Positions 1 to 64,000 of a DNA stretch of 64,000 nucleotides are shown one piece after another; positions within the stretch are counted from its first letter, which is position 1; each line of letters begins with the position of its first letter. The stretch is from contig JACPFP010000002.1 in the NCBI GenBank assembly GCA_016182915.1, positions 155,188 to 219,187 on the forward strand, in the 5' to 3' direction. Position numbers and translations under genes: made by a program. Below the pieces are notes generated by a model, which was not told where the DNA came from, did not search any database, and worked only from the letters and a program-made list of their open reading frames with translations. The DNA comes from Candidatus Dojkabacteria bacterium. Lineage in GTDB: Bacteria; Patescibacteriota; Dojkabacteria; SC72.

Positions 1-827
1 ACCTCAGTATAGTCCCCTGAGACTTTAGCCTCTGAAAATATAGTTGAGAGTCTTTCAGTTATAAGTTTGAGAAGATTTAGGGAGTGACCTACCCCAGAGA
101 TAGCTTTTGAGTCAGTATAATCTAAGAAGATTCTGTAGTTTGAAGGTATGTACAATCCTACCTTACCCTCCTTTGAGACAGTTACGTTGTAATCTGAACA
201 GCTAGTAGAACAGACCTTTAATAGAACATTCTCCCCTTTTCTCTCTGTCACATACTCTCTAAATTCGTAAGAATACTTTAGTTCTTTCCCGTCAATTGAG
301 ACTATAGTTCCAGAATTTGGTAGCTGAGCCTGCTGAGCCATTCCATCCTTTGCAACCTCTGAGTATTTAACATCCCCTTTCCTTTCGAGTGAAATCTTAC
401 CTACCACTGGCTTAAATGTCCTTGCCTGTTCCCCTAACTCCCATTTATATGAAGAGGATATAATAAACCCGTAGTATATTGATATTGCAAAGATAAGGTT
501 CATTGTTACTCCGGCAAGAAGAATAACCACCTGTTTCCATCTGCCGATATTCTTAAAATTCCTCGGATTTTTCGTTTCGCTACTATCAAGAACCTCATCT
601 CCTTCTCCCAATATCTTTACATAGCCTCCGAGAGGAAACATATTTATTCTATACTCAGTTTCTCCAATTGTTTTTCCAAATATTTTCGGTCCCAAACCTA
701 TTGCAAATGCCTCTACCTTTACCTTGAAATATTTAGCACTGAGAAAATGACCGAGCTCATGAATAGTTACTAGAAAGCCAATAATTAATAGCACTATAAT
801 TATATTCACAAGAATTTCAACCATCAT
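1..827 (-). CDS. rseP: RseP-like site-2 protease (M50 zinc metalloprotease with PDZ), N-terminal part; gene continues beyond window start
   Basis: Reverse-strand translation from ATG at 827 gives MMVEILVNIIIVLLIIGFLVTIHELGHF...NMFPLGGYVK, with the HExxH and LGG motifs of the RseP family. It runs off the window edge and lies downstream of frr as in the conserved frr-uppS-cdsA-rseP neighbourhood. Confidence 0.8.
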   Translation of the reverse strand, partial: MMVEILVNIIIVLLIIGFLVTIHELGHFLSAKYFKVKVEAFAIGLGPKIFGKTIGETEYRINMFPLGGYVKILGEGDEVLDSSETKNPRNFKNIGRWKQVVILLAGVTMNLIFAISIYYGFIISSSYKWELGEQARTFKPVVGKISLERKGDVKYSEVAKDGMAQQAQLPNSGTIVSIDGKELKYSYEFREYVTERKGENVLLKVCSTSCSDYNVTVSKEGKVGLYIPSNYRIFLDYTDSKAISGVGHSLNLLKLITERLSTIFSEAKVSGDYTE

Positions 828-861
828 GATACGCAATTATTTTAATATAAGGGTTTATAGA

Positions 862-1407
862 CTATACAGTCATAAGTTCAGATTCCTTCTTCTCTCTAAT
901 CTCCTCGATTCTCTCATTCGTCTTCTTTACAATCTTCTCCGCCTCTTCTTTAGCTCTTTTTCCCTCATCCTGAGAAACCCCAGACGAAACCATAGCTTCG
1001 GTATTTTGCATAAATTCATGCCTTACATTTCGAACAGCAATTCTTCCTGTTTCAATCTTTTCCTTCATTACACGTACGAACTCCTTCCTTCTCTCTTCAT
1101 TCAACTCAGGAATCCTAACTCGAACATAATCACCTTCAATTGAGGGTTGGAACCCTAGATTAGAGGCACTAACTCCCTTTTCAATACTTTCAACTAAAGA
1201 CTTATCCCATGGCTGTATCAGCAATGATCTGCTGTCTGAGACCGAAATATTAGCAACTGATTTCATATTGGAAATTCCACCGTATGCGTTTACCTTTATA
1301 TCCTCAACAAGTTCAGGAGTTGCACGTCCAGTATGAATCTGGGAGAGATCAGCTTGAAGTTTCTCAATACATTTATCTAGGTTTGTTTGAAATTCATTCA
1401 AATCCAT
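862..1407 (-). CDS. frr: ribosome recycling factor
   Basis: 181 aa with RRF-like sequence throughout (…VRNVRHEFM…KRAKEEAEK…). Positioned downstream of tsf. Confidence 0.9.
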   Translation of the reverse strand: MDLNEFQTNLDKCIEKLQADLSQIHTGRATPELVEDIKVNAYGGISNMKSVANISVSDSRSLLIQPWDKSLVESIEKGVSASNLGFQPSIEGDYVRVRIPELNEERRKEFVRVMKEKIETGRIAVRNVRHEFMQNTEAMVSSGVSQDEGKRAKEEAEKIVKKTNERIEEIREKKESELMTV

Positions 1408-1469
1408 AATGCTAATACATAAACTTATTAGAAAATTATACCATCAATTTTAAGGAATAACAGAGTGTA

Positions 1470-2183
1470 CTACTTACCTAACTCCCAAATCATTATTCTT
1501 CTGATTGTGAGAGGTTCACCAAGTTTCTGGATATTCTCATCCAGAAGAGATTGAATAGTTTTTGATTCATCTTTAAACCACTTCTGTTCAAGAAGGCAAT
1601 GCTCACTATAGAATTTTGCAAATTTTCCTTCAGAGATTTTATCCCACATATTTTCTGGTTTTCCTTCCTCTTTAAGCTCTCGTGCAAAGAGTTCTTTAAG
1701 TTCATCTTTCTTCTCCTGAGGAACCTGATCCTTTGATACATACTGTGGTTTCATCGCTGCAACTTGTAGGGCAACTTCATGTACGAAAGATTTGAACTCG
1801 TCGTTTCTCGCAACAAAATCTGTCTTACATGCAACCTCAACAACAGACATAAGCCTTTTATCTAGTCCATGTACATACGCGTCTATCATTCCTTCAACCT
1901 TTTCTGAAGTATCATTACCTACTGGATCGTTCCAACCTCTCTCATTGATTATTGCGACGGCCTTCTCAAAATCATTACCTGCATCTTCAAGGGCTAATTT
2001 ACAAAGCCCAATCTTTGCTCCTGTGAGGTTCCTTAATCTACTGACAACATCACTCTTGGAGTTTATATATTCAACAGCCTTCTGCATATCTCCTCCTGCA
2101 CTTTCCAAGGCTTCTTTACACAGTCCCATTCCAGCAGAGGTCTTTGCTCTTAGCGCTTTAATATCGTCAAGTGTGTATGACAT
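1470..2183 (-). CDS. tsf: elongation factor Ts with duplicated N-terminal UBA-like module
   Basis: 237 aa. Two consecutive copies of the EF-Ts N-terminal motif (LRAKTSAGMGLCKEALESAGGDMQKAVEYI and LRNLTGAKIGLCKLALEDAGNDFEKAVAII), followed by the EF-Ts core. Sits between rpsB and frr. Confidence 0.9.
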   Translation of the reverse strand: MSYTLDDIKALRAKTSAGMGLCKEALESAGGDMQKAVEYINSKSDVVSRLRNLTGAKIGLCKLALEDAGNDFEKAVAIINERGWNDPVGNDTSEKVEGMIDAYVHGLDKRLMSVVEVACKTDFVARNDEFKSFVHEVALQVAAMKPQYVSKDQVPQEKKDELKELFARELKEEGKPENMWDKISEGKFAKFYSEHCLLEQKWFKDESKTIQSLLDENIQKLGEPLTIRRIMIWELGK

Positions 2184-2217
2184 TAGATGTATATAATAAA
2201 AGTTATGTAAAAGTCTC

Positions 2218-3111
2218 TTACTTAGCCTTGCTTACAACTCTAACGGTTCTTGTTGAAGCTTCGTCTATTGACTTACCCTCTTTAAGAGCCTTAATTCTCT
2301 CTCTCTCCTGTTCTTCCATAAGTCTCTTCTTCTCAACATCTGCGGCATATGCCTCAGCCATTTTAAGAAGTTTGTTCTCTTCTTCCTTTCTTAATGTGAG
2401 GAGTGACTTAGCTCTGATTCCTTCCTTAATAGCAAGACCAAACATCTTTATGAAAAGGGAGATACTCTTGATTGAATCATCATTAGCAGGGACTGGGAAT
2501 GTAACGAGTTTTGGATCACTGTTTGTATCGATAAGAGAAACAATTGGCATTCCAACATTCTTAGCTTCTTTAACTGCATTCTTCTCCAACTTACTGTCAA
2601 TAACAACCATTAATGTTGGAAGTTTATCCATGAATTTGATTCCACTGTAGATCTTGTTTAGTCTTTCAACATCTCTCTTCATAAGTAGCTGCTCTTTCTT
2701 AACTAGCCCTTCTCCACCTGATGCTAATGTTTCTTCCATTGAGACTAGCTTATCGACACTCTTCTTGATTGCTTTAAAGTTTGTAAAAAGTCCACCTGGC
2801 CATCTTTTATTAATGTAGAAAGCTCCACTCTCTTCTGCCATTACCTGTACTAGAGAAGCTGCCTGTCCTTTTGTTCCGACAACTAGAATATTTCCTGTAT
2901 CAGAAGCAGACTTGATTGCAGTTAAAGCTTTCTTTAACTGTGTAAGGGTAGAGATTAGGTCAATGATATGTACCCCATTTCTTTGGGCATATATAAATGG
3001 TTTCATTTTTGGATTCCAGGCACTGGTCTTATGACCGAAGTGTACTCCTGCAGCTAAAAGCTCATCGAGAGATGGGAGTGTAAACTCCACTGTTTTTGTA
3101 GGTTCTTGCAT
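2218..3111 (-). CDS. rpsB: 30S ribosomal protein S2 with K/E-rich C-terminal extension
   Basis: VHFGHKTSAWNPKMKPFIY... is the S2 signature. 297 aa with a ~60 aa charged tail. Confidence 0.95.
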   Translation of the reverse strand: MQEPTKTVEFTLPSLDELLAAGVHFGHKTSAWNPKMKPFIYAQRNGVHIIDLISTLTQLKKALTAIKSASDTGNILVVGTKGQAASLVQVMAEESGAFYINKRWPGGLFTNFKAIKKSVDKLVSMEETLASGGEGLVKKEQLLMKRDVERLNKIYSGIKFMDKLPTLMVVIDSKLEKNAVKEAKNVGMPIVSLIDTNSDPKLVTFPVPANDDSIKSISLFIKMFGLAIKEGIRAKSLLTLRKEEENKLLKMAEAYAADVEKKRLMEEQERERIKALKEGKSIDEASTRTVRVVSKAK

Positions 3112-3341
3112 AATTTTTGTTCCTTTCCTTATACACCTATCTCATAAAGGGAAGATCATTCCCAGGAAAAGGTATGAGATATGTGAGCTAAATAAATATA
3201 TTAATTACAGGGAGGATAATACCAGAAATGGGGCATCGTCACAAGAGTATGGAGATCTAATTGTTAATCTAACACTATACCCGCAATCAGTTATAGGATA
3301 GCATTATATATCTCAATTACGGAAGCTTTTGGCATTAGGTA

Positions 3342-4376
3342 TTAATTCTTAACTACCTTCGCCTCCTCATAGTGTTCACGAATAATCTCTTCTACCTGCT
3401 TCATAGCATCCTCAATGCTCTGGGCTTTAATCGTAAAGCCTGCTCCAGTTACATGCCCGCCACCCTTTAGATACTTGGCTAAGATTGTGCAATCAACGGT
3501 ATCTAACTTTGATCTGAAAGATCCGGTATACGTAACGCCATCACTAAACGTTTCATCTGGAGCTAATGTATAGCAGAAATCAACCCCAAATATGCAGTTA
3601 AGAACCTGATCTACGTAATATCTTCTCGCCTTTTTATAGTTATGTACACTCATCTTACCTTTCATCTCCTGGTTATATTCATCCATTGTTATATATGCCC
3701 GTGCATGCTTTTCTCCGTACGACACATGCTGCCCAAACTTCGACATCACAACCAGATCCATATTTGTAAATCCAAAAAGCCTGTCACTAATATCCCTTAT
3801 GTTATATCCCCTATCCAAAAGATCCGCGAAGACTTCAAAAGTATCTCGGTAACCGTCCATTTTATAGTAGAAACGATAGGTATCACCAATAACCCCAGTC
3901 ATATATGTTTCTTCCCACCCTTCGTAAGTTTTCCAACCCTCCCTCTTAACGAGAACTTCGTAAATTACATCTGCACATGAGAATCTCTCCTCTCTTACAT
4001 AGAAATCAAAGTCCTTATCCCCCATTGAGTGATGATCAAACATTGCTGATTTCCTCCCTTTCAGTAGCTTAATAAGCTCATCAGTGGAGTATGTAAACCT
4101 ATCTAAACGATTACCGTCTACAAGGGCGACTAGTTCTGCTTCGTTCTCCTTAACTTTCTCTAAAATACCTCCATACTGAATCTCACTAAACCCTTTTAAG
4201 TAATTTAGGTTATCAAACGGCTCCTCTGAATCAATAACCATAGTTACTTTTACATTTGGATAGTTTTCTTTGATTAGATTACCCAAAAAAAGAACTGAGG
4301 CATATGCGTCAAAATCTGGGGTTTGATGACCAGCAATAAGAACACTTTTAACTTGGGATACTAAATCCTTAAACAT
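3342..4376 (-). CDS. DHH/DHHA1 family phosphoesterase (NrnA-like)
   Basis: N-terminal DHH motifs (HQTPDFDAYAS, DHH) and C-terminal DHHA1 GGGH motif (GGGHVTGAGF). Confidence 0.8.
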   Translation of the reverse strand: MFKDLVSQVKSVLIAGHQTPDFDAYASVLFLGNLIKENYPNVKVTMVIDSEEPFDNLNYLKGFSEIQYGGILEKVKENEAELVALVDGNRLDRFTYSTDELIKLLKGRKSAMFDHHSMGDKDFDFYVREERFSCADVIYEVLVKREGWKTYEGWEETYMTGVIGDTYRFYYKMDGYRDTFEVFADLLDRGYNIRDISDRLFGFTNMDLVVMSKFGQHVSYGEKHARAYITMDEYNQEMKGKMSVHNYKKARRYYVDQVLNCIFGVDFCYTLAPDETFSDGVTYTGSFRSKLDTVDCTILAKYLKGGGHVTGAGFTIKAQSIEDAMKQVEEIIREHYEEAKVVKN

Positions 4377-4446
4377 TTAATGGCAACGATTTAAGTTATG
4401 ACGGTAAATATACTCTAAAAAGAGGAGAAAAAGAAGTGAGGATACA

Positions 4447-5172
4447 CTAGTATCCCATCTCCTGGATAATTTCTGAGAAGTCATTGATTACGAAGTCCGG
4501 AACAACCCTTATTTGCATATCCTGCCCCATTGGATTACCATCCTCTGGTGGGTCAAACATACCCGCTCTTATACCTACTAACTGGGCTCCTCTGATATCA
4601 TTTTTATAGTTATTCCCCAACATTATAGTTTCTTTAGCCTCAACCTCTAACTTTGATATAGCAAGGGTGAAGAGAGCACCGAAAGGTTTCTCGAAGATTA
4701 CCTCTTCAGAAGCAAATATCTGGTCTAGGTACGGTATTAGACCTGCAGCCTTAACCTTTTTAATTCTCAGCCCCAGAGCACCATCTGAGATAACCGATAT
4801 CTTTACTCCATGTTCCCGAAGGGTCTTTAATGTACTTTTAACGTTATCGTAAACGACAATATGCTCAAGAAAGTACTGCCAATACATATCTTCAACATCA
4901 GGCAGAATTGAAAGATCATATACTTTAACAACCTCATCCAAAGCCATTCTGAATACAAGAATTCTACTGTGTCTTGTATGAACACTTGGAAAACTTCTCT
5001 GAATAATCATCTCTTTATCCATTACTGTATTAAAGAAGGTTTTCTCATCGAGTGAAAATCTTTTGGTTAGATGCTTTGTAACATGCAAAAGCGCCTTGTC
5101 ATAGAGAGTATTACTTTTAATCAGGGTATCGTCTAAATCTAGGAGTAATGCTTTGTATTTCTTGGTTTTCAT
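4447..5172 (-). CDS. HAD superfamily hydrolase
   Basis: Motif I LLDLDDTLI near the N-terminus. 241 aa. Confidence 0.75.
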   Translation of the reverse strand: MKTKKYKALLLDLDDTLIKSNTLYDKALLHVTKHLTKRFSLDEKTFFNTVMDKEMIIQRSFPSVHTRHSRILVFRMALDEVVKVYDLSILPDVEDMYWQYFLEHIVVYDNVKSTLKTLREHGVKISVISDGALGLRIKKVKAAGLIPYLDQIFASEEVIFEKPFGALFTLAISKLEVEAKETIMLGNNYKNDIRGAQLVGIRAGMFDPPEDGNPMGQDMQIRVVPDFVINDFSEIIQEMGY

Positions 5173-5217
5173 AATGGCAGTTTCTGTAAATTATGGGCAA
5201 ATCTGGTATATCATACA

Positions 5218-5850
5218 CTATATTTCCACCCTACTCCAACCGTTTTCGCTAATAACCAGATGATCTAGAAGTACAAGACCCACAATATCGAAACTTTTTT
5301 TGAGGTTTTTTGTAAATTCGATATCCTCATTACTCGGAGTGTGGTCTCCGGAAGGATGATTATGTGCAATAACTATAAACGCACAGTTCTGAGTAAGGGC
5401 TGGGAAGATAATATCCCTGGGTTTAACAGATATCCTGCTTAAACCACCGATCGCAATTGTCTGTTTTTTGAGAATCTCGTATCTCGCATTTAAAAATATG
5501 GCAACGAAGTGTTCCTTCTTGTATTTACTGATGTAACTGAGGATGTTCCACGCTTCCTGAGTGTTGATAACTCTGGTCTTCTTATCCTTATGTAGATTAT
5601 ATATTCTCACACCAAGCTCTATACCTGCCAAGATCTGCATCGCTTTCACCCTACCTACTCCCTTCACACTTTGTATTTCTAGGAAAGGATTTAGTCCTTG
5701 TGAAACAGAATGCTCAAGTGATGCTTCAACCCTCCTTGCAACCGTTCTAAAGTTATACCCTTTAACTCCATTTGACAGTATAATAGCAATCAAATCTTGA
5801 TTACTTAAAGCTCGAACTCCTCTCATTTGAAACTTCTCTCTAGGTTGCAT
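5218..5850 (-). CDS. radC: RadC-like JAB/MPN domain protein
   Basis: C-terminal JAMM motif HNHPSGDHTPSNED, with an N-terminal HhH-like region. Confidence 0.85.
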   Translation of the reverse strand: MQPREKFQMRGVRALSNQDLIAIILSNGVKGYNFRTVARRVEASLEHSVSQGLNPFLEIQSVKGVGRVKAMQILAGIELGVRIYNLHKDKKTRVINTQEAWNILSYISKYKKEHFVAIFLNARYEILKKQTIAIGGLSRISVKPRDIIFPALTQNCAFIVIAHNHPSGDHTPSNEDIEFTKNLKKSFDIVGLVLLDHLVISENGWSRVEI

Positions 5851-5884
5851 AGAGAAATTGTACAGGACGAAGATGAAATATTTC

Positions 5885-7975
5885 TTAACTTTCCTTTTTC
5901 GCCTTCTTTATATACTTACACTTAGGGTATGCACTACACCCGGTAAATGTTTTTCCCCACCTTCCTTTTCTTTCAACCAGATTACTACCACATTCAGGAC
6001 ATTTCTCAAGAAGTCTTAATGGCAAAGCCGTTTTACACTTAGGATAATCGATACATGCCCAATATCTACCAAACTTACCGTTCTTAATAATCATATCCTT
6101 ACCACATGTTGCGCATTTATCCTCTTTAACATACTTATTCTCATCTAGTACAAAGTCATCACTCTCAAGATTCTTCATACCTTTACACTCAGGGAAGTTC
6201 GAGCAGCTAAGGAACTTACCGAATCTACCAAGCTTAACAACCATATCAGATCCACACTCAGGACATTTCTCGTCGGACTTCTCTAAAACGACAATGTCTT
6301 CCTTCTTAACTTCCTTATCAATTCTTTCAATATCGGCCATCAGTGGCTTATACTCTTGATCTATGAATGGCTCATATTTTACCTTACCTAAAGCAATTCC
6401 ATCCAATCCATCTTCAACCTTAGCTGTGTATTTATAGTCAACCATCCTTGTAAAATGGCTTACTAAAAATCCATTCACAATCATACCTATATCTGTAGGA
6501 GCAAGCTTCTTCTCGATCTTAACTACATATCCCCTATCCATGATTGTGCTTATTGTAGTGGCATATGTAGAAGGTCTCCCTACTCCCAATAGTTCAAGCT
6601 GTTTTACAAGAGTCGCCTCTGTATATCTTGATTTCGGTTCTGTAAATTTCTGCAAAGGCGTTACCTCTTTCTTATCAAGTAGATCTCCCTGCTCAATCTT
6701 GCTAATCTCCTGAACATCCTCATCTTCCTTACCGTACTTCACATTCCAAAGCTTTTTGAATCCTTCAAAAGTACAGTTCTGAGCCTTAACATTGAATGTA
6801 TACTTCTCTTTCATCCCCTCAGGAGAGGCATCGATATTGTAGGTGTCGTAGAGGGCTGGTGACATCTGAGAAGCTAATGCTCTATTTCTTATAAGGTCGT
6901 AGAGCTTCTTCTCCTGAGCCTCAGCGTCTCCAAGCGCTGCACTTGATTTACTTATATCTGTAGGTCTAATTGCTTCGTGAGCTTCCTGAGCCAACTTACT
7001 ACTCTTCTTAAAGTAGTTTGGAGTTGCAGGAACGTAGCTATCTCCAAAACTCTTACTTATATAACCTCTAAAGGCATCAATTGCGTCCTTACTTAAGTTC
7101 ACAGAGTCTGTTCTCATGTATGTAATGTGCCCTTTCTGATACAAACCTTGAGCTAGTGCCATAGTTTTCTTTGCTGAGTATCCAAGATGGTTGTTTCCAG
7201 CCTGCTGTAGGGTTGAAGTTGTAAATGGAGGTGGTGCACTAGCGACCCTTTTTCCTTTCTTAACGGCCTCAATTGAATATTTAGGCGAATTAATATCTTG
7301 TAGTATTTCTTCTATTTGAGCTGAGTTATTTGCTTTGAATGTTTTACCGTTTACCTTTACAAGTTTGAACCTCACAACATCCCCATTCTGTGTAATCAGG
7401 TCAACATAAACTTCCCAATACTCCTGGGGAATGAAGGATGTAATTTCACTTTCTCGTTCGGCAATAAGTCTGAGGGCAACTGACTGAACTCTTCCTGCAG
7501 ATAGTCCATAACGGATCTTTTTCCAAAGCAGACCTGATACCTTATATCCTACCAATCTATCTAGTACTCTTCTGGCAAACTGAGCTGTAACGAGATCCAT
7601 ATCGACAACTCTTGGTGAGTTTATAGACTTAAGTACTGCATCTTTTGTAATCTCGTTGAAGGTAATTCTCTTTGGATCTTTAAGCTTTAAAGCCTGTGCA
7701 GCATGGTATGCGATAGCCTCTCCCTCACGGTCAGGGTCCATGGCTAGGTATACCGAACCATCTTTAGGAACTTCTTTCCTTAGCTTTGTAAGTAGGGTTC
7801 CCTTCCCCTTTATAGTTACAAAATCAGGCTTATATCCGTTATCTACATCAACCGCAAGTTTATTTTTAGGCAAATCTATAACATGTCCAAGGGTAGCAAA
7901 TACTTTATATTCTTTCCCAAGATACTTCTCAATTGTTTTTGCTTTTGCAGGTGACTCTACAAGTACTAAGTTCAT
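5885..7975 (-). CDS. topA: DNA topoisomerase I with three C-terminal C4 zinc ribbons
   Basis: Toprim N-terminus (LVLVESPAKAKTIEKYLG) and a Topo IA core. Three CPECG/CATCG...C zinc-ribbon repeats at the C-terminus. Confidence 0.95.
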   Translation of the reverse strand: MNLVLVESPAKAKTIEKYLGKEYKVFATLGHVIDLPKNKLAVDVDNGYKPDFVTIKGKGTLLTKLRKEVPKDGSVYLAMDPDREGEAIAYHAAQALKLKDPKRITFNEITKDAVLKSINSPRVVDMDLVTAQFARRVLDRLVGYKVSGLLWKKIRYGLSAGRVQSVALRLIAERESEITSFIPQEYWEVYVDLITQNGDVVRFKLVKVNGKTFKANNSAQIEEILQDINSPKYSIEAVKKGKRVASAPPPFTTSTLQQAGNNHLGYSAKKTMALAQGLYQKGHITYMRTDSVNLSKDAIDAFRGYISKSFGDSYVPATPNYFKKSSKLAQEAHEAIRPTDISKSSAALGDAEAQEKKLYDLIRNRALASQMSPALYDTYNIDASPEGMKEKYTFNVKAQNCTFEGFKKLWNVKYGKEDEDVQEISKIEQGDLLDKKEVTPLQKFTEPKSRYTEATLVKQLELLGVGRPSTYATTISTIMDRGYVVKIEKKLAPTDIGMIVNGFLVSHFTRMVDYKYTAKVEDGLDGIALGKVKYEPFIDQEYKPLMADIERIDKEVKKEDIVVLEKSDEKCPECGSDMVVKLGRFGKFLSCSNFPECKGMKNLESDDFVLDENKYVKEDKCATCGKDMIIKNGKFGRYWACIDYPKCKTALPLRLLEKCPECGSNLVERKGRWGKTFTGCSAYPKCKYIKKAKKES

Positions 7976-8023
7976 TTAGTTAGGTATAAAAATTAGCCTT
8001 TATCACGATCAAATTGATTTATA

Positions 8024-8731
8024 TTATACACCACGACTACAAATGTCCAATATTTCATATAAATAGTTAATTGAACTATAACCAGATTTCAAGAGTAAAA
8101 CATTACCACCATATCCTCTATCGAGGAGGTTAATTTTATCGTTTACATAGACCCTTCTTCCTAGTTTCCCTGCGTAGTGAACAGTACTCATGGTTCCACT
8201 TCTAATATCACCTTTGAACATAATTAACAGGTGGCACATAGAAGAGATAACCCAGTTTCTCTGTAGGAACATTTTCTTCTGCAATACAATCGTGTCGGGA
8301 TATAACCATAGGTATAAGATATTTGGCTGAGATTCTTCAGTGTTACAAGATCTAAGTTTTTTAAATGGGGTGACAACTACAACCTTCCCCTTATACTTAA
8401 TAATCGAATTTAAAGCTACATTATCTACCCCTCTCGCTCCACCAATAATGAAAATAATCCTATTCCCTGTTCTCTCAATCAATCTTCTAATTGTATCTGT
8501 AACTAACTCTTCCACATGTATATCTAATACCCTAGAACCTGTAATACATATATATAAATCTCTTTCATTGACCAGCAGATCTAAATTACCTGATATATAT
8601 ATTTCATTCGGAGGCTTTGGAATAGCAAGGATTCGTTTAGGATATATGTTGGAGGTCGAGGATATAATTTGGATTCCGTTATTAAAGATAGACGCATCCT
8701 CCCACAGCCCGAAATTGAAAAGATTATTCAT
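8024..8731 (-). CDS. dprA: DNA processing protein DprA/Smf (Rossmann domain only)
   Basis: GGARGVD motif typical of DprA. 235 aa (short form), adjacent to topA as in many bacteria. Confidence 0.8.
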   Translation of the reverse strand: MNNLFNFGLWEDASIFNNGIQIISSTSNIYPKRILAIPKPPNEIYISGNLDLLVNERDLYICITGSRVLDIHVEELVTDTIRRLIERTGNRIIFIIGGARGVDNVALNSIIKYKGKVVVVTPFKKLRSCNTEESQPNILYLWLYPDTIVLQKKMFLQRNWVISSMCHLLIMFKGDIRSGTMSTVHYAGKLGRRVYVNDKINLLDRGYGGNVLLLKSGYSSINYLYEILDICSRGV

Positions 8732-8766
8732 GAGAATAATTATACAGTGGGGAAATGAACTTTTCG

Positions 8767-10770
8767 TTACTTAGCCTGATAGTCCACCCACCAATCTATA
8801 AATTCACGAGCAACTTTTGCCGCATAGAAACTTTCCCCACCATCTTCAAGAAGAACTACAAATGAATACTTAGGTTTTTCGTAAGGGAAGAAACCTGTAA
8901 CCCAAGCATGAGTATGCTCATAGATACCTTTTGAGTTAAGTTTCCCGAATTCCGCCGTTCCCGTTTTTCCTGCGACCTCAACTTTTGCATCGGTAAGGGG
9001 GAAGATAACTCTTCTGGATCCGTTTACCGCTGACCACATACCCTCTCTAACCGTCGCAAGGGCGGTTGCTGATGCAATCTTTGTATGTAGTGGGTTATAC
9101 TGCAATTTACTCTCAATTCCTTCGGAGCTTACCAATTTTGCCCCTACATGAGGAGTTTGTAAAGTCCCACCATTGGCAATTGCGGCAACCCAATTAGACA
9201 TCTGAATTGGAGTCACAGTTGTTATTCCCTGCCCTATAACCGAGTTACATGAATCCCCCTCTGGGTACCATATCGGGTCAAGCCAAGGGCTGGTACTCTT
9301 TGCCAAGGCAATCTTATTTTCCGGAGAGGGTAACATTCCCGCCCCCTCACCCGGGATATCTATATATGTATATTGGCCTATTCCAAACTTCTCTAGGTAT
9401 GGAACCAACTTATTCATATCCCAGTTTCTAATTGTCTCACAGAAAAAAAGGTTGGAAGAGACCGTAAGAGCACCAACAACTGTAAGAGGACCATATGATT
9501 TATCCCGATACTCCTGGAATCTAGCGCCGTTTGAGAATGTATATCCAGGTCGGCTTACGTAAACAGTACTAGTATTTATGGCTCCTGCATCAAGTGCAGC
9601 GGCAGCAACAATTGTTTTGAAAGTTGATCCAGGCGGTATCTGAGCTCCAATAGCCCTATTATTTAAAGGAGTCCTCTTGTCATTAAGCAGTTTATTGTAC
9701 TCTTTAATAGAAATACCCCCTATAAACTTGTTGTTATCATAACTTGGATATGAGGCCAGAACCAGAAGCTCACCTGTATTTACATCCTGGAGAATTCCAA
9801 CTGCACCTGTTGCCTTATAATCTTTAACTCCCTTCTCTAGTATTTTATACATCTGATTCTGGGCTTTAGAATCAAGTGTTAGATATAAACTGTCTCCTGA
9901 TTTTGCCTTCTCTAAAGTAATCTCCGAATCAGAGAGGATATTCCCAACACTATCTACCTCCCTCGCCTTCTTACCATCTTCTCCAAAAAGTTCCTCATCA
10001 TAGGATTTTTCAATCCCGCTTTTCCCTATAACATCATTCAGCTTAACGTAATCTAGATTCTCAAGCTCTTCTTCATATACATCCCCTGTATATCCAAGAA
10101 TGTGACCAAGAGATATCCCAGCTGGATATGATCTTTGAGAAGCATCATCGACTGTAATTCCTGGAAGAGACTCAGAGAGAGATTTAACCTGAATTGCCGT
10201 TTGATTATCTATACCTCTAACAATTACTAACGTTTTGGCCAAGAATTTCTCCGTCTCATTCATCTTATCTATTGTTGTAAAGACTTTTTCAGAAATATCT
10301 TCCGGCCGATGTTTTTCAGGGACAAGGGTCTCTATCTTTTCTAGGGTTTTGGCTATACCATCGTAGTTAAACTCTGCCCCTACTTTGTACTCACGGAGGT
10401 CTATTGAAATATTAATAGAAGGAATATTTTCAGCAAGTTTCTTCCCATTTCTATCAAAAATCACTCCCCTTTTTGCAGGAATGGCAACTATCTCTAGTTT
10501 GTTGTTTACAGATCTGTCATAGAGCTCGTTTCCATTTACAACCTGTAGATTAAAAAGCGACGAGAGAACTGTTACCAGAAAAAGAATAATTATTAGAAAC
10601 GGGACAACATAGTTCCACTTTGATATAACGACATCCTCCTTATGTTTCTTTTTAAGGGAATCAACAGCAGTCTTCTTAATTTTCTCAACATCTCCTAAAT
10701 TGAAATACTGTTTAAAATTAAGGGATGAGCGATTCTCTTTCTCAAGTTTTTTGGAAAGTTTTAAATCCAC
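8767..10770 (-). CDS. mrdA: penicillin-binding protein 2 (elongasome transpeptidase)
   Basis: N-terminal TM anchor, SxxK (STFK), SSN and KTGTA motifs. Follows mreBCD. Confidence 0.9.
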   Translation of the reverse strand: MDLKLSKKLEKENRSSLNFKQYFNLGDVEKIKKTAVDSLKKKHKEDVVISKWNYVVPFLIIILFLVTVLSSLFNLQVVNGNELYDRSVNNKLEIVAIPAKRGVIFDRNGKKLAENIPSINISIDLREYKVGAEFNYDGIAKTLEKIETLVPEKHRPEDISEKVFTTIDKMNETEKFLAKTLVIVRGIDNQTAIQVKSLSESLPGITVDDASQRSYPAGISLGHILGYTGDVYEEELENLDYVKLNDVIGKSGIEKSYDEELFGEDGKKAREVDSVGNILSDSEITLEKAKSGDSLYLTLDSKAQNQMYKILEKGVKDYKATGAVGILQDVNTGELLVLASYPSYDNNKFIGGISIKEYNKLLNDKRTPLNNRAIGAQIPPGSTFKTIVAAAALDAGAINTSTVYVSRPGYTFSNGARFQEYRDKSYGPLTVVGALTVSSNLFFCETIRNWDMNKLVPYLEKFGIGQYTYIDIPGEGAGMLPSPENKIALAKSTSPWLDPIWYPEGDSCNSVIGQGITTVTPIQMSNWVAAIANGGTLQTPHVGAKLVSSEGIESKLQYNPLHTKIASATALATVREGMWSAVNGSRRVIFPLTDAKVEVAGKTGTAEFGKLNSKGIYEHTHAWVTGFFPYEKPKYSFVVLLEDGGESFYAAKVAREFIDWWVDYQAK

Positions 10771-10772
10771 TA

Positions 10773-11270
10773 TTACAGTTTTATTATTTTATGACCTGTT
10801 CCACCGGAAAAGTATGTTCGGAACATGCTGATTAAGAGTAGGACTGAGGACATTATAAAGGAGTATAGTAAAGAAGAAGCTAGTTCTTGAAAGTTCTCAA
10901 ATGCTCTAAATCCACTTCCGCTACTAAGATTCATAAAGATCTCCAATGATACATAGAAAAGAAAGAAAGATATCGTTGTGAAGATTAAATCTAATGTTCT
11001 AGTTTCATTAGGGATAACCCTCTTAATTATTATATCGAAAATATATGAGACGTAGATCGAAATAAAAGTTGAACCGAAAAGAAGATGGAAAGTTACATCA
11101 TTAAGAAGACTCAATATAAAGATTGTAATATAGACCCAAAGATTATGTGAGTATCTTAGAACTAGAAGAGAGAAGAGTGCAGTTACGTTAATACCCAAGA
11201 AACCGTAGAAAAACGGAGAAAGAATAGGCATAAGAAAAATCCCAAAGATTGTAATAATTACTTCGCTCAT
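10773..11270 (-). CDS. mreD: rod shape-determining protein MreD (polytopic membrane protein)
   Basis: 165 aa multi-TM protein located between mreC and mrdA. Assignment is mainly by conserved position. Confidence 0.55.
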   Translation of the reverse strand: MSEVIITIFGIFLMPILSPFFYGFLGINVTALFSLLVLRYSHNLWVYITIFILSLLNDVTFHLLFGSTFISIYVSYIFDIIIKRVIPNETRTLDLIFTTISFFLFYVSLEIFMNLSSGSGFRAFENFQELASSLLYSFIMSSVLLLISMFRTYFSGGTGHKIIKL

Positions 11271-12097
11271 TGTATTTCTATAATATATCTATTTAAATCA
11301 TAGTAGTTAACTGAGATTTCAATACTGGAGGTAATGGATGAGGAAGCAGGATCTCGATCAAGATCCTTAATCCTTCCGAGAACAAGATAGCTCCCTATCT
11401 TAGGGTCATTTGTTATTACAAAATCGCCATCTGCGACCCCTTTATCAGTACTTATATTCTCGACTGATACCCAATCTCCCTTCCCTATCGCAACTGCTTT
11501 GGATTTCGTCTTTTCCGAAACCAGTCTCTTCAGTTGATCAGTATTTAAACCCTCAATATTAGTTGGTTTAATAACTGAGACCTGGATAAAACTGGATCTA
11601 TTATATGGGAGTTTAACTGTTCCTGAAGACCTATCCAAGCTATCAATAAATCCAACATAATACTGACCATATTGAACAACCCCTCCCTTTTTAACTCCGT
11701 TGTCACTACCTAAATCAATATAGCCAATCTCCAATCCCTCTCCCATGAACATATTTACTTCGGAGTATTTTGATTTCTTTGCAAGAAACCTTTCAGACTT
11801 TTTAAGTTGAGTATTCTCTTCTATTAGGAATGATATGGTATCCAGTTGAGATTTAAGCGTTGAGTTTTCGTCACGAAGTTTTTCATTTTCATTCTTTATC
11901 TCAATTATTTCTGAAAAAAGGGTGAAGTAGTTCTTGACCTGCCTACCGTTAACCACTTGATCGTGAGAAGTATTTGTATATACATACGAAATATAATTCC
12001 TTAGCCAGCTCATCTGAGAGCTTAAAAAAAGAAGAATTACGCTTAGGACAAGAAAGAAAAGTATATATAATTTATTTTCATTCTGATTACTCTCCAT
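11267..12097 (-). CDS. mreC: rod shape-determining protein MreC
   Basis: N-terminal TM helix, coiled-coil region and C-terminal beta domain. 4-bp overlap with mreD, directly downstream of mreB. Confidence 0.7.
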   Translation of the reverse strand: MESNQNENKLYILFFLVLSVILLFLSSQMSWLRNYISYVYTNTSHDQVVNGRQVKNYFTLFSEIIEIKNENEKLRDENSTLKSQLDTISFLIEENTQLKKSERFLAKKSKYSEVNMFMGEGLEIGYIDLGSDNGVKKGGVVQYGQYYVGFIDSLDRSSGTVKLPYNRSSFIQVSVIKPTNIEGLNTDQLKRLVSEKTKSKAVAIGKGDWVSVENISTDKGVADGDFVITNDPKIGSYLVLGRIKDLDRDPASSSITSSIEISVNYYDLNRYIIEIQ

Positions 12098-12113
12098 TCA
12101 ATAGTATATTGTG

Positions 12114-13169
12114 CTATATAATTTCATTCCATGATCTTTGAATACGCTCAAGAAGCTCAATGTGATCAAGCATTAACGAGGTACCTCTTGCAACCGTAGA
12201 CATAGGGTCATTTACAATATTTACAGGGACATTCAGTTCACTCTGCCACAATTTGTCGAGTCCGCGAATCAGTGCTCCCCCACCCGCCAAATTAATACCC
12301 GAGGTGAGTAGATCTGTAAGAAGTTCTGGTGGGGTTTCTTCAATAGCATCTTTAACTGCATCTGTAATCTGTTCGATAGAGTTCAGCATTGCCTCTCTTG
12401 CTTCCACACTTGTAAACTCAACAGACTTTGGGAGTCCTGTAATAAGGTCGCGACCCTGTATTATAACAGTCTGCTCTTCTTCTAATGGCGAGGCGGAACC
12501 TATTGCAATTTTAACATCTTCAGCCGTTCGCTCTCCTATTAAAATATTATATTTATCCCTAACATAATCAATTATATCCTGATCCATCTCATCTCCCGCA
12601 ATCCTAATCGTCTTGTCTACAACAATATCTCCTAAGGAGAGAACCGCAATATCTGAAGTCCCCCCTCCGATATCAACAATCATACTTCCTGAAGCCTGTT
12701 CAACAGGTAATCCAGCTCCAATCGCCGCTGCCATTGCCTCTTCAACTATAAAGACCTCACGAGCTCCAGCCGTCTTACACGCATCAATAACAGCCTGACG
12801 TTCAACCTCTGTTACAGAGGATGGTACGCCAACAATAACTCTTGGTTTTGGAATCTTAAATGATTTAGCAACATAGGTATGAGTAAGGCCAATAAAATGA
12901 TGGATCATTGCCTGCGTAGTATCGAAATCTGTAATTACACCATCACGCAAAGGCCTCACAGCAACTACGTTTGCAGGGGTTCTTCCAATCATCTGCCTTG
13001 CATCCTTTCCAACTGCTAGTACCCTGTTGGTCTTCTTATCTATAGCAACAACGGAAGGCTCAGAGACAACAATTCCTTTACCTCTCAGGTATACCATTGT
13101 ATTGGCAGTTCCTAGGTCTATACCGATATAGTATGTAATAAGTTCTAGAAGGGAATTAATAATATTCAT
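12114..13169 (-). CDS. mreB: rod shape-determining actin homolog MreB
   Basis: YIGIDLGTANTMVY..., DIGGGTSD and GGGALIRGL actin-fold motifs. Confidence 0.95.
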   Translation of the reverse strand: MNIINSLLELITYYIGIDLGTANTMVYLRGKGIVVSEPSVVAIDKKTNRVLAVGKDARQMIGRTPANVVAVRPLRDGVITDFDTTQAMIHHFIGLTHTYVAKSFKIPKPRVIVGVPSSVTEVERQAVIDACKTAGAREVFIVEEAMAAAIGAGLPVEQASGSMIVDIGGGTSDIAVLSLGDIVVDKTIRIAGDEMDQDIIDYVRDKYNILIGERTAEDVKIAIGSASPLEEEQTVIIQGRDLITGLPKSVEFTSVEAREAMLNSIEQITDAVKDAIEETPPELLTDLLTSGINLAGGGALIRGLDKLWQSELNVPVNIVNDPMSTVARGTSLMLDHIELLERIQRSWNEII

Positions 13170-13225
13170 TAAATAGCCAATAAAATAACTCTAGCTATTG
13201 TAACATTAAAGGGGGGATATTTCAG

Positions 13226-13441
13226 CTATGCTGTTTGATCTTTTTTCAATCTCTTGTAGCACTTCATACATACCTCTGTGCGTACAACCTGACCATCAAC
13301 CTCAAGATCTAACTTTTTAAGATTAGGTTTGAATACTCTAACAGTCTTTGGTGCTTTAAATCTCCACTGAATGGAGTGATGATGTTGAATTCTTCTTCCC
13401 GCGATTCTTCCTTTACCGCAAATTGCACAGATTTTTGTCAT
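13226..13441 (-). CDS. rpmB: 50S ribosomal protein L28
   Basis: 71 aa (MTKICAICGKGRIAGRRIQHHHSIQWRFKAPK...), an L28 family pattern. Confidence 0.85.
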   Translation of the reverse strand: MTKICAICGKGRIAGRRIQHHHSIQWRFKAPKTVRVFKPNLKKLDLEVDGQVVRTEVCMKCYKRLKKDQTA

Positions 13442-13494
13442 GATATGTATTTGAATACTAAAATGCTAGGTGATATTATCAAAAAGTAACGTTT

Positions 13495-14118
13495 TTGACA
13501 AGCACTATGCATATGGACACATTATATTGGATTATTTTTGCAATTCCCTCAATTGTAGTTGCGTCTACTGTACATGAATATGCTCATGCCTGGACTGCAT
13601 ACAAATTAGGCGATCCTACAGCCAAAGCAGAAGGTAGGCTTACATTAAATCCTCTCGTCCATATAGATCCAATTGGAGCCCTTATGCTTATAATAGCAAG
13701 GATTGGTTGGAGCAAACCAGTACCAATCTACGAAGGAAACTTCAAAAATCCAGTACAGGGAACTGCTCTTACTGCCATAGCAGGACCATTAAGCAACCTC
13801 CTTCTTACCCTTATAACAGCAGTTATATACAACATCTTCCTTACAAACTCTTCACTCTTTGTTCAATCATTCGTTCTAACCTTCGCCCTGATTAACCTCT
13901 CACTTATGGTCTTCAACCTTCTGCCAATTCCTCCATTGGACGGACACAAAATTGTAAGGGCATTCCTTCCGCTAAAACTGAGGTACTCATGGGAGATGTT
14001 AGATAAATATGCTATATGGTTAATAATTATTCTTTTCCTCCCAATCTCACCTTTGCAGACCTACACATCCCGATTTATCTCTACAATACTAGACTTTTTC
14101 CTCAAACTCCTCTTTTAG
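13495..14118 (+). CDS. site-2 protease family (M50) membrane metalloprotease without PDZ
   Basis: HEYAHA (HExxH) in the first TM helix, a LNPLVHIDPIGA motif and multiple TM helices. Confidence 0.8.
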   Translation: MTSTMHMDTLYWIIFAIPSIVVASTVHEYAHAWTAYKLGDPTAKAEGRLTLNPLVHIDPIGALMLIIARIGWSKPVPIYEGNFKNPVQGTALTAIAGPLSNLLLTLITAVIYNIFLTNSSLFVQSFVLTFALINLSLMVFNLLPIPPLDGHKIVRAFLPLKLRYSWEMLDKYAIWLIIILFLPISPLQTYTSRFISTILDFFLKLLF

Positions 14119-14306
14119 TACTACAACCCTAAAGTTATTATTGCCTAGAAAAATTATCTAGGTTAGAATTAATTGCTCTAGTGGAAGTACAAGAGAGTGT
14201 TTGGCTCCGTAACCAACGTTATGGGACTTCAACATTGCTTGGCTCTTTGGAGTCAGGTTGCGAAAACCCACTTTTTTGGAGCAGAGCTCCAAAACCTCTC
14301 TTTCCG

Positions 14307-14327
14307 CTAGAGCGCTTTCTTTCTATG
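14307..14327. repeat. left copy of 21-bp direct repeat CTAGAGCGCTTTCTTTCTATG
   Basis: 20/21 identical to the copy at 14948-14968. Together the copies bracket the hypothetical gene 14397-14951. Confidence 0.8.
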
Positions 14328-14396
14328 ATGTTATGACCAAGTTATCAATTCCCGTACTTTTCTGAAAAACACTTATATAGTGGTATAATATCAACT

Positions 14397-14951
14397 ATGA
14401 GGAGTAATAATAGTTTGCAAGACGCGCTTGATAGTTTTAAACCAGAGCTAGACATTCCAGCGGATCGCCTCTCTCCTGCTCAATTTGCAGAAGTTCTTAG
14501 TGAGCTTGGAGTTGTCTGTAACGAAGATGCAATATTTTCTTACATTACATGTACTAGACCCGATTTCTGTGGTGATAGGTACGATTTAAGGTTTTTCAGA
14601 GAAGATACCGACACCGCCCCTTCAATCGAATTGGCAGTAACAATGGTGAAGGATCTTGAAAAATGGAGAGTACATCAAATCTTCGATCCCCGTGAACCAT
14701 ATAGATTACATGAATGGGAATCCAAACCGACAAAGACCCAATGGCTAAAAAAAATGGATAGCTCATCACCAATTGAATTGCACGAAGTAACCTACAACAC
14801 CGCCGATTCCAAAATGTTTTCAGGTTCAACTGTATATACAATAACAACAGATGAAAAATTAGAGATAGAACTATCCCCCGTCGAACTATTAAATGCAATT
14901 TTAAAAGCAAAGGAAAACGGTCCTTTTAATTTCATAATCCTTCTGGACTAG
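14397..14951 (+). CDS. hypothetical acidic protein (no recognisable domain), GC-richer than neighbours
   Basis: 184-aa ORF. Codon composition is visibly richer in G/C than flanking genes. Flanked by near-identical 21-bp direct repeats. Confidence 0.4.
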   Translation: MRSNNSLQDALDSFKPELDIPADRLSPAQFAEVLSELGVVCNEDAIFSYITCTRPDFCGDRYDLRFFREDTDTAPSIELAVTMVKDLEKWRVHQIFDPREPYRLHEWESKPTKTQWLKKMDSSSPIELHEVTYNTADSKMFSGSTVYTITTDEKLEIELSPVELLNAILKAKENGPFNFIILLD

Positions 14952-14968
14952 AGCGCTTTCTTTTTATG
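14948..14968. repeat. right copy of 21-bp direct repeat CTAGAGCGCTTTCTTTTTATG
   Basis: Overlaps the stop codon of 14397-14951 and the 3' end of the convergent TrmB-like gene. Confidence 0.8.
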
Positions 14969-15799
14969 TAGTTTCTTACGCATTTCTTCAACCTTCTCCT
15001 CCCACTCTTTCTGACTTAGTGGCTTTGCCATTCCCCAAAAAGCTTTGAATATCTGCCTTTGCATCTTTGCAAATTTAGCATCCGTTATTTCAACCCCGTA
15101 TACATCTCCCTTAAGCCAGTTAAATATGACAACAGTATCATTATATATATCCATCTCAATTGTAATATCTAGCTCCTCAGGTTCAATATACCTAATCTCA
15201 TCCCCTACGAAGGGCATTAAATCACCGCTCGCCATCATCTCGCTTTTTAAAAATTCAACAGACCTTAAATCCCTAATTTCAATTCCCCTGACCACACACT
15301 CACTCGACCACTTGTGAAAGAACTTATCCCCTGTAATCTCATTAAGAATTCTGTATGAATACACAAGAATCTCTTTTTCAGCACGAAGTTCATTCCAAAG
15401 TACCTGTTTGATACCTTCAACTCCTTTATAGAACTTTACATTGGTGGGGAGTGAGGACTGCCTATATTCACCAACAATATTAAGAAAGCTTGGGAGGTTC
15501 TTTGATATAAAGGTAGTCTTATTGATAACTTCTTCAGCATGACGTTGTAGGACGGAGAGGTCACAGGCCTGTAGAAACCTCTTATTGAATTCCAATCTCT
15601 CAACTACAATCCCCTTCTCTATAAGTCCTTCAAGAAGTCTATATAGCTTAGTTCTTTCAATACCTGAACTGCGAGAAAGATTGAGAATTGTCATTTCCCC
15701 CTTTATTAGAAGGTTCGTGTATATAGTGATTTCCTCTTCACCATAGCCTAAATCCTTCAGGTATCTATTTAAGAAATCTATATTATCCATGTTGTGCAA
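14948..15799 (-). CDS. TrmB-family transcriptional regulator (N-terminal wHTH plus C-terminal effector domain)
   Basis: N-terminus LNLSRSSGIERTKLYRLLEGLIEKGIV is a TrmB-like winged helix. 283 aa. Confidence 0.7.
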   Translation of the reverse strand: MHNMDNIDFLNRYLKDLGYGEEEITIYTNLLIKGEMTILNLSRSSGIERTKLYRLLEGLIEKGIVVERLEFNKRFLQACDLSVLQRHAEEVINKTTFISKNLPSFLNIVGEYRQSSLPTNVKFYKGVEGIKQVLWNELRAEKEILVYSYRILNEITGDKFFHKWSSECVVRGIEIRDLRSVEFLKSEMMASGDLMPFVGDEIRYIEPEELDITIEMDIYNDTVVIFNWLKGDVYGVEITDAKFAKMQRQIFKAFWGMAKPLSQKEWEEKVEEMRKKLHKKKAL

Positions 15800-15846
15800 A
15801 TTTTACACAGATTTATAAAAGTTAACAAGAGAGAGAAAATGCATGT

Positions 15847-16356
15847 ATGAATACAAAGGAAAAGGCACTCAAAATACTCGAAGAAAATCTGTACATGACC
15901 CTCTCAACCGTTGACCCAGAGGGCAACCCTTGGATATCCAATGCGTACTTCGCCTACGATAAAGATATGAATATATACTGGTATTCCCCAAGAAAGAGTC
16001 AACATTCTACATATATTAGGAATAACCCGAATATTGCAATATCGATATTTAACTCCACCCTTACTGGGGAAGATGTCGATGCAATATACATAAAAGCCAA
16101 AGCAAAGGAGTTAACAAATCCCCTCGAGATCGCTAGAGGCCTAAAGATACTTGGAAAGAAATTACTTAAGACCAAGTTTGTAAATGGAAGAGACGAGATG
16201 AAAAAGTTTATATCATCCGTAAGAGACTTCAGATTAACCTCCCCACTTAGAATGTACATAGCTAAGTCTACAGAGATATTCAAGCTTGCACCCATCATGA
16301 TGTACAAAAAACATTACCTTGACAGCAAAATCAAGGTAGAGTTGGAAGAGAAATAA
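15847..16356 (+). CDS. pyridoxamine 5'-phosphate oxidase-like FMN-binding split-barrel protein
   Basis: MTLSTVDPEGNPWISNAYFAYD... is typical of the PNPOx-like/general stress protein 26 family. Confidence 0.7.
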   Translation: MNTKEKALKILEENLYMTLSTVDPEGNPWISNAYFAYDKDMNIYWYSPRKSQHSTYIRNNPNIAISIFNSTLTGEDVDAIYIKAKAKELTNPLEIARGLKILGKKLLKTKFVNGRDEMKKFISSVRDFRLTSPLRMYIAKSTEIFKLAPIMMYKKHYLDSKIKVELEEK

Positions 16357-16426
16357 CAGAGAAATCAAGAAGAGAATTATAAGAAATATAAGGTGGAGGC
16401 CTTAAACATATTCAGCATAGCTAGAA

Positions 16427-16450
16427 TTGACTATATCTTACTGATATAAT
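16427..16450 (+). promoter_or_regulatory. putative promoter for tRNA-Thr/Tyr (TTGACT ... extended -10 TGaTATAAT)
   Basis: TTGACT at 16427-16432 and tgNtataat at 16442-16450, ~13 nt upstream of the tRNA 5' end. The spacing to the -35 is short, so the call rests mainly on the extended -10. Confidence 0.4.
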
Positions 16451-16463
16451 ATCCTACATGCGC

Positions 16464-16540
16464 GCTGAAGTAGCTCAGTTGGTCAGAGCAGCTGTTTTGT
16501 AAACAGCAGGTCGAGAGTCCGAGTCTCTCCTTCAGCTCCA
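16464..16540 (+). tRNA. tRNA-Thr (anticodon TGT), CCA encoded
   Basis: Manual cloverleaf: acceptor GCTGAAG/CTTCAGC, D-arm GCTC...GAGC, anticodon stem GCTGT/ACAGC with loop TTTGTAA, T-arm GAGAG-TCCGAGT-CTCTC. Confidence 0.8.
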
Positions 16541-16544
16541 GTGA

Positions 16545-16627
16545 GCAAGGGTGGTGGAGTGGTCTAACACATCAGACTGTAAATCTGACGCCTTCGGGCT
16601 TCACAGGTTCAAATCCTGTCCCTTGCA
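16545..16627 (+). tRNA. tRNA-Tyr (anticodon GTA) with long variable arm
   Basis: Acceptor GCAAGGG/CCCTTGC, anticodon stem TCAGA/TCTGA with loop CTGTAAA, long variable arm CGCCTTCGGGCTTCA, T-arm CAGGT-TCAAATC-CTGTC. Confidence 0.8.
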
Positions 16628-16662
16628 CATTGGAAAACTTTAATACCTTATCAAAATAAAAA

Positions 16663-17022
16663 ATGGACTACACCTTAGTAGGTGCAATATCCAACGCAGG
16701 AAATGCATCGGATAAATATAGAGAACAACTACCTCCAGAGCCCTCAACTGACTTACCTGTCAATGTTGAAAGCATAGAGCAAACCCAGCTCTTTGTAATA
16801 ACCAAAATACAACTGAAGGGTTCGGAAGCCCCCCTTACCCTCGACGATCCCGTTCGAGTATTTAGAAATAGTTTTCGTATTGATGGCGTAATCACAGAGT
16901 TCGAGATTGAAAGAGATCCGCTAAAAGGCCATAAAATGTTTGTCCACGTGGAATCCCCAGTTTTTCCCGAAGGACCGATTAGATGTGACACGACTTTATA
17001 TCAAATCGTAAAGAAAAAATAA
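16663..17022 (+). CDS. hypothetical protein, GC-richer than surroundings
   Basis: 119-aa ORF directly after the tRNA pair. No recognisable motif. Confidence 0.35.
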   Translation: MDYTLVGAISNAGNASDKYREQLPPEPSTDLPVNVESIEQTQLFVITKIQLKGSEAPLTLDDPVRVFRNSFRIDGVITEFEIERDPLKGHKMFVHVESPVFPEGPIRCDTTLYQIVKKK

Positions 17023-17142
17023 CACATTAATCCATATATGATATAATGTACACGTACTTGGCGAAATAAGTGGGTGTATATATAAATAAAACATTTCCCC
17101 TATTTACGTAAGTTACGAATTTAATTTATTTTATTTATTTAC

Positions 17143-17487
17143 ATGTCCACAAAGTTATATTTGGGCAATCTCTCATACTCTCTCACAGAAGAGGACCTAA
17201 GGACTTTTCTTGCAGATTACGGCGACCTAGAGGAAGTAGTAATCATCAAGGATAAGTTTTCTGGTAGATCTAAGGGATTCGGTTTCGCAACTCTCGCAAG
17301 TGAAGAGATGGCAAAGAAAGCTATCGAAGAACTAAACGGAAAAGAGTTAGATGGTAGAAATATCGTTGTAAACGAATCTAGACCTATGGAAGATAGACCT
17401 AGAAGAGACAACAGAAGTGGTGGTGGATTCGGCGGTGGAAACCGTGGAGGAAGCAGCTACGGAAATAACAGAGGAGACAGATACTAG
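17143..17487 (+). CDS. RRM-type RNA-binding protein with Gly/Arg-rich tail
   Basis: RNP2 (KLYLGNL) and RNP1 (KGFGFATL) motifs, plus a C-terminal RGG/GGF repeat tail. Confidence 0.85.
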   Translation: MSTKLYLGNLSYSLTEEDLRTFLADYGDLEEVVIIKDKFSGRSKGFGFATLASEEMAKKAIEELNGKELDGRNIVVNESRPMEDRPRRDNRSGGGFGGGNRGGSSYGNNRGDRY

Positions 17488-17509
17488 TCTCACTGGTTGT
17501 TCGAAACTG

Positions 17510-17541
17510 AACAGGGGCAGAAATGCCCCTGTTTGTTTTTT
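17510..17541 (+). terminator. rho-independent terminator after RRM gene
   Basis: AACAGGGGC-agaaat-GCCCCTGTT hairpin followed by TGTTTTTT. Confidence 0.75.
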
Positions 17542-17584
17542 AGGGTTGTGCCAATTTACATTTACTAATATAATAACCACATAT

Positions 17585-17660
17585 GCTGAATTAGCTCAGT
17601 TGGTAGAGCATTCCCATGGTAAGGGAAAGGTCCTGAGTTCGATCCTCAGATTCAGCTCCA
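17585..17660 (+). tRNA. tRNA-Thr (anticodon GGT), CCA encoded
   Basis: Acceptor GCTGAAT/ATTCAGC, anticodon stem TTCCC/GGGAA with loop ATGGTAA, T-arm CTGAG-TTCGATC-CTCAG. Confidence 0.8.
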
Positions 17661-17698
17661 TTTGGTAATTGCTCAATTAATTTTGTTTAAGATTTGAA

Positions 17699-18202
17699 AT
17701 GGCAAAATCAGACTCCTCTATTCCCCCAGAATACAACATAAATTCCTTGGCCACTACAATGGACATGCAGGGAAAAGACGTACTATTAATTCAGAACGTT
17801 GAACAATTTAATAAGTATACAGAAGAACTAAAAGCAGGTGTGCTTGTTCTTACTAGTCAAGTAGCGAGCCCAGAATTAGTTAGAGATGATTTCAACTGCG
17901 CCGTTTTTGAGTATCTAGATGGAAATGATCACTTACCTACGATTTCCTCCCCTAAGTATTTACCTAGTTTCGATTACATTCTTTACGCAAAACATCAGGA
18001 AACTATACAACAGGTCTTTATATCTGTTGACCTCACCAAACTTACGGATCAACAGGTAGTCGCAGTCTTGAGCTTAATCTACGACATGTGCTCAGAAGAT
18101 GAAGGAGGAATAGGTAAAAAATTGAAGTTTATTATGCACGATGAGAGAATACCCACCAAAATCCTTTCAATAACAACAACCTTTGATGACACAGAAGAAT
18201 AA
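17699..18202 (+). CDS. hypothetical acidic protein
   Basis: 167-aa ORF with no recognisable domain. Occupies the position where tuf sits in the canonical thrT-tuf-secE arrangement. Confidence 0.35.
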   Translation: MAKSDSSIPPEYNINSLATTMDMQGKDVLLIQNVEQFNKYTEELKAGVLVLTSQVASPELVRDDFNCAVFEYLDGNDHLPTISSPKYLPSFDYILYAKHQETIQQVFISVDLTKLTDQQVVAVLSLIYDMCSEDEGGIGKKLKFIMHDERIPTKILSITTTFDDTEE

Positions 18203-18290
18203 AGCCAGGAGTAGTTTTTGTATATTTTCAACCTTAAACACCCTCTTTTTAACCCGATAAACATAAATAGATAGGTAGTAAAAATATAAT

Positions 18291-18319
18291 TTGACCCTTT
18301 TCTTCTTTTCTCCTATAAT
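18291..18319 (+). promoter_or_regulatory. consensus sigma-70-like promoter upstream of rpmG (TTGACC-17nt-TATAAT)
   Basis: TTGACC at 18291-18296, a 17-nt spacer and TATAAT at 18314-18319, ~40 nt upstream of the rpmG ATG. Confidence 0.6.
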
Positions 18320-18357
18320 CATTAGACTATAAACTTCTAAATTTAAATCCCTTAGAT

Positions 18358-18522
18358 ATGGCAAAAGTAAAAAGAAATATAATCGCCTTAAAATGTGAAG
18401 TCTGTTCTAATAAGAACTACACAATGTACAAGACGAAAAACGTTAAGGAGAAGATCGTTAAAAGTAAGTTCTGCAGCTTCTGCAAGAAGCATACAGATCA
18501 TAAAGAAACGAAAGCCAATTAG
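18358..18522 (+). CDS. rpmG: 50S ribosomal protein L33
   Basis: Unlisted small ORF MAKVKRNIIALKCEVCSNKNYTMYKTKNVKEKIVKSKFCSFCKKHTDHKETKAN. It has the L33 Cys4 zinc-ribbon pattern and sits in the conserved position before tRNA-Trp/secE. Confidence 0.85.
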   Translation: MAKVKRNIIALKCEVCSNKNYTMYKTKNVKEKIVKSKFCSFCKKHTDHKETKAN

Positions 18523-18531
18523 AAATAACTA

Positions 18532-18607
18532 GGGCCCATAGTTTCAATTGGTAAAACAACGGTCTCCAAAACCGTATTTTCCCGTTCGAGTCGGGATGGG
18601 CCTGCCA
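18532..18607 (+). tRNA. tRNA-Trp (anticodon CCA)
   Basis: Acceptor GGGCCCA/TGGGCCT, anticodon stem ACGGT/ACCGT with loop CTCCAAA, T-arm TCCCG-TTCGAGT-CGGGA, 3' CCA. Confidence 0.9.
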
Positions 18608-18638
18608 AAAAATCAAAATTAATAGTATATTTAATAGT

Positions 18639-18809
18639 ATGGCAAATGTAATAAAAGATATAGGACAGGAGCTTAAGAATACTTCCTGGCCAACAAGAAA
18701 GAACCTGTTTATGCTGGTACTGTACACGGTATTGGTTTGTGGTATAATCAGTCTGCTAATTCTAGGGTTAGACATTTTCCTTTTGAGATTAAGAGATATA
18801 ATTTTGTAG
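18639..18809 (+). CDS. secE: preprotein translocase subunit SecE (single-TM short form)
   Basis: 56-aa ORF MANVIKDIGQELKNTSWPTRKNLFMLVLYTVLVCGIISLLILGLDIFLLRLRDIIL, located between tRNA-Trp and nusG. Confidence 0.8.
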   Translation: MANVIKDIGQELKNTSWPTRKNLFMLVLYTVLVCGIISLLILGLDIFLLRLRDIIL

Positions 18810-18819
18810 AGATATTTAC

Positions 18820-19374
18820 ATGCCTAAGAAAGTTAAAAAAGAGAATTTGAATCTGAAGTGGTACGTACTCAACGTCCAGTCAGGACACGAAAGTAGTATC
18901 GCAAAAGCAATACAGCAAAGAGTTGAAGCGACTGGCAGTGAAGACAAGATGTCTGAAATTCTAATCCCTACACAGAAAAAGATTGTTGTTAAAGGTGGAA
19001 AACAGAGTATCAAGGAAGAGAGAATCTTCCCGGGATATGTACTAATCAAGATGGATTTAAGCGACGAGACATGGAGTTTGATTGCAAATACAGAAGGAGT
19101 GAAGGGATTTGTTAAAGTTGATAAGTTCCCACGACCACTTCCAGAAAACGAAGTAAAAGCAATTATGAAATTCATGGAAGTTGAGCAACCAACATATCAA
19201 ACCTCATTCAGTGTTGGAGAAGCAGTTAAGATCAATGATGGTGCATTTGCAGACTTCATTGGAAGTGTACAGAGAATCGATGAATCGAAGGGGAAGATTA
19301 CAGTTTTGATATCATTTTTGGGCCGAGAAGCACCTGTTGAATTAGAATTCACCCAGGTAAGTAAAATTAAGTAA
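18820..19374 (+). CDS. nusG: transcription termination/antitermination factor NusG
   Basis: NGN domain (KWYVLNVQSGHE) and a C-terminal KOW domain. Confidence 0.95.
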   Translation: MPKKVKKENLNLKWYVLNVQSGHESSIAKAIQQRVEATGSEDKMSEILIPTQKKIVVKGGKQSIKEERIFPGYVLIKMDLSDETWSLIANTEGVKGFVKVDKFPRPLPENEVKAIMKFMEVEQPTYQTSFSVGEAVKINDGAFADFIGSVQRIDESKGKITVLISFLGREAPVELEFTQVSKIK

Positions 19375-19391
19375 GTTTATATTAAATAGTA

Positions 19392-19814
19392 ATGGCAAAA
19401 AAAGTAACAAAAGTTCTAAAACTACTCATCCCAGCAGGTGCAGCAACACCAGCTCCTCCAATTGGACCAACCCTTGCACCATATGGAATCAGTACACAAC
19501 AGTTCTGCCAGGAGTTCAACGAAAAAACAAGAGAAAATAATGGAGTTTTAACACCAGTAGTACTAACAATCTACGAGGATAGAACATTCACATTTATTAC
19601 AAAAACTCCACCTACATCGGAACTAATCAGAAGAGAGATAAAGATACCTAAGGGTTCAGCAAGTCCAAACCTACAGAAAGTTGGTAAGATTACGAAAGAT
19701 CAGGTAAAGAAGATTGCAGAAGCAAAGATGATAGACCTAAACACAACAAACTTAGACCAAGCCGTTAAGATTATAGAAGGAACGGCAAGACAGATGGGTG
19801 TTGAAGTAATTTAA
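19392..19814 (+). CDS. rplK: 50S ribosomal protein L11
   Basis: L11 family sequence (…PAPPIGPTLAPYGI…). Confidence 0.95.
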   Translation: MAKKVTKVLKLLIPAGAATPAPPIGPTLAPYGISTQQFCQEFNEKTRENNGVLTPVVLTIYEDRTFTFITKTPPTSELIRREIKIPKGSASPNLQKVGKITKDQVKKIAEAKMIDLNTTNLDQAVKIIEGTARQMGVEVI

Positions 19815-19835
19815 ATAATATTAGGAAGAATTAAC

Positions 19836-20525
19836 ATGGCACGAAGAGGAAAGAAATATATAAGTATTGCGAAAAAGGTTGAGAGAAAAGAGTACACTCT
19901 TGCCCAGGCAGTAAAGGCGATTAAAGCATCTTCATATTCAACTTTTGTTGGTTCTGCAGAACTACATGTGTCAGTAAACCTTCCTAAAGATAAGGATGCA
20001 AAATCAATTAAAGGAGCAGTCACTCTCCCCCACTCTGTTGCAAAAAAAGTCTCTGTTTATGTATTTACAACTCCTGAGAATGCTAAAGTAGCTTTAGAGG
20101 CAGGTGCAGATAAAGCAGGTCTTGAAGAATTAGTAAAAGAGGTACAAAGCGGAAAGATTAACTTTGATGTTGCAATTGCAACCCCAGATGTTATGGCGAA
20201 AATAGCCGCTTTAGGAAAAGAGTTGGGACCAAAGGGTCTTATGCCTAATCCAAAGACTGGGACCGTTACAACAGATGTAGCAGGAACCGTATCAGCATAT
20301 AAGAAGGGAAAGATGACATTCAAAGCCGACAGTAATGGTGGAATCCATGTTGGAGTAGGAAAGCTTTCCCTTGAAGATGCACAGATTGTTGAAAATATAA
20401 CAACCGCAGTAACTGCAATTGAGGAAGCTCTTGGTAAACAACTTTCAACTATTGTAAAGAGTACATATCTTGCCCCAACAATGGGTAAGGCTGTAAAGTT
20501 CAAGTTTGAGAAAGTGGCAGCTTAA
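19836..20525 (+). CDS. rplA: 50S ribosomal protein L1
   Basis: 229 aa with L1 family sequence. Confidence 0.95.
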   Translation: MARRGKKYISIAKKVERKEYTLAQAVKAIKASSYSTFVGSAELHVSVNLPKDKDAKSIKGAVTLPHSVAKKVSVYVFTTPENAKVALEAGADKAGLEELVKEVQSGKINFDVAIATPDVMAKIAALGKELGPKGLMPNPKTGTVTTDVAGTVSAYKKGKMTFKADSNGGIHVGVGKLSLEDAQIVENITTAVTAIEEALGKQLSTIVKSTYLAPTMGKAVKFKFEKVAA

Positions 20526-20565
20526 GGTTTCCACATATTTGTAATATACCAATTAGATTTCCTAC

Positions 20566-20811
20566 TTAGTCTCCAACTGTTTCAACCGAGGTTGTCATCA
20601 ACTGTACCTGTTTTTTCATTAAATACACTTCGTTTTGAAGATCTACTATATCTTTTTCAATATCTGCAAACTTGAGACTTATTATATACATCATCCTATC
20701 TAGTTTCTTATCCAATTTCTCATCTATCTCTTCCTTAAATGCCCCAAACCGCTTATCCAAGCTCTGATCTAGCATCTCCTGAATTTTCGAAAAGTCTTGA
20801 ATACTTAACAT
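20566..20811 (-). CDS. questionable small coiled-coil ORF antisense within rplA-rplJ intergenic/L10-leader region
   Basis: 81-aa K/E/D-rich ORF. The region is expected to hold the rplJ leader RNA, so the ORF may be spurious. Confidence 0.2.
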   Translation of the reverse strand: MLSIQDFSKIQEMLDQSLDKRFGAFKEEIDEKLDKKLDRMMYIISLKFADIEKDIVDLQNEVYLMKKQVQLMTTSVETVGD

Positions 20812-20938
20812 GTGTAAATGATAATAAATTACTATCTATATTGTACAGAACTGAAATGAAATCTATATGAAGTGAATACTCTTCCCCTACTACTCTACGC
20901 ATATAGATATACATTAGAAATATATATAGGTTAAAAGG

Positions 20939-20968
20939 TTGACATCATAGTTTTAATTGTAGTATCAT
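20939..20968 (+). promoter_or_regulatory. putative rplJL promoter (TTGACA ... TATCAT)
   Basis: TTGACA at 20939-20944 with a -10-like TATCAT at ~20963-20968 (18-nt spacer). Followed by an ~80-nt leader before rplJ. Confidence 0.45.
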
Positions 20969-21047
20969 CCCTACAGCCGAAGAAACATGGTACAAAAATA
21001 AATCCGTGTGAGGCAAAGAAATTTTTCTAAACTAAATCTATAAAAAT

Positions 21048-21572
21048 ATGTCTAAGAATAGAACTCAGAAATCCGAGTTACTTTCGCAGTATACAGACCT
21101 ACTCAAAAATAACGGAGGTTATCTTTTGGTAGACACAAGCGGTCTAGATACTCCAACTGTAACCAAATTTAAGATTGCTTTGAAAGAATCAGGTTCAGAA
21201 TATACAGTTATAAAGAACTCTGTTTTCAAAATTGCTCTCCAAGAAGCAAATCAACCTGTACAAACACAGGATTTTGATGGACAGACAGCACTAATCAGCT
21301 ATAAAGAAGATCCTACAACCGCAGCAAAATTGATAAAGGCACTACAAGCAGAAACTGAGAAGTTTGGAGCAAAGCTGGGAACAATAAATGGTGCCTATAT
21401 TGATGCCTCCCAAGTAATGCAACTTGCAGAGATACCTTCAAGAGAGGTTCTTCTTGCAAAACTACTCGGATCTATGGTCTCCCCACTCTCAGGAGTTATG
21501 AATGCTATAACAGGTAATGTGAGAGGATTCACTATGGTACTTAAGCAGCTTTCTGAAAAAGAAGCTAAGTAA
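21048..21572 (+). CDS. rplJ: 50S ribosomal protein L10
   Basis: 174 aa with L10 family sequence. Located upstream of rplL. Confidence 0.9.
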   Translation: MSKNRTQKSELLSQYTDLLKNNGGYLLVDTSGLDTPTVTKFKIALKESGSEYTVIKNSVFKIALQEANQPVQTQDFDGQTALISYKEDPTTAAKLIKALQAETEKFGAKLGTINGAYIDASQVMQLAEIPSREVLLAKLLGSMVSPLSGVMNAITGNVRGFTMVLKQLSEKEAK

Positions 21573-21602
21573 TAAATATTTAATTTAATTACACAACTAG
21601 CA

Positions 21603-22004
21603 ATGGAAGAGAAAAATTTACCAAAGCTATCAGCAGATGCACAGAAAGTTCTTGAAGCTGTAGAGAAAATGACAGTTTTAGAACTTGCAGATCTTGTCAA
21701 AGTAATGGAAGACAAGTTCGGAGTAAGCGCAGCCGCTCCAGTAGCCGTTGCAGCAGCTCCAGCAGCAGCAGCAGAGGAAGTTGAAGAGAAAACAATGTTT
21801 AACATTGTTCTTCAAGATGCAGGTGCAAACAAGATCAGCGTGATCAAGGTTGTAAGAGAGTTGACAGAACTAGGTCTCAAAGAGGCTAAAGATCTCGTTG
21901 ACGCAGGTGCAGGATCCGTTCTTAAGGAGAATGTACAGAAAGATGCCGCTGAGGAAGCAAAGAAGAAGTTTGAGGAAGCAGGTGCTAAGGTTGAACTTAA
22001 GTAG
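21603..22004 (+). CDS. rplL: 50S ribosomal protein L7/L12
   Basis: Ala-rich hinge ([17 protein letters not shown]) and a C-terminal L12 domain. Confidence 0.95.
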
Positions 22005-22028
22005 TTAGCTTTTCAAATGGAAATTGAA

Positions 22029-22054
22029 AGACCGGAGCAATCCGGTCTTTTTTT
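22029..22054 (+). terminator. rho-independent terminator after rplL
   Basis: AGACCGGA-gcaa-TCCGGTCT hairpin followed by TTTTTT. Confidence 0.8.
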
Positions 22055-22171
22055 ACCTCCTAAAATGATTGAAAATATGCCCCTTAAATGCTATAATTAC
22101 GACATAAATTCCTCACTATGCCCTAGGTACTTTTACCTAGAAAAATCAAATTAAATTAGAATTTTTAAAAT

Positions 22172-22828
22172 ATGACAGAACTAACCCAGTGGCTACTCTC
22201 TCATGGTATTTCTATGGCAGTTTTGGAGATATTAGTATTTGTGCCTATCCTCGCCACCCTTGTAAACCTATCCCGATATTTTATTGGGTTTAAATCCTTT
22301 GGAATCTATGCACCAATAATATTAGGTCTTTCATATAGATATACAGGCCTTAGATACGGTTTAATCATAACTCTTCTTGTGGTACTCTCCTCTCTCATTG
22401 GATACTCCATAATGCGAAGGATACGTATGCACTATCTAGCGAGAGTCGCTATAAACTACTTAATTGTTGCCATTATTCTTCTTTTCGGAATTGCGGGATT
22501 AGACAGTCTTGAAATTTTAGGCTTCACAAACTTTGAAAGCATCAATCCCCTCGCCCTTATCTCCATTGCCGCCCTTTCTGACTTCTTTATAAAAATGTAT
22601 GTAAAAAAGAGCATTGCTGCTACAGTTAGAGTTCTCCTCGAAACCGTTCTAATTTCTGTAATAGGATGGGTGTTGATCTCTTCTGAAACAATAATCGGTT
22701 TTATGTTGAGTAATCTATGGATGTTAGGTGCAATACTTCTCTTCAATCTTCTGATTGGTAGATATACAGGACTACGAATCAAAGAATATTTTAGATTCAG
22801 CTTCGTCGTCAAAAATGACAATAAATGA
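22172..22828 (+). CDS. polytopic (approx. 6-7 TM) membrane protein, partner of RimK-like ATP-grasp
   Basis: 218 aa, almost entirely hydrophobic helices. 14-bp overlap with the downstream ATP-grasp gene suggests translational coupling. Confidence 0.6.
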   Translation: MTELTQWLLSHGISMAVLEILVFVPILATLVNLSRYFIGFKSFGIYAPIILGLSYRYTGLRYGLIITLLVVLSSLIGYSIMRRIRMHYLARVAINYLIVAIILLFGIAGLDSLEILGFTNFESINPLALISIAALSDFFIKMYVKKSIAATVRVLLETVLISVIGWVLISSETIIGFMLSNLWMLGAILLFNLLIGRYTGLRIKEYFRFSFVVKNDNK

Positions 22829-24305
22829 ACTAATCCGTTTAAATAAAGAGGTTCTGGGAATTAATAGACGAAACCAGGCTTTCGTTCGTGAGTTTAATCC
22901 TCTATCTGCGAAAGTAATTGCAGATAACAAGATTATAACCAAAAGGGTTTTAGCGAAGGTTGGGATAAAAAGCGCCGAACTATATAAGGTTATTAGAACG
23001 AAAAAGCAGTTGGAATTCCTTGATTGGGATTCAATACCAAATAGTTTTGTTCTTAAACCAAACCAAGGTACAGGTGGTAATGGAATTGTTGTGTTCTACG
23101 GCAAGAAGAAGGGAAAGTACGAATGGATTAGACCAAACGGTACAACAATGGATCAGAAAGACCTGATCCTACATATTGAAAATATCCTTGATGGGAGATT
23201 TTCAATGGGTAATAGGAACGATCTCGCGATCATCGAAGAAAGAATCAAAACAGACAGCACATTAAAACCCTTCACATATAAGGGAGTCCCTGATGTTAGA
23301 GTCATAGTTTTCAATAAGATTCCACTTCTGGCAATGCTAAGACTTCCAACCAAACGATCAAACGGTACTGCAAACCTTCACTCAGGAGCTATATGTGTAG
23401 GAATCGATATTGCCTCTGGAATTACAAGAGAAGGAATGTACTTAAAAAAGAGCCCTATCATTGAGGATACCTATACAAGCACAGATACCACCCTTGATCT
23501 TGAAGATAATATCCCTCTAATAGGTATTCAAATCCCATATTGGAATGAAATACTTGAGATCGCTGTTAAATCCCAGCAGGCAAGCGGATTAGGTTATATA
23601 GGTGTAGATATCGCTTTAGACAAAGAGAAGGGCCCTATGGTGCTTGAAATCAACGCAAGGCCGGGCTTAGGTATACAGGTAGCAAACAAAATCGGATTAA
23701 GAGCCAGATTAGAACGAGTAAAAGGGATTGAAGTTAAGAGTTTGAGACATGGAGTAAGACTTGCAAAGAATATTTTCGGAGGCGAGGTTGAGGAGGAGAT
23801 TGAAAATATCAGCGGTAAGACAGTTGTTAACCTCATAGAAAAGATTCTCCTTTTCCATAAACCAGAGATAGAGATGTCTAAAAAGAAACAGAAAAAAATC
23901 CTTGCTAAAAAGGAAGTCGTTAAAGCAATGCTTGATACCGGAATAATAACCTCACGTATTGACTGGGGAATAGCATCAAGAATTGGATACTTTAAGGCCT
24001 TGGACTTCTTTAGAAAGCTTGGAATTCCTGAGACCTTCCCAACACTCAAAGATGCACAGGATTATATTGATAAAACTGGAAGTGAAAACATGCTGCATCC
24101 TGAAATTATCAGACTCGCTAAAATCAGTGATGAGACTGGAAACCACATCCTTCCCGTAGTAGAGGTAGAGATAAAAATTGCGGGTGAGGTTAAAAAGGTT
24201 GAAATGGTAGTTAGCAGACAACAAGCCATCATATACCCAGTCCTGATAGGGAGAAAAGAGCTGAATAATTACCTTATAGATACAAGTAAAACATTTACAA
24301 ATTAA
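22815..24305 (+). CDS. RimK-like ATP-grasp amidoligase fused to C-terminal retropepsin-like (DTG) aspartic peptidase domain
   Basis: ATG at 22815 (MTINELIRLNKEVLGINRRNQ...). ATP-grasp core motifs (VLKPNQGTGGNGIVV, VRVIVFNKIPLLAMLRLPT, GVDIALDKEKGPMVLEINARPG). The C-terminal ~150 aa carry a DTG motif (AMLDTGIITSRID) in a retropepsin-like context. Confidence 0.7.
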   Translation: MTINELIRLNKEVLGINRRNQAFVREFNPLSAKVIADNKIITKRVLAKVGIKSAELYKVIRTKKQLEFLDWDSIPNSFVLKPNQGTGGNGIVVFYGKKKGKYEWIRPNGTTMDQKDLILHIENILDGRFSMGNRNDLAIIEERIKTDSTLKPFTYKGVPDVRVIVFNKIPLLAMLRLPTKRSNGTANLHSGAICVGIDIASGITREGMYLKKSPIIEDTYTSTDTTLDLEDNIPLIGIQIPYWNEILEIAVKSQQASGLGYIGVDIALDKEKGPMVLEINARPGLGIQVANKIGLRARLERVKGIEVKSLRHGVRLAKNIFGGEVEEEIENISGKTVVNLIEKILLFHKPEIEMSKKKQKKILAKKEVVKAMLDTGIITSRIDWGIASRIGYFKALDFFRKLGIPETFPTLKDAQDYIDKTGSENMLHPEIIRLAKISDETGNHILPVVEVEIKIAGEVKKVEMVVSRQQAIIYPVLIGRKELNNYLIDTSKTFTN

Positions 24306-24328
24306 CCTTAATACTTTAACCTCAGGAT

Positions 24329-25303
24329 ATGGAAAAAGATTTTTTGAAAATAGCCGGGAATGTACATCTCGCATACTACATTGAAGCTGCTGATATCCTT
24401 GGAATCAAGTATGAAGTTATATTTAGAAACCTAACCGCTCGTTTTGAACATCAAGGTAAACACTGGTTTATAAACAATACCGCCCTACCAGTAAATAACG
24501 CACCCAGCTCAAGATTAGCCAGAGGAAAACACTTTGCAAGTAGAATTCTCGATTTAGCAGGTATCCCAGTACCCCAACAAGCTAGTGTTGAGAATGTAGA
24601 GGAAGCAATCTCTTTCTTTAACGAGCATAATGAGGTTGTAGTTAAGCCTTCTCAAAATCTTGGAGGAAAGGGTATATCAATCCTTCCGGCCAATGCAGAG
24701 GATCTATCCAAGGCATACGAGTATGCTAAAGGCTACGATAAACATGGAAAGGTATTAATTGAGAAGTATATCCACGGAGATAATTATAGACTTCTAGTAG
24801 TCGGAGACACAGTCGTTGGTGTTGTAAGGAGGCTTCCTGCCACTATCACAGGCAGTGGTAGTTCAACTATAAAACAGCTAATTGAAGAGAAAAATATAGA
24901 GAGAAAGGCCCGAATGCTCATGCCAATACCTATAGATGAAGAAACAGTTAAACACCTTCAACATAAAGGGTTTACACTAGACACAGTTCTTCCTGCCGGC
25001 GTGATAACAACAGTCAGATCAAACACAAACCTAACAACAGGTGGTACAACTGAAGAGTGCAGTGAGATTGTCCACCCATACTATAAAGATATTGCAGTAA
25101 AGACAATAAAAGCTCTGGATTTGGAGTTCGCAGGAATAGATTTGATTACCAAAGATATCACTACCCCATCCGAATGTGCCGTTAACGAAGTGAATTACAA
25201 CCCAGGACTAAGACTTCACTATAAAGTAGATAAAGGAGAGATTAAAAAGGTTGCCATTCCTATTATGGAATATATTAGAGATCGCTATGCGAAAACGAAG
25301 TAG
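24329..25303 (+). CDS. stand-alone cyanophycin-synthetase-like (CphA G-domain-like) ATP-grasp ligase
   Basis: YRLLVVGDTVVGVVRRLPATITGSGSSTIKQLIEE..., TNLTTGG and AGIDLITKDITTP resemble CphA ATP-grasp motifs. No Mur-ligase domain is present. Confidence 0.65.
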   Translation: MEKDFLKIAGNVHLAYYIEAADILGIKYEVIFRNLTARFEHQGKHWFINNTALPVNNAPSSRLARGKHFASRILDLAGIPVPQQASVENVEEAISFFNEHNEVVVKPSQNLGGKGISILPANAEDLSKAYEYAKGYDKHGKVLIEKYIHGDNYRLLVVGDTVVGVVRRLPATITGSGSSTIKQLIEEKNIERKARMLMPIPIDEETVKHLQHKGFTLDTVLPAGVITTVRSNTNLTTGGTTEECSEIVHPYYKDIAVKTIKALDLEFAGIDLITKDITTPSECAVNEVNYNPGLRLHYKVDKGEIKKVAIPIMEYIRDRYAKTK

Positions 25304-25362
25304 TTCGATCTATCTTGCTCCGCTCTTTTAACTAAATATTTATAACTCAAACCCGTGTTTAT

Positions 25363-26340
25363 ATGCACAACAACTATTTCGAAGTAAGCGCTGAAAACAA
25401 CTTTGAACTTGGATTACAATTAGGAAAACTGTTTAGAGAAAATTTAAATGAGACCTTAAAGGAGGCTCATCTCAATCCTAACTGGGATCAAGTGGTTGAA
25501 CAATCTTCAATGTATCTCAAGAAGACAAAAGATTTGTTCCCACACCTTATTGAAGAACTCAAAGGATATGCTAAAGGAGCAGACGTCGATTTTATGAATT
25601 TATGGGCGCTTAGCCTTGAGGATGAATTATACTTTGAAGAAAAGTGTTCAACAGTGATTACAAACAATGGCATGTTAGTTGGACACAACGAAGACTATAA
25701 GGATGCAGAAGAAAAAGTCTGTATACTTAAAAAAACGATTAAAGGAAAAACAATCCTCGAACTATACTATCTACATACCCTAGGCGGGAATTCAATCTCT
25801 ATAAACTCAAACGGATATATCCACGCAATTGACTCACTTTCACAATCAGATCGTAAAGTCGGAATTCCCAAGAATGTGATTGCAAGATGGTTCTCTGAAA
25901 CATCATCTCCTTCGGATGATTTTCAAAAATTATCTACTTTAGATAGGTCTTCAGGATTTTGTCATAATATAGTAAACATCACAGGAGAAGTAATAACTAT
26001 TGAATCTACTGCCACAAAACAACTGATTGAGACCATAGAAACTCCTTTCGTACATACAAACCACTATTTAACAGACTTAAAGACTTTTGAAGCCAACGAT
26101 AATTCAACCTGCACATTTGAAAGATTCAAAAGTGCAAGAGAAAATATTAAAGAGCAAATGAAAGTTACAGAGATGCAATCACTCCTTTCATTGAATAATA
26201 ATGGTCCTCAGGCTAGCCTCTTTAACGAAAGAACAGTTGGAAGAATGATTATAGATAATACAGAAAGATTGGCGTATATATGGCTAGGTAGAGAAAAGGA
26301 GAAAGGTTGGATTAAATATAATCTCAATTTTATTGTATGA
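25363..26340 (+). CDS. Ntn-hydrolase-like protein (tentatively peptidase C45/acyltransferase-like)
   Basis: A candidate nucleophile Cys in EEKCSTVITNNGMLVGHNEDY is reminiscent of the C45/linear-amide hydrolase family. The family call is tentative. Confidence 0.4.
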   Translation: MHNNYFEVSAENNFELGLQLGKLFRENLNETLKEAHLNPNWDQVVEQSSMYLKKTKDLFPHLIEELKGYAKGADVDFMNLWALSLEDELYFEEKCSTVITNNGMLVGHNEDYKDAEEKVCILKKTIKGKTILELYYLHTLGGNSISINSNGYIHAIDSLSQSDRKVGIPKNVIARWFSETSSPSDDFQKLSTLDRSSGFCHNIVNITGEVITIESTATKQLIETIETPFVHTNHYLTDLKTFEANDNSTCTFERFKSARENIKEQMKVTEMQSLLSLNNNGPQASLFNERTVGRMIIDNTERLAYIWLGREKEKGWIKYNLNFIV

Positions 26341-28024
26341 TAGATATATGAAAACACAGGTACTCCAAGGTGCAAACCTTATAAATACAGTGACAACTGT
26401 AAATATAACCCTTGATACAACTCCAAAAACAGAGTTTATAGAAGAAATCCAGAAGATTCATCCACTCTTTTTAGATGAGTTTATGGTGGAAGGTAAGACG
26501 ATAAGTATACAAACCAAACTCCCCCATCTATGGAAGGAAGCAGCAGTTGCCCTAAATAACTACTCCAACGGAGAATGGAGCTATGACCTAACAAAGTCAT
26601 TCCTATATGAGACACTAATCAAAAAACAAATTCTCTCTATGTCCACCATTCCAATACTGAGAGCAGCCCACGAACTAGGTTATGAAACAACCCAATATTT
26701 TATAGAGGAGGGCTTCACACCTGAAGGAGTTCTTAAAAAGTATAATAGATACTATGCAATTGGCGTAGGACAGGAAACTGAAACTATGATCTCAATAGCA
26801 AGCAGTGGTGATTCCAACCTTGCAAAGATGATTCAGGAGGATAAGTGGCTCACCAATATTATGCTTGACAGATTAAAACTCCCTATTGCTAAATGGGAAC
26901 TAATCCCAAGCAAGGATAGCCTTAAGGAGCTACACGAGAAGTATAGAAAGCCATATGTAATCAAACCTGTCGGTCTCACAGGCGGACACGGCGTTACAAC
27001 AAACATAGAAAGCCTTGATCAAGCTAAATCTGCCTACGATGTTGCAAATAAATCTATTGAATCAAAGGAGAGAAAAGATTGGCAGAAAAAGATAATGATA
27101 CAGGAACAAGTTTCTGGAGAAGACTACAGGCTTCTCGTTATCAATGGAGTCTTGGAGATTGTAACAAAAAGAATACCTGCCTTCGTAGTCGGTAACGGAA
27201 GCTCAACCATAGAAGAGTTAATAGTAGAAACTAATAAAGACCCACGAAGAGACACTTCCCTCCCAACCCATATCTTAAAACCAATCGTTATAGACGACCA
27301 GCTTAAAAGCTTCCTTAAAGAACAGGATCTCAATCTAAAGCATATCCCTAAAGCAGACGAGAAAGTATATGTAAGAAAGGTAGCAAGTATGAGTCAGGGA
27401 GGAATTACTGAAGACTTCACAGACCAGGTAAGTAAACAGATTAGATATATTGTAGAATCCCTTGCTAAATCCCTGCACGCCTATGCACTAGGGGTAGATA
27501 TCATCTGCCAGGACATATCAAAACCATTAACAATGGAAAACGGGTCAATCATTGAGTGCAACACAATGCCAGAATCATATCTTAATGCCTTCCCTGTAAT
27601 TGGAAAACAGTATCCTAATATAGGAAAAATCGTAGTAGAGGGATTAATCGGAAAGAAACCTAAAACAAAGAAATATGTATATATTGGAAAAAATATGAAG
27701 AAATTTGAGACTTTCCTTGCATTAAATACGGATGAGTCGGAAGATAGAGTTGGAATATATAGAAACGGAGAAGTAATTATTAATAACGAAGTTATAAACA
27801 GGTCGGTAGAAACTTGGAGAGCTATAGAGGCTCTTAAACTTAACTCATCCCTCTCTGTAATAGTCCTCCACTATCTATCGTTTGATGAGGTAGAAGAGTA
27901 TGGACTGGGTTTTGACTATACAGATGCAGTGGTTATCGAAAAAGAGCTTGAATCAACGAAACAATATTCCACAATACAAGGTCTTTCAAACATGGGAGTT
28001 GTTACAAAGGTGGAGACTATTTAG
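26333..28024 (+). CDS. cyanophycin-synthetase-like protein with N-domain plus ATP-grasp G-domain, lacking Mur-ligase M-domain
   Basis: DYRLLVINGVLEIVTKRIPAFVVGNGSSTIEELIVETNKDPRRDTS... matches the CphA G-domain GDGxSTIxELI...DPRRG pattern. An ~200-aa N-terminal domain is also present. The protein is 563 aa against ~900 aa for CphA. The track start is TTG at 26333, with an alternative ATG at 26348. Confidence 0.7.
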   Translation: MYDRYMKTQVLQGANLINTVTTVNITLDTTPKTEFIEEIQKIHPLFLDEFMVEGKTISIQTKLPHLWKEAAVALNNYSNGEWSYDLTKSFLYETLIKKQILSMSTIPILRAAHELGYETTQYFIEEGFTPEGVLKKYNRYYAIGVGQETETMISIASSGDSNLAKMIQEDKWLTNIMLDRLKLPIAKWELIPSKDSLKELHEKYRKPYVIKPVGLTGGHGVTTNIESLDQAKSAYDVANKSIESKERKDWQKKIMIQEQVSGEDYRLLVINGVLEIVTKRIPAFVVGNGSSTIEELIVETNKDPRRDTSLPTHILKPIVIDDQLKSFLKEQDLNLKHIPKADEKVYVRKVASMSQGGITEDFTDQVSKQIRYIVESLAKSLHAYALGVDIICQDISKPLTMENGSIIECNTMPESYLNAFPVIGKQYPNIGKIVVEGLIGKKPKTKKYVYIGKNMKKFETFLALNTDESEDRVGIYRNGEVIINNEVINRSVETWRAIEALKLNSSLSVIVLHYLSFDEVEEYGLGFDYTDAVVIEKELESTKQYSTIQGLSNMGVVTKVETI

Positions 28025-29408
28025 AAACCCTCTTCTTCTTAATCATCCCCGAAACTTTTAAGCTTCCGAATATTAGCGCAGCAAGGCCAACGGTAATTCC
28101 TGCAAACATAAGAGTTTTTTTAGGAACCTTATTTATCATTCCTATAGGATTTTTATTATTTTCCCTTTTGTATTCATCAAACTTCTTCAAAAGATAACTC
28201 TGACCAGGGAAATATGGGAGTCTATTGATCATATCCCTCACTACCCTCCTATTACTTACCCTCTTTCCCTTTACACTCACATACTGTGCATATATATCGT
28301 ATGTGCGTTTTGCAATATCTGACCAGTCCCAGTTGTCAACTTTATGCCTTGCTCTTTTACAAATATCTGTATAATCATTCTGTGAAAGATCGGCAATCTT
28401 TCTAACACTTTTCGCGAACTCTTTTGGAGATGCCTTCCTATCTATCCATATACCCACAGAGCTATCAACAAGCTCGTCAATCGTCTCGTTTGAAAGCCCT
28501 ACGATAGGTTTTCCAGCAGCCAACGCCTCGATAACCGACAAAGCCTGCACCTCAGCAATAGAGGCTGATACGAAAATATGTGATTTTTCCAAATACCCCG
28601 GTATTTTATCCGGGCTAACTCCATCTATAATCTCTACATTTCTATACTTTGAAGCCATCTTCCTGAAACTTTTCTCGTAATCCTCGAAAAGGAAACGTCC
28701 AATTAGAGTCAATCTGAAGTTCTTTGGGAAATATTTCATAACTTTCAAGAGATATTCCTGATTTTTTCTCTTTGAAATTGATCCTACGAAGATGAGATTT
28801 CTTTCCTTTTTTTTCTGAGATTGTAGTTCCAAAGAATTTAATCTTTCAAGAAACCTACCATTCGGAACAATATGCATATTTCCTGTGTATCCATAGTTAC
28901 GAAGTTCATTGGAAGCCACCTGGTTTAAAGCTATGACAGCAGTGCAATTCTTTAGATAATCCTGAAAATACTGCTTAAAGATCATCTCATTCATCATCTT
29001 GTAAACAAAGGAATCTGCTGATACATCAAAGAAACTTGCTATTTTGGTTGGGAGATAGTGAGAGGTATAGAAATATGGGATATTGTTATTGACAGCCCAA
29101 ATCTGCCCAATGAACGGTGCTAACCATCCACTATGCGAATGAACAATATCAGGTTTAAAGCTATCCAGAAAATCAAAGAAGAATTGGACTGTGTTAGGAG
29201 TGAATACTCCTAGCTCTCCACTTTCATAATCTCCACCCTGTAGTGTAACCTTAAGCATCCCATCCTCTTTATATATCCTGTTCTCTGTACCTGTGAAAAC
29301 AAGTGCTGTCTCTGCATATTCTGACATTGCCTGTGAAATTTCCATTGCAACCCTCGTCTCCCCTCCTAGGGTCTCTTCGGTTCCTGCAGCTAAATAGACA
29401 ACTTTCAT
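28017..29408 (-). CDS. GT4 family glycosyltransferase with C-terminal TM anchor
   Basis: GT-B fold motifs (EVQALSVIEALAAGKPIV) and a C-terminal hydrophobic helix LMFAGITVGLAALIFGSL. Confidence 0.85.
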   Translation of the reverse strand: MKVVYLAAGTEETLGGETRVAMEISQAMSEYAETALVFTGTENRIYKEDGMLKVTLQGGDYESGELGVFTPNTVQFFFDFLDSFKPDIVHSHSGWLAPFIGQIWAVNNNIPYFYTSHYLPTKIASFFDVSADSFVYKMMNEMIFKQYFQDYLKNCTAVIALNQVASNELRNYGYTGNMHIVPNGRFLERLNSLELQSQKKKERNLIFVGSISKRKNQEYLLKVMKYFPKNFRLTLIGRFLFEDYEKSFRKMASKYRNVEIIDGVSPDKIPGYLEKSHIFVSASIAEVQALSVIEALAAGKPIVGLSNETIDELVDSSVGIWIDRKASPKEFAKSVRKIADLSQNDYTDICKRARHKVDNWDWSDIAKRTYDIYAQYVSVKGKRVSNRRVVRDMINRLPYFPGQSYLLKKFDEYKRENNKNPIGMINKVPKKTLMFAGITVGLAALIFGSLKVSGMIKKKRVSK

Positions 29409-30235
29409 TACTTAGTATTAATAAACTCTTTAATAACATTGTATGATTTCTCCGGCTCAAAGGAAAGATGTCTGTGATTAAGAGCATTTATAATAACGGG
29501 CTTAACATGGAGCATATCTGCAATCTCCTGGGTAAACTGCTTGAAATACCACGGTTCATTAGCATTATATATAACCAAACTCTCCCCTTTGAAGTTATTA
29601 AGTCCCTTCTGATCTAGATCCTTCAGTGTAAAAACCGGTGTCATACTACTCTCAACGTCCCCATTCATTGCGTCTAAAAATATGAGATTTATATAGTACC
29701 TTGCCTTAGACAGATACAATCTCGAAGTGAGAAGCTCCAAAGCATATATAAGTTTAATATTAAATCTTAAGATAGCCAAAGGTATCCTTAACTTCCTAAA
29801 ACCATCGTAAACAGAAGCATTAAGACTTAATCGGGACTTCGTTTCAAAGATATTCTTCCTGCTGTGAAAACCCGATACAACAATATTCTTGCTTGGATTA
29901 ATATACCCCATTGATATAGCATGCAAGATGAATGTAACACCAAGAGAATACCCTGCTACACCGTAATCCTTAAATTCAAAAGAGTTTATGAATTTGGAGA
30001 TAAAAAGAACATATGAATCAAAATCTTTGACCTTAAGCAACTGTTTTGACTTACTCCCCCATCCAGGAAGATTTGCTCGTATAACTCTAATACCATCATC
30101 TTTCATAAGTTTGGTAATCCCATCAAAAGCAATACTTGATGATCCCCAAGGCGGTATAAAAAAGAGCGGGAATCCCTCCCCCTCATCTAGGTATGTAATC
30201 TCAATTCCATCAATCTTTCTACTTAGGTACTCCAT
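29408..30235 (-). CDS. alpha/beta hydrolase fold protein
   Basis: GxSxG nucleophile elbow (GYSLG). 275 aa, cotranscribed with the GT4 gene. Confidence 0.75.
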   Translation of the reverse strand: MEYLSRKIDGIEITYLDEGEGFPLFFIPPWGSSSIAFDGITKLMKDDGIRVIRANLPGWGSKSKQLLKVKDFDSYVLFISKFINSFEFKDYGVAGYSLGVTFILHAISMGYINPSKNIVVSGFHSRKNIFETKSRLSLNASVYDGFRKLRIPLAILRFNIKLIYALELLTSRLYLSKARYYINLIFLDAMNGDVESSMTPVFTLKDLDQKGLNNFKGESLVIYNANEPWYFKQFTQEIADMLHVKPVIINALNHRHLSFEPEKSYNVIKEFINTK

Positions 30236-30322
30236 ATTCCTCAGTATATCACAACATTAACAGTTCATCAGGATACTGCTATAATGACAATTATAGCTAT
30301 TTAATATAACTAAACATACCTA

Positions 30323-31264
30323 GTGAAATACCTAATCCTTGATAAAAAGCAGAGAATACATATAGAGAATAAGTACTCATATGTACTAACTAGAATAGTC
30401 GAAGAACTGGAAAAGATGGGAGCAGAATATAAAGTGGCATACAATGACGAGATTGAAGTAGCATTTATAGAAGGAAAGACTACAATAAGTGTACAGGGTG
30501 AAAATATAGAGAATTTTTCTCACATAATGTTCAGAGGAATGAGGTTAGACAGGCAGATTGAATATGAAACACGAAAGATCATTGTAGACTATATTGAGCA
30601 ATATAATATCTCAAACCCAAGCAAAGCCATTAAGGTTCAAAATCTTAAAGCCATAAAAAGGACTCATTTCTACGATAAGATATTCATAACCCACCTATGT
30701 GTACAGAATGGAGTTGCAATAATGAACACACTTTATAGGCCTATGGGTAACTACTCCGTGGAACATTCGCCTCTTAAATACCCTATGATTGTAAAACAGT
30801 ACGCAGGAGAGAACGATATAAGAGTGATTGAAGGAAAGGAGACCGTTAAAAAGAATGTCTTTCTCGTAAATAGCCCTGAGGAATTCCAGCAGGAGCACCT
30901 TAGAGATAGAAATCTCTCTGAATACATAATTCAGGAATTCATACCCTCAGGTGAAGACTTCAGAGTATTCGTTTCCAAAGGAAAAGCCCATTCAGGTTTT
31001 GGAAGAAAAGCTACCACCAACTTCATGACTGTAAATGCCGGTGAATATGCCAAACTCGACTTAGAGAAAAGGTCAGATCTCAAAGAATTTGCCCAGAAGG
31101 TTTCCTCAGTTTTCGGAGCAGACTTCATCGCAGTTGATATGATGATGAAAAATGGAAAACCCGTGCTACAAGAAATTAGCTTCAATCCAGGCTTTAAAGC
31201 CTTTGAAACCAAAACCGATGGTGAGTTTATTAATATGGCAAAGGTAATAATCGAATCTCTTTAA
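30323..31264 (+). CDS. ATP-grasp family ligase (RimK/GshB-like)
   Basis: GTG start. ATP-grasp features (DFRVFVSKGK..., ADFIAVDMMMKNGKPVLQEISFNPG). Confidence 0.7.
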   Translation: MKYLILDKKQRIHIENKYSYVLTRIVEELEKMGAEYKVAYNDEIEVAFIEGKTTISVQGENIENFSHIMFRGMRLDRQIEYETRKIIVDYIEQYNISNPSKAIKVQNLKAIKRTHFYDKIFITHLCVQNGVAIMNTLYRPMGNYSVEHSPLKYPMIVKQYAGENDIRVIEGKETVKKNVFLVNSPEEFQQEHLRDRNLSEYIIQEFIPSGEDFRVFVSKGKAHSGFGRKATTNFMTVNAGEYAKLDLEKRSDLKEFAQKVSSVFGADFIAVDMMMKNGKPVLQEISFNPGFKAFETKTDGEFINMAKVIIESL

Positions 31265-32418
31265 ATCCCTAATCTCTTGAAAATCTGGTTAACCTTCTCA
31301 GGATCTAATACTAGTTTTGCCTTTGGAATAAGGCCATCTTCAACCCAGGAGACCTGCTTCATACTAATCTTTCCAGCATACAGCTTTTCGTAGAGGGAGG
31401 AATCCTTCGCAATTGCCTTCCTAACTCTCCTATATCCCCTAAAATACACGACATCCTTATAATATAGTCCTGGTAGTGATGTATCGCCTAACCCCCTTTT
31501 AACGCGGTATGCGAAGTCAAATGCGAGATTCTTAGCAAGAAACGCTGTCATTGCATTATATAGGTCCCTGAAACTTACAGCCTCCCCCCAATACAATAAC
31601 CAACTAAAGGTTGCTTTCCTCTTCAAGGCATCAAAAGTGAGGACTTTCATAAGTTCCTCATTATATGTTGCCAATCCCTCTTCAATATCCTGATATTCCG
31701 GCAAATTGGATTTATATAGAACGGGTACTCCAGAGTGGATTCCGTTATATGACCTTAATACATGCGTCCCAATCTCATGAACAATCGATTTCCTAAGGTC
31801 GATTTTGGAGCGGGAGATATCCCCAGAAAGCAGTACTTCCTTCCTCTTTACCCCTACTTTCATAGCCTCATCTGCAATTCTTCCAGACTTAGCAACGGTC
31901 CAATCAGAAAACCCCAATTCACCTAGAAATTTAGTCATAATCCTCTCTATTTCAGCATATTCATACTCTCTTCCCTCTTTCTTCTGTTCTACAAGGTCGT
32001 AGTTTGAAACTTTTCCCCTTAAAACGAGAGATGCATTTTTGAATAGTCTTGCTGATGGTCTACCAAACCTCTTCCTAGAGATCTCTGTAATTAACCGATT
32101 ATCCCCTACTGCATTAAGCATATCGTTAACCTCTGATTTAGATTCTATGAGTTTCAGATAGAATTCTGAGATTCTTGGATCAACGTCAGAAATACTGGTT
32201 ATATCAGCTAACTCACGAAGGAGAGAGGAATTAACATTCTTAACAGGCTTATATTTAAAGTTAGGACTGTATGTCTCCGATTCAATAAACTTCTGCTTCT
32301 CCTCATCCAAGTTTATAGGCGTAAATACGTATGAAGTTGGGAGTTTAAGAAGATCTAGTTTCGCAACAACCTCTTCCTGTGTAACAACTCTTTTTCCCCT
32401 TCTACTAAATATAAACAC
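31261..32418 (-). CDS. DUF1704/MATCAP-like QEGLA-motif putative metallocarboxypeptidase
   Basis: EEGLATY (a QEGLA-like motif) and an HExxxH-type motif VHEIGTHVL. 4-bp convergent overlap with the ATP-grasp gene. Confidence 0.65.
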   Translation of the reverse strand: MFIFSRRGKRVVTQEEVVAKLDLLKLPTSYVFTPINLDEEKQKFIESETYSPNFKYKPVKNVNSSLLRELADITSISDVDPRISEFYLKLIESKSEVNDMLNAVGDNRLITEISRKRFGRPSARLFKNASLVLRGKVSNYDLVEQKKEGREYEYAEIERIMTKFLGELGFSDWTVAKSGRIADEAMKVGVKRKEVLLSGDISRSKIDLRKSIVHEIGTHVLRSYNGIHSGVPVLYKSNLPEYQDIEEGLATYNEELMKVLTFDALKRKATFSWLLYWGEAVSFRDLYNAMTAFLAKNLAFDFAYRVKRGLGDTSLPGLYYKDVVYFRGYRRVRKAIAKDSSLYEKLYAGKISMKQVSWVEDGLIPKAKLVLDPEKVNQIFKRLGI

Positions 32419-32464
32419 GACTTTATTGCTATAAAATAATTTCTATACGTTATTTTACCATAAT

Positions 32465-33721
32465 CTACCAATCTAAATCAGAGAGGAAGGCTCCAAGAAG
32501 AAACCAAACCCAGGGTGTCATGAAAAAATCGTATGTTATATTTCCGACGACGATGATTGAAAAGAGGCCCAATATAAGCGGAGACTTCCTTTTAAGTAAC
32601 TCAAGACCTAGGGAAATCACTACAAAACCAAAGGATAGAATCCCAATAATTCCCCCTTCTGCAAGCATTTTGGCATATACGGAATGTGGGGTAGCAAACT
32701 GGACCCTACTATCTATATTTTCCCTGTAATATTGAGGGAAATTCCCTATTCCAATTCCTAACACAGGATGTTTAAGAAAGATTTTAATAGATTGAATCCA
32801 GTAGTTTATATGTTCATTCGCTGAAAAATCGGCAAGGGTCAACCTTGTTAAAGCAAGAGGAAGGAATGAGGAATACACACGGCCTTTAACACCATCCTTA
32901 CGCATTATGAATCTATGACCATAGTAGACAATGAATCCTACTATTAATGCTAAATAGCCCGTTCTTGATGCCGTTAGAAGAATCATAGCAAGAGATAAAA
33001 TAAGAACAGATGTCGATAGAAGCATACTCTTTCTCTTATTAATCAGATCTACAGAAAAAACTGAAATCATAGCAAGAAAAACAGCAAATACATTAGTATC
33101 AATCATTAATGAACTAGGCCTGAGAAACAGTCCATTATCGGCAGTCCTAATATTGAATGCTGAGGCAGAAACAAAACCGCCTTTATCAAATACGCTAATA
33201 AACCATCCTAAATCCTGATTCATTCGATAATCCACATACTGCGTTAATCCAACAATAATCAGGATGAGAGCAGAAAAAAGTAATCCTTTCTTAAAAGTAT
33301 CACTGTCGCTCTTTTTAGGTAGTACAATTCCGACAAGGAATAGAGAGATGAGTATAGAATAATATCCTAACCCCATAATACTCTCATTAAGATTGTAAGA
33401 GGTCAGTAAAGATATAGCGGAAGCTAGGAGAAAGACACCTAAAGAGATAAATACAACCTTATACCGGATGAAAGCGGTGACAACAGCATCGAAAAGAGTA
33501 CGGAGACTTTTTCGGCAATATATCAAGTAGATTGCTAATAGAACCAAATATACAACTATCCATAATACTTTAGTCAGAGTTCTTGGACTTATCTCTCCTT
33601 CTGCTAAAATATCAACTATAAATGAGAGCCTTCCGGAAATAAGAATAAATAGAAATACGGATAGTATATATCCCATATTATGATGATATCTCTTTAGTAA
33701 ATACTCTATCTCCACTTGCAA
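32465..33721 (-). CDS. O-antigen ligase/polymerase-like (Wzy_C) polytopic membrane protein
   Basis: >10 TM helices. LTASRTGYLALIVG and HSVYAKMLAEGGIIG match the Wzy_C family R/H motifs. The true start is probably the internal Met near 33676. Confidence 0.6.
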   Translation of the reverse strand: MQVEIEYLLKRYHHNMGYILSVFLFILISGRLSFIVDILAEGEISPRTLTKVLWIVVYLVLLAIYLIYCRKSLRTLFDAVVTAFIRYKVVFISLGVFLLASAISLLTSYNLNESIMGLGYYSILISLFLVGIVLPKKSDSDTFKKGLLFSALILIIVGLTQYVDYRMNQDLGWFISVFDKGGFVSASAFNIRTADNGLFLRPSSLMIDTNVFAVFLAMISVFSVDLINKRKSMLLSTSVLILSLAMILLTASRTGYLALIVGFIVYYGHRFIMRKDGVKGRVYSSFLPLALTRLTLADFSANEHINYWIQSIKIFLKHPVLGIGIGNFPQYYRENIDSRVQFATPHSVYAKMLAEGGIIGILSFGFVVISLGLELLKRKSPLILGLFSIIVVGNITYDFFMTPWVWFLLGAFLSDLDW

Positions 33722-34691
33722 TCAGTTCAAGAGCCATACCAGTACCCTTAGCCACACAGAACATAGGTTCATCTGCAACATGAGCAGGTACACCCGTTGC
33801 CTTGGAGAAGAGCTTATCCAGATTTTTCAAGAGTGACGTTCCTCCGCTCATAACCATCCCTCTATCGATTATATCAGCGGCTAACTCTGGAGGAGTTTTC
33901 TCCAAAACCTCTTTTATAGCGCCAATAATCTTTGATAGTGCAAATTTCAAAGCCTCCGCAATCTCATTTGAATCAATCTTAATTGATTTTGGCATTCCCC
34001 CTGCTACATCCCTACCCTTTATCTCCATCTCCTTAGGATTCTGAACCTTAATTGCGGAACCAATTTTCATCTTAATACTCTCTGCTGTCTGCTCTCCAAT
34101 CAAGATTCCTCTCTTCCTTCTCATGTATGCAATTATGGATTCATTTAGGGCATCTCCAGCAACGCGTAGAGAGTTGAATTCAACAATACCGTCAAGTGAT
34201 ATAACTGCAATCTCTGCTGTACCACCACCAAGGTTAACAATCATATTTCCAGAAGAGGTTTCAATAGGTAGGCCTGCACCAAGGGATGCCAGAAGAGGTT
34301 CAGGAAGAAGACTTACTTTTCTCGCCCCTGCTCCCATAGCAGCCTTTAATACAGCTCTTTCCTCAACAGATGTAATTCCTGCAGGCACACTAATCATTAC
34401 TTCAGGCTTGAAGAACTTTGATGTTCCCAATGCCTTATTTAAAAAGTATTTTAACAACGCCTCTGTTACTCTGGAATCTGCAATTACACCGCTTCTAAGA
34501 GGCCTTTTAGCAACGATATTATCTGGAGTTTTACCTATCATTTCTTTTGCCTGCTGCCCTACCGCTATCACTGTGAACTTATTCACATCGATAGCTACAA
34601 CTGTAGGCTCCATAAGGACAATACCTTCTCCCTCAACAAAAACTATTGAGTTAGCAGTTCCTAGATCTATTCCTACCTTTTTTCCAAACAT
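33678..34691 (-). CDS. second MreB-like actin homolog (paralog)
   Basis: VGIDLGTANSIVFV..., NLGGGTAEIAVISL and MSGGTSLLKNL motifs. Confidence 0.85.
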   Translation of the reverse strand: MFGKKVGIDLGTANSIVFVEGEGIVLMEPTVVAIDVNKFTVIAVGQQAKEMIGKTPDNIVAKRPLRSGVIADSRVTEALLKYFLNKALGTSKFFKPEVMISVPAGITSVEERAVLKAAMGAGARKVSLLPEPLLASLGAGLPIETSSGNMIVNLGGGTAEIAVISLDGIVEFNSLRVAGDALNESIIAYMRRKRGILIGEQTAESIKMKIGSAIKVQNPKEMEIKGRDVAGGMPKSIKIDSNEIAEALKFALSKIIGAIKEVLEKTPPELAADIIDRGMVMSGGTSLLKNLDKLFSKATGVPAHVADEPMFCVAKGTGMALELIASGDRVFTKEISS

Positions 34692-34731
34692 AGTTGATTA
34701 TATGACAAATAACTGAATAGAACCAACCTGC

Positions 34732-36204
34732 TTAGTATTTAATCAACATAGCTTCTTTCATCTGATCAGCCACTCCTCTAGCTATCCCCCTTACCTTCTT
34801 ACTCCCTTCGAGCGCCTTTCTTAGTAATTCTTCCTTCATACCTTCAGCAACCTTTCTCCTCTCTCTTATTGGGGTTAGGAACTCATTCATTACTTTGAAA
34901 AGAATCTCTTTAACCTCAACATCCCCTATCCTCCCTTCTCTATATCTCCTTTTTAACTCTTCTACCTGCTGCTTATCCTCATTAAAAAGGTCGTGGTATG
35001 CAAAGGCGATATTACCTTCGACAGTTCCCTTATCCGTTGCGCTCTTCCTATTTGGATCTGTATATACACTAAAGACCTTCTTTCTAAGGACCTCTTCACT
35101 ATCTGAAAGGTATATAGCATTATTTAAACTCTTCCCCATCTTCGAGTTCCCATCAATACCTGGAACATTGGTTGCAACTCCATACAGTCCTTCAGGCTGG
35201 TGTAAGTACTTCACTTTATATGTACTATTAAACTTCCTTACAATCTCTCTTGTATCTTCAATCATAGGGGCCTGATCCTTTCCTACGGGAACCAAATCCG
35301 CGTTAACACACAATATATCTGCAGCCTGGTGAATAGGATATACAAAGAAACCAAGTGGCGTGGACTCCTCCATATTATTCTGTTTAATCTCAGTTTTAAT
35401 AGTTGGGTTATGCATAATCTGCTGAACAGAGGTGAAGTTTGCCAAATACATAAATATTTCATGTACCTCAGGTACTTCAGACTGAATATACACAGTACTC
35501 TTATCGAAATCTATTCCTACAGCATAGTAGTCACAGAGAAGTTCAAGAATACTTTCTTTAACCATCTGAGGATTATCTGCATTGTCACTAAGGGCATGGA
35601 TATTTGCAATGAGGATAAACTGCTCGTACTCATCTTGTAAGGCAACCCTATTTTTAAGAGTGCCCATATAATGACCTACATGCATCTTTCCAGTTGGCCT
35701 ATCACCAGTTAAGATCCTCTTCTTTCCACTTACAGAACGCTCTGATGGCGCGGTGAATTTTCCAATAGTCCCTCTTGTGATAGTTAAAAGATCCTTTGGA
35801 GCAAGTTGAATATCAGTAAATTCATCTCCAGCACCTCCATTAATTACCTTTCTCTCCAGTAGTGATTCATCCATATAGTATTTTAGTGATGGATGGTAAA
35901 CCCCAACTGCGCCAACGGTAAATCCGAAATTGTTCTTTACCTCTTCAGGGGTTGCCATGTTTAAACTCTTAACTCCCATCAGCTTCTTCAGTTCATTGGA
36001 TAGGATTTTCCTGTCATCCCTTCTATGCACACCAACGAATCCTTTTTCAGTTTTAAAGATAAGGGTAGAGACTCCATCCTCGAATGATATATTTACCGCT
36101 CTAACTCCTTCTTCAACTGTGAATACGGCTCCATGCTTAACAAAGCTTACTTCCTTTAAGCCTAACTCCTTAACCCTATTTTGTAATACCTCTAAGTTAC
36201 TCAT
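34732..36204 (-). CDS. trpS: tryptophanyl-tRNA synthetase with N-terminal YbaK/ProX-like deacylase domain
   Basis: C-terminal class I core (TGDRPTGKMHVGHYMG HIGH region; KMGKS). The N-terminal ~170 aa resemble the YbaK trans-editing domain (TLIFKTEKGFVGV..., GFTVGAVGVY, VINGGAGD). Confidence 0.85.
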   Translation of the reverse strand: MSNLEVLQNRVKELGLKEVSFVKHGAVFTVEEGVRAVNISFEDGVSTLIFKTEKGFVGVHRRDDRKILSNELKKLMGVKSLNMATPEEVKNNFGFTVGAVGVYHPSLKYYMDESLLERKVINGGAGDEFTDIQLAPKDLLTITRGTIGKFTAPSERSVSGKKRILTGDRPTGKMHVGHYMGTLKNRVALQDEYEQFILIANIHALSDNADNPQMVKESILELLCDYYAVGIDFDKSTVYIQSEVPEVHEIFMYLANFTSVQQIMHNPTIKTEIKQNNMEESTPLGFFVYPIHQAADILCVNADLVPVGKDQAPMIEDTREIVRKFNSTYKVKYLHQPEGLYGVATNVPGIDGNSKMGKSLNNAIYLSDSEEVLRKKVFSVYTDPNRKSATDKGTVEGNIAFAYHDLFNEDKQQVEELKRRYREGRIGDVEVKEILFKVMNEFLTPIRERRKVAEGMKEELLRKALEGSKKVRGIARGVADQMKEAMLIKY

Positions 36205-36491
36205 ATTTATTTAGAATAAAATAAAAAATCCCCATATAACTAGACTAACATATTTTCAAAGTTAATCTAACTATATGGGGACGATATGGATAATCGTGGT
36301 ACCACCCCTATTCTCTTAGTATATTATACTAAGACTCATCGACTTTATATAAACATCGATTGAACCTTTACAGTGTTCCTCTGGCGCTCATACTTTCTTT
36401 TCAGATTTCTGTTTGCTGCTCCGGGGCCCATTCTCCCCATCAACGCATTTATTACTCAATTGTATTACATTATACCATACAGAAACGCTTC

Positions 36492-38063
36492 ATGTTATAC
36501 TTTACAACAGTGAAAAAGAAATTAGGAATTATCACAAAGATCATCATTCAGGTTATAGTTGCTCTCCTTGCAACAGCTTTTGTTGTAGCTGGAACCATCT
36601 TCGTCTACTACTATGCCAAAGGATATAGAATTGACCTAAAGTCTCGTGATCTCAGAAAAACAGGCGTTATAAACGTTGAAAGCCGTCCAAGTAAAGCCAA
36701 TATCACTATAAACGGAGAGAAGAACGGAAAAACTCCAAAGACCGTGGCTTCACTTGATGATGGAACCGTTGATGTTAAACTTACACGATCCGGATACCTT
36801 GATTGGAACAAGAAGGTTCCAATACTAAGCGAGAAATCCACCCCAATTATAGCCGAACTCTTTAAAGAAGAGCCTGAAGTTACGCAACAGATAGAGCTAA
36901 GTGCAGATTCACAATTACATACGACAATCAAATCTCTGAATGGTGAGGTTCTTATATATCTCACCAAAAGTCCAAAAAATGTGTATACCCTATGGAGATA
37001 CGATTTAAATAAGAGCTTCTGGAATCTGAGCAATAACCCACATATAGTATCCTCATTCACAGGATCCGACATTAAAAATATTAGAATCCTCCTCTCTCCA
37101 TCCGGCCAGAATCTTGTTGTACTATATGCCAAAACAGAGAAGAAAGTAGTTACAAACATCATAAATCTATATAACACCCAACTTACAGAAACCACAGGCC
37201 ATCCATTGGCTCTAACCAAATTTACGACAGACTATATCCTAACCTGGTCAGAGTCAGAAAACTACATAATATTAGACTCGACAAGTGACATTTTAGCCTT
37301 CAATATAACAAATCAAGCCAAGTATCTTCTTTATAAAAAAGCCCCGGATGAAAAGGTTGTATGGACAACAGATAGTCAAAATAACTTCTACTATACCCAG
37401 AAGTCTCTCGATGAAGCAGGTGGGTACCTAACTCTGGAACAATCCAGTCTTGACGGAACAGGAAGCAAAACCCTAATACCAAGAATATACTACAGTAATG
37501 ATGAAGGGTATATTGAAGCACTTAGACGGGACGATGCGATACATTCACCTTTCACAAACTCACCCCAAAACACTAGATTTGTAGGAGAGATATCCTCAAT
37601 CAAAGTAAACCAGGATACCAAAGGTATATTCCTCTCCACACAGTATAGTTCATACTGGTATGTAACCGAAGTAGATAAATATATTGTCATAAACCCATAC
37701 GAAACAACCTTCCTTTCTTTCTCGCCTAACAACAGATCCCTTCTTTTCACAGATGTAAGTAATAAAAAGGTAGGAGTATTTACGTTTATACAAGAGGTCA
37801 GCAACCCGATTAAGCAGCTAGGATCCAAGATTGTCCTTAGAGATGCAGATGATCTAACAAATATTGATTGGATAAGCAGTACAAATATTTCATATCAGAA
37901 AGGAGATTCGGTAAACTTGATCGATAAAGACGGGGACAATAACTATGAGATTAAAATTACATCATCCCCACATATATTCTCATTCACAGGCGGGGGAAAG
38001 TATGTACATACCATTGAAACGATAGAAGAGAACCTCAAACTAACGAAATATACTATTCAATAG
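36492..38063 (+). CDS. membrane-anchored PEGA-domain protein with beta-rich C-terminal region
   Basis: ATG at 36492 (MLYFTTVKKK...). TM helix, PEGA-like segment (ANITINGEKNGKTPKTV...VDVKLTRSGY), then a repeat-like beta region. Confidence 0.55.
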   Translation: MLYFTTVKKKLGIITKIIIQVIVALLATAFVVAGTIFVYYYAKGYRIDLKSRDLRKTGVINVESRPSKANITINGEKNGKTPKTVASLDDGTVDVKLTRSGYLDWNKKVPILSEKSTPIIAELFKEEPEVTQQIELSADSQLHTTIKSLNGEVLIYLTKSPKNVYTLWRYDLNKSFWNLSNNPHIVSSFTGSDIKNIRILLSPSGQNLVVLYAKTEKKVVTNIINLYNTQLTETTGHPLALTKFTTDYILTWSESENYIILDSTSDILAFNITNQAKYLLYKKAPDEKVVWTTDSQNNFYYTQKSLDEAGGYLTLEQSSLDGTGSKTLIPRIYYSNDEGYIEALRRDDAIHSPFTNSPQNTRFVGEISSIKVNQDTKGIFLSTQYSSYWYVTEVDKYIVINPYETTFLSFSPNNRSLLFTDVSNKKVGVFTFIQEVSNPIKQLGSKIVLRDADDLTNIDWISSTNISYQKGDSVNLIDKDGDNNYEIKITSSPHIFSFTGGGKYVHTIETIEENLKLTKYTIQ

Positions 38064-38068
38064 AAAGT

Positions 38069-38144
38069 TGGCGCACCCGGCCGGAATCGAACCGACAACC
38101 TGCTCGTTAGGAGTGAGCTGCTCTTCCAATTGAGCTACAGGTGC
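38069..38144 (-). tRNA. tRNA-Arg (anticodon CCT), CCA encoded
   Basis: Reverse complement gives GCACCTG...GCTCA-CTCCTAA-CGAGC...TTCGATT...CGGGTGC-G-CCA. Confidence 0.85.
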
Positions 38145-38170
38145 AAATCGGCATATTTTAACATAAAAGA

Positions 38171-38797
38171 CTACTTTAATCCCCTATCCCTATCGATTAA
38201 CTCCCGTAAGTACTCAGACTTATTCATCCCAATACTATCCCCCATTTTTTCCAAATATTTAATCTGAGACTTCGTAAGTAACATATTAAACCTCTCAGAA
38301 TATATCTCTTTCCTATATTTAGTTAGAAACTTCCCCACTATCTCATCAATATTCTCCACATTATATTTTGCACCATGAAAGTACCTATTCTTAATTTTAA
38401 TGCTCATATCTTGGTGGATTGACAGACATAGGACATGCTTTTTATCCTGCATCGCCAATGTTGCCTCATGCCCAAGCTGAAAGCCAGGTAGGCTGATCTC
38501 AATAATTACGATATCCGATAACTCGATACCCTTTCGAATGGCTGAATAATGTATGGATCGCAGATCCCTAATCTTCATCTTCTCCTTGTCTGCAATCAGT
38601 TTCAAGTAGTTACCTAACTCTGGGGATATTACATCTCTTTCAACCTTTAAAATTGCGTTTAACACCGCATCATAGTATTTCTGATAGCTCTTCTTTCCCT
38701 TGTACGAAGCTGTATAAAAGACCTTCATATACATATATACATACCAAATTAGCATTAACACAATAGCACAATTGAGATATAATCTCCATGTATACAT
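38171..38797 (-). CDS. hypothetical membrane-anchored protein with possible C-terminal ribbon-helix-helix
   Basis: N-terminal TM helix. The C-terminus SQIKYLEKMGDSIGMNKSEYLRELIDRD is RHH-like. Confidence 0.35.
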   Translation of the reverse strand: MYTWRLYLNCAIVLMLIWYVYMYMKVFYTASYKGKKSYQKYYDAVLNAILKVERDVISPELGNYLKLIADKEKMKIRDLRSIHYSAIRKGIELSDIVIIEISLPGFQLGHEATLAMQDKKHVLCLSIHQDMSIKIKNRYFHGAKYNVENIDEIVGKFLTKYRKEIYSERFNMLLTKSQIKYLEKMGDSIGMNKSEYLRELIDRDRGLK

Positions 38798-38816
38798 AAA
38801 TTATTAAGTTAAATAT

Positions 38817-39257
38817 ATGAAAATAACTAAATTCGGGATTCATATTAAATCAAAAGACCTCCAATCTTCCTACGATTTCTACAAAGCCTTCAATTTAAAG
38901 GCAATATTCGCATATGGGAATGAAGAATGGACAGAGAAAGTGAAAGGCGATTTCCCTGAAATTGGTACAGCTCCAGAAAAGTACCAGGGTTGTACCTTCG
39001 AGATTGGGAATTCCCTCCTAGAAGTAGCAGATGGGCATATTGCCGTAAAGCCAGAGGTTTTTAAAGAAGAAATACCTTCCTCTAAAGTATCTGCAATGAT
39101 TGATACAGATTCAATAGATGAAATAGTTCAAATCTGTGCAAAAAATAACTTTGAAATAGCTTCAGAACCTAAAGAGTACTACTGGGGAACAAGAGAGGTT
39201 GTTGTAAAAGATCCCGATGGATTTATATTAGTATTCAGGGAACCTTTAAAGAAGTAA
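38817..39257 (+). CDS. VOC/glyoxalase-family protein
   Basis: 146 aa with two beta-alpha-beta-beta-beta modules typical of glyoxalase/bleomycin-resistance folds. Confidence 0.6.
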   Translation: MKITKFGIHIKSKDLQSSYDFYKAFNLKAIFAYGNEEWTEKVKGDFPEIGTAPEKYQGCTFEIGNSLLEVADGHIAVKPEVFKEEIPSSKVSAMIDTDSIDEIVQICAKNNFEIASEPKEYYWGTREVVVKDPDGFILVFREPLKK

Positions 39258-39270
39258 ACTCAATCCTCAA

Positions 39271-42147
39271 TTGCATGATATAATTAATGTCATGCAAGAA
39301 TATATTGAAATTAAAAACGCAAAGGTACACAACCTCAAGAACGTTACAGTTAAAATACCTAAAAATAAATTAGTAGTTATAACTGGTGTATCAGGAAGTG
39401 GTAAGTCATCACTTGCTTTTGACACCCTCTATGCAGAAGGACAGAGAAGATATGTTGAATCCCTCTCCTCCTATGCAAGACAGTTCCTGGGACTTATGGA
39501 GAAGCCAGACGTAGAATCTATAACAGGCCTCTCCCCAGCTATATCCATTGACCAGAAAACCTCAGGGAATAACCCTCGATCAACCGTTGGTACAGTAACA
39601 GAGATATACGACTATATGAGACTCCTTTTCGGTCACGTGGGAATATCTCACTGTCCGAATTGCGGAGATATTATTGAAGCCCAGACAATACAAGAGATAG
39701 TAGATAGTATAAATAAGCTATCAAAGGTTGAAGATAAATTGCAGATTCTCTCCCCTATCGTTCAATCCCAGAAAGGAACCTTCAAGGAGATTCTAAACGG
39801 CCTCCTTTCTAAAGGATATCTAAGGGTGATAATAGATGGGAAGAACTACAACCTGGATGAGATAGAGAACTTGAAGATAGACAAAAATAAGAAACACAGC
39901 ATTGATCTAATCATCGATAGATTGTCAGTTAAGTCTCAGGACGATTCCGACTATCAGAGAAGACTTACAGATGCTGTAGAGCTAGGTAGTAATATGTCAG
40001 AAGGCGAGATAAAGGTAATCCTCAATGACACTCAGCATGTTTTCTCCGAAAATAATACATGTAGAAGATGTAAGATCTCCTTTCCAGCTATCAAACCTGC
40101 AACCTTCTCCTTCAACTCACCGCATGGTGCATGTCTAAAGTGTTCCGGACTGGGTACCCTTAAAGAGATTGATATCTCAAAGATATATAACCCACGCCTT
40201 TCTATAAAAGAAGGAGGCATCTTCCCATGGTCAAATATGACTACAACCGATTCCTGGACCTTAAAGGTACTAGAAGCAGTAGCGATTGAGCATGGCGTTA
40301 AGTTAACCACCCCAATTGGAGAGTATAGTGATGAGATATTCAATCTAATCTTCTATGGAAAGGATGCTAAACCCGTGTACACTCTCGCCTACATTAACAG
40401 AAACGGATATAAGCGCGTTTATGATTCAAAATATGAAGGTGTAATTACCCAATTAGAAAGAAGATATCTAGAAACGGACTCAGAATATATAAGAGAAGAG
40501 ATTGACAAATACATGATCGAGAAAGAATGTTCAGAATGTAAAGGACAGAGGTTACAAGCATACGCCCTAGCTGTCACCATAAATAAGAAAGGTATAAATC
40601 AACTAACCGCCTTACAGATCTCCGAGCTTATCTCCTTCTTCGACAGGCTCAAACTTACAGGTAACAAAGCAGAGATTGCCCGCCCTATAATCAAGGAGAT
40701 AGTAACAAGATTAACCTTCTTAAACGACGTAGGTTTGAACTACCTAACCCTCTCAAGAAAAGCCAACACGCTTTCGGGTGGAGAGTCACAAAGAATTAGA
40801 TTGGCATCTCAAATTGGTACAGGTTTAACAGGCGTTCTATACGTTCTAGACGAGCCTTCAATTGGATTACACTCAAAAGATGTAGACAAGTTAATTAAAT
40901 CGTTAGAGAAGCTAAGAGATTTAGGGAATTCAGTGGTGGTAGTAGAACATGACTACGATACAATTTCAAAGGCGGATTGGATTATTGATGTTGGACCAGA
41001 AGCTGGCAATAACGGAGGCCTAATAGTAGCCGAAGGAACTCTCAAACAAATCAGGCAAGCAAAGACTCTAACTGCTAAGTATATAAACAAATCGCTGAAG
41101 GTCGGACAGGATTTAAAAGTCGGTGCTCAGCCCCCTATACTCCCTAACAAGCTAACCCTTGAAGGCGTAACAACCCATAACCTAAAAGATGTAAACATTA
41201 CCGTTCCTCTTGGAAAGTTCGTTACAGTAACGGGAGCATCCGGAAGTGGGAAATCTTCACTAATAAACGATACTTTAGTCCCCATACTCCTAAAGCATGT
41301 TGGTATGAATGCTCCAACAGAAGGCACCTACAAATCCGTTGACGGATTAGATTACATTAACAAGGTAATTGAGATAGATCAGTCACCAATCGGTAGAACA
41401 CCTAGATCAAATACCGCGACCTACACTGGTATCTTTAACCATATTAGAGAGCTCTATACTCAAACCCAAGAATCAAGAGCACGTGGATATACCGCTTCCA
41501 GATTCAGTTTTAATGTAAAAGGGGGAAGATGTGAGACATGTAAGGGAGACGGTCAGATAAAGATTGAAATGCAGTTCCTTCCTGATATGTACGTCACCTG
41601 TGAGAGCTGTTTAGGTAAGAGATATAACAAGGAGGCCCTTCAAATTGATTATAAAGGCCAGAGTATAGCCGATGTACTAGCAATGACTGTTGCAGATGCA
41701 TCTATCTTCTTTGAAAACTTCACCCCTATAAAGAGAAAGTTAGATATCCTCAACGAGGTTGGTTTAGGATATATCCAGCTTGGACAACCTGCTACTACTC
41801 TTTCTGGGGGAGAATCACAGAGAATCAAGCTTGCAAAAGAACTTTCCAAAGCAACCAGAGGCCATACAATGTACGTTCTTGATGAACCAACCACGGGACT
41901 CCACTTCCATGATGTAGACAAACTCCTTCTACTCCTAAAGAAACTAGTTGAGAAAGGCAATTCAGTACTGGTTATAGAACATAACCTAGATATCATAAAA
42001 CATTCAGACTGGATAATAGATTTAGGGCCTGAAGGGGGAGATAAAGGTGGGGAAATTGTAGGTTTTGGGACCGTAAAGGATATTATTAACAACGAGAAAA
42101 GTTACACAGGGAAATACCTTAAAGAATACCTTGAAGACGGGAGATAA
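39271..42147 (+). CDS. uvrA: excinuclease ABC subunit A
   Basis: Two ABC ATPase modules (GVSGSGKSSL; GASGSGKSSL), LSGGESQRI signatures and zinc-finger Cys clusters. 958 aa. Confidence 0.97.
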   Translation: MHDIINVMQEYIEIKNAKVHNLKNVTVKIPKNKLVVITGVSGSGKSSLAFDTLYAEGQRRYVESLSSYARQFLGLMEKPDVESITGLSPAISIDQKTSGNNPRSTVGTVTEIYDYMRLLFGHVGISHCPNCGDIIEAQTIQEIVDSINKLSKVEDKLQILSPIVQSQKGTFKEILNGLLSKGYLRVIIDGKNYNLDEIENLKIDKNKKHSIDLIIDRLSVKSQDDSDYQRRLTDAVELGSNMSEGEIKVILNDTQHVFSENNTCRRCKISFPAIKPATFSFNSPHGACLKCSGLGTLKEIDISKIYNPRLSIKEGGIFPWSNMTTTDSWTLKVLEAVAIEHGVKLTTPIGEYSDEIFNLIFYGKDAKPVYTLAYINRNGYKRVYDSKYEGVITQLERRYLETDSEYIREEIDKYMIEKECSECKGQRLQAYALAVTINKKGINQLTALQISELISFFDRLKLTGNKAEIARPIIKEIVTRLTFLNDVGLNYLTLSRKANTLSGGESQRIRLASQIGTGLTGVLYVLDEPSIGLHSKDVDKLIKSLEKLRDLGNSVVVVEHDYDTISKADWIIDVGPEAGNNGGLIVAEGTLKQIRQAKTLTAKYINKSLKVGQDLKVGAQPPILPNKLTLEGVTTHNLKDVNITVPLGKFVTVTGASGSGKSSLINDTLVPILLKHVGMNAPTEGTYKSVDGLDYINKVIEIDQSPIGRTPRSNTATYTGIFNHIRELYTQTQESRARGYTASRFSFNVKGGRCETCKGDGQIKIEMQFLPDMYVTCESCLGKRYNKEALQIDYKGQSIADVLAMTVADASIFFENFTPIKRKLDILNEVGLGYIQLGQPATTLSGGESQRIKLAKELSKATRGHTMYVLDEPTTGLHFHDVDKLLLLLKKLVEKGNSVLVIEHNLDIIKHSDWIIDLGPEGGDKGGEIVGFGTVKDIINNEKSYTGKYLKEYLEDGR

Positions 42148-42208
42148 TCGCCACAACCTTTCTTCCTCCTATTGAAATCCCACCTATGTTCCACCGACAC
42201 GACAACCT

Positions 42209-42892
42209 TTATTTACCCCCGAACCTTCTCTGACGATTACCAAATTCATTAACTACCTCTCTGAATTTCTCTTTTGTGAAATCTGGGAAATAGTCATCAA
42301 CAAAAAAGAGTTCAGCATACACTGACTGCCATGGCATAAAACCACTTAGCCTCTTCTCTCCTGATGTTCTAACTATCATATCAGGATCAGCAACATCTGA
42401 AGTATCAAGGAACTTACCAAAATTCTCTTCGGAAAGTTCTTCTCCACTTTCAATAGCCTTCTTAATCCCACGAATAATCTCATTTCTGCCGCCATAATCA
42501 ATCGCGATACAAACTGTTCTTTCGCTATACTCCTTAGTGTCTTCTTCCACTTCGGTAATCATCTCAACCAGCTCTTTAGAGAGTCGATCTTTTCTTCCCA
42601 AATGTATAAACCTGGCTTTATGTTCTTTAAATTTAGGAATAAAGTGACGTCCCTGCTTCAGAAAGATATCCTGCATTAGATATGAGACCTCTCCCTCATC
42701 CCTACTCCAATTCTCAGTGGAAAATCCCCAAAATGTAATGACCTCAATCCCAAGTTCTGCAGCCTCCTCAACTAGTTCAAAGAGCCTTTTAACACCCTCC
42801 ATGTGCCCGTCAAAATCCTTTTTCCCTTTCCCCCTTGCCCATCTCCTATTCCCATCTGGAATTATAACAACGTGTTTAGGTAGATTTCCCAT
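42209..42892 (-). CDS. uppS: undecaprenyl diphosphate synthase
   Basis: IIPDGNRRWA motif and a cis-prenyltransferase fold. Confidence 0.9.
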   Translation of the reverse strand: MGNLPKHVVIIPDGNRRWARGKGKKDFDGHMEGVKRLFELVEEAAELGIEVITFWGFSTENWSRDEGEVSYLMQDIFLKQGRHFIPKFKEHKARFIHLGRKDRLSKELVEMITEVEEDTKEYSERTVCIAIDYGGRNEIIRGIKKAIESGEELSEENFGKFLDTSDVADPDMIVRTSGEKRLSGFMPWQSVYAELFFVDDYFPDFTKEKFREVVNEFGNRQRRFGGK

Positions 42893-42936
42893 TATCTATT
42901 TATTTAGATATAAAATAGTGAATTATGATAACACAG

Positions 42937-44667
42937 TTATAGGGATTTATTAACAACCCCCATTACCTTACCAAGTATATCTCCCTCGTTAACAATCTCT
43001 GCTGTATCTGAATTTCTCTCCTTAAATTCATATCCACCCTTCTCAAGGCTCCTATCACTAACAACTATCCTTATAGGTATACCAATTAAATCAGCATCAG
43101 CAAACTTTGCACCTGCACTCACATCTTCTCTTTCATCCCAAAGGACTTCAACTCCATTTTCTATAAGGTTGTTATATAAGGCGTCACTTTTTGAAACGGC
43201 ATCCTGTGATCCAAGAGTTATTAGATGAACATGATATGGAGAAATACCTATAGGCCAGACTATACCTTTTTCATCACTCATAATCTCAACAACTGCCGCC
43301 ATAGTTCTTCCAATTCCAATGCCATAGCAACCCATATAGTACTTCTTCTTCTTTCCATCTACATCAACAAACTCAGCATTCTTCATAAGGTTAGAATAGT
43401 GATATCCAAGCTGGAAAATATTACCAACTTCAATACCCTTTCTTGCAATCAGCTTAGAACCTGAGATAGATTTAAAACCCTCTCTGGCAAATGCGATATC
43501 ACCCTCTAAATCAGCTTTATAGTCTCTATCAATATTTACGTTTAGACTATCCTTGTTTAAGGCATTTGCCCCACCATATGCATTCTTGATAGTTCTTAAA
43601 GACCTATCTGCAACGATTAGCAGCTCAACAGACGAATCCATATTTTCTTTCATTCCTACTGGGGAGATAAATCCAGGTTCACTCTTAAGAAGAGTTCTAA
43701 TATCCTCTTCGCTTGCATGCTCCAAAGTTATACTACCCGTTAGATGACTTAGTTTTACTTCATTAACATCAAGATCTCCTCTTAACACAGCAAGGATATA
43801 TCTTCCCTTATCATCTTTATACATAACATCCTTTATCTGCATATGCATAGGAAGACCATGAAGCTTAACTCCATCTTCCATTGTTGTTCCTCTTACCGCA
43901 TCTATAACTTGCAAGGGTTTCATCTCTTCATCGACATTGATATCTTCAAGAGCGAATTCTGCAACCTCCTCATGAGCTGCATAACTTCCGTCTTCTGTAA
44001 CAAAGTATGTACTCTCACCTATCTCAGAATCTACAACAAATTCGTGACAATACTCTCCCCCAATATAGCCGTTATCTGCTAATACCATAGTTGTCTTCAA
44101 ACCCATTCTTTCAAAGATTCTTGTATATGTCTCTGCCATTTTCTGATACTCAAGTTTGAAACTTTCCTCATCCCTATCAAAAGAGTATGCATCCTTCATA
44201 ACGAACTCCCTAACTCTCAGGAGTCCTCCACGAGCTCTCATTTCATCTCTAAACTTGGTTGAAAACTGATATATATTACATGGGAGATCCTTATAAGACA
44301 TATTATACTTCCTAAAAACATCAACAAACATCTCTTCTGCTGTACCACCGAGTGCAAATTCCGCCCCTCTTCTATCCTTAACCTTCATTAACTCAAAGCC
44401 TGTTGTATTTGTCCTGTTTGTCTCTTTCCATAGTTCCAATGGATGAAGGATTGGAGAGATCATCTTCTGAGCTCCTGCTCTATCCATCTCCTCTTCAATT
44501 ATCTCCATGATCTTATCCTGAACTCTCATTCCTAAAGGAAGTATGAAGTATCGCCCTGCAACGCTCTCGGCAATGTATCCTGCCTGTAACAACAACTTGT
44601 GGGATACCATAGTTGCATCCTTAGAGATTGTTTTACTTGTCTTTCCAAATAGTTTTGAATATTTCAT
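42937..44667 (-). CDS. proS: prolyl-tRNA synthetase (bacterial type with INS editing domain)
   Basis: Class II motifs with N-terminus MKYSKLFGKTSK...HKLLLQAGYI. 576 aa. Confidence 0.9.
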   Translation of the reverse strand: MKYSKLFGKTSKTISKDATMVSHKLLLQAGYIAESVAGRYFILPLGMRVQDKIMEIIEEEMDRAGAQKMISPILHPLELWKETNRTNTTGFELMKVKDRRGAEFALGGTAEEMFVDVFRKYNMSYKDLPCNIYQFSTKFRDEMRARGGLLRVREFVMKDAYSFDRDEESFKLEYQKMAETYTRIFERMGLKTTMVLADNGYIGGEYCHEFVVDSEIGESTYFVTEDGSYAAHEEVAEFALEDINVDEEMKPLQVIDAVRGTTMEDGVKLHGLPMHMQIKDVMYKDDKGRYILAVLRGDLDVNEVKLSHLTGSITLEHASEEDIRTLLKSEPGFISPVGMKENMDSSVELLIVADRSLRTIKNAYGGANALNKDSLNVNIDRDYKADLEGDIAFAREGFKSISGSKLIARKGIEVGNIFQLGYHYSNLMKNAEFVDVDGKKKKYYMGCYGIGIGRTMAAVVEIMSDEKGIVWPIGISPYHVHLITLGSQDAVSKSDALYNNLIENGVEVLWDEREDVSAGAKFADADLIGIPIRIVVSDRSLEKGGYEFKERNSDTAEIVNEGDILGKVMGVVNKSL

Positions 44668-44965
44668 TCCAATATATTATCTATTAACTTATATAAATGC
44701 AAAACGCCCTTACAACAGAATACCTATAATTTAAGTATATTCTATTGCAAAGGCGTGTAATTTACGCGTTACCACTCTGCTTTTTAGTTATGTCACCATA
44801 ACTAACTTATCTACTGACTAACATCAGTTTATCTGTTTTCTAACTCTACAGATTAGAGAGAGGTTATGAGTAATGATTCTGTCCCTCTTCACTCCCCATT
44901 AGGATGGATCATAGTGATATGGGGGAATTATACATTATGAATTTAGGTTTAACAAGAAAAGGGTA

Positions 44966-45295
44966 CTAACTAGCCGGCTCGAAAGGATCTATATAGTCAA
45001 CTGTGACAGTGCCTAAGGCCTCAGAAAACTTTATATTTGCATGCATAGGCTTTGTTTCTGTGTAGCTATAAAACGCCGCTCTGACTACCTCTCCGTTTCG
45101 AAATGCATGCCTGTCGTTATGCTCTACATGTACACCACAATCCACAGGATTAAAAGAATTAAGTTTTGCATAATTCACAACTGCTTCAAGAAGAAAGAAA
45201 TCTACCATATCTTCACCACTATCGGATAGAGCTAATAATCCAGCTTCAACCGGTACCGTTCCTCTTACATTAAGTGACATACATAACATAAACAA
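44966..45295 (-). CDS. hypothetical small protein
   Basis: 109-aa ORF with no assignable family. Confidence 0.3.
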   Translation of the reverse strand: MFMLCMSLNVRGTVPVEAGLLALSDSGEDMVDFFLLEAVVNYAKLNSFNPVDCGVHVEHNDRHAFRNGEVVRAAFYSYTETKPMHANIKFSEALGTVTVDYIDPFEPAS

Positions 45296-45350
45296 AACTA
45301 AGCTATAGGGTGGACTATACCATTCATTAGTAAAATTTCAAAATAGGTCT

Positions 45351-45968
45351 CTATATATCTTTATATGGGAATAGCTTGAAGATGTAACATAGAAGCAGGG
45401 ATGTAACTATCCCTCCATATATATCTATTAGATAATGCGATCTCCCTATAATTATCAGCATTATAACTATTAGCCAGATGATAAAGAATATATACCCCCA
45501 CCTCCTATTTATATCGTATATAAACAGAGTTAAGAGAAGTGATAGCCCTGTATGTGCAGAGAAAAAGTATCCATTATAGTCGAAAATCATAGAATACAAT
45601 TCCATTTCAGTACGGGTATCATATCCCTCATAAGATGGCCCAACGGGATTAAGAATAATAGTGATAGATCTAAGGAGGTACATTGAAGCTAGAATCCAAA
45701 TATACCTGCTAAAGTTTCTAAAACCATTCTTAAACCCAATGTATATGAACGATATAATCATGAAAATAATTAGAATGTCGTTCAGAACAGGAGCAAAGGA
45801 CCAGTATGGTAACACTGAGAAGCTAATATCATGCATAACTGCTCTATCTGGCGCTAACAAAGGAATTAACACATTGCCAGAGTACATATTAAGAAGGAAA
45901 CCCATAAAGAGAAGAAAAATAGGAAAAAGGAATAGATATCTCTTAAAAAAACTCTGACTTACATTCAA
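45351..45968 (-). CDS. polytopic membrane protein (possibly PAP2-like phosphatase)
   Basis: 6 predicted TM helices. Weak PAP2-like motifs (SAHTG; GRSHYLID). Confidence 0.4.
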   Translation of the reverse strand: MNVSQSFFKRYLFLFPIFLLFMGFLLNMYSGNVLIPLLAPDRAVMHDISFSVLPYWSFAPVLNDILIIFMIISFIYIGFKNGFRNFSRYIWILASMYLLRSITIILNPVGPSYEGYDTRTEMELYSMIFDYNGYFFSAHTGLSLLLTLFIYDINRRWGYIFFIIWLIVIMLIIIGRSHYLIDIYGGIVTSLLLCYIFKLFPYKDI

Positions 45969-46040
45969 AGCATTAATGTTGAAAGCTTAATACTCAAATA
46001 TTACAGTATTTACTCTACCAAGTTAAGCAGGGCCTTTGCA

Positions 46041-46805
46041 CTATTTTAAAGTGAAACCTCCATCCACATATACAACCTGACCTGTCATCGAGTCATTTTT
46101 TGCTAGGAATATAAACGTATCTGCAACCTCATCAAGTGAAACATACCTTCCAGTTACCGTTTGAGCTATAAACCCACTCTTCATTTCTTCTGAAAATTTT
46201 TCATATCTTGGTACATATGTAAACCCTGGAGCTACGGCATTAACTAGAATTTTTGGTCCCCATAATTTAGCGAGTGTTTTTGTCAAAGAATTCACTGCCG
46301 CCTTTGAAGCCGAATATACAACAGCACTACCTCCCCCATATTCACCCCCCCTAATCGAGCTGGTATTTATTATCTTTCCCTTTATATGTTTTTTAGAAAA
46401 AATCTGATAACTCTTCTGGCATACACTCATCATACCGACAAGGTTAACACCTAGAAGTTCTAACATATCTTTCTGACTCTGTTGAAGAAAAGGTTTTGCA
46501 TCACTCCCTACCCCTGCATTGTTAACAACGATATCTAGTATCCCGAACTTGTTGATAACCGTTTTGAAGAGATTAGTGATTTCGGATTCACTCTTGAGGT
46601 CACATTTCACATAGATTACCTCAGCATTTTTCAAAGACTTCATAGTATCCTTCATACCTTGAAGATTGCTATTGTACGTAAGGATAAGACGGCATCCCTC
46701 ATTCGCAAACCTCTTTGCAAGATGTTGGCCAATACCACTAGAGGCCCCAGTTATTAAAACAACTTTTGCTTTAAGTTCCATTATATATCCCTGGATAAGT
46801 TCCAA
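46041..46805 (-). CDS. SDR family oxidoreductase
   Basis: TGASSGIG glycine motif and YSASK catalytic motif. Confidence 0.85.
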   Translation of the reverse strand: MELIQGYIMELKAKVVLITGASSGIGQHLAKRFANEGCRLILTYNSNLQGMKDTMKSLKNAEVIYVKCDLKSESEITNLFKTVINKFGILDIVVNNAGVGSDAKPFLQQSQKDMLELLGVNLVGMMSVCQKSYQIFSKKHIKGKIINTSSIRGGEYGGGSAVVYSASKAAVNSLTKTLAKLWGPKILVNAVAPGFTYVPRYEKFSEEMKSGFIAQTVTGRYVSLDEVADTFIFLAKNDSMTGQVVYVDGGFTLK

Positions 46806-47260
46806 ATCATATCGTAGACCTGATTAGCCATAGCAACAACAGAAGGATCCTTAATAACAACACCCCATGGATGCTCAGAATCGAGTGATGTATAGGTAAC
46901 GGTGTCCCCAAAGATAGCAAACATAACCTCTGCATCGTACCCTTCAGGCATAATTCTAGCCTGCTTAAGCGTCTTAGGATTACTTCTTTCTATTTCCAAA
47001 TCGCTGTCACTACTACAAATCAAATTCTGTATACTTATTCCCTTCTCAACTCGCGTTGAAATGACTTCACGAACCATCATATCCGTCTTCTTATGAAATT
47101 TAGCAACTTTGTGCCCATTAATAATCTGCTTAATGTGCTTTTCACCCGACTGAATTCTAAGGAGTAGAGGAATGGTATATCCATGCATTCCATCGTAGAA
47201 AGTAAAACTACCCTCTGGGAGTTTCTCAACCATATTTCTCAACCGTTCATTTATATCCAT
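46781..47260 (-). CDS. hypothetical protein
   Basis: 159-aa ORF, overlaps the SDR gene by 25 bp. Confidence 0.35.
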   Translation of the reverse strand: MDINERLRNMVEKLPEGSFTFYDGMHGYTIPLLLRIQSGEKHIKQIINGHKVAKFHKKTDMMVREVISTRVEKGISIQNLICSSDSDLEIERSNPKTLKQARIMPEGYDAEVMFAIFGDTVTYTSLDSEHPWGVVIKDPSVVAMANQVYDMIWNLSRDI

Positions 47261-47339
47261 ATTAATAGTATAATTAACATATATTATTTAACTACATAGG
47301 GATTATATTTCCTAAGCAGTAGTAGCTCAATCAACTATC

Positions 47340-48125
47340 ATGAATACTATTCTCCAAAAACTAGGATTAACTGAGAATGAATCTAAGATATATATTGGAT
47401 TTAGTAGAAATCCAAAAAGAAGCGCCGCGCAAATATCCCGAATTCTGCATATGGATAAGTCATCTGCATACAAAGCCGTAGACTCCCTTCTTTCCAAAGG
47501 GCTTCTTATAAGGGAAGGTTGGAAGACTGGAGCAATATACTCAGCTTCCTCTCCTGATGTCTTAAATGATCTATACAAAGCAAAGGAGATAGAGCTAAAG
47601 AATCAGAAGGATCTGCTATACGATTTCATCTTTAAACTTAAGAGTGAGAAAACAGATAAAAGGTCTACATACATATCTATTGAAAAAGGTATAGAAGGGC
47701 TCATGTTAAGAATGACAGAGAGTCTGGAAAGTAAAGAGAAATTAATTCGGGAGAGTTTTAGACATTTTGGGGTGTTTGAAGATCCTAAATATATTAAATT
47801 CGTAAAAGGGTATGCGAAAGAAAGAATAAAAAAGAAGATAAGGATAAAGGAGCTACAATCTTATAAAGATAGAGCCAAAGGAGTTAGGGTCTACGAGTCT
47901 ATAATGACCGATTTGAAGAAGTATATGAAGGAACAGAGAGACTTACCAACGACCTTTAAGGATAAGAATGGGTATAGAATATGGGATAATACAGCTACAA
48001 TATTAAGTTATGATAATAGCGGAGAATTCATTGTCCTTACAATTAAAGATGAGTATATAGTTACCCTCCTAAAAAGTATGTTTGACTACATCTGGGGACA
48101 AAGTACACCTGTGATTAAGAAGTAA
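47340..48125 (+). CDS. TrmB-family transcriptional regulator
   Basis: LGLTENESKIYIGF...ISRILHMDKSSAYKAVDSLLSKGLL winged-HTH. Confidence 0.65.
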   Translation: MNTILQKLGLTENESKIYIGFSRNPKRSAAQISRILHMDKSSAYKAVDSLLSKGLLIREGWKTGAIYSASSPDVLNDLYKAKEIELKNQKDLLYDFIFKLKSEKTDKRSTYISIEKGIEGLMLRMTESLESKEKLIRESFRHFGVFEDPKYIKFVKGYAKERIKKKIRIKELQSYKDRAKGVRVYESIMTDLKKYMKEQRDLPTTFKDKNGYRIWDNTATILSYDNSGEFIVLTIKDEYIVTLLKSMFDYIWGQSTPVIKK

Positions 48126-48191
48126 CAATAGCAATTCTCTTTAAATTATCCTAGAATATTACATCTCTAACTTATTATTTTGGACTAGTTC

Positions 48192-48869
48192 ATGAATAAA
48201 GCAGCAGTTATAACCGGTGGAAGCGATGGGATTGGTAAAGCACTAGCTATTAGACTAGCAAGCAGTGGTTTCAACGTAATTACAATAGGAAGGGATGAGA
48301 AAAAGCTTAAAGAACTCGATAAATACAACATCTCTTACCTCGTCGGAGATATTACAAACGATGACATATTCCAGAATTTCATATCCCTAGTCCGAAGTAA
48401 AACAAACTCCGTAGACTTACTCGTTAATAATGCTGGAGTACAGATTGGAAATGCCCTACTGGTTGAAGCTAGTTACTCAGACATTGAACAAATGCTAGAT
48501 ATTCATGTGAAAGTCCCCTTAAAACTAGTTCAAGAGCTAAAAGCAGATCTCAAAAAATCTCCCTCACCACAGATATTTAATATAGTAAGCGTGGTTGTAA
48601 AAAACTATTTAAAAGAGACATACGGTCCATATACGATTTCTAAATATGCAGAGTATGGACTTGGCAACATGCTCGTAAAGGAACTCGCAAAAGAGGATAT
48701 TAGAGTTACAAATGTCATACTAGGAGGGGCGAATACTAGTATCAGGGAGATGGAACGACCTGAATACCTGAACCCTGATGATGTATCGATAGTTCTTGAA
48801 AAGTTAACCCAAACTCCTGTTAATGTTTTCATGCCAGAACTTTTTATGAGCCCAAAGGTACAACTCTAA
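48192..48869 (+). CDS. SDR family oxidoreductase
   Basis: TGGSDGIG motif and YTISK catalytic motif. Confidence 0.8.
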   Translation: MNKAAVITGGSDGIGKALAIRLASSGFNVITIGRDEKKLKELDKYNISYLVGDITNDDIFQNFISLVRSKTNSVDLLVNNAGVQIGNALLVEASYSDIEQMLDIHVKVPLKLVQELKADLKKSPSPQIFNIVSVVVKNYLKETYGPYTISKYAEYGLGNMLVKELAKEDIRVTNVILGGANTSIREMERPEYLNPDDVSIVLEKLTQTPVNVFMPELFMSPKVQL

Positions 48870-48871
48870 AC

Positions 48872-48946
48872 ATCGGGGTGACCTGACTCGAACAGGCGAC
48901 CTCTACGTCCCGAACGTAGCGTTCTAGCCATCTGAACTACACCCCG
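48872..48946 (-). tRNA. tRNA-Pro (anticodon CGG)
   Basis: Reverse complement gives CGGGGTG...CTACG-TTCGGGA-CGTAG...TTCGAGT...CACCCCG-A. Confidence 0.85.
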
Positions 48947-48949
48947 AAA

Positions 48950-49816
48950 TTAATAAAACTTCTTATTGTATTCCTTAAGAGCCATCTTTCCACTAATATT
49001 TTTAATATCCTTAGGTTCAAAGATCGATACCCCTGCATTTATAGGTGTATTATTCTCATCTTCATACAGAAACTTCTCTCTATCCCAATTCTGTATTATC
49101 GCAAGGATACTCAGGAGACCAAGATGATGACCAATAACCATAACTTTCTTCCCAATATATTTCCTGTAAAGGTGTTTAAAGAAATCACTATGACGGTTTA
49201 TTACATCTAAAAGACTCTCCCCATTTGAATACCTAAAAGCATACCCCGACTCAATAGCTTTAAACAAAGCCTCTTTAGGCATAAATACATGAGCCAATCT
49301 AGCGTTATTGAAAATATCTTGAATTCCATGCTCCTGTTCTCTCAGACGGACATACTCGACAACCTTAACCTTACCTAATTCTGGCCATCCTTTAATCAGA
49401 TATTCAAGAGTTTGTTTCGTTCTTTTATAGGGAGAAACATATATTACATCAGGGAGCTCATAACCCTCCGCTCTCATCCCCATACCCGTCTTCAAGGCCT
49501 GATCTCTACCTGTTTTGGTTATTTCGGTTTCAAATGAACTCCCTTTTGATGGAAACTCCTTTATAACATCGTAAGCTAGGGCTTTAAGCTTCTCACTTGG
49601 ATACTCCTCCTTCAGAATTACAATCATTGCCTCCCCTATCTTTTTGCTATTAACGAGTTTAAGAATCTTTCCCCATTCCGCATCATCTAACTCTCGAAAC
49701 TTTTTGTATACAGGAGATTCCTCTATATCCTTCTTTAACTTATTGTACATAGACTCTCCATGACGAATATATACTATGGAAGAAGGAGAATATTTTGCAG
49801 TCTTAGTTTTAGACAT
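48950..49816 (-). CDS. histidine phosphatase superfamily protein (phosphoglycerate mutase-like)
   Basis: RHG motif (VYIRHGES) near the N-terminus. Confidence 0.75.
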   Translation of the reverse strand: MSKTKTAKYSPSSIVYIRHGESMYNKLKKDIEESPVYKKFRELDDAEWGKILKLVNSKKIGEAMIVILKEEYPSEKLKALAYDVIKEFPSKGSSFETEITKTGRDQALKTGMGMRAEGYELPDVIYVSPYKRTKQTLEYLIKGWPELGKVKVVEYVRLREQEHGIQDIFNNARLAHVFMPKEALFKAIESGYAFRYSNGESLLDVINRHSDFFKHLYRKYIGKKVMVIGHHLGLLSILAIIQNWDREKFLYEDENNTPINAGVSIFEPKDIKNISGKMALKEYNKKFY

Positions 49817-49856
49817 AACCCAAACTATTTAAATTAGTATAAATAGTAACGAGATT

Positions 49857-52463
49857 TTACATCTGCTCTACTGTATCTATCCCTAGAATATAAAGGGCTT
49901 TCTTAAGAATCTCAGTTGTAATATATACAAGCCTTAGTCTACTCTCTTTTACGTTTAAATCTCTCTCATTCTGAATATTGAATTCCCCATAGAATTTATT
50001 AAAGGATTCTGACAACTCATAGATATATCTGCAAAGAAGATGCGGAGATATATTATTTGCCGCATTCTTCACGAGTTCAGGATATTCACCTATCTTCTTT
50101 AATAGCTCTATCTCAACTTCACTATTAAGGACCTTATCCAATTCTAATTCCTTACTTCTAAATTCATACTTACAATTTCTTAGAATACTTAAACCTCTCG
50201 CATATGAATAGAGGATATATGGAGCCGCAAAGCCTGTCATACTCATAAACTTATCTATATCCCAGTTGATATCCTTATGAAGTTCATGTGAAAGTATTGC
50301 GAACTTCAGGGCCCCCATTGCAACAGTATGCGCAATTAAATCCTTCTCCTCATTACTATACCCTTTGTCTACACCTATACTCTTTCGAGCAATCTCCTCT
50401 GCCTCTGCTATAAGGTCAGTATATTTAACATTCTTTCCCGTTTTAGAACTCATCTTCTTGTTCTCGAAAAGCAACCATCCAAAACCAATATGCATATACT
50501 TTCCTTCAAGGTTAGGGAAGATAAGCTCGAGAGCTTTAATCATAGCCTTGAAGTATGCGTTCTGTTCTACTGACGTTGTTACAATGGCAAGATCTAAGGA
50601 AGGATAGTCAGTGAACTTTTTGACTGCTAAACCTAAGTCCTTACCAGAGTACGAAGGGAAACCGGCAGAGGTTAAGAACACCCATCTTTGAAGGCCATAT
50701 TTCTCGCCCTCAAAGATAACCGCTCCAGCATCCTTGGTAAAGACCTTTCCTATGTTCTCAGTTACAATCTCCTTCCCATTTTTCCATACAACAGATTCTG
50801 GATACTGTATATCATACTCAACTCCAAGCTCCTTAAATGCCTTATCCTGATGTTTGATACTAATCTCCCTTGTATATTCATAAAGCTCAATAATATTTTC
50901 ATCTGAGCGATTGTATATCTTCATATTTATATCTTTAACCTCTTCTAAAACATTCTCTTTCTCCGAAGACAGTTTTCTACCGAATACATACGATTGATCA
51001 AGATATCTAGCGGCTTCATCTATCCCCTTTTCCTTAACAATTTGGTCTAAACTCTCTTTAATTTCGGCAACATCCTCCTTTGAAAGCTTGCTATACCACG
51101 TCCCATTTCTGTTTATAACTCCCCATATACAGTTAGAGACCTGAAGACCAATATCCCCAAAGTAGTTAGCTTTGATTACATCGTATCCGAGATTGGCATA
51201 AAGTCTGGCAATTGGAAGACCTGTTACCGCACTTTTGAAGTGTCCTAGTTGTAGGGCTTTATGGGTGTTGGGCTGGCCAAACTCTACCATAACCTGTTTT
51301 CCCCTCCCGATATCTCCTTTTCCGTACTCCTCACTATAGCTATTTACAACGCTTTTAACCTCTTCACTCTTAATAAAGAAGTTTATATATCCTGGATTTA
51401 CGGTTTCAACTCTATCTATGAAATCAAGTTTCTTAATATTTCCGGCTAGTTCCTGCGCAATCTTAATTGGAGCCTTCTTAAGTTTTTCTGCAAGGTTCAT
51501 CGCTACTGTTGTAGAGTAGTCTCCAAACTTATTGTTATTATTTTTTATAATGACAACCCTATTCTTCCCTGCAAGAAGGTCTTTGGAAAGTGTAAGGACA
51601 GAGTCGTATACAATCACTTGTATCTTTTCCTCAATACTTCCTTCGTCATACTCGTAAGTCTTCTCCTCCTTCTTCTGAGCCTGTACTTTAACCTGGTCAA
51701 CTTTCTGAATTACAGGTATAGATACTCCTTCTATATCTTTAGACTTATAGTCGATTTCAACCTCGGGAGTTTCAATATCCAGGGTAATTACAAAACCTTT
51801 TCCTCCAAAGTTAGATGTTACATAATCTATAAATTCATTTGCCGCTTTCAATATATTTTTCTCGTTAATTCCTTTGAAACCATCCATAATGAAATATCCA
51901 TCTTTAGACTCCTCTGTTAGTTTTGTTCTTTCACACTGTCTCCAGTTTAACGAGAGGGTCGAAACATCATAATCATCGGCCCAGATAAGATCACCGATCT
52001 TTGGAGACTTAGCCTTTTCTTCTGAGATACCTAACCAATGTTCATCTCCTTTTGCAAACTTCATCACAAAATCACCGTAGACTTTGCTAAGATCCTCGCC
52101 ACCAAAAGGAGTAATGTACTTAATACTGAAGGAATTATATAGATCAACAATAGGATTAATTCTAGGAAGATTTCCACCCTCTACTACTCTTGATGCTAAA
52201 GCGAAATGTGTTGGTTTAGTTCTCTTAGGATTAGCCCCGAATTTCTCGAAGGCTTCAAAATACGCTTTTATGTATGGGTGGGAGACAATCTCATCACTCC
52301 CCTCTACTTCCTTTATAAGAGTCTTCTGAGCATTCTCTTTAAATTTTGTAAGGAGTTTCTCTTTATCTTCATTCCAACTATTATCAAATCCCTGAATAAT
52401 CGGGATTGCGACAAAAAGATCAGGGAATTTTTCGAATACCTCACTTTCAATTCTAAATTTCAT
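49857..52463 (-). CDS. argS: arginyl-tRNA synthetase fused to N-terminal B3/4 tRNA-binding domain
   Basis: C-terminal class I ArgRS (PNTHKALQLGH HIGH region, Arg_tRNA_synt_N-like segment, anticodon-binding tail). The N-terminal ~225 aa match the stand-alone B3/4 domain protein pattern (MKFRIESEVFEKFPDL..., LPRINPIVDLYNSFSIKYITPFGGEDL, WRQCERTKLTEESKD). 868 aa. Confidence 0.9.
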   Translation of the reverse strand: MKFRIESEVFEKFPDLFVAIPIIQGFDNSWNEDKEKLLTKFKENAQKTLIKEVEGSDEIVSHPYIKAYFEAFEKFGANPKRTKPTHFALASRVVEGGNLPRINPIVDLYNSFSIKYITPFGGEDLSKVYGDFVMKFAKGDEHWLGISEEKAKSPKIGDLIWADDYDVSTLSLNWRQCERTKLTEESKDGYFIMDGFKGINEKNILKAANEFIDYVTSNFGGKGFVITLDIETPEVEIDYKSKDIEGVSIPVIQKVDQVKVQAQKKEEKTYEYDEGSIEEKIQVIVYDSVLTLSKDLLAGKNRVVIIKNNNNKFGDYSTTVAMNLAEKLKKAPIKIAQELAGNIKKLDFIDRVETVNPGYINFFIKSEEVKSVVNSYSEEYGKGDIGRGKQVMVEFGQPNTHKALQLGHFKSAVTGLPIARLYANLGYDVIKANYFGDIGLQVSNCIWGVINRNGTWYSKLSKEDVAEIKESLDQIVKEKGIDEAARYLDQSYVFGRKLSSEKENVLEEVKDINMKIYNRSDENIIELYEYTREISIKHQDKAFKELGVEYDIQYPESVVWKNGKEIVTENIGKVFTKDAGAVIFEGEKYGLQRWVFLTSAGFPSYSGKDLGLAVKKFTDYPSLDLAIVTTSVEQNAYFKAMIKALELIFPNLEGKYMHIGFGWLLFENKKMSSKTGKNVKYTDLIAEAEEIARKSIGVDKGYSNEEKDLIAHTVAMGALKFAILSHELHKDINWDIDKFMSMTGFAAPYILYSYARGLSILRNCKYEFRSKELELDKVLNSEVEIELLKKIGEYPELVKNAANNISPHLLCRYIYELSESFNKFYGEFNIQNERDLNVKESRLRLVYITTEILKKALYILGIDTVEQM

Positions 52464-52485
52464 TTTTATACGACTTATTTATATG

Positions 52486-52559
52486 CGCGCCTGGAAGGAG
52501 TCGAACCCTCAACCCCTAGTTCCGAAGACTAGTGCTCTATCCAGTTGAGCTACAGGCGC
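52486..52559 (-). tRNA. tRNA-Arg (anticodon TCG)
   Basis: Reverse complement gives GCGCCTG...CTAGT-CTTCGGA-ACTAG...TTCGACT...CAGGCGC-G. Confidence 0.8.
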
Positions 52560-52638
52560 ATATTAAAAATACTATCTAATTTTTTAAGAACAATCTCTCT
52601 TTACTTCCATATTACACTACCGATCACATATTCATATG

Positions 52639-52712
52639 CGTACCTGAACGGAATCGAACCGTTAACCTTTGGTTCCGCAAACCAATGCTCTATCCAATTG
52701 AGCTACAGGTAC
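52639..52712 (-). tRNA. tRNA-Arg (anticodon GCG, unusual)
   Basis: Reverse complement gives GTACCTG...TTGGT-TTGCGGA-ACCAA...TTCGATT...CAGGTAC-G. Positions 34-36 read GCG. Confidence 0.7.
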
Positions 52713-52743
52713 ATGGGAAAATATAAGGATGGAAATTTTTAAA

Positions 52744-52820
52744 TGGCGTACCCGGCCGGAATCGAACCGACAACCTACTACTTAGAAGGCAGTTGCTCTA
52801 TCCAATTGAGCTACGGGTAC
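52744..52820 (-). tRNA. tRNA-Arg (anticodon TCT), CCA encoded
   Basis: Reverse complement gives GTACCCG...ACTGC-CTTCTAA-GTAGT (one G-U pair)...TTCGATT...CGGGTAC-G-CCA. Confidence 0.8.
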
Positions 52821-53419
52821 ATGCCATGGGTATTATATAACAAAAAACCCCATCCTTAAACCACATTACCTGTGATCTAGGGACGGAGTTACCGTGGTGC
52901 CACCCTACTTTACAAACTATATTATGATATAGCCTGACTTAATTACCTTCCCTACTTGCATAAATGCTTTCTTCGGGAGAAGACAAAAGCTCTTTTCTAC
53001 ATAACATACTATTAGGTTTACACTCTACCTAACTCACTATAAATATTGGTATGTATACTCTTCTTTATGTTTAGATTATATGAAAATTTTAGATCAATTA
53101 CAATATCTATTATGAATATCCCTAGATAAGGCGATGTATGTGTGAGTTCCACGGCTAATTTTAGGAAGTTTTACTTCGGATAGCGACCTTAGCTAAAGCG
53201 AAAAGTTTAACTCATCTTCCTCTATTCACGGAAGCCCTTCAAAAAAGGTAATTTCGACCTCAAGATGCGTGGAACTTAGCTCCAATTTTTATAGACTAAG
53301 GAGAAAGATACAAGACGAACCTTAGAAAGCTAGAGAGAGAGGATACCGGTATAATAAGAAAAGCCGGCGTTGAATCGTTTTGAACTTCGGCCCCTAATCA
53401 CCATGAAACATAAAGAGAA

Positions 53420-54589
53420 TTACTTCTCATTCAAAATCTTCTTTACGAGGTTGGAAATATCAAAAGCCTGTGCCTTTGAGATGCTCAAACCGGTGGGAAG
53501 ATTGATTATATGCCTTGAAATTTCCTCCGCAGTAGGACACTCACTCCACCTATACCCCATTGCTTCTATATTTGTGGATGCAGGATATACAAGGGGATTA
53601 TACCAGTTACCATAATATACATTTGCCTTATCTAAAGCCTTTTGCACTTTGTTTAGCACTTGATAATCATCAATAACCAGTGGGAAACGAACTGTAGAGA
53701 CTCCTCTTAAATGTGGAACACTCAAAGCACTAGCATATATATCGTTAATATATTCCCTGTGTGAAAGGTTTTCTTCAAGATCCTTCATTTGATCAAGTAT
53801 CACGTGCGAAAGAACATTAGGAAGTTTCCTGGGGTATCCGCTTGGCTTTATCCCTCTAAGTTCAGAACGGTAGAAACCCATATTTAGCAACCCAAGGCTA
53901 TTTAGAAAAAGTGAAACACCGGTTTGAAGACCCCTCAAGCTTCTAAGTCCCCTCCATACTACCGGATTAAGTAGCCAAAGGAACGTATCTATAATTCCAA
54001 GGTTCCTAATCTTTGAATACTCTCTATCTAACATAGGAATTAGCTCAGGATTATTTACAATTAATGCTCCACCCACTCTTGTTGAAAGAATCTTCTCAAT
54101 ACCAAAGCTGATAATAGCCGCATCACCCTTACTCCCCTGCTTATTATTTCCAAGTGAGTGAGCGCAGTCTTCCAACACATAAATCCCCTTAGATTTAGCA
54201 AACTTGAGCATTTCATCACTCAATCCACCAATACCAAAGGTATGCTGAGCAATCAGGACCTTTGTTCTTGTTGAAACCCTCTCCTTTAATGACTTAAAAT
54301 CCATACCGAAACTTTTAGGTGAGATATCAATGTACAGGGGGGTATGTTTTAGCCAAAGAATGGGGTTAACAACTGCATTACAGGTAAAAGCTTGAATTGC
54401 TACCTCTGTATCTAAAGGTAAATCAAGAGCTTTGAGGAAGAGATACTCAGCACTTCTCGCATTAGAAAATAGATATACTCTTTTAGCACCGTACATACTG
54501 CCAAGACTTTTCTCCAAACGACTACTGTAGTCCCCTTTATAGTACCTGGTAAAGCCAAATATCATCTTCAAATACTCGAGGTTCTGCAT
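53420..54589 (-). CDS. DegT/DnrJ/EryC1/StrS family PLP-dependent sugar aminotransferase
   Basis: Fold-type I aminotransferase pattern, including a SFGIEKILSTRVGGALI Lys-containing segment. Confidence 0.85.
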   Translation of the reverse strand: MQNLEYLKMIFGFTRYYKGDYSSRLEKSLGSMYGAKRVYLFSNARSAEYLFLKALDLPLDTEVAIQAFTCNAVVNPILWLKHTPLYIDISPKSFGMDFKSLKERVSTRTKVLIAQHTFGIGGLSDEMLKFAKSKGIYVLEDCAHSLGNNKQGSKGDAAIISFGIEKILSTRVGGALIVNNPELIPMLDREYSKIRNLGIIDTFLWLLNPVVWRGLRSLRGLQTGVSLFLNSLGLLNMGFYRSELRGIKPSGYPRKLPNVLSHVILDQMKDLEENLSHREYINDIYASALSVPHLRGVSTVRFPLVIDDYQVLNKVQKALDKANVYYGNWYNPLVYPASTNIEAMGYRWSECPTAEEISRHIINLPTGLSISKAQAFDISNLVKKILNEK

Positions 54590-54630
54590 CCAATTAATTT
54601 ACAATTTTATATAATACATTATACAACCCT

Positions 54631-55458
54631 TTACTCCAGATTGATAACTATATCCCCTGCTTTAACAGTATCAATATGTTTAATTCCAAGAGTATTAAAC
54701 CTCGATAGAGTTTCATTCCCAGGATGACCGTAACTGTTATCCTTACCATAACTACATATAACTAGTGAGGGAGATAAATATTCCAAAAATCTATATGAGG
54801 AGGAGCTGTTAGAGCAGTGATGACCCGCTTTGAGTATTTCTATGTCACTTGGTATAGCTTTACTGCTAATTAGCGATACCTCTCTCTCCGTTTCAACATC
54901 TCCGACATAGAGAATCCTCCTCCCCTTATCGTCCAACTCCAACACAACAGAGGAATTATTAACATCCTTCTGTGATTCAAAACATTTTTCAACAGTTTCT
55001 CCATAACTTACTGAATATCCATTACTATCTACATTAACCTTAATATAGTCGGAGTATATAACATCAGTCCTCTCACTGAGGTTATCGATAAGGTATCTCA
55101 AGGTATCATTGTTTACACAGGAAGTGGGAAGTACTAGATGTCTTATTCTATATCTCTTCACAACCTCAACTAAACCAAGCATATGATCTTCATGTGGATG
55201 TGTTAGTACTACATAATCTATTTCTTGATTAACATTTAGATACTTTTGAAGCTTTTGGACGAAAAAAGAATCAGGTCCTCCATCAATTAAGATCTCAACC
55301 TCATCAGACAGTTTAATTAATGAGGCATCCCCCTGTCCTACATCAAAAAATATAAGCCTTGGATATATACCTTGATCGTATAACAGTATACTATATAGGA
55401 TAGAGGATATAAGCAAGAGGAACATAAACCTGCTAGTACTGGATGCTAAGCCCATCAT
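54631..55458 (-). CDS. comEC: ComEC C-terminal metallo-beta-lactamase domain (separate ORF)
   Basis: HPHEDH and DVGQGD MBL motifs. The start overlaps the stop of the upstream comEC membrane ORF by ATGA. Confidence 0.75.
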   Translation of the reverse strand: MMGLASSTSRFMFLLLISSILYSILLYDQGIYPRLIFFDVGQGDASLIKLSDEVEILIDGGPDSFFVQKLQKYLNVNQEIDYVVLTHPHEDHMLGLVEVVKRYRIRHLVLPTSCVNNDTLRYLIDNLSERTDVIYSDYIKVNVDSNGYSVSYGETVEKCFESQKDVNNSSVVLELDDKGRRILYVGDVETEREVSLISSKAIPSDIEILKAGHHCSNSSSSYRFLEYLSPSLVICSYGKDNSYGHPGNETLSRFNTLGIKHIDTVKAGDIVINLE

Positions 55459-56945
55459 CGTAACACCACACTAATATCAGTCCTCATTCTAGCGAGAGAT
55501 ACTAGCAAAAGAGCGATTAACAGTATAACCGGTAATAGATAGCCCATATCAATTGCGGCGAGCTTCAGTTTACCACCGAATTCAACAACTATGCCTGTTG
55601 TGACGAATAGAATGCTAATTATTTTTGCAATAATTATACTTATATTCACTGAAATCTCTCTAAGAAACATATACATTATTCCCAGTGGCATCATAAACTC
55701 GAGAGTGCTTAATACTAGAAAATTAGTTATCACAGATATAGTTGAGACACTTCCAAAGTTAATGCTTGAAACAGGCATAACTACAGCTGAGCATACTAAA
55801 GGTATTAATATCGCATCTGTAATATTAACCATCTTTTTTATTGCGGGAACTATAAAAACAATACCAAACGTTGCTAAAAATGATAGCTGAAAGCCAATAT
55901 CAAATAGATATAGGGGGTTGAATATTAGCATTGTAATACAAACTAGGAAAAGATTAAAAAGAGGCGGCAATGGATATCCAGCAAAGTTAGCCAGTATACC
56001 AAATACATTTGAGAGCATTGCTCGAAGTACCGAGGCCGTGTTACCTGCTATAAAACAGTAAAGTAGGACAATTGGTACTGAAAGAAACTTACGTAAACGC
56101 ACATTCAGAAAGAAAAATAGACTCTCTGTAAGAGATTGTACAAAAAGAATATTATAACCAGATGCTGCAACGATATGAGACAGACCTGTAGCCCTTATAG
56201 CGCTTTGAAACTCCTCTGTGTACACACGATCATCCCCAAACATAATACCAATTAACAGCGAGGCATTGGGTTCATCTAATCCCCTTTCTATCCCTCTTAC
56301 AATATGACTTTTGATTATATGTAAGGTAAATATTGAGAGTCCCTCCTTCCTCACACAATCGATATGAAATAATCTTACCTGCAAATAGGTGTTACTGTTA
56401 ATTAAATACTTTGAAAACCCATCATCTCCCATTACGAAAGTTGGATCTCCCTGAAAAACGCACCTACTTCCCTTCTCTACCTCTGGATATCTAGGGACTT
56501 GCATGTAGATATTCGCTCCATTTTTAAGTTTTCCCCATACAATCTGGTACCTTGATTTCTGTTTTACACGATTTCTAACCTCCACATAGTACCTCCCCAC
56601 CCTTAACTCATCCTCTACCACCTCATGCGCCTTCTCAATCTGATTATCTATCTTACCCTTAACTACTAATATCGAGATTCCTGAAACTATAATGGAAACA
56701 AGTAGGATATAACCCAATCTTTTAAAATCCCTTTTTATGACAAAAGGGAGAATCAAAAGAAAGAGAAAGAGTGTATACAATAGATATGGACCTCCTAACA
56801 ACAATTTAAGGCCTAAGGATATAAGCAGAAATATTAGAATAGGAATAACTATCAAAGGGTTTACTATTAAATGGTAGTAGTACCAATCAAACTCTTTTTT
56901 AAAACGAAGTGCTGTGGAGATTAAGAGCCTTCTAACTATAAACAT
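55455..56945 (-). CDS. comEC: ComEC/Rec2 membrane competence channel (DUF4131 plus competence domain)
   Basis: Polytopic protein with a competence-domain signature (LSHIVAASGYNILFV). 496 aa. Confidence 0.8.
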   Translation of the reverse strand: MFIVRRLLISTALRFKKEFDWYYYHLIVNPLIVIPILIFLLISLGLKLLLGGPYLLYTLFLFLLILPFVIKRDFKRLGYILLVSIIVSGISILVVKGKIDNQIEKAHEVVEDELRVGRYYVEVRNRVKQKSRYQIVWGKLKNGANIYMQVPRYPEVEKGSRCVFQGDPTFVMGDDGFSKYLINSNTYLQVRLFHIDCVRKEGLSIFTLHIIKSHIVRGIERGLDEPNASLLIGIMFGDDRVYTEEFQSAIRATGLSHIVAASGYNILFVQSLTESLFFFLNVRLRKFLSVPIVLLYCFIAGNTASVLRAMLSNVFGILANFAGYPLPPLFNLFLVCITMLIFNPLYLFDIGFQLSFLATFGIVFIVPAIKKMVNITDAILIPLVCSAVVMPVSSINFGSVSTISVITNFLVLSTLEFMMPLGIMYMFLREISVNISIIIAKIISILFVTTGIVVEFGGKLKLAAIDMGYLLPVILLIALLLVSLARMRTDISVVLR

Positions 56946-57583
56946 ATTGCATCTTTTATCTGCTCAAATAGTTTATCGCTTATCCCAGCCCTACTTTTTA
57001 CCTCCTCAGCTTTACTGTATGGACGAGAGGCCATAATCTTCTTTGCTGATACTTCTCCAATACCATTTAGATCTTCAAGCTCCTTTTGAGTTGCATTATT
57101 TAGACTCACACAACCCTTTTCTCCTTCAGAATCAATATAATCATCTAGTTTTAAGTCTGCAACAAATGGGACATGCTCACATTTCAAATCATCTTCGAAT
57201 GGAAAGTATAACTTCTGGTTTCCTGTAAGCTTTTCTGCCAGGTTTATTCTCTGTGATACATATCTAGAAGCGGCTAAACGGTTGAGCCCCCCAGAGGCAT
57301 CTAATGCCTCACTGATAATGCTTTGGTCTGTGAAACAATACACTCCCGGCTTGTTAACCGCTCCTGCGACCTCTACCGGAAAGGTGCAGACCTCTTCTTT
57401 AGCTATCCCTTTAACGCTTTCTTCCCCCTCCTGTCCTATATCTGAGATATCCAAAGTTACTTTCTCTTTACGAGTATCAAATATTGAATCTATCGGAAAG
57501 AAATATCCTAATCCATAGCCAAAGGCCACACCAAAGAGGAATACGATTGAATATATGTATATAGGTTTTAATTTGTGAGGCAT
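56936..57583 (-). CDS. comEA: ComEA-like DNA receptor (TM anchor, SLBB and helix-hairpin-helix)
   Basis: C-terminal HhH (SLNNATQKELEDLNGIGEVSAKKIMASRPY). Located upstream of comEC. Confidence 0.8.
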   Translation of the reverse strand: MPHKLKPIYIYSIVFLFGVAFGYGLGYFFPIDSIFDTRKEKVTLDISDIGQEGEESVKGIAKEEVCTFPVEVAGAVNKPGVYCFTDQSIISEALDASGGLNRLAASRYVSQRINLAEKLTGNQKLYFPFEDDLKCEHVPFVADLKLDDYIDSEGEKGCVSLNNATQKELEDLNGIGEVSAKKIMASRPYSKAEEVKSRAGISDKLFEQIKDAICL

Positions 57584-57620
57584 ACTTAATGATACCTCAC
57601 CGTGATGAAATCAAAATGAA

Positions 57621-58463
57621 CTACTGTGCGCTTATTACAATCTCCTGAATCTTCACCTTGGAAGTTGGTTGGGAACTTGAGTTAACGTTTACCGCCTCAA
57701 TCTTATCAACCGTCTCAAAACCAGAAACAACCTTTCCAAAGACAGTATGCTTTCCATTTAGATACTCACCTGTATATCTCTTTGTTGTAATGAAGAACTG
57801 AGAACCGTTTGTATTTGGACCTGAGTTAGCCATTGCAAGAACGTAGGGTTCAAACTTAGCTGCACTCTTCCCTGCTGTATATCTATAACCTAACTTCTCA
57901 TAGAATTCCTTAACGGAGATATTTAGATTGGCATTAATCTCACTACTTGTATAGAAAGAACGAAGGAAGGTAGCATCACTAACCTTCAAACTACCAAGCC
58001 CCATGGCATCAGCATCTATTTCGTCTTCAAAAGTATATCCAGGACCACCAGTTCCATCTCCGACAGGATCTCCTCCTTGTATCACAAAGTCTCTTACAAC
58101 CCTATGGAATGTTAAGCCATCGTAGAACTTCTCATTAGCAAGAAATGCAAAACTACCTACTGTTATAGGAGCTTCATCTTCGAAAAGGTCAACAACAATC
58201 TGTCCGTAATCTGTGTATATTGTAGCGGTATAATCCTTACTTGGATCTATCTGGTCAACCTGACTCAAGGTATACTTCTTCCCATTACCTCCGGTACCAA
58301 CAAGGTCATCAATTCCCCCATTAGTTAAATCGTCACTTATTGTGAAAATATTACCACCACTTGAAAAAACATATCCTAATATAAGTACCATACCTACTAT
58401 TCCTAATGATCCTAAAATTATTTTTTTGTGATCTTTGAATACATCACCAAGATTGAATCCCAT
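57621..58463 (-). CDS. membrane-anchored cyclophilin-type peptidyl-prolyl isomerase
   Basis: HRVVRDFVIQGGDP...GTGGPGYTFEDE cyclophilin core, with an N-terminal TM helix. Confidence 0.9.
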   Translation of the reverse strand: MGFNLGDVFKDHKKIILGSLGIVGMVLILGYVFSSGGNIFTISDDLTNGGIDDLVGTGGNGKKYTLSQVDQIDPSKDYTATIYTDYGQIVVDLFEDEAPITVGSFAFLANEKFYDGLTFHRVVRDFVIQGGDPVGDGTGGPGYTFEDEIDADAMGLGSLKVSDATFLRSFYTSSEINANLNISVKEFYEKLGYRYTAGKSAAKFEPYVLAMANSGPNTNGSQFFITTKRYTGEYLNGKHTVFGKVVSGFETVDKIEAVNVNSSSQPTSKVKIQEIVISAQ

Positions 58464-58485
58464 ATCAAAGTACTAATTAATTTAC

Positions 58486-61400
58486 CTATTTCTCGATTGT
58501 GAGTTTAACATAAATAACCCCACTAGTTTTATTATACACCTGAATAGTATTACTATCATAATATTCAAAGTAGTACTCAGAACCAAGTCCCTTAGAGGTA
58601 AAACCGTATCCTTGAGAGTTATCTGACTTAATTATATTGATAGATGATGGAGTCGCGTTGAAGTTATGATGAACCTTCAGACTTGAGTTTGGAGATATCC
58701 TTACCCATTCACTTCGGTATATTCCCTTCCCCCCTACAGATCCTGTACCATCTACACTAAATACCACCTCTCCCTTAACATTCTTAATAACAAACATGTC
58801 ATTTATACTGCTACCAATCTCAAGAACAAGACTGCCACTCTCAGATTTAAGATGTCCTGCAATCAACAGATCCCCTCCTACAGAGAGATTCCCTCCTGAA
58901 TCAGAAACGAGACTACCATTGCCGATATTTAGAAGATTACCATTTAAGATACCAAAGTTTGCACTTGTTCCTTCAATCCTATTTACAGAAACTTCTTTAT
59001 CTGTCTTCAGCGAGTCCCCTTCAATTGTCCAACCGCTACCTTCACCCCCTAATCTACCACCAGAGTAATCGGAGAGAAGACTTGCCATCTCATCGCTCAC
59101 CCATTGTGGTTGATACCAAACCACATCTACAAATGCCATAACCTTACCTATGTAAATTGAATCTGAAAGGGTCAAGTTATATGTATTCATAAGAGTACCC
59201 CTTAAGGAAGCCTCGAATGAGTCTACAGGGACCTTGAAGCAAGGCTTAGATTCATTCTGCCCTTTATCCGCTGGCCACTTAATATCAGATATTGTGTTAA
59301 CAGTAGTACACGAAGCATCGCTCCAATCAAATGTATCTTCGAGAGCTTTGGCAACTATAATTCCAGAATCATTTCGAGTAACTCCAATACCGTCTAAAGC
59401 AGAAGCTGTTATCACATCACCCTTCTCTACGCTTCTTCCTGCTGTCATTACTTTCACAGGCAATCTACCTATAAGCCCTATAGGCCTCGAGTTATCCTTA
59501 TTGTTATCGTTCATCAGTAATCCTGGTGAGGTTGAGACTACCCCCATAACTGATGCTACATTATCCGGGTTTGCTTTCTGAACTTCACCAATTGCATTAG
59601 GATCCAAACTCACAAGATCCCCTGCCTCAATGGACAGATCGCTTACCTCATACATTTCAGCTAGGTCAGCGCTCTGTACACTAGTATTATTAGCATAGAT
59701 TGTACCTGCAGTGGCTCCAGCACACGCATCGGCATTTGATTTAACACAAAGTGCACCTACAACTTTAAGTTCAACATCGGGAGTTGCATCCCCAATCCCT
59801 ACAAATCCACTTCCTCTATACACATTTCCTCCAACTTCAGTCCATCCAGAACCTAGTGCACTCGCTCCACCTGATGTTGTGACATTGATTCTTAAATCTT
59901 GAGTTTGTCCTGAGTAGTTATACAACCTTGTGGTATTAGCATCAGTATTTACTAGTTTATATCCAGTTTTCCATGTTAACTGTACATTATATAGCGTTGG
60001 CTTATAGCTCTCATTTGTTGTAGTAAATACCGCTCGATACTGAATATAATTATTTACTGTCGACGTAATAGTAGATCCGGAGCTGTTTCTTAATAGCCTT
60101 TCACCTTTCATATTATCCAGCTGAATAGTAGTACTTGTAGGGATAATTGTCATTCTAATCTTGGTGACAGCATTTCTTAATGATTTATCAACATCTCTAA
60201 TATCCCAGTATACTTTTTGCCATGTATTTGCCCTATCTATATTAATAGTTTCTTCGTTTTCTGTGGCAGAACTTTCTCCAAAACCTAGTTTTAGTATATT
60301 TCCTGTAGTACCTGAGTATACCCATGCAGATATATAATCGTAATTTGAAAGATCCGTTGAGGTTATAGTATCTTCAGCATAACCATTAGCAGAAGTTGAA
60401 ACAAACTTCGAAATATTTCCAACAGTCCCTTCATCTTCATCCTCACTATAATCAATATTTCGAGTAGCATCACCGTCGGCCACGACACTCTGATTAGTAA
60501 CCGTCCAGTCACCAACAGTATTCATATTATTCAAGTCGATGTAATTAGTGCCCTGTGTAACCGGTTTCCAAGCTTCCCAAGTTCCATCCGTACTATTATT
60601 TGACGCACCGGATCTAGTTTGGAATTGGATATCTCCATATCCGTTATCGTTGAAGTTCCACGCAAGATTTCCATAATCTGTTGCCTGGTATGTAGGGATT
60701 TCTTCTGAGACAAATACACCATAGTTATATCCCGGTATTGTTGTGGATGTGAAAGTAGGTGTTGTAGTACCTGTTGGGTTAGTAGCTGAATATACAGCAA
60801 TTCTTCCAACGCCTCCAGCTCCACCATTGGCAGCATAAGAACCACCGCCCATATTTCCTGCTCCACCACTTCCTCCTGAGGTAGTACTTGCAGTACCAAG
60901 GGACACACTATTTCCAACAACCTTTATAGATCCACCAGCACCACCACCACCACCTCCTCCTCCCCAACCTCCTGATCCTGCGGCAGTAGTTCCCGCACTT
61001 CCAGCTGAAGTTAGATACCCAGAAACTGAAACTGTACTACCAGCAATAAATACTATACCTCCTCCATCTCCTCCTATCCCTCCATTGTAACTAGTAGTGT
61101 TACTCATTCCTCCACCACCATTTCCTCCAGAAGCACCAAAAAAGAGCTTGGTCAAATCTGAATCTCCATAGGTACCACCACCACCTCCTCCCCCTGCATA
61201 ACCATAAGTACTAGCTATTGAATTACCTCCGGCACCGCTCTGATTAGTAGAACCATTCCATCCTCCATTATTTAGGGCTCCGACTCCACCACTTCCCCCT
61301 CCTCCATAACCACCACCACCTCCTCCTCCTCCAATTCCATAATTACTTGATGAAGACGCACCGCCTGCACCACCCGCTCCACCAACAGCAATACCAGCTC

Positions 61401-63348
61401 CACCCGTTGAGTTTATATATCCAGCCCCACCACCACCACCACACTTATTGTTTGTATACCCAGCATATTGAGTACCATTATTACCTCCAGCACCACCTCC
61501 AGAATCCCCTGGTGGCGCTACGTTACCCGCACAAAAGGCTTCCCCTCCATATGCATATGTTGCATAACCAGTTGCGGTTGTTGATGCGGCGTAACCCCTA
61601 GCCCAAGCTGACACAATTCCTGCAACAGATACAGTTCCCGTCGCTCTAAAGAAGATAACCCCGCCTTCTCCAGCACCATTATTTACTGCTCCTGTTGGTT
61701 GTACCCACTCGTCAGGAGAGAAAATAGTTCCAACTTCAACAGTTACATCTGTATAATTAGGTACTCTTTGCAACATAACAGTTTGATTACCTACACCTAG
61801 CCCTATATTTGTATCATCACTTGTACCATTTCCATAATACTTAGTTTTAGAGGTTGCGAAGTTTACTGTAGTGCCGGAAATACTACTAATACGCAATGTC
61901 TCATAATTACCTACGTTTGCATACTGCGTACCCGTACCTCTTAGATTTATTAACAATACTTCGTCGTTGACACTTAAACATCCTGTTGAAGAAGCACTTT
62001 CTAATACAGCGCTTGTATTATCTGGGAACGATGTGACACTGTAGTTAACAGCGTCACCACCATCGGCACATGATCGACCCGGAGTATTTGATACATTTAT
62101 ATTTACATTTGTACTTATTGTTCTAGCACCATCACTTCCATTTCCAAGGTCATTTACAGTATTTTGAGCTACTTGATTTGGTCCTACTAACGTTCTTAGC
62201 TTTTTGTAATCAACTAAAGGATATTCAGTCAAGGTAAGCCTGTTAGATTGGTAGAAGTCTACATCTACGAGATTTTTCACTCTATTTGCATCAATAGTGT
62301 ACGTTCCCGAAGGGTTAGTATATCCAACTGTAATTGCGGACAAAGTTGGAGTATTGGCAGTATTGGAAGTCGTTAATATTGCCCTATACTGTATGTAATC
62401 GTTAGCTGTAGAGGTTATGGTTGAGCCTCCTGGAGTTGTTAGGTAACTCTCTGCTTTAATACTATCGATATATGCAACTGTTGTATTAGTAGGGAGTGTA
62501 ACTCTGAACTTTGTTACTGCATCCCTTGATGTACCAGTTATTCCAGAAATATCCCAATATACTTTCTGCCATGTATTTATAGAATCAACACTAATTATTT
62601 TTTCCTGTTCTGTACCCGCTGACTCCCCAAATCCTAGCTTAATCGAATTCCCAGCAAAAGAAGATCTAACCCAAGCTGTGATATATGTATACGAAGAAAG
62701 GTCAACAGAAGGCGACAAAGTTGTCTCAGCGTATCCGTTAGCTAATGTTGCAGTTAGTTTTGTTATATTTCCACTAGTAAATTCATCTTCATCTTCGTGG
62801 TAATCAATGTTTCGAGTTATATCACCATCAGCAACAGTTACATTTGTTCCCGTGAAATCCGTATGTGTATTTAGATCGTTAATGACAAGTGAAGAGGTAG
62901 TCGGCTTCCAAGCTTCCCAAGTGCCATCTTTAGAATTTGGTGTTGCACCCGACCTTGTTTGCAATTGAATTTCTGTTCCAGAAGGGAGACTTTCAGTCCA
63001 ACCAATATTGCCATACGAAGTTGCATCTGGAGTGTGTACTTCCTTGCTTATATAAACGGCGTAGCTATTATATGAGAGCGTAAATGTTTGCTGAGCCGGT
63101 GAAGAAGTTCCAGAAATTGAATTGGAATAGTAGACTGCGATTCTTCCACTTCCACCGGTACCACCATTGGATGCTCCAGTACCATTTCCAGCAACACCTG
63201 CCCCTCCTCCAGCACCGTAAGCCGAAGTATTTGCGTTTACTGTAACTGAATTACCGACAAGTTTTATAGATCCACCAGCACCACCACCACCACCACCGCC
63301 TCCCAATATATATGGCACCACCACCATCTCCAGCGACCCCTCCACCAT
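58486..63348 (-). CDS. giant Gly-rich tandem-repeat surface protein, C-terminal 1620 aa
   Basis: Two ~760-aa internal repeats (QTRSGA..DGTWEAWKP... blocks) separated by poly-Gly/GGxGG tracts. C-terminal beta-rich domain with a tail-fibre-like GFVGIGDATPDVELKVVG motif. Confidence 0.7.
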   Translation of the reverse strand: MVEGSLEMVVVPYILGGGGGGGGAGGSIKLVGNSVTVNANTSAYGAGGGAGVAGNGTGASNGGTGGSGRIAVYYSNSISGTSSPAQQTFTLSYNSYAVYISKEVHTPDATSYGNIGWTESLPSGTEIQLQTRSGATPNSKDGTWEAWKPTTSSLVINDLNTHTDFTGTNVTVADGDITRNIDYHEDEDEFTSGNITKLTATLANGYAETTLSPSVDLSSYTYITAWVRSSFAGNSIKLGFGESAGTEQEKIISVDSINTWQKVYWDISGITGTSRDAVTKFRVTLPTNTTVAYIDSIKAESYLTTPGGSTITSTANDYIQYRAILTTSNTANTPTLSAITVGYTNPSGTYTIDANRVKNLVDVDFYQSNRLTLTEYPLVDYKKLRTLVGPNQVAQNTVNDLGNGSDGARTISTNVNINVSNTPGRSCADGGDAVNYSVTSFPDNTSAVLESASSTGCLSVNDEVLLINLRGTGTQYANVGNYETLRISSISGTTVNFATSKTKYYGNGTSDDTNIGLGVGNQTVMLQRVPNYTDVTVEVGTIFSPDEWVQPTGAVNNGAGEGGVIFFRATGTVSVAGIVSAWARGYAASTTATGYATYAYGGEAFCAGNVAPPGDSGGGAGGNNGTQYAGYTNNKCGGGGGAGYINSTGGAGIAVGGAGGAGGASSSSNYGIGGGGGGGGYGGGGSGGVGALNNGGWNGSTNQSGAGGNSIASTYGYAGGGGGGGTYGDSDLTKLFFGASGGNGGGGMSNTTSYNGGIGGDGGGIVFIAGSTVSVSGYLTSAGSAGTTAAGSGGWGGGGGGGGAGGSIKVVGNSVSLGTASTTSGGSGGAGNMGGGSYAANGGAGGVGRIAVYSATNPTGTTTPTFTSTTIPGYNYGVFVSEEIPTYQATDYGNLAWNFNDNGYGDIQFQTRSGASNNSTDGTWEAWKPVTQGTNYIDLNNMNTVGDWTVTNQSVVADGDATRNIDYSEDEDEGTVGNISKFVSTSANGYAEDTITSTDLSNYDYISAWVYSGTTGNILKLGFGESSATENEETINIDRANTWQKVYWDIRDVDKSLRNAVTKIRMTIIPTSTTIQLDNMKGERLLRNSSGSTITSTVNNYIQYRAVFTTTNESYKPTLYNVQLTWKTGYKLVNTDANTTRLYNYSGQTQDLRINVTTSGGASALGSGWTEVGGNVYRGSGFVGIGDATPDVELKVVGALCVKSNADACAGATAGTIYANNTSVQSADLAEMYEVSDLSIEAGDLVSLDPNAIGEVQKANPDNVASVMGVVSTSPGLLMNDNNKDNSRPIGLIGRLPVKVMTAGRSVEKGDVITASALDGIGVTRNDSGIIVAKALEDTFDWSDASCTTVNTISDIKWPADKGQNESKPCFKVPVDSFEASLRGTLMNTYNLTLSDSIYIGKVMAFVDVVWYQPQWVSDEMASLLSDYSGGRLGGEGSGWTIEGDSLKTDKEVSVNRIEGTSANFGILNGNLLNIGNGSLVSDSGGNLSVGGDLLIAGHLKSESGSLVLEIGSSINDMFVIKNVKGEVVFSVDGTGSVGGKGIYRSEWVRISPNSSLKVHHNFNATPSSINIIKSDNSQGYGFTSKGLGSEYYFEYYDSNTIQVYNKTSGVIYVKLTIEK

Positions 63349-63700
63349 AAGTAGTTACTCCACCAACCGTACCACCACCACCACCACCACCTGCAGATCC
63401 GAAATATAATTTAGTAATTGCTGTATCACCATATGTACCGCCACCACCACCACCGCCTCCATAACCATATGTAACTATATTTCCAACCCCACCGTTACCG
63501 CTTTGATTAGTAGAGCCATCTGTTCCAGTGTTATTATACGCACCAATTCCTCCAGTACCACCTCCTCCATAACCACCACCAGCACCACCTCCTCCAACAC
63601 CATAATTGTTTGCAGAACTACCACCACCAGCCCCACCAGCGCCACCTAGAGCTGTTCCACTACTGCCAGTTCCACTATATCCACCACCAGCACCTCCACC
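58700..63700. repeat. approx. 2.3-kb coding tandem repeats plus Gly-codon (GGN/CCACC) microrepeat tracts inside giant gene
   Basis: Protein-level duplication of ~760-aa units. Long runs of ccacc/ggtgg in 60.9-61.5 kb and 63.25-63.7 kb. Confidence 0.7.
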
Positions 63701-64000
63701 ACACTTGTTGTTTGTATAACCATTCCATGACGTTCCGTTGTTACCTCCAGCAGCACCTCCTGAATCCGAACCAGGAGCTCCATTTCCTGCACAGAATGCC
63801 TCTCCACCATATGCATATGAAGAATATAAAGCATTAGTTGTTGTGCCTAGATAACCTTTACCTGTAGCATGAATACTTCCAGCAATTGAGACTGATCCGG
63901 TTGCTCTAAAGAACATTATTCCTCCTTCGCCGGCCCCATTATTTACTGCTCCAGTTGGTTGGACCCAATCAGCTGGATAGAAAGTCGCCCCGGAATTAAC
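63251..64000 (-). CDS. upstream continuation of the same Gly-rich giant protein (different frame; extends beyond window end)
   Basis: Translation continues upstream of the annotated Met (…FYPADWVQPTGAVNNGAGEGGIMFFRATGS…) and reproduces a third copy of the repeat unit. It is frame-shifted relative to 58486-63348 within a CCACC/GGN homopolymeric tract. Confidence 0.6.
   Translation of the reverse strand, partial: VNSGATFYPADWVQPTGAVNNGAGEGGIMFFRATGSVSIAGSIHATGKGYLGTTTNALYSSYAYGGEAFCAGNGAPGSDSGGAAGGNNGTSWNGYTNNKCGGGAGGGYSGTGSSGTALGGAGGAGGGSSANNYGVGGGGAGGGYGGGGTGGIGAYNNTGTDGSTNQSGNGGVGNIVTYGYGGGGGGGGTYGDTAITKLYFGSAGGGGGGGTVGGVTTYGGGVAGDGGGAIYIGRRWWWWWCWWIYKTCR

Follow-up and report, generated by a model that had tools for sequence, protein, structure and literature searches.

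The window analysed here, a stretch of 64 kb, comes from Candidatus Dojkabacteria (WS6, Patescibacteria), which are tiny, uncultured bacteria. Behind the ribosomal protein gene rplL it carries a segment rich in ATP-grasp ligases and putative peptidases. A first-pass annotation had assigned families to eleven open reading frames of this segment, and all eleven were confirmed in place and in family by ORF check and profile searches. The locus reads as follows.

21603-22004, forward strand: rplL (L7/L12; PF00542, PF16320), the end of the secE-nusG-rplKAJL block; context, outside the system
22029-22053, forward strand: intrinsic terminator after rplL (GACCGGA-gcaa-TCCGGTC, then T7), from sequence reading and folding
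22069-22097, forward strand: promoter-like site of the ligase operon (TTGAAA-17-TGnTATAAT, 11/12 consensus match)
22172-22828, forward strand: multi-pass membrane protein (7TM; PF14402 7TM_transglut, 52.5 bits)
22815-24305, forward strand: RloC-like ATP-grasp::retropepsin fusion (PF14397 ATPgrasp_ST, 218 bits; TIGR02291, 289.5 bits), with the ATP-grasp domain at about 22866-23723 and a C-terminal RimB/RloA-like retropepsin domain (PF05618) at about 23916-24302
24329-25303, forward strand: CphS, a short ATP-grasp protein equal to the cyanophycin synthetase G domain alone (TIGR02068, 218.8 bits, model positions 204-471)
25363-26340, forward strand: C45 Ntn hydrolase/acyltransferase (NF040521, 127.8 bits, cut-off 85; PF03417)
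26348-28024, forward strand: CphL, a CphA2-like ligase/polymerase with N domain, ATP-grasp G domain and truncated inactive M domain
28017-29408, reverse strand: GT4 glycosyltransferase (PF00534, 83 bits; PF13439) with a C-terminal TM anchor (residues 432-450)
29408-30235, reverse strand: alpha/beta-hydrolase-fold protein with a GYSLG motif, weakly assigned (PDB haloperoxidase/arylesterase, 5e-5); a Pfam search gave no match
30257-30285, forward strand: promoter-like site before the RimK-like gene (TTAACA-17-TGnTATAAT, 11/12), a consensus match only
30323-31264, forward strand: RimK-like ATP-grasp ligase (PF08443, 39 bits; TIGR00768, 51.7 bits, under its cut-off)
31261-32418, reverse strand: MATCAP/DUF1704 metallocarboxypeptidase homologue (PF08014, 108.7 bits)
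32465-33676, reverse strand: Wzy/O-antigen-ligase-like polytopic membrane protein (PF04932 Wzy_C, 53.8 bits; at least 9 TM segments)
33678-34691, reverse strand: MreB2, a second MreB paralogue (PF06723, 437 bits)

The rho-independent terminator behind rplL is present as first annotated, and neither rpoB nor rpoC is found after rplL or elsewhere in the 64-kb window. The open reading frames were also compared with equivalog models of Ddl, GshB and PurD/PurK to test for housekeeping enzymes; their scores lie far under the cut-offs, in line with the first reading.

The core of the locus is a compact five-gene operon with its own promoter, encoding the 7TM protein, the ATP-grasp::retropepsin fusion, CphS, CphL and the RimK-like ligase. 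Its intergenic gaps range from -14 to +36 nt. The RimK-like gene is split from the operon in the window by the GT4 insertion and is preceded there by its own promoter-like site; in relatives it follows CphL at -1 to 13 nt, and the ancestral operon ended with it. The ligase operon is faced by a convergent unit of two genes, first mreB2 and then the MATCAP-like carboxypeptidase gene. In relatives mreB2 lies directly upstream of the MATCAP gene, in most loci with a gap of 0-39 nt. Since a canonical mreB-mreC-pbp2 operon is located separately at 8767-13169 (its MreB at 12114-13169), the MreB next to the ligases is indeed a second copy, as had been proposed. Its C-termini show no acidic tail, and their tip is not conserved.

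The first-pass annotation regarded the segment as an island inserted where rpoBC is expected. We compared the neighbourhoods of about 28 species-level Dojkabacteria loci including one complete 1.04-Mb genome. The order nusG-rplKAJL-7TM-fusion-CphS-CphL-RimK, with MATCAP and MreB2 next on the other strand, recurs in these loci and in the complete genome, and the core block is found at this site behind rplL in essentially all Dojkabacteria sampled, with proteins 58-82% identical to those of the window. A GC-rich hairpin with a T-run is found at the corresponding site behind rplL in about 20 Dojkabacteria loci, and at the position of the promoter-like site relatives conserve TCGACA-N17-GTATAAT.

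The insertion hypothesis in its full form states that an island of about 12 kb arrived by horizontal transfer, took the place of rpoBC and serves to attach a glycan-linked nonribosomal peptide to the cell surface or to a protein. It draws on the missing rpoBC, on the Pfam label of PF14397 ("sugar-transfer associated") and on four interleaved genes that have indeed been inserted, as comparison with other Dojkabacteria shows. Only these four, however, are specific to the subclade of the window: the gene for the C45 hydrolase and the Wzy-like gene, which separates mreB2 from the MATCAP gene, are present only in loci L001, L005 and L006, GT4 only in these and in L002/L007, and the alpha/beta-hydrolase gene always adjoins GT4 and has an identical distribution. 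Glycan attachment would depend on GT4 and Wzy, which beyond the window are confined to L005, L006 and in part L002/L007; elsewhere the core lacks both. As the sugar genes are missing from most members, they cannot belong to the core mechanism. Nor does the GC content shift: it is 0.377 within the segment, and 0.379 and 0.386 to either side. The closest tRNA genes, at 18532-18607 and 38069-38144, do not adjoin the segment, and none of its open reading frames matched an integrase or transposase family in profile searches. Thus, for the core an acquired island is largely refuted, and we regard the hypothesis as a whole as very improbable, the least probable of those considered here.

The 7TM protein matches positions 314-507 of the 508 residues of RloB, that is, the 7TM module without the transglutaminase domain. 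Its gene overlaps that of the fusion protein by 14 nt. For the latter a TTG start at 22755 was rejected; the ATG at 22815 exactly matches a called gene. The fusion protein (AF2 model, pLDDT 83) has neither a TM segment nor a signal peptide and is therefore predicted to be cytoplasmic. Its retropepsin domain gives profile matches to the RloA-type structures 9g59 and 9g58 and to 2pma. Among 28 orthologues D374, T375 and the IGR motif are invariant and G376 is found in 24, whereas the Glu-contacting Lys of RloA, two residues before the catalytic Asp, is missing from the domain.

CphS is most similar in the PDB to CphA1 (2e-38) and GshAB (7e-30). CphL (558 aa; AF2 pLDDT 89.8, pTM 0.84) has as best Foldseek match CphA2 over its full length (7ta5; E 3e-37, TM 0.72/0.69). 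It retains the catalytic and acceptor residues R261, D316, R343, S349 and the E403-x-N405 site, and the positions equivalent to StCphA2 R308, D362, R389 and S395 are conserved. One could therefore think of a cyanophycin-like store, in which CphS or the RimK-like enzyme makes the building block, CphL polymerises it and retropepsin and MATCAP make it available again; an auxotrophic symbiont would thereby have an amino-acid reserve. The full CphA2 architecture and the similarity of CphS to the CphA1 G domain fit this proposal. But the position of StCphA2 D212, which salt-bridges the arginine of cyanophycin, is occupied by I, T, S or V in each of the 27 CphL orthologues, the essential N393 is replaced by Ser and CphL lacks the Mur-type P-loop. 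CphL thus models as a CphA2-type polymerase fold without the arginine-binding acidic residue. Further, the annotated open reading frames of the window include neither a cyanophycinase nor an isoaspartyl dipeptidase, and a coupled 7TM protein is not characteristic of cyanophycin loci. In our view a storage polymer is unlikely, if less so than an acquired island.

The RimK-like ligase matches Pseudomonas syringae RimK (7qys, 1e-4). In its ExN motif Ser replaces the Mg-binding Asn, also across the orthologues, so that the enzyme may be altered in catalysis or inactive. The amino-acid specificity of the ligases can be suggested only from distant homologues, 17-24% identical to solved enzymes. Given the homology to RimK and RimB, and a ribosomal-protein operon adjoining the cluster in most Dojkabacteria, the C-terminus of a ribosomal protein might be modified. 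Yet the terminator separates the cluster as its own transcription unit, and the module lies away from ribosomal genes in Microgenomates and other Patescibacteria. Moreover, the main ligase falls into the RloC clade (TIGR02291, 289 bits) and not with RimK (47 bits), the membrane partner is obligatory and the C-terminus of L7/L12 (...VELK) is not acidic. We give a ribosomal target hardly more credit than the acquired island.

The MATCAP homologue is similar to human MATCAP (7z5g, 1e-14), conserves the HEIGTH and EEGLA motifs and shares 27-30% identity with the MATCAP domains found in 45 fusions to ATP-grasp. Of the 150 nearest cluster representatives, 58 are long proteins, and we surveyed these for such fusions: ATPgrasp_ST is joined to MATCAP in 46, to a 7TM module in 5 and to a retropepsin in 5, and in 2 a transglutaminase core is added (transglutaminase-7TM-ATP-grasp). 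Triple fusions of ATP-grasp, retropepsin and MATCAP also occur. In other Patescibacteria the triple fusion comes after a PKD-7TM protein, in some cases together with three further ATP-grasps and a second MATCAP, and the proteobacterial relatives are located in rloA-rloB-rloC operons. These fusions indicate that the parts belong to one system, and the ligase-plus-peptidase system first proposed for the locus holds in this respect.

We suggest, with modest confidence, that the segment is an expanded, Dojkabacteria-wide amidoligase-peptidase system of the Rlo/Rim type, vertically inherited at a fixed site behind rplL, and not an acquired island. From homology we infer the following mechanism. The four cytoplasmic ATP-grasp enzymes would each activate a C-terminal carboxylate as acyl-phosphate, and CphA2 is known to extend peptide C-termini in this way (PMC10273328). 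Successive addition of amino acids or dipeptides could yield an alpha-linked chain, probably rich in Glu or Asp, either free or on the C-terminus of a protein or peptide. The translationally coupled 7TM partner might dock ligation at the membrane. The fused retropepsin could act as endopeptidase within the chain, like RimB and RloA on poly-Glu; both cut stretches of 8 or more Glu (PMC12239564). The MATCAP homologue would be an exopeptidase trimming the C-terminus of the chain, as eukaryotic MATCAP/TMCP enzymes remove terminal Tyr or Glu and shorten poly-Glu; these enzymes are deglutamylases too (PMC10499314). The physiological output is probably related to envelope or shape, judging from gene adjacency and the phenotypes in Pseudomonas, where the defects of the rloA triple mutant concern cell shape, sensitivity to beta-lactams and tolerance of hypo-osmotic conditions and are suppressed by deletion of rloB or rloC (PMC12239564). 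The Ser substitutions in the RimK-like protein and in CphL, the missing Lys of the retropepsin domain and the MreB2 C-termini count against this reading.

Alternatively, four enzymes of the L-amino-acid-ligase type could synthesise a free oligopeptide of small size that serves as osmolyte, signal or antibiotic, with the peptidases maturing the product or protecting the cell and the 7TM protein exporting it. CphS and CphL belong to a clade including GshAB and N-acetylglutaminylglutamine synthetase, the number of extra ATP-grasp genes varies among Patescibacteria as expected for stepwise assembly, and the osmotic phenotypes of Rlo mutants would fit. However, the closest characterised relatives, RimK and CphA, are iterative C-terminal extenders and not dipeptide ligases, the relatives of MATCAP and retropepsin target protein tails or long poly-Glu runs, and PF14402 has no demonstrated transport function. 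A free oligopeptide appears unlikely to us, though it deserves slightly more weight than the storage polymer.

Several known systems share features with the cluster. Iyer, Abhiman, Burroughs and Aravind (Mol Biosyst, 2009) reportedly predicted such peptide-synthesis and modification systems and are said to be the source of PF14397, PF14402 and PF05618; later literature cites Iyer et al. 2009 for these families. In RimK-RimB (rimABK; S6 poly-glutamylation) an ATP-grasp alpha-L-glutamate ligase and a poly-Glu-trimming retropepsin work together, both in the cytoplasm, and the Dojkabacteria fusion, with ligase and retropepsin in one polypeptide, is topologically like RimK plus RimB. In contrast, the Dojkabacteria ligases reach 47 and 51.7 bits against the RimK family cut-off of 143.4, a membrane partner is present and S6 is not supported as target. 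CphL shares with CphA2 (7ta5, 8fxh/8fxi) the N, G and truncated M domains as well as catalytic and several substrate-contact residues, but it is only about 21% identical, lacks the arginine-binding acidic residue, has Ser in place of N393, and stands without cyanophycinase in a non-cyanobacterial CPR organism. With eukaryotic MATCAP/TMCP1-2 (KIAA0895L/KIAA0895) the peptidase shares the family PF08014 and the HExxxH and EEGLA motifs. The logic resembles that of MATCAP/TMCP and TTL/TTLL on tubulin tails, where ATP-grasp enzymes add C-terminal residues and MATCAP-type enzymes remove them; the Dojkabacteria protein, however, is bacterial, has no tubulin substrate, shares a transcription unit with an actin-like MreB paralogue and in many relatives is fused directly to the ligase. 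The ATP-grasp-retropepsin-MATCAP systems of other Patescibacteria (L087, L088; e.g. EKD49309.1) have common families, the 7TM-then-ligase order and extra ATP-grasp genes downstream, but MATCAP is fused to the ligase, the 7TM protein bears PKD domains, and CphA-like ligases, MreB2 and the rplL linkage are missing.

With rloABC of Pseudomonas aeruginosa (Lormand et al. 2025, mBio, PMC12239564) the cluster has three protein families in common: the TIGR02291/PF14397 ATP-grasp, the PF14402 7TM module and the PF05618 retropepsin with its DTG motif. In the RloB survey 96% of the matches were in Proteobacteria (PMC12239564), and the RloC-like ATP-grasp of Dojkabacteria is about 40% identical to the proteobacterial orthologues. 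The Dojkabacteria version lacks the RloB transglutaminase domain; its retropepsin sits on the ligase C-terminus and is cytoplasmic without a signal peptide whereas the rlo retropepsin is secreted, and the order is 7TM followed by ligase::peptidase instead of rloA-rloB-rloC. The Dojkabacteria cluster, related to the little-understood Rlo stress-tolerance system of Pseudomonas, adds three ATP-grasp ligases, a MATCAP peptidase and MreB2.

Positions 22172-34691, directly behind rplL, hold eleven genes, and each of the open reading frames and family assignments of the first-pass annotation was recovered there and backed by profile searches. The features are given below; the basis is profile search unless another one is named.

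22029-22053, behind rplL (end of rplL at 22004): clean intrinsic terminator, read from the sequence and folded
22069-22097, after the rplL terminator: promoter-like site with a near-consensus extended -10, by consensus match
22172-22828, plus strand, in operon: PF14402 "7TM_transglut" membrane protein, 218 aa (7TM protein)
22815-24305, plus strand: PF14397 ATPgrasp_ST / TIGR02291 ligase with a PF05618-like C-terminal domain, 496 aa (fusion protein)
24329-25303, plus strand: ligase best matched by the ATP-grasp (G) domain of cyanophycin synthetase (CphS)
25363-26340, plus strand: C45 Ntn hydrolase
26348-28024, plus strand: second ligase best matched by the ATP-grasp (G) domain of cyanophycin synthetase (CphL)
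28017-29408, minus strand: GT4 glycosyltransferase with a TM helix at the C-terminus
29408-30235, minus strand: weak alpha/beta hydrolase with a GYSLG motif, by PDB matches at 5e-5
30323-31264, plus strand: RimK-like ligase
31261-32418, minus strand: PF08014 MATCAP homologue
32465-33676, minus strand: Wzy_C protein
33678-34691, minus strand: MreB, second copy (MreB2)

The start codons of the fusion protein and CphL were revised to ATG 22815 and ATG 26348, and each agrees with called genes on public contigs. CphL is identical to HYV12_01200 of Dojkabacteria, and the closest proteins overall come from Candidatus Dojkabacteria (WS6, Patescibacteria). The MreB gene at 33678 is indeed a second copy, since the canonical mreB-mreC-pbp2 operon is found elsewhere in the window, at 8767-13169. 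The ligases are not housekeeping Ddl, GshB or PurD/K enzymes; their scores against these equivalogs are 10- to 20-fold under the cut-offs. A scan with Rfam for RNA elements gave tRNAs only. We also considered an anti-phage defence system, and none of ten proteins matched any PADLOC model.

The first-pass annotation regarded the segment as an island inserted where rpoBC is expected. The terminator which it placed after rplL is present, and rpoBC is missing there, as E. coli RpoB and RpoC queries match nothing in the window. The same queries gave no match in the 85 fetched loci, which amount to 1.37 Mb in total. We surveyed the synteny with one genome per GTDB species, which gave 80 loci, and compared all window proteins with these loci in a tblastn matrix. 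The taxon labels of metagenome-assembled genomes are often unreliable, and some clearly patescibacterial contigs are named "Gammaproteobacteria" or "Saccharibacteria". In every Dojkabacteria locus with enough flanking sequence (about 28 loci) the gene order is constant, namely nusG-rplK-rplA-rplJ-rplL-7TM-fusion-CphS-CphL-RimK, with the MATCAP and MreB2 genes on the opposite strand and then a gene for a PEGA-domain protein. The fusion protein is 58-82% identical across these loci, among them the complete 1.04-Mb genome CP129478.1. The 7TM gene directly follows rplL in most loci, and a spacing of 0.5-3.5 kb is seen in seven (L002/L007, L006, L010, L015, L017 and L029). The terminator hairpin after rplL and the promoter TCGACA-N17-GTATAAT recur throughout the class.

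The composition of the segment is that of its surroundings, with a GC content of 0.377 and 0.379 and 0.386 in the flanks. The distance to the nearest tRNA gene is 3.5 kb on the upstream side and 3.4 kb on the downstream side, and in profile searches no open reading frame of the segment matched a family of mobility genes. An acquired island for surface decoration was one of the alternatives that we weighed. The island reading fails, since the finding named beforehand as fatal to it, that the same genes follow rplL in all relatives, is what the survey shows; for the core, synteny and the flat composition profile rule it out. The rplKAJL-rpoBC linkage has been called exceptionally conserved (PMC8046335). 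Its break is here an ancestral class-wide rearrangement and not an insertion event.

Without the island there is still a multi-ligase system, conserved and uncharacterised, in a genome of reduced size. Dojkabacteria genomes comprise only about 1 Mb, yet about 8 kb are kept for the system in all sampled members. This argues that it does something central in these uncultured and probably host-dependent cells.

Insertions did occur, but not of the core. The usual Dojkabacteria arrangement is tight: neighbours among the five plus-strand genes are spaced by -14 to +36 nt, the gap between mreB2 and the MATCAP gene is 0-39 nt, and the stop codons of the two converging units meet or overlap. In the subclade of the window three clade-specific insertions interrupt this arrangement: the C45 gene at the CphS/CphL junction (about 1 kb), the GT4 and alpha/beta hydrolase genes on the opposite strand at the CphL/RimK junction (about 2.3 kb), and the Wzy-like gene at the mreB2/MATCAP junction (about 1.25 kb). 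Beyond the window all four accessory genes are found only in loci L005 and L006, and the GT4 and hydrolase genes also in L002/L007. The sugar part of the first model is thus a late addition outside the conserved machinery, and the idea of glycan attachment loses its place in the core.

Several observations concern the surroundings of the segment. Just past the rplL terminator a promoter-like TCGACA-N17-(A)GTATAAT is present in about 20 Dojkabacteria loci (e.g., L012 9225-9342; window 22005-22171), and this motif could serve as a putative class-specific promoter consensus. Upstream of secE-nusG an open reading frame of 167 aa without Pfam match (17699-18202, plus strand) has tRNA-Thr(GGT) and tRNA-Trp on either side; its position is held by tufB in E. 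coli, and L002 has a 168-aa gene without Pfam match at the corresponding position, upstream of rpmG-nusG. The gene at 34732-36204 (minus strand) encodes a TrpRS in which a YbaK/ProX-type aminoacyl-tRNA editing domain (PF04073, 65.9 bits, residues 24-141) precedes PF00579, which is an unusual architecture. In an ArgRS of 868 aa (49857-52463, minus strand) residues 70-198 form an N-terminal B3/4 domain (PF03483, 78 bits), whose fold is that of the editing module of the PheRS beta-subunit. This ArgRS is the second synthetase of the window with an additional editing-like domain, and its gene adjoins four tRNA-Arg genes. Finally, an open reading frame of 1620 aa (58486-63348, minus strand) has no Pfam match at E <= 1e-3.

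The ligase half of the fusion protein belongs to a family known from Proteobacteria. It reaches 218.4 bits with PF14397 (cut-off 31.4) and, over nearly the full length, 289.5 bits with TIGR02291, slightly short of the cut-off of 314.2. It is 38-41% identical to proteobacterial orthologues encoded in operons for a retropepsin, a transglutaminase-7TM protein and an ATP-grasp ligase. At a Grimontia locus with such relatives the scores are 122 bits for RloA, 354 bits for RloB and 532 bits for TIGR02291, which by sequence identifies this locus as the rloABC operon of Lormand et al. 2025.

The C-terminal 130 residues form the retropepsin domain, with both the D-T/S-G and the I/L-I/L-G-R signatures. 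Among 28 orthologues D374, T375, G479, R480 and the I-G-R motif are invariant and G376 is kept in 24. The PF05618 score of 25.9 is slightly under the cut-off of 27; profile searches match 9g59 (8e-6), 9g58 (1e-5), both RloA-type structures, and Legionella 2pma (1e-5). The domain was recognized through profile search, and Foldseek with the model of the fusion protein returned generic ATP-grasp folds only. In the model about 50 additional aa with helical structure are inserted after the DTG motif, and the lysine two residues before the catalytic aspartate (K46 in RloA) is replaced by Met, Phe or Leu in the fusion orthologues. With the RloA3 model the score is 36.2 bits versus a cut-off of 210. 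No hydrophobic segment is present anywhere in the 496 aa, and the retropepsin is therefore cytoplasmic like RimB and unlike the secreted RloA. The 7TM protein aligns to positions 314-507 of the 508 of the RloB model (38.8 bits, cut-off 900), and the Pfam scan gave no match to Transglut_core in it.

Neither CphA-like ligase reaches the CphA1 equivalog, as the TIGR02068 scores are 226.7 and 218.8 bits versus a cut-off of 850. CphS is a G domain alone. For CphL the AF2 model (pLDDT 89.8, pTM 0.84) finds CphA2 (7ta5) as best Foldseek match over the full length (E 3e-37, TMq 0.72, TMt 0.69, about 597 columns), and its predicted architecture is an N domain, an ATP-grasp G domain and a truncated M domain. 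We mapped the functional residues of StCphA2 (PMC10273328) onto 27 CphL orthologues. Conservation extends to the ExN site and to the counterparts of R308, D362, R389 and S395. At the position of D212, which pairs with the arginine of cyanophycin, the orthologues have I, T, S or V and never an acidic residue, and N393 is an invariant Ser. A Mur-type P-loop (GxxGKT), as expected of the active M domain of CphA1, is absent from the aligned position of CphL. By fold and residues together, CphL is probably a CphA2-like chain extender, for which an arginine-decorated or canonical cyanophycin product is unlikely. A storage polymer was weighed as an alternative product of the system.

The RimK-like ligase stays under the TIGR00768 cut-off of 143.4 with 51.7 bits, as does the fusion protein with 47 bits; its domain-level match to PF08443 passes (39 bits versus 21). 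At about residues 285-295 the Mg-binding E-x-N is replaced by QEIS..PGF, with Ser in at least 90% of 24 aligned sequences. Judged from this replacement the protein may have an altered catalytic activity or may serve as a partner that does not catalyse.

The MATCAP homologue is matched by PF08014 with 108.7 bits (cut-off 27) and misses the TIGR02421 equivalog (130 versus 338.65). It aligns with human MATCAP (7z5g) at 1e-14, and its catalytic motifs are intact: HE.GTH (the HExxxH zinc motif) and EEGLA are kept at >=90% in 22 orthologues. The locus thus puts bacterial MATCAP homologues into the context of ATP-grasp ligases.

This context is not confined to one class. We queried 1.84 billion cluster representatives, a library without taxonomy, with the fusion protein and obtained 1,566 relatives; among the nearest 150 of these, the 58 proteins longer than 512 aa were scanned with Pfam. 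An ATP-grasp and a MATCAP domain are combined in 46 of the 58, a 7TM domain accompanies the ATP-grasp in five, a retropepsin is detectable in five, and two have a transglutaminase core in addition. Examples are P0250 (ligase-retropepsin-MATCAP), P0370 (transglutaminase-7TM-ligase) and P0355 from Oscillatoria (7TM-ligase). A crude regular-expression survey indicates that retropepsin motifs are retained in the linker of many ligase-MATCAP fusions, and 45 fused MATCAP domains can be aligned with almost all of the free-standing MATCAP of the window. In P0251 (688 aa, from a Logan contig) the ATP-grasp-retropepsin unit is fused to a domain of YdjC-like carbohydrate deacetylases (PF04794, 126.6 bits), a separate hint at sugar or envelope chemistry.

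Gene neighborhoods repeat these combinations. In two patescibacterial loci (L087, 3436-7377; L088, 1870-10678) a PKD-7TM protein is encoded directly ahead of a triple fusion of 800 aa, and in L088 three further ATP-grasp genes and a second MATCAP gene for 575 aa come after this pair; this arrangement is a larger relative of the Dojkabacteria system. In Microgenomates the 7TM gene is followed by the ligase-retropepsin gene and one or two RimK-like genes, and in L034, from an unclassified patescibacterium, by the ligase-retropepsin gene and CphS; the MATCAP gene of L034 lies on the other strand. Upstream of the L034 module are two open reading frames for LAGLIDADG homing endonucleases (231-755 and 1900-2553), which may lie inside rRNA introns. 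The extracellular domain of the 7TM protein differs between systems and is transglutaminase-like, PKD or none. From the fusions and contexts we conclude that the 7TM protein, the RloC-type ligase, the retropepsin and MATCAP are one recurring functional unit, of which extra ATP-grasp ligases are a frequent extension. The natural fusions are direct genomic evidence that the product of the ligase is the substrate of the peptidase and that membrane coupling is part of the process.

All enzymes of the system lie in the cytoplasm, and we suggest that it operates as follows. Like their characterized relatives, the RimK/CphA-type ligases would put a phosphate on a C-terminal carboxylate and join the next residue or dipeptide to it, in repeated rounds. 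In this way the four ligases could produce a chain at the membrane, beside the translationally coupled 7TM protein, with alpha linkages and probably of acidic character. This chain might be free, and a small free peptide was among the alternatives weighed, or sit on a C-terminus. Limiting or recycling it could then be the task of the fused endopeptidase and the MATCAP exopeptidase. For such a division of labor it is relevant that RimB and RloA cut runs of at least eight Glu (PMC12239564) and that MATCAP/TMCP enzymes take Tyr or Glu off a C-terminus and make poly-Glu chains shorter (PMC10499314). The output may be related to the envelope or cell shape. Co-transcription of the MATCAP gene with mreB2 in the whole class fits this, but the step is the weakest of the model.

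Could the chain be a tag on a protein? Tagging of ribosomal proteins was weighed as well. L12 ends with VELK, and the MreB2 C-termini vary (KEISS, NKSIT, NKGYN, RDFRR) and are non-acidic; from the sequences, none of MreB2, MreB1 and L7/L12 stands out as the substrate for a tail. A far bolder reading is that the ligases and the MATCAP-type carboxypeptidase maintain a reversible C-terminal tail code on a cytoskeletal or envelope protein, with the CphA2-like enzyme perhaps also making an unknown polyamino acid. Candidates would be MreB2, whose gene shares a transcript with the MATCAP gene in the whole class, or a partner of MreB2. We consider this very improbable. If true, the tail code would correspond, in prokaryotes, to the tubulin tyrosination/polyglutamylation cycle (TTL/TTLL versus MATCAP), and that cycle might have evolved from it.

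All families of the system had been known or predicted before, and genetic work exists on the three-gene Rlo core. In the literature we found no description of the form seen in Patescibacteria, in which the 7TM protein lacks a transglutaminase and the ligase is fused to a retropepsin, none of CphA2-like, G-domain-only CphA-like and RimK-like ligases and a MATCAP homologue joined to the Rlo core, and none of the conserved pairing of a MATCAP gene with a second MreB. Likewise, we found nothing specific on DUF1704 or MATCAP with ATP-grasp in bacteria or on cyanophycin in CPR. The survey of 2025 placed 96% of the RloB matches in Proteobacteria (PMC12239564). Antibiotic tolerance, cell shape and the formation of biofilms are tied to the system in the same study; in Pseudomonas loss of the proteases is toxic only with RloB and RloC present, and shows in cell shape, in sensitivity to beta-lactams and in lysis under hypo-osmotic conditions (PMC12239564). 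The fusions bear on the biochemical question which that study left open, and they make the function of the system testable. Common to rloABC and the Dojkabacteria system is the TIGR02291/PF14397 ATP-grasp ligase. RloB, however, carries a transglutaminase, whereas the Dojkabacteria protein is the 7TM module only, and RloA is a separate secreted retropepsin with a signal peptide, whereas in Dojkabacteria the retropepsin is fused to the C-terminus of the ligase.

Follow-up and report, generated by a model that had tools for sequence, protein, structure and literature searches.

The two adjacent genes described here are a compact version of the Rlo system from Patescibacteria (CPR), in which an ATP-grasp ligase and a retroviral-type protease share a polypeptide and the gene before theirs encodes a reduced membrane partner of seven helices. 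Rlo (retropepsin-like osmotic stress tolerance) is known as the rloABC operon of Pseudomonas aeruginosa and other Gammaproteobacteria (PMC12239564). Within the window, the whole 64,000-nucleotide stretch of Candidatus Dojkabacteria DNA that was analysed, we read the pair at 22172-22828 and 22815-24305 as probably the Patescibacteria form of RloB-RloC-RloA: an amidoligase, docked at the membrane, that carries its own trimming protease and whose function and substrate we infer. A search of the rest of the 64-kb window gave no further retropepsin-like or 7TM_transglut gene. The pair consists of the following genes.

22172-22828, forward strand: 7TM gene, encoding 218 aa (Pfam PF14402, 7TM_transglut).
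22815-24305, forward strand: ligase-protease fusion gene, encoding a 57-kDa product of 496 aa, plus the stop codon.

The original prediction placed a ligase and a DTG domain in one polypeptide whose gene overlaps a 7TM gene by 14 nt, and the overlap can be read directly from the sequence: the fusion's ATG lies at 22815-22817 and the 7TM gene closes with TGA at 22826-22828, which gives a real overlap of 14 nt. ATG 22815 is the likely start of the fusion protein as judged from sequence comparison, and was preferred over TTG 22755, the start given in the list of open reading frames, because a database protein is 100% identical to the ATG-initiated 496-aa product and the N-termini of homologues align there. 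The 7TM protein is itself 100% identical to NCBI HYV12_01180 from Ca. Dojkabacteria. Two candidate signals lie upstream of the pair.

22030-22056, forward strand: terminator-like hairpin after rplL, GACCGG-AGCAAT-CCGGTC followed by a T run, read from the sequence.
22069-22097, forward strand: sigma-70-type promoter-like site, TTGAAA-17 nt-TATAAT with TG before the -10, a consensus match only.

The terminator-like hairpin, which was not among the sites listed by a terminator scan of the region, lies between the ribosomal-protein operon and the 7TM/fusion module and appears to separate them. The promoter-like site, 75 nt upstream of the 7TM start, has 11/12 consensus matches and is the best such site in 21900-28300.

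The fusion protein is divided into a ligase, a linker and a protease.

22866-23723, forward strand: RloC-type ATP-grasp amidoligase domain, aa 18-303 (PF14397, TIGR02291).
23760-23822, forward strand: acidic linker between the two domains, aa 316-336, L-A-K-N-(L/I)-F-G-G-E-(V/I)-E-E-x-I-E-x-I-S-G-(K/R).
23805-24302, forward strand: retropepsin-like domain of the RimB/RloA family (PF05618), aa 331-496 (profiles, AF2, Foldseek and hhalign).

As a canonical system for comparison we used the rloABC operon of the Legionella adelaidensis plasmid NZ_LR134414.1. Legionella RloC and the ligase share 41% identity across 311 aa (E 4e-76), and the ligase matched PF14397 ATPgrasp_ST with E 1e-64 (218 bits, cutoff 31.4) and TIGR02291 with 289.5 bits, below its cutoff of 314.2, which places it in the family but short of the NCBI equivalog threshold. 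The ligase-core motifs on which it had been called RimK-like (GINRRN, MLRLPT and EINARPG) were all found in the fusion protein; the domain is indeed a RimK-related ATP-grasp, but its branch is that of RloC, TIGR02291 and ATPgrasp_ST and not RimK proper, the TIGR00768 model of which gave 47 bits against a cutoff of 143.4. Among the solved-structure matches of the ligase the closest ligase was E. coli RimK (E 0.0015 over 53 residues), and no RloC structure was among them. The conserved ATP/Mg-binding residues of ATP-grasp amidoligases are present: across 34 diverse homologues K81, G85, G88, G90, D265, E278 and N280 are invariant and E141/E142 nearly so. On the general pattern of the ATP-grasp fold, we take K81, G85/G88/G90, D265, E278 and N280 to have the catalytic roles of the K-P-x-x-G motif, the Gly-rich loop and the E-x-N motif.

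A C-terminal aspartyl-protease domain with a DTG motif, as previously proposed, was borne out by several comparisons. By sequence profile the domain matches the retropepsin-like PDB entries 9g59 and 9g58 (E 2e-5), and hhalign of its profile against the Legionella RloA-like protein gave 95.8% (E 8e-9), with DTG, RPV and GR in register. The AF2 model of the domain (pLDDT 86.3) had 2pma, 9g59 and 9g58 as its top Foldseek matches (E 2e-6 to 9e-6); HIV-1 protease and Ddi1 came next. Against the NCBIfam RloA3 model the domain gave E 4.5e-9, and against PF05618 it scored 25.9 bits, just under the Pfam gathering cutoff of 27; more distant CPR fusions clear that cutoff (28.9-38.1 bits), and precomputed Pfam assigns PF05618 to the fusion protein and to some homologues. 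Three elements of the domain were located.

23934-23942, forward strand: catalytic-motif codons D374-T375-G376 (conservation and alignment on the RloA-type DTG).
23964-24077, forward strand: two-helix insert, aa 384-401 and 411-421, lying between the post-DTG strand and a flap-like hairpin (AF2).
24249-24254, forward strand: G479-R480 within LIGR, equivalent to the G-R-(N/D) motif of retropepsins.

Comparison with retropepsin-like peptidases, as the original prediction had suggested, thus yielded significant similarity together with a conserved catalytic Asp: among the 120 nearest homologues the motif residues are kept in 118 (D), 120 (T) and 113 (G), and because all three are so conserved the DTG lies outside any variable loop. 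A conserved hairpin (aa 433-455) occupies the expected flap position, with I431, R433, P447 and V448 invariant. In the GR motif the glycine is present in 120/120 homologues and the second position is R in 112 and K in 8; LIGR aligns with the LLGR of both the Legionella RloA-like protein and 2pma, and it is comparable to the IIGRN of HIV-1 protease. The two-helix insert, modelled by AF2 as helices H59-76 and H86-96 (pLDDT 93-95), is specific to this subfamily, and in this stretch the hhalign pairing to the canonical RloA-like protein has low confidence.

The presumed substrate pocket departs from that of RloA. Using the offset from the catalytic Asp and the PDB-profile alignment, we mapped K46, R114 and R137, the basic residues that line the poly-glutamate channel of RloA, to M372, L446 and Q469 of the fusion protein. 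In all 120 Dojkabacteria homologues a hydrophobic residue (F, M, Y, L or I) stands in place of K46, the R137 equivalent is mostly lost, and the residue after DTG is V or I, not A; the R114 equivalent is R or K in 107/120, though L in this protein. Other CPR fusions retain the K46 and R114 equivalents in 13/14, and some, such as P0128 and P0144, have K-x-DTGA. Because these poly-Glu-binding positions are altered, the Dojkabacteria substrate may not be poly-glutamate.

The same features could mean that the main task of the retropepsin-like domain is regulation or dimerisation, by which it activates or scaffolds the ligase, with proteolysis secondary or lost in Dojkabacteria. Such a role would accord with the ability of RimB to stimulate RimK independently of tail removal (PMC11957791), with the loss in Dojkabacteria of the K46 and R137 equivalents and of the alanine after DTG, with the size of the two-helix insert beside the active-site strand, and with the 8/120 homologues that carry DTS, DTN, DTT, HTG or NTG in place of the canonical motif. 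A dead active site is nonetheless hard to credit, because DTG (118, 120 and 113 of 120) and GR (R or K in 120/120) are so conserved, and we consider this explanation unlikely beside that of an active trimming protease.

The linker is strongly conserved, with F321, G322, G323, E326, E330 and G334 kept in 119-120/120 homologues, and nothing in unfused RloC aligns to it, the match there stopping at query aa 309. Its near invariance outside both Pfam domains could reflect a self-processing polyprotein, in which the protease cuts the acidic segment FGGEVEEEIE (aa 321-330) and frees itself from the ligase in retroviral style, which would leave two mature proteins like RloC and RloA. The linker is rich in Glu and family members cleave Glu-rich sequences (PMC12239564, PMC11957791); there is also a split form in which separate genes for a 295-aa ligase and a 146-aa protease stand in that order. 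However, RloA cleaves runs of 8 or more Glu and needs that many consecutively (PMC12239564), while no run of Glu in the linker exceeds three; this protein's poly-Glu-binding residues are altered, and the RimBK hybrid of Desulfotalea was purified as a hybrid (PMC11957791). Self-cleavage seems improbable, and we retain the reading in which the protease stays tethered to the ligase.

The membrane partner had been predicted to be a 7TM protein, and the topology of 22172-22828 agrees: hydropathy and the positive-inside rule give seven TM helices with N-out/C-in orientation, the AF2 model is all-helical (pLDDT 89.6), and the protein matches PF14402 7TM_transglut with E 6e-14 (52.5 bits, cutoff 25). 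By sequence comparison its counterpart is the seven-helix portion that forms the C-terminal half of RloB, the match covering positions 314-507 of the 508-position NCBIfam RloB model and, by hhalign of its profile, residues 309-505 of the 508 of Legionella RloB (97.3%). With only ~12 residues before TM1 in its 218 aa, it lacks the N-terminal periplasmic, inactive transglutaminase domain of RloB. Two of its cytoplasmic loops, RMHY (aa 85-88) and SDFF-x-K (aa 136-141), are conserved. A Foldseek search of the 7TM model against PDB returned no match below E = 1, and because the best matches were so weak (NqrD/RnfA-like, TM-scores ~0.35) we drew no function from the fold.

The original prediction implied that the fusion is rare, which it is not; the search for the same fusion in other genomes that it had called for showed the fusion recurring in hundreds of assemblies. 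More than 2,900 homologues of the fusion protein were found (2,923), the best 120 all being 480-499 aa long, and the loci of the best 80 GTDB species are all named as Patescibacteria or resemble loci so named. In 78 of these 80 the gene immediately before the fusion, in the same orientation, is a 7TM gene, so that the two-gene module is the standard arrangement across Patescibacteria, and the 7TM and ligase genes overlap in 33/61 evaluable junctions. Several MAG contigs bear labels such as 'uncultured Gammaproteobacteria', 'Bdellovibrionales' or 'Saccharibacteria', on which we did not rely, because by similarity and gene order these loci group with Woesebacteria, Moranbacteria and Dojkabacteria. 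Elaborations occur in other CPR, including a MATCAP domain fused to the ligase-retropepsin protein (P0182, L059) and, in some, a PKD domain as the outside domain of the 7TM partner. The existence elsewhere of separate ligase and protease genes might suggest that the fusion is an artefact of assembly, frameshift or gene calling, but it is a single uninterrupted ORF in the window, and its full-length architecture is repeated across hundreds of independent assemblies that span several CPR classes and include complete chromosomes; this recurrence leaves an artefact with a negligible probability, and we rejected it. A literature search, with Iyer et al. 2009 outside its coverage, found no paper describing the CPR fusion; Iyer et al. 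2009 reportedly defined the Pfam families concerned.

The 7TM/fusion pair opens an operon that also contains two more ATP-grasp ligases and a C45 peptidase, with a further ligase and peptidase beyond it.

24329-25303, forward strand: second ATP-grasp ligase, 324 aa, like the ATP-grasp region of cyanophycin synthetase (TIGR02068 positions 204-471, E 1e-64).
25363-26340, forward strand: C45-family autoproteolytic acyltransferase/hydrolase, 325 aa (NF040521, 127.8 bits, cutoff 85).
26333-28024, forward strand: third ATP-grasp ligase, 563 aa, cyanophycin-synthetase-like (NF010623 positions 185-572, E 4e-68).
30323-31264, forward strand: RimK-family ATP-grasp, 313 aa (PF08443; TIGR00768 51.7 bits).
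31261-32418, reverse strand: MATCAP/QEGLA-type metallocarboxypeptidase homologue, 385 aa (PF08014, E 4e-31; TIGR02421).

In Dojkabacteria the ligase at 24329-25303 comes after the fusion gene, a place taken by related ligases in many other CPR loci. The third ligase, the last gene of the operon, is conserved in Dojkabacteria loci, and the RimK-like gene belongs to the conserved Dojkabacteria neighbourhood, standing directly after the third ligase in other members; it is convergent here with the MATCAP gene. By comparison the C45 gene, present in 1/81 loci, is an insertion in this genome only. Further ATP-grasp ligases and MATCAP recur beside the module or fused to it. The two downstream ligases share ATP-grasp peptide-ligase domains with cyanophycin synthetase (E 1e-64 to 4e-68 to CphA models), but cyanophycin synthesis was rejected as a label for them because they cover only about 181-572 of about 870 CphA positions and score far below the equivalog cutoffs. 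An anti-phage defence system was likewise rejected: the eight cluster proteins submitted gave no match to PADLOC models.

A GT4 glycosyltransferase gene (28017-29408) and a gene for a Wzy_C protein (32465-33721) also lie nearby; a GT4 gene is present in 3/81 loci, the adjacent 275-aa gene in 2/81 and a Wzy gene in 1/81. Together with the membrane nature of the partner and the name of PF14397, 'sugar-transfer associated ATP-grasp', these neighbours could point to a module that modifies a cell-surface glycopolymer or lipid by joining an amino acid to a sugar acid or to the head group of a lipid, with no peptide building. Against this stand the sparseness of the GT4, 275-aa and Wzy genes (3, 2 and 1 of 81 loci), the identity of the neighbours that do recur, which are ATP-grasp peptide ligases and MATCAP, and the protease domain, which implies a peptide bond to cut; we regard surface-polymer modification as very unlikely.

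Combining these results, we outline how such an amidoligase, docked at the membrane and joined to a trimming protease, might operate. The ligase would dock at the cytoplasmic face of the 7TM protein and use ATP to add amino acids singly to a carboxylate acceptor, with glutamate, by analogy with RimK, as the default guess for the amino acid added and a short peptide or a poly-amino-acid tail as the product. The tethered protease domains would pair into an active homodimer, as retropepsins must, and cut the growing chain for length setting, recycling or release, a trimming step modelled on RimB acting for RimK and on the genetic requirement for RloA against RloB/RloC. The fusion protein has no TM segment and no signal peptide (maximum 19-residue hydropathy 1.3), and its protease, fused to an ATP-dependent ligase, must therefore act in the cytoplasm, unlike secreted RloA. 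The 7TM core would be the constant partner, perhaps as an anchor, an acceptor-presenting protein or an exporter, with an optional outside domain that is transglutaminase-like in Proteobacteria, PKD in some CPR and absent here. The two downstream ligases, the C45 peptidase and the RimK-like/MATCAP pair might then complete a multi-step pathway of peptide building and trimming. The chemistry of the ligase/7TM step is drawn by analogy, and membrane-associated peptide tagging, which the original prediction had suggested, may reasonably be inferred from work on RimK/RimB and RloABC.

A broader and more tentative reading, which we would on balance doubt, is that Rlo-type systems work from the cytoplasmic side, with 7TM protein, ligase and retropepsin as their universal core, and that synthesis and trimming of the product both take place in the cell interior, either ahead of export or in place of it. 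The CPR core might then head an assembly line with three further ATP-grasp enzymes, the C45 peptidase and MATCAP, yielding a novel non-ribosomal peptide or poly-amino acid for the envelope of ultra-small, apparently periplasm-less cells; the altered Dojkabacteria protease pocket would in that case signify a product other than poly-glutamate.

As a natural variant, the CPR module narrows the question of the physiological substrate of Rlo and the roles of RloB and RloC (PMC12239564): in this lineage the transglutaminase-like outer domain and protease secretion are dispensable, but the 7TM core beside the ligase is not. Its compactness (two genes, 218 and 496 aa) may suit biochemistry and structure determination, and the cluster flags conserved peptide ligases and peptidases in CPR genomes that are otherwise poor in biosynthesis. 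Should its function be the same as in Pseudomonas, the module would be an incremental extension of a known system.

Compared with the retropepsins of MEROPS clan AA, HIV-1 protease and the RVP domain of Ddi1, the protease domain shares the fold (Foldseek E 2e-4 to 1e-3), an active-site strand bearing DTG and, towards the C-terminus, a hydrophobic-hydrophobic-G-R motif. It differs in having only about 12-15% identity to them, in its two-helix insert and ligase fusion, and in I or V, not A, after DTG.

A protease-ligase hybrid of opposite domain order is already known in the sister Rim system (PMC11957791), which makes the CPR fusion a second, apparently independent, case of a ligase joined to a protease that reverses its action. 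RimB both removes poly-Glu tails by cleavage and stimulates RimK, and the purified RimBK hybrid, Desulfotalea psychrophila DP2392, is proteolytically active on poly-glutamylated RpsF; RimBK genes occur mostly in Flavobacteriales and Rhodobacterales (PMC11957791). Both hybrids combine a RimB-family protease with a RimK-related ATP-grasp ligase in one cytoplasmic polypeptide, but in RimBK the protease is N-terminal and in the CPR protein C-terminal; the ligase is RimK proper there and of RloC/ATPgrasp_ST type here (TIGR00768 47 bits, cutoff 143.4); and no 7TM partner is reported for RimBK (PMC11957791), whereas a 7TM gene is present here. Because domain order, ligase type, 7TM partner and host groups all differ, the two fusions are most likely independent events.

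The closest known relative is Rlo itself, whose role in hypo-osmotic stress tolerance is a genetic phenotype from P. aeruginosa only, and in which the defects caused by loss of all three RloA proteases are suppressed when rloB or rloC is deleted (PMC12239564). All three modules are homologous (RloC ligase 41% identity, RloA hhalign 95.8%, 7TM half of RloB 97.3%), and in both systems the ligase gene comes immediately after the membrane gene and overlaps it, by 4 nt in Legionella rloB/rloC and by 14 nt here, so that the membrane-gene-then-ligase junction is common to the distant canonical operon. In Rlo, however, the protease is encoded by a separate upstream gene and RloA is secreted with a signal peptide, whereas here it is fused to the C-terminus of the ligase, has no signal peptide and is predicted to be cytoplasmic; its domain carries the two-helix insert and, in Dojkabacteria, is without the K46 and R137 equivalents and the alanine of DTGA. 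The membrane protein is without RloB's ~300-aa inactive transglutaminase domain, and the host belongs to the Patescibacteria (CPR), while RloB is reported as 96% proteobacterial (PMC12239564).

The ORF list shows five consecutive genes in tandem on the + strand, flanked by nusG-rplK-rplA-rplJ-rplL (18820-22004) and by a convergent glycosyltransferase gene, with two candidate control elements preceding them:

22030-22056: hairpin with a T run, 3' of rplL, read from the sequence
22069-22097: promoter-like site, the best of the region, 11/12 matches with an extended -10
22172-22828, +: 7TM membrane protein, 218 aa
22815-24305, +: ligase-protease fusion, 496 aa
24329-25303, +: ATP-grasp ligase, 324 aa
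25363-26340, +: C45 peptidase (C45-family autoproteolytic acyltransferase/hydrolase), 325 aa
26333-28024, +: ATP-grasp ligase, 563 aa

Because the hairpin on the rplL side and the promoter-like site precede them, the five genes look like a transcription unit of their own. The hairpin is missing from the output of the terminator scan, yet seemingly falls within its stated criteria. In the ORF list the second gene begins at TTG 22755; the 496-aa product of the ATG start has a 100% identical database protein, and the N-termini of diverse homologues match this ATG. From ATG 22815-22817 to the end of the 7TM gene's TGA stop (22826-22828) there are 14 nt, bearing out the 14-bp overlap between the 7TM and ligase genes described in the original prediction. 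Further upstream, an 81-aa charged, possibly coiled-coil ORF without a Pfam match lies antisense between rplA and rplJ (20566-20811, - strand); the corresponding place in the related locus L001 (2106-2750) holds a 214-aa + strand gene without a Pfam family.

The original prediction also placed a ligase core and a C-terminal DTG retropepsin-like domain in a single polypeptide, and both halves were recovered. In the ligase half the ATPgrasp_ST domain is complete (218 bits). The best NCBIfam match of this half is TIGR02291, 'alpha-L-glutamate ligase-like protein' (289.5 bits, below the cutoff of 314.2); against the model for RimK proper it reaches only 47 bits. An alignment of 34 diverse homologues shows no variation in the Lys or the Gly-rich loop of K-P-x-x-G-x-x-G-x-G, in D265, or in E278/N280 of the E-x-N motif, and very little in the E141/E142 pair. 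The C-terminal 165 residues match the NCBIfam RloA3 retropepsin model (E 4.5e-9) and score 25.9 bits against PF05618, under its cutoff of 27. A profile of 31 C-terminal domains matched the crystal structures of RloA2 (9g59), RloA (9g58) and Lpg0085 (2pma) with E 2e-5 to 7e-5, and a Foldseek search with the AF2 model of this half (pLDDT 86.3) returned the same three entries first (E 2e-6 to 9e-6), followed by HIV-1 protease, Ddi1 and other retropepsins, so that the similarity to retropepsin-like peptidases is significant by both routes. The DTG motif (aa 374-376) does not lie in a non-conserved loop: of the 120 nearest homologues, 118 keep D, all 120 keep T and 113 keep G. All 120 also have the LIGR motif close to the C-terminus, its G unchanged throughout and its R kept in 112 (K in the other 8).

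Residues that hold poly-glutamate in RloA were located by their distance in sequence from the catalytic Asp, on the alignment from the C-terminal-domain profile search. In the Dojkabacteria homologues, the equivalent of RloA K46 is F, M, Y, L or I (120/120), the position after DTG (A of DTGA in RloA) is V or I, and most have lost the R137 equivalent; at the R114 equivalent 107/120 have R or K, but the window protein has Leu. Other fusions from CPR bacteria (Patescibacteria) carry K or R at the K46 position (13/14), A after DTG (10/14) and the R114 equivalent (13/14). Given these differences, the Dojkabacteria protease may act on another substrate. A two-helix insert (aa 384-421, AF2 pLDDT 93-95) aligns with the matching stretch of the canonical RloA-like protein only at low confidence. 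Between the halves, and outside both Pfam domains, runs a nearly invariant linker, (L/I)FGGE(V/I)EE-x-IE-x-ISG(K/R) (aa 316-336, 23760-23822), which has no counterpart in the alignment to unfused RloC and might serve as hinge, docking element or self-cleavage site.

The membrane protein, identical to NCBI HYV12_01180 from a Dojkabacteria MAG, matches Pfam 7TM_transglut (52.5 bits, cutoff 25) and covers only the last 194 of the 508 positions of the NCBIfam RloB model. Hydropathy and the positive-inside rule predict seven helices and place the 12-residue N-terminus outside and the basic C-tail inside, and an AF2 model from an alignment of 35 homologues is all-helical (pLDDT 89.6), in agreement with the original 7TM assignment of 22172-22828. 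Structure comparison of this model found no solved relative of the fold. Two invariant motifs, R-M-H-Y (aa 85-88, 22424-22435) and S-D-F-F-x-K (aa 136-141, 22577-22594), lie in or beside predicted cytoplasmic loops of the 7TM protein and are candidates for the ligase contact site or for a catalytic site. In some CPR lineages the partner is longer (516-553 aa) and bears an N-terminal PKD domain where proteobacterial RloB has an inactive transglutaminase domain:

L026, 6443-8050: PKD-bearing 7TM partner
L040, 6359-8020: PKD-bearing 7TM partner
L059, 1870-3420: PKD-bearing 7TM partner
L062, 316-1926: PKD-bearing 7TM partner

The outside domain is the variable part of the membrane partner and the 7TM core the constant part. 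Partners in Woesebacteria-like loci carry an extension of about 90-125 aa with no family assigned.

The same full-length fusion recurs in further genomes. At E ≤ 1e-5 the databases contain 2,923 homologues; the best 120 all measure 480-499 aa, and the named ones among them are Candidatus Dojkabacteria (WS6). Scanning a single genome for each GTDB species gave 597 relatives; nearly all of the best 80, which were analysed, aligned over fusion residues ~5-492, and 78 of these 80 loci have a 7TM_transglut gene directly upstream on the same strand. With heuristic start choice, the 7TM and fusion genes overlap at 33/61 junctions and are separated by ≤30 nt at 16 more. Clear names among the best 80 are Dojkabacteria, Moranbacteria, Kerfeldbacteria, Paceibacteria, Woesebacteria and Microgenomates, and similarity and gene order place the differently named contigs with the CPR loci. 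In many MAG contigs whose titles read 'uncultured Candidatus Saccharibacteria', 'Bdellovibrionales' or 'Gammaproteobacteria' (L002, L003, L020, L021, L037, L061 and others) the locus matches Dojkabacteria, Moranbacteria or Woesebacteria in sequence and gene order; these titles look unreliable as taxonomy. A library-wide search with an HMM of the C-terminal domain placed full-length fusions in numerous distinct 50%-identity clusters, several with PF05618 over threshold. It also recovered triple fusions of ligase and retropepsin with the metallocarboxypeptidase homologue MATCAP (P0182, 916 aa) or YdjC (P0177, 688 aa). Locus L059 (3474-5876) has a MATCAP-bearing 800-aa fusion, and there is a split form in the same order, a 295-aa ligase gene then a 146-aa protease gene. 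The C-terminal ~400-aa region of another homologue, P0208 (854 aa), has no Pfam match.

The conserved Dojkabacteria order is rplJ, rplL, 7TM, fusion, 324-aa ligase, ~560-aa ligase and RimK-like ligase, with MATCAP and MreB following on the opposite strand; in other CPR classes at least one extra ATP-grasp ligase, and at times MATCAP, follows the fusion gene. The C45 gene (25363-26340), between two cyanophycin-synthetase-like ligase genes, occurs in 1/81 loci, the window genome only, and so looks like a recent insertion. GT4 glycosyltransferase and 275-aa genes (28017-30235, - strand; in 3/81 and 2/81 loci, the latter product with weak alpha/beta-hydrolase-type NCBIfam matches) part the third ligase gene from the RimK-like gene, which adjoin in most other Dojkabacteria. 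None of the eight cluster proteins submitted matched the defence-system models. The module adjoins rplJ-rplL (L10, L7/L12) in the window (21048-22004) and in L001-L014, L044, L050, L052, L056, L066 and L068-L078, lying directly downstream in Dojkabacteria; in Woesebacteria-like loci rplJ-rplL have the reverse orientation and are found downstream of the fusion gene, within a few kb. This proximity may reflect retained synteny or a tie to ribosome modification, RimK being a modifier of ribosomal protein S6.

These results confirm the original observation and support its structural interpretation; by homology the module comprises a ligase that would build a product and a protease that would cut it, both working with the 7TM protein. 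Because the fusion has no predicted signal peptide or transmembrane segment and its ligase needs ATP, the protease would act in the cytoplasm. The ligase might dock on cytoplasmic loops of the 7TM protein and add amino acids to a carboxylate acceptor, and the tethered protease domains could then dimerise and limit or release the chain. Fusion would fix one protease domain alongside each ligase domain, which may suit a lineage unable to retain a secreted protease near the cell. The membrane-associated peptide tagging originally proposed is plausible by analogy. In public databases these proteins carry the generic names 'alpha-L-glutamate ligase-like protein', 'sugar-transfer associated ATP-grasp domain-containing protein' and '7TM domain-containing protein'; the literature searched, which did not include the 2009 domain-defining paper, yielded no paper on the fusion or on Rim/Rlo in CPR bacteria.

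Two systems offer precedents. RimB, a retropepsin-like endopeptidase, removes the glutamates that RimK puts on S6 and also stimulates RimK, and a natural RimB-RimK hybrid with an N-terminal protease is proteolytically active (PMC11957791). Pseudomonas aeruginosa lacking three secreted RloA proteases shows hypo-osmotic lethality and cell-shape, biofilm and antibiotic phenotypes, which deletion of rloB or rloC suppresses; in vitro RloA cleaves Glu runs of at least 8 (PMC12239564). By tblastn of plasmids we located a canonical rloA-rloB-rloC operon on a Legionella adelaidensis plasmid, and compared its products with those of the window:

Ligase vs Legionella RloC: 41% identity over 311 aa, E 4e-76, alignment stopping at query aa 309
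Protease profile vs Legionella 152-aa RloA-like protein: hhalign 95.8%, E 8e-9, with DTG, RPV and GR in register
7TM profile vs Legionella RloB residues 309-505 of 508: hhalign 97.3%

In both, the membrane gene leads into the ligase gene (Legionella rloB and rloC overlap by 4 nt). In the window module the protease has moved from an upstream gene of its own to the ligase 3' end, and the membrane protein has lost its ~300-aa outer domain. Nor is the fusion a RimBK hybrid, since its ligase belongs to another subfamily and its domain order is reversed. The module is widespread, relevant to the question of the Rlo substrate, and unsurprising in kind given RimBK and RloABC. It belongs to the Rlo/Rim superfamily of ligase-protease systems and is not a canonical RloABC operon, because two defining features of the latter, the separate secreted protease and the transglutaminase-like RloB domain, are both absent.

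Follow-up and report, generated by a model that had tools for sequence, protein, structure and literature searches.

The closest described relatives of the enzymes reported here are the cyanophycin synthetases. In CphA1, the incoming aspartate is recognised by Arg323, Asn394 and Arg458, and the position of the last of these is occupied by Met or Tyr in GshF (PMC9427784). CphA2 descends from CphA1 within cyanobacteria and co-occurs with cphA1 and cyanophycinase. Mutagenesis of StCphA2 identified T163, D212, R308, D362, R389, N393 and S395 as its substrate-binding residues (PMC10273328). The product of another ATP-grasp system, RloB/RloC of Pseudomonas, must be trimmed by a retropepsin whose channel is positively charged (PMC12239564).

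The DNA analysed here (the window) is a 64-kb stretch from a member of Candidatus Dojkabacteria. It contains two cyanophycin synthetase-like genes separated by a hydrolase gene, the three ORFs being located exactly at 24329–25303, 25363–26340 and 26348–28024, as the earlier note had placed them. These genes are the distal end of a five-gene operon (22172–28024), which is itself part of a six-component amidoligase island. The features of the region are as follows.

22030..22056, + strand: intrinsic terminator of rplL (GACCGGAGCAATCCGGTC followed by a T run), read from the sequence; upstream boundary of the island transcription unit
22069..22097, + strand: promoter-like site preceding the five-gene operon, TTGAAA-17-TATAAT, 11/12 matches with an extended –10 TG (consensus match only)
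22172..22828, + strand: 7TM membrane protein like the C-terminal 7TM half of RloB (PF14402, 6.2e-14; NF052267 model positions 314–507 of 508)
22815..24305, + strand: RloC-like ATP-grasp protein (ATPgrasp_ST/rimK_rel_E_lig) with a C-terminal retropepsin-like (RimB/RloA-like) domain (PF14397, 1.4e-64; TIGR02291, 2.6e-86)
24329..25303, + strand: free-standing CphA-type G domain, 324 aa (TIGR02068, 1.2e-64; AF2 model)
25363..26340, + strand: C45 Ntn hydrolase/acyltransferase, predicted nucleophile Cys95 at nt 25645–25647 (NF040521, C45_proenzyme, 127.8 bits against a cut-off of 85)
26348..26632, + strand: N domain of the 558-aa protein, residues ~1–95 (whole-length structural alignment to CphA2 and CphA1; boundaries approximate)
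26633..27655, + strand: G (ATP-grasp) domain of the 558-aa protein, residues ~96–436, with intact catalytic residues and an altered incoming-substrate pocket (S347, E409, Y411)
27656..28024 including the stop codon, + strand: vestigial Mur-ligase (M) stub of the 558-aa protein, residues ~437–558, ~120 aa (aligns to CphA1 ~485–588 and CphA2 ~480–581)
28017..29408, – strand: GT4 glycosyltransferase, variable insert (PF00534, 1.7e-23)
29408..30235, – strand: alpha/beta-hydrolase-like protein with a GYSLG motif, semi-conserved accessory (weak NCBIfam hits)
30257..30285, + strand: promoter-like site ahead of the RimK-like gene, 11/12 matches with TG (consensus match only)
30323..31264, + strand: RimK-like ATP-grasp ligase, 313 aa, island core, in all loci (PF08443, 7e-10; TIGR00768, 51.7 bits, below the cut-off of 143)
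31261..32418, – strand: MATCAP/DUF1704 (QEGLA) metallopeptidase with HEIGTH and EEGLA motifs, island core, in all loci (PF08014, 4.1e-31; TIGR02421, 1e-37)

The six island components are the RloB-like 7TM protein, the RloC-like ATP-grasp protein with its fused retropepsin, the two CphA-like ligases, the RimK-like ligase and the MATCAP peptidase. Directly upstream of the terminator are rplJ and rplL, and rplL is separated from the 7TM gene by both the terminator and the predicted promoter. The RloC-like ORF opens at TTG 22755, but ATG 22815, which yields 496 aa, fits the orthologues (485–498 aa) better. For the 558-aa gene, ATG 26348 is a more likely start than TTG 26333, and an identical public protein (P0001) is 558 aa in length. 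The earlier note had missed the larger island, that is, the two additional ATP-grasp ligases, two peptidase modules and 7TM protein that surround the trio.

The island is conserved across Candidatus Dojkabacteria, a phylum with tiny genomes. It was found in 12 of the 12 Dojkabacteria-type loci examined (the window, L001–L009, L011 and L012), and is situated just downstream of rplJ-rplL in the loci compared; in L011 the core genes are present in rearranged order and a sister family (34–39% identity) is carried. The GT4 insert was observed in L006, L007, L009 and, judged from ORF length and position, L001, and not in L002–L005 or L008. The alpha/beta-hydrolase-like protein shows 30% identity to a counterpart in L008, and Abhydrolase_1 matches were obtained in L007 and L009; the gene is absent from L002–L005 and L011. 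Other envelope-related neighbours include an MreB paralogue, a Wzy_C O-antigen-ligase-like protein and a PEGA protein; with the GT4 protein, all of these except MreB differ from locus to locus.

The two upstream genes of the island partly resemble the RloABC and RimBK systems of Pseudomonas (PMC12239564), in that they encode an RloB-like 7TM protein and an RloC-like ATP-grasp protein with a RimB/RloA-like retropepsin. The 7TM protein was found in all loci examined and matches PF14402; the RloC-like protein scores 289 bits with TIGR02291, just below the cut-off of 314; and the retropepsin-like domain, with DTG at residue 374, matches the RloA3 model at 4.5e-09 (36 bits against 210) and PF05618 at 25.9 bits against a cut-off of 27. 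In contrast to the Pseudomonas systems, the RloB-like protein lacks the inactive transglutaminase-like domain, and the retropepsin forms one protein with the ligase and carries no signal peptide. The island also adds the pair of CphA-like ligases, the RimK-like ligase and the MATCAP peptidase.

Judged from profile matches and conserved residues, both proteins flanking the hydrolase gene are predicted to be CphA-G-type ATP-grasp ligases with intact catalytic residues. The G-domain signatures ascribed to them from the sequence are indeed present: NYRLLV...GSGSSTIKQLI, NTNLTTGG and AGIDL in the 324-aa protein, and DYRLLV...GNGSSTIEELI..NKDPRRD, SMSQGG and LGVDI in the 558-aa protein. The top profile for each is cyanophycin synthetase (TIGR02068, 1.2e-64, 218.8 bits, model positions 204–471, for the smaller protein; NF010623, 3.8e-68, 230.5 bits, model positions 185–572, for the larger). 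These scores are below the curated whole-protein cut-offs for CphA1 (850 bits for TIGR02068 and 877 bits for NF010623), a family that also takes three domains, N-G-M, over ~870–900 aa, and whose true representatives score 973–1175 bits. The comparison with other ATP-grasp families that the earlier note had proposed leaves CphA in the lead. For the 324- and 558-aa proteins, respectively, the RimK family profile gave 84 and 27 bits (cut-off 143), LysX gave 42 and 25, and Ddl gave 40 and 31, so that an identity as RimK, LysX or D-Ala-D-Ala ligase is far outscored by the CphA G domain in both cases.

Searches of PDB sequences with both proteins placed CphA1 and CphA2 on top and GshF next. With family profiles, the 558 family matched CphA1 at 221 bits, CphA2 at 213/196 and GshF at 133, the following match being at 33 bits; the 324 family matched CphA1 at 177–185 bits, GshF at 156–166, CphA2 at 141–143 and RimK at 40. 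The CphA1 G domain (PDB 7LG5, 7WAC) is the closest sequence and profile match for both proteins. Residues were mapped onto CphA1 and CphA2 by means of PMC9427784 and PMC10273328. The catalytic set (Lys261, Arg309 and the Asp/Glu/Asn Mg ligands of CphA1) is present in both families, with K106, R154, D271, E287 and N289 invariant in the 324 family and K206, R261, D384, E403 and N405 invariant in the 558 family. Neither family has the counterpart of His267 in the CphA1 P-loop-G, the loops reading KPxQ(N/Q)LGGxG and KPxGLTGGxG; the chemistry may therefore differ in detail from that of CphA1. Neither family conserves the acid that grips the Arg side chain (TeCphA1 E215/StCphA2 D212); at this position the 558 family has K/N/E/M and the 324 family T/R/K. 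An active Mur-type M domain (P-loop-M Lys499, Mlid) is found in neither protein.

The 324-aa protein contains no N or M domain. Its AF2 model has a pLDDT of 91.5, and Foldseek aligned it to the TeCphA1 G domain with TM scores of 0.82–0.87. By residue mapping, it appears to hold a complete CphA1-type aspartate pocket: the 46 relatives all keep R154, R168, N234, T/S236, G293 and R295, as does the distant L011 orthologue. These residues correspond to CphA1 Arg309, Arg323, Asn394, Ser396 (as Thr/Ser), Gly456 and Arg458, the catalytic plus Asp-recognition set. A basic patch (K/R-R-K) is situated at the primer-binding place of CphA.

The 558-aa protein, modelled by AF2 with a pLDDT of 92.5, is predicted to have a CphA2-type architecture. 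Like CphA2 (PDB 7TA5, 8FXH/8FXI), which is its best fold match, it has an N domain, a G domain and an inactive, truncated M part, without the Cx19HxxEH peptidase motif (HxxEH was found in 0 of 46 relatives). The CphA-like N-terminal domain that the earlier note had described is invisible to the sequence profile; its fold is seen in the structural alignment. The note had also stated that the M domain was lacking. No functional Arg-adding Mur-ligase is present in either protein, as claimed, but the larger one keeps the P-loop-less M stub, in which GTNGKT has become IGKNMKK; the P-loop is missing in 46 of 46 relatives. The listed orthologues reach 599 aa at most, too short in every case for a full Mur-ligase domain.

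The 558-aa protein differs from CphA2 in being ~75 aa shorter, and its G-domain identity is 33–36%. Within the family R261 and R275 are kept, and S347, E409 and Y411 show little or no variation. Compared with CphA, S347 replaces Asn, Y411 replaces Arg, as in CphA2, and E409, an invariant Glu, replaces the oxyanion Gly. Of the CphA1-type Asp-recognition residues, R275 is therefore present, but S347 and Y411 stand in place of Asn394 and Arg458. When compared with the StCphA2 set, R261, D316, R343 and S349 are kept, T100 probably so, the D212 position varies and an invariant Ser takes the place of N393. D316, R343 and S349 are the equivalents of StCphA2 D362, R389 and S395, which are essential or important in that enzyme. 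In an NJ tree, the 558 family and the sister family were joined with 100% bootstrap support, as were the cyanobacterial CphA2 proteins. The two groups (CphA2 being represented by 7ta5, 8fxh and P0417) were monophyletic in 0 of 200 bootstraps, which indicates that the CphA2-like architecture of the 558 family arose independently and not by descent from cyanobacterial CphA2.

The gene between the pair is predicted to encode an autoprocessing Ntn hydrolase with Cys95 as nucleophile, in agreement with the earlier assignment. In an alignment with isopenicillin-N acyltransferase (IAT, family C45, PDB 2X1D), Cys95 falls on the nucleophile, Cys103, and is followed by the GHNED motif; the residue before the Cys is Lys here, not Gly. 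Its proposed role as the cognate amidase is weak. The gene occupies this slot in the window, L001, L009 and four more loci identified by contig matching, all of one subclade, and is absent from the island at L002–L008, L011 and L012. Relatives in Roizmanbacteria, Ktedonobacterales and Chloroflexota have no adjacent ATP-grasp genes where checked. The C45 hydrolase is a subclade-specific accessory, an optional add-on to the island.

Several explanations can be weighed against these data. One or both enzymes could make a soluble di- or tripeptide (glutathione-, NAGGN- or cofactor-tail-like), as the GshF module and Ngg do. These enzymes belong to the same ATP-grasp subclade, provide the second-best profile and fold matches and likewise lack His267. 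The 324-aa protein, which has GshF among its top fold matches, scores 173 bits with GshAB and 168 with N-acetylglutaminylglutamine synthetase (Ngg), against 218 with CphA; because these scores are nearly equal, it could be a small-molecule dipeptide ligase. Such a role is nevertheless unlikely. No GshA or GNAT partner, fused or separate, is found in the island, R295 of the 324 family occupies the position of CphA1 Arg458, which is Met or Tyr in GshF (PMC9427784), the 558-aa protein holds the CphA-specific N domain and M stub, known from polymerases only, and four ligases with two peptidase modules exceed the needs of a dipeptide pathway. Genuine cyanophycin metabolism is very unlikely, even though CphA2 is the top fold match, Tyr at the Arg458 position is CphA2-like and D316, R343 and S349 are retained. 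Against it are the loss of the Arg-guanidinium-binding acid, the change of N393 to Ser and the separate grouping of the 558 family, which comes from CPR bacteria; nor is any gene for CphA1, cyanophycinase (S51) or isoaspartyl dipeptidase found within the 64-kb window.

The ligases might alternatively tail the C termini of proteins, as RimK does on ribosomal protein S6 and TTL on tubulin, with the retropepsin and MATCAP removing the tails. G-domain chemistry does extend a C-terminal alpha-carboxylate, the RimK-like/RimB-like and ligase/MATCAP pairs resemble known tailing–detailing cycles, and the island constantly follows rplJ-rplL. We consider this quite unlikely: rplL has its own terminator and a separate predicted promoter follows, no protein with a conserved acidic tail emerged as a candidate target, and the 7TM component suggests the membrane rather than the ribosome. 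No member of the CphA family is known to modify proteins. A function in building or modifying peptidoglycan stem peptides or cross-bridges, comparable to that of the enterococcal ATP-grasp D-aspartate ligase, would fit the adjoining envelope genes but is highly improbable, as those neighbours other than MreB are not constant, the enzymes are of the CphA type rather than the Ddl or Asl type, and wall-peptide ligases possess nothing comparable to the N domain and M stub.

The reading that we favour, tentatively and with slightly less than even confidence, is that the two G-type ligases cooperate in lengthening a non-ribosomal peptide or polymer that contains aspartate and is not classical cyanophycin. 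Since the full ATP-grasp catalytic set is kept, each enzyme should use ATP to phosphorylate a carboxylate, to which an amino group is then joined. The labour of C-terminal extension would be split between them: the 324-aa enzyme would add aspartate, as suggested by its three Asp-holding residues and the basic patch at the primer site, and the 558-aa enzyme, with its changed pocket, would add a different unit and may double as a scaffold. Proteins with two CphA-like G domains fused in tandem occur in nature, a hint that a pair of G modules is able to act jointly. As the Arg-gripping acidic residue is conserved in neither family, the product would not be classical Arg-decorated cyanophycin; retention by the 558 family of T100, R261, D316, R343 and S349 makes a beta-Asp-Arg-like dipeptide substrate possible. 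All of these specificities are inferred by homology to a few mapped residues. Retention of the Asp pocket by the 324 family and loss of the Arg-binding acid by both families lend some residue-level support to the earlier proposal of a backbone-only or otherwise different polymer.

The other island components (the two further ligases, RloC-like and RimK-like, with the fused retropepsin, the MATCAP carboxypeptidase and the 7TM protein) might then extend and trim the product and place it at, or export it across, the membrane, the C45 hydrolase being a later, optional addition. Co-location of the six genes is no proof of a single pathway. The broader proposal, which we regard as doubtful, is that Dojkabacteria make an aspartate-based, arginine-free non-ribosomal poly(amino acid), either backbone-only or with a new side unit, in which two G-type ATP-grasp enzymes replace the G-plus-Mur-ligase logic and the remaining island components lengthen and trim the product and export it to the envelope. 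If this is true, these bacteria would possess a previously unknown polymer, made without the G and Mur-ligase scheme of cyanophycin synthetase.

The three ORFs of the earlier note, from Candidatus Dojkabacteria (WS6, candidate phyla radiation), were found at the coordinates reported for them, and each encodes a protein 100 % identical to an NCBI protein, all from a single 315-kb Dojkabacteria contig. Their setting is as follows.

22030-22056, clear rplL terminator
22069-22097, strong promoter-like site, 3′ of the rplL terminator
22172-28024, five genes, tightly spaced or overlapping
24329-25303 (+), gene of the 324-aa ligase
25363-26340 (+), C45 gene, encoding an Ntn hydrolase
26348-28024 (+), gene of the larger, 558-aa ligase

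Because a terminator and a promoter-like site precede the five closely packed genes, both ligase genes and the C45 gene are placed as the distal three of a five-gene operon. The NusG-L11-L1-L10-L7/L12 genes lie upstream on the same strand; co-transcription of the ligase/peptidase island with rplJL was considered and rejected, since the rplL terminator intervenes. Gaps between the genes of the operon are at most 60 nt, too short to accommodate a gene for a small precursor peptide. The most likely start of the 558-aa protein is the ATG at 26348, as in the public record, although the ORF list extends to a TTG at 26333. Orthologue lengths and public annotation place the start of the ATP-grasp/retropepsin gene at the ATG at 22815 (496 aa), the TTG at 22755 being a mechanical ORF extension.

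Both ligases had been regarded as CphA-type enzymes, with RimK, LysX or Ddl as the alternative, and it is apparent from the profile comparisons that the former assignment holds. The best NCBIfam match of the 324-aa protein was TIGR02068 (1.2e-64, model positions 204-471), and that of the 558-aa protein was NF010623 (3.8e-68, model positions 185-572). GshAB and N-acetylglutaminylglutamine synthetase came next after cyanophycin synthetase, while RimK, LysX and Ddl scored much lower, under their cut-offs, for both ligases. When PDB sequences were ranked, both proteins gave the order CphA1, CphA2, GshF and then a large gap. Profiles built from 46 relatives of each protein were also compared with PDB sequences. 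The 558-family profile scored 221 bits for CphA1, 213 and 196 for CphA2, 133 for GshF and 33 for the next match; the corresponding values for the 324 family were 177-185 bits for CphA1, 156-166 for GshF, 141-143 for CphA2 and 40 for RimK. Judged by their sequences, the two proteins belong to the CphA subclade and are intact ATP-grasp ligases. Public records annotate them as 'cyanophycin synthetase', 'ATP-grasp domain-containing protein' or 'hypothetical'. A literature search on Dojkabacteria or CPR together with cyanophycin yielded nothing relevant and no paper treating these proteins; in a paper on pseudomurein, CphA appears solely as a Mur-family member.

The 558-aa protein was modelled with AlphaFold2 from its family alignment (pLDDT 92.5, pTM 0.88), and the model was compared with known structures using Foldseek.

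Foldseek matches of the 558-aa model.
CphA2 of Gloeothece citriformis (7ta5): E value 1e-37, TM 0.73/0.70, approximately 600 aligned columns
CphA1 structures: TM 0.68-0.77, approximately 590-640 aligned columns, gaps included
GshF: TM 0.46-0.51, approximately 375-390 aligned columns

Past the G domain, the alignment with CphA runs on for about 100 residues and takes in the beginning of the Mur-type M domain, where the P-loop GTNGKT is replaced by IGKNMKK; a P-loop was found at this position in none of the 46 relatives. By this alignment and the Foldseek matches, the 558-aa protein has an N domain followed by a G domain and a dead stub of the M domain, the layout of CphA2 (PMC10273328). The claim that no Mur-ligase M domain is present needs qualification, therefore: the stub lacks a P-loop and is dead, but the start of the domain is retained. 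By sequence, the N domain was undetected even with the 46-member profile, and it is seen by fold only. The Cx19HxxEH peptidase motif, present in the N domain of most CphA1 enzymes (PMC9262961), occurs in 0 of the 46 members of the 558 family. The model of the 324-aa protein (pLDDT 91.5) superimposes on the TeCphA1 G domain with TM 0.82-0.87 at about 3 Å, and this protein is modelled as a bare G domain with no other domain.

The two ligases share 25 % identity in a trimmed G-domain alignment and 26 % by BLASTP, less than the 32-36 % that each shares with CphA1. When 1.8 billion representatives were searched exhaustively with phmmer, the Dojkabacteria family was retrieved first, then a sister family (515-543 aa, 34-39 % identity) with the same signature (ASVSQGG, PEMYLN), and thirdly CphA-like proteins that vary widely in length, some of them natural tandem fusions in which two G domains are joined. 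Chains of approximately 750-800 aa with two CphA-like G domains (P0379, P0381, P0383, P0416, P0377, P0373, P0375 and P0376) suggest that paired G modules are a recurring design; some of the fusions add acylphosphatase domains, AMP-binding (adenylation) domains or TPR repeats, and they appear to be uncharacterised.

A neighbour-joining tree was constructed from 44 G domains (265 columns, 200 bootstraps). The 558 family and its sister family grouped with 100 % support, as did cyanobacterial CphA2 (7ta5, 8fxh and one representative), and a single clade uniting the two was seen in 0 % of the bootstraps. These results argue that the CphA2-like architecture of the 558 family is independent of, or at least not derived from, cyanobacterial CphA2. 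Deeper nodes had 2-48 % support, so that no branching claim is made for either ligase family; a 13-member 'short CphA-like' clade received 16 % by direct bootstrap count.

Active-site residues were mapped from published mutagenesis and structures (PMC9427784, PMC10273328). The catalytic Lys, Arg309 and the Asp/Glu/Asn metal ligands are invariant in both families, and His267 of P-loop-G is kept in neither. In CphA1, the incoming aspartate is held by Arg323, Asn394 and Arg458 (PMC9427784). All three are present in 46 of 46 members of the 324 family (R168, N234 and R295), together with Thr/Ser for Ser396 and G293 for Gly456, and the pocket recurs in an orthologue that belongs to a distant lineage and shares 42 % identity. 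Because the Arg458 position is occupied by Met or Tyr in GshF (PMC9427784), R295 discriminates the 324 family from it. The 558 family has invariant Ser for Asn394 and Glu for Gly456, and Tyr at the Arg458 position (Phe in four of the 46), where CphA2 likewise has Tyr or Phe. The acid by which the cyanophycin primer is gripped at its arginine side chain (Glu215 in TeCphA1, Asp212 in StCphA2) is conserved in neither family: members of the 558 family have K/N/E/M at this position, and those of the 324 family have T/R/K, adjoined by a K/R-R-K patch.

Gene order was compared in the window and ten related loci (L001-L009 and L012), and the same core was found in the same order in all of them.

Core 1, 7TM protein, RloB-like, without the transglutaminase-like domain
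Core 2, ATPgrasp_ST ligase with a C-terminal retropepsin-like domain, DTG present
Core 3, 324-aa ligase
Core 4, ligase of approximately 557 aa
Core 5, RimK-like ligase
Core 6, MATCAP/DUF1704 metallopeptidase (HEIGTH, EEGLA), opposite strand

Both ligases are inherited along with a membrane protein, two peptidase modules and a further two ligases. In L011, a sister-family locus, all six components are kept together in a different order, which is strong evidence that these genes belong together. Among the variable inserts are a GT4 glycosyltransferase, TrmB, ProRS and an alpha/beta hydrolase; the last, found in six of nine Dojkabacteria loci, was rejected as a core member for want of an L011 counterpart. 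A Pfam sweep of the 44 window ORFs of at least 200 aa revealed no cyanophycinase, CphA1 or stand-alone Mur-type ligase. A pattern scan of the genome contigs, with patterns that were too specific, returned a single locus.

The C45 gene had been proposed to encode a possible cognate amidase. Its product scored 127.8 bits against a curated C45 cut-off of 85, and the expected nucleophile was located by alignment: Cys95 (EEK-C-STV) matches Cys103 of isopenicillin-N acyltransferase, with a GHNED motif further on. In the window, L001 and L009, the gene lies between the genes of both ligases, and the data suggest that four more close relatives carry it. L006, with a 69 %-identical ligase, lacks it, as does every locus that is more distant; a core role was accordingly rejected, and the gene is one of the island's variable inserts. 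The observation in the earlier note stands, and its interpretation is partly supported. Other C45 relatives (43-52 % identity) occur in Roizmanbacteria, Ktedonobacterales, Chloroflexota and others, with no ATP-grasp neighbour at the one locus checked. A Roizmanbacteria locus (L010, 4759-6990) has two tandem C45 paralogues, with GGACT (gamma-glutamyl cyclotransferase-like) and GNAT genes and no ATP-grasp ligase nearby.

An MreB paralogue usually follows the MATCAP gene, an arrangement repeated in nearly all related loci; in the window it lies at 33678-34691 (-). The window's other MreB paralogue (12114-13169) belongs to a canonical mreB-mreC-PBP2 cluster with 11267-12097 and 8767-10770 (-). Downstream of the island are genes for a PEGA-domain protein, 36360-38063 (+), and UvrA, 39271-42147 (+). 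Their relative position recurs in L004, L005 and L008 among the Dojkabacteria loci, indicating conserved long-range synteny around the island. Other features of the window are listed below.

34732-36204 (-), tyrosyl-tRNA synthetase, 490 aa, N-terminal YbaK-type tRNA_edit fusion, also in L004 and L006
49857-52463 (-), arginyl-tRNA synthetase, 868 aa, extra N-terminal B3_4 domain
52485-52820 (-), three tRNA-Arg genes (TCG, GCG and TCT anticodons), directly beside the arginyl-tRNA synthetase gene
58486-63348 (-), 1620-aa ORF, no Pfam match at E <= 1e-5

The 558-aa enzyme has a polymerase-type scaffold, and the 324-aa enzyme is a bare G domain with an aspartate pocket. The pair may act on the C-terminal carboxylate of a peptide or polymer and lengthen the chain there, with Asp added by the 324-aa enzyme and a different unit by the 558-aa enzyme, and the product would be other than arginine-decorated cyanophycin. 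In Pseudomonas, the RloB/RloC product has to be processed by retropepsins with a preference for anionic substrates, and both osmotic tolerance and cell shape depend in part on the Rlo system (PMC12239564). From this precedent, the island neighbours would extend, trim, and export or anchor the product. In rival readings, the product may be a soluble small peptide, the enzymes may tail protein C-termini or contribute to wall-peptide synthesis, or there may be a true CphA2 activity on scavenged dipeptides.

To our knowledge, only two types of cyanophycin-making enzyme are known; one of them, CphA2, is seen as an offshoot of CphA1 and a speciality of cyanobacteria. The 558 family would represent a second, independent lineage with a stripped-down CphA2-type architecture, always paired with a free-standing G domain inside a six-part ligase/peptidase island. 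The island is retained phylum-wide by ultra-small, gene-poor CPR bacteria. Their genomes have lost many pathways that are usually essential (PMC11665869), and the retention of approximately 8 kb for the island suggests that it makes something important, be it a storage polymer or an envelope polymer. The ligase pair would offer a natural test bed for relating G-domain substrate pockets to monomer choice, the rules of which would be useful for engineering polyaspartate-type green polymers, and the island could inform on the Rlo-system product in Pseudomonas and Vibrio. Above all, the system is valuable as a testable pointer to what may be a new poly(amino acid) in CPR bacteria.
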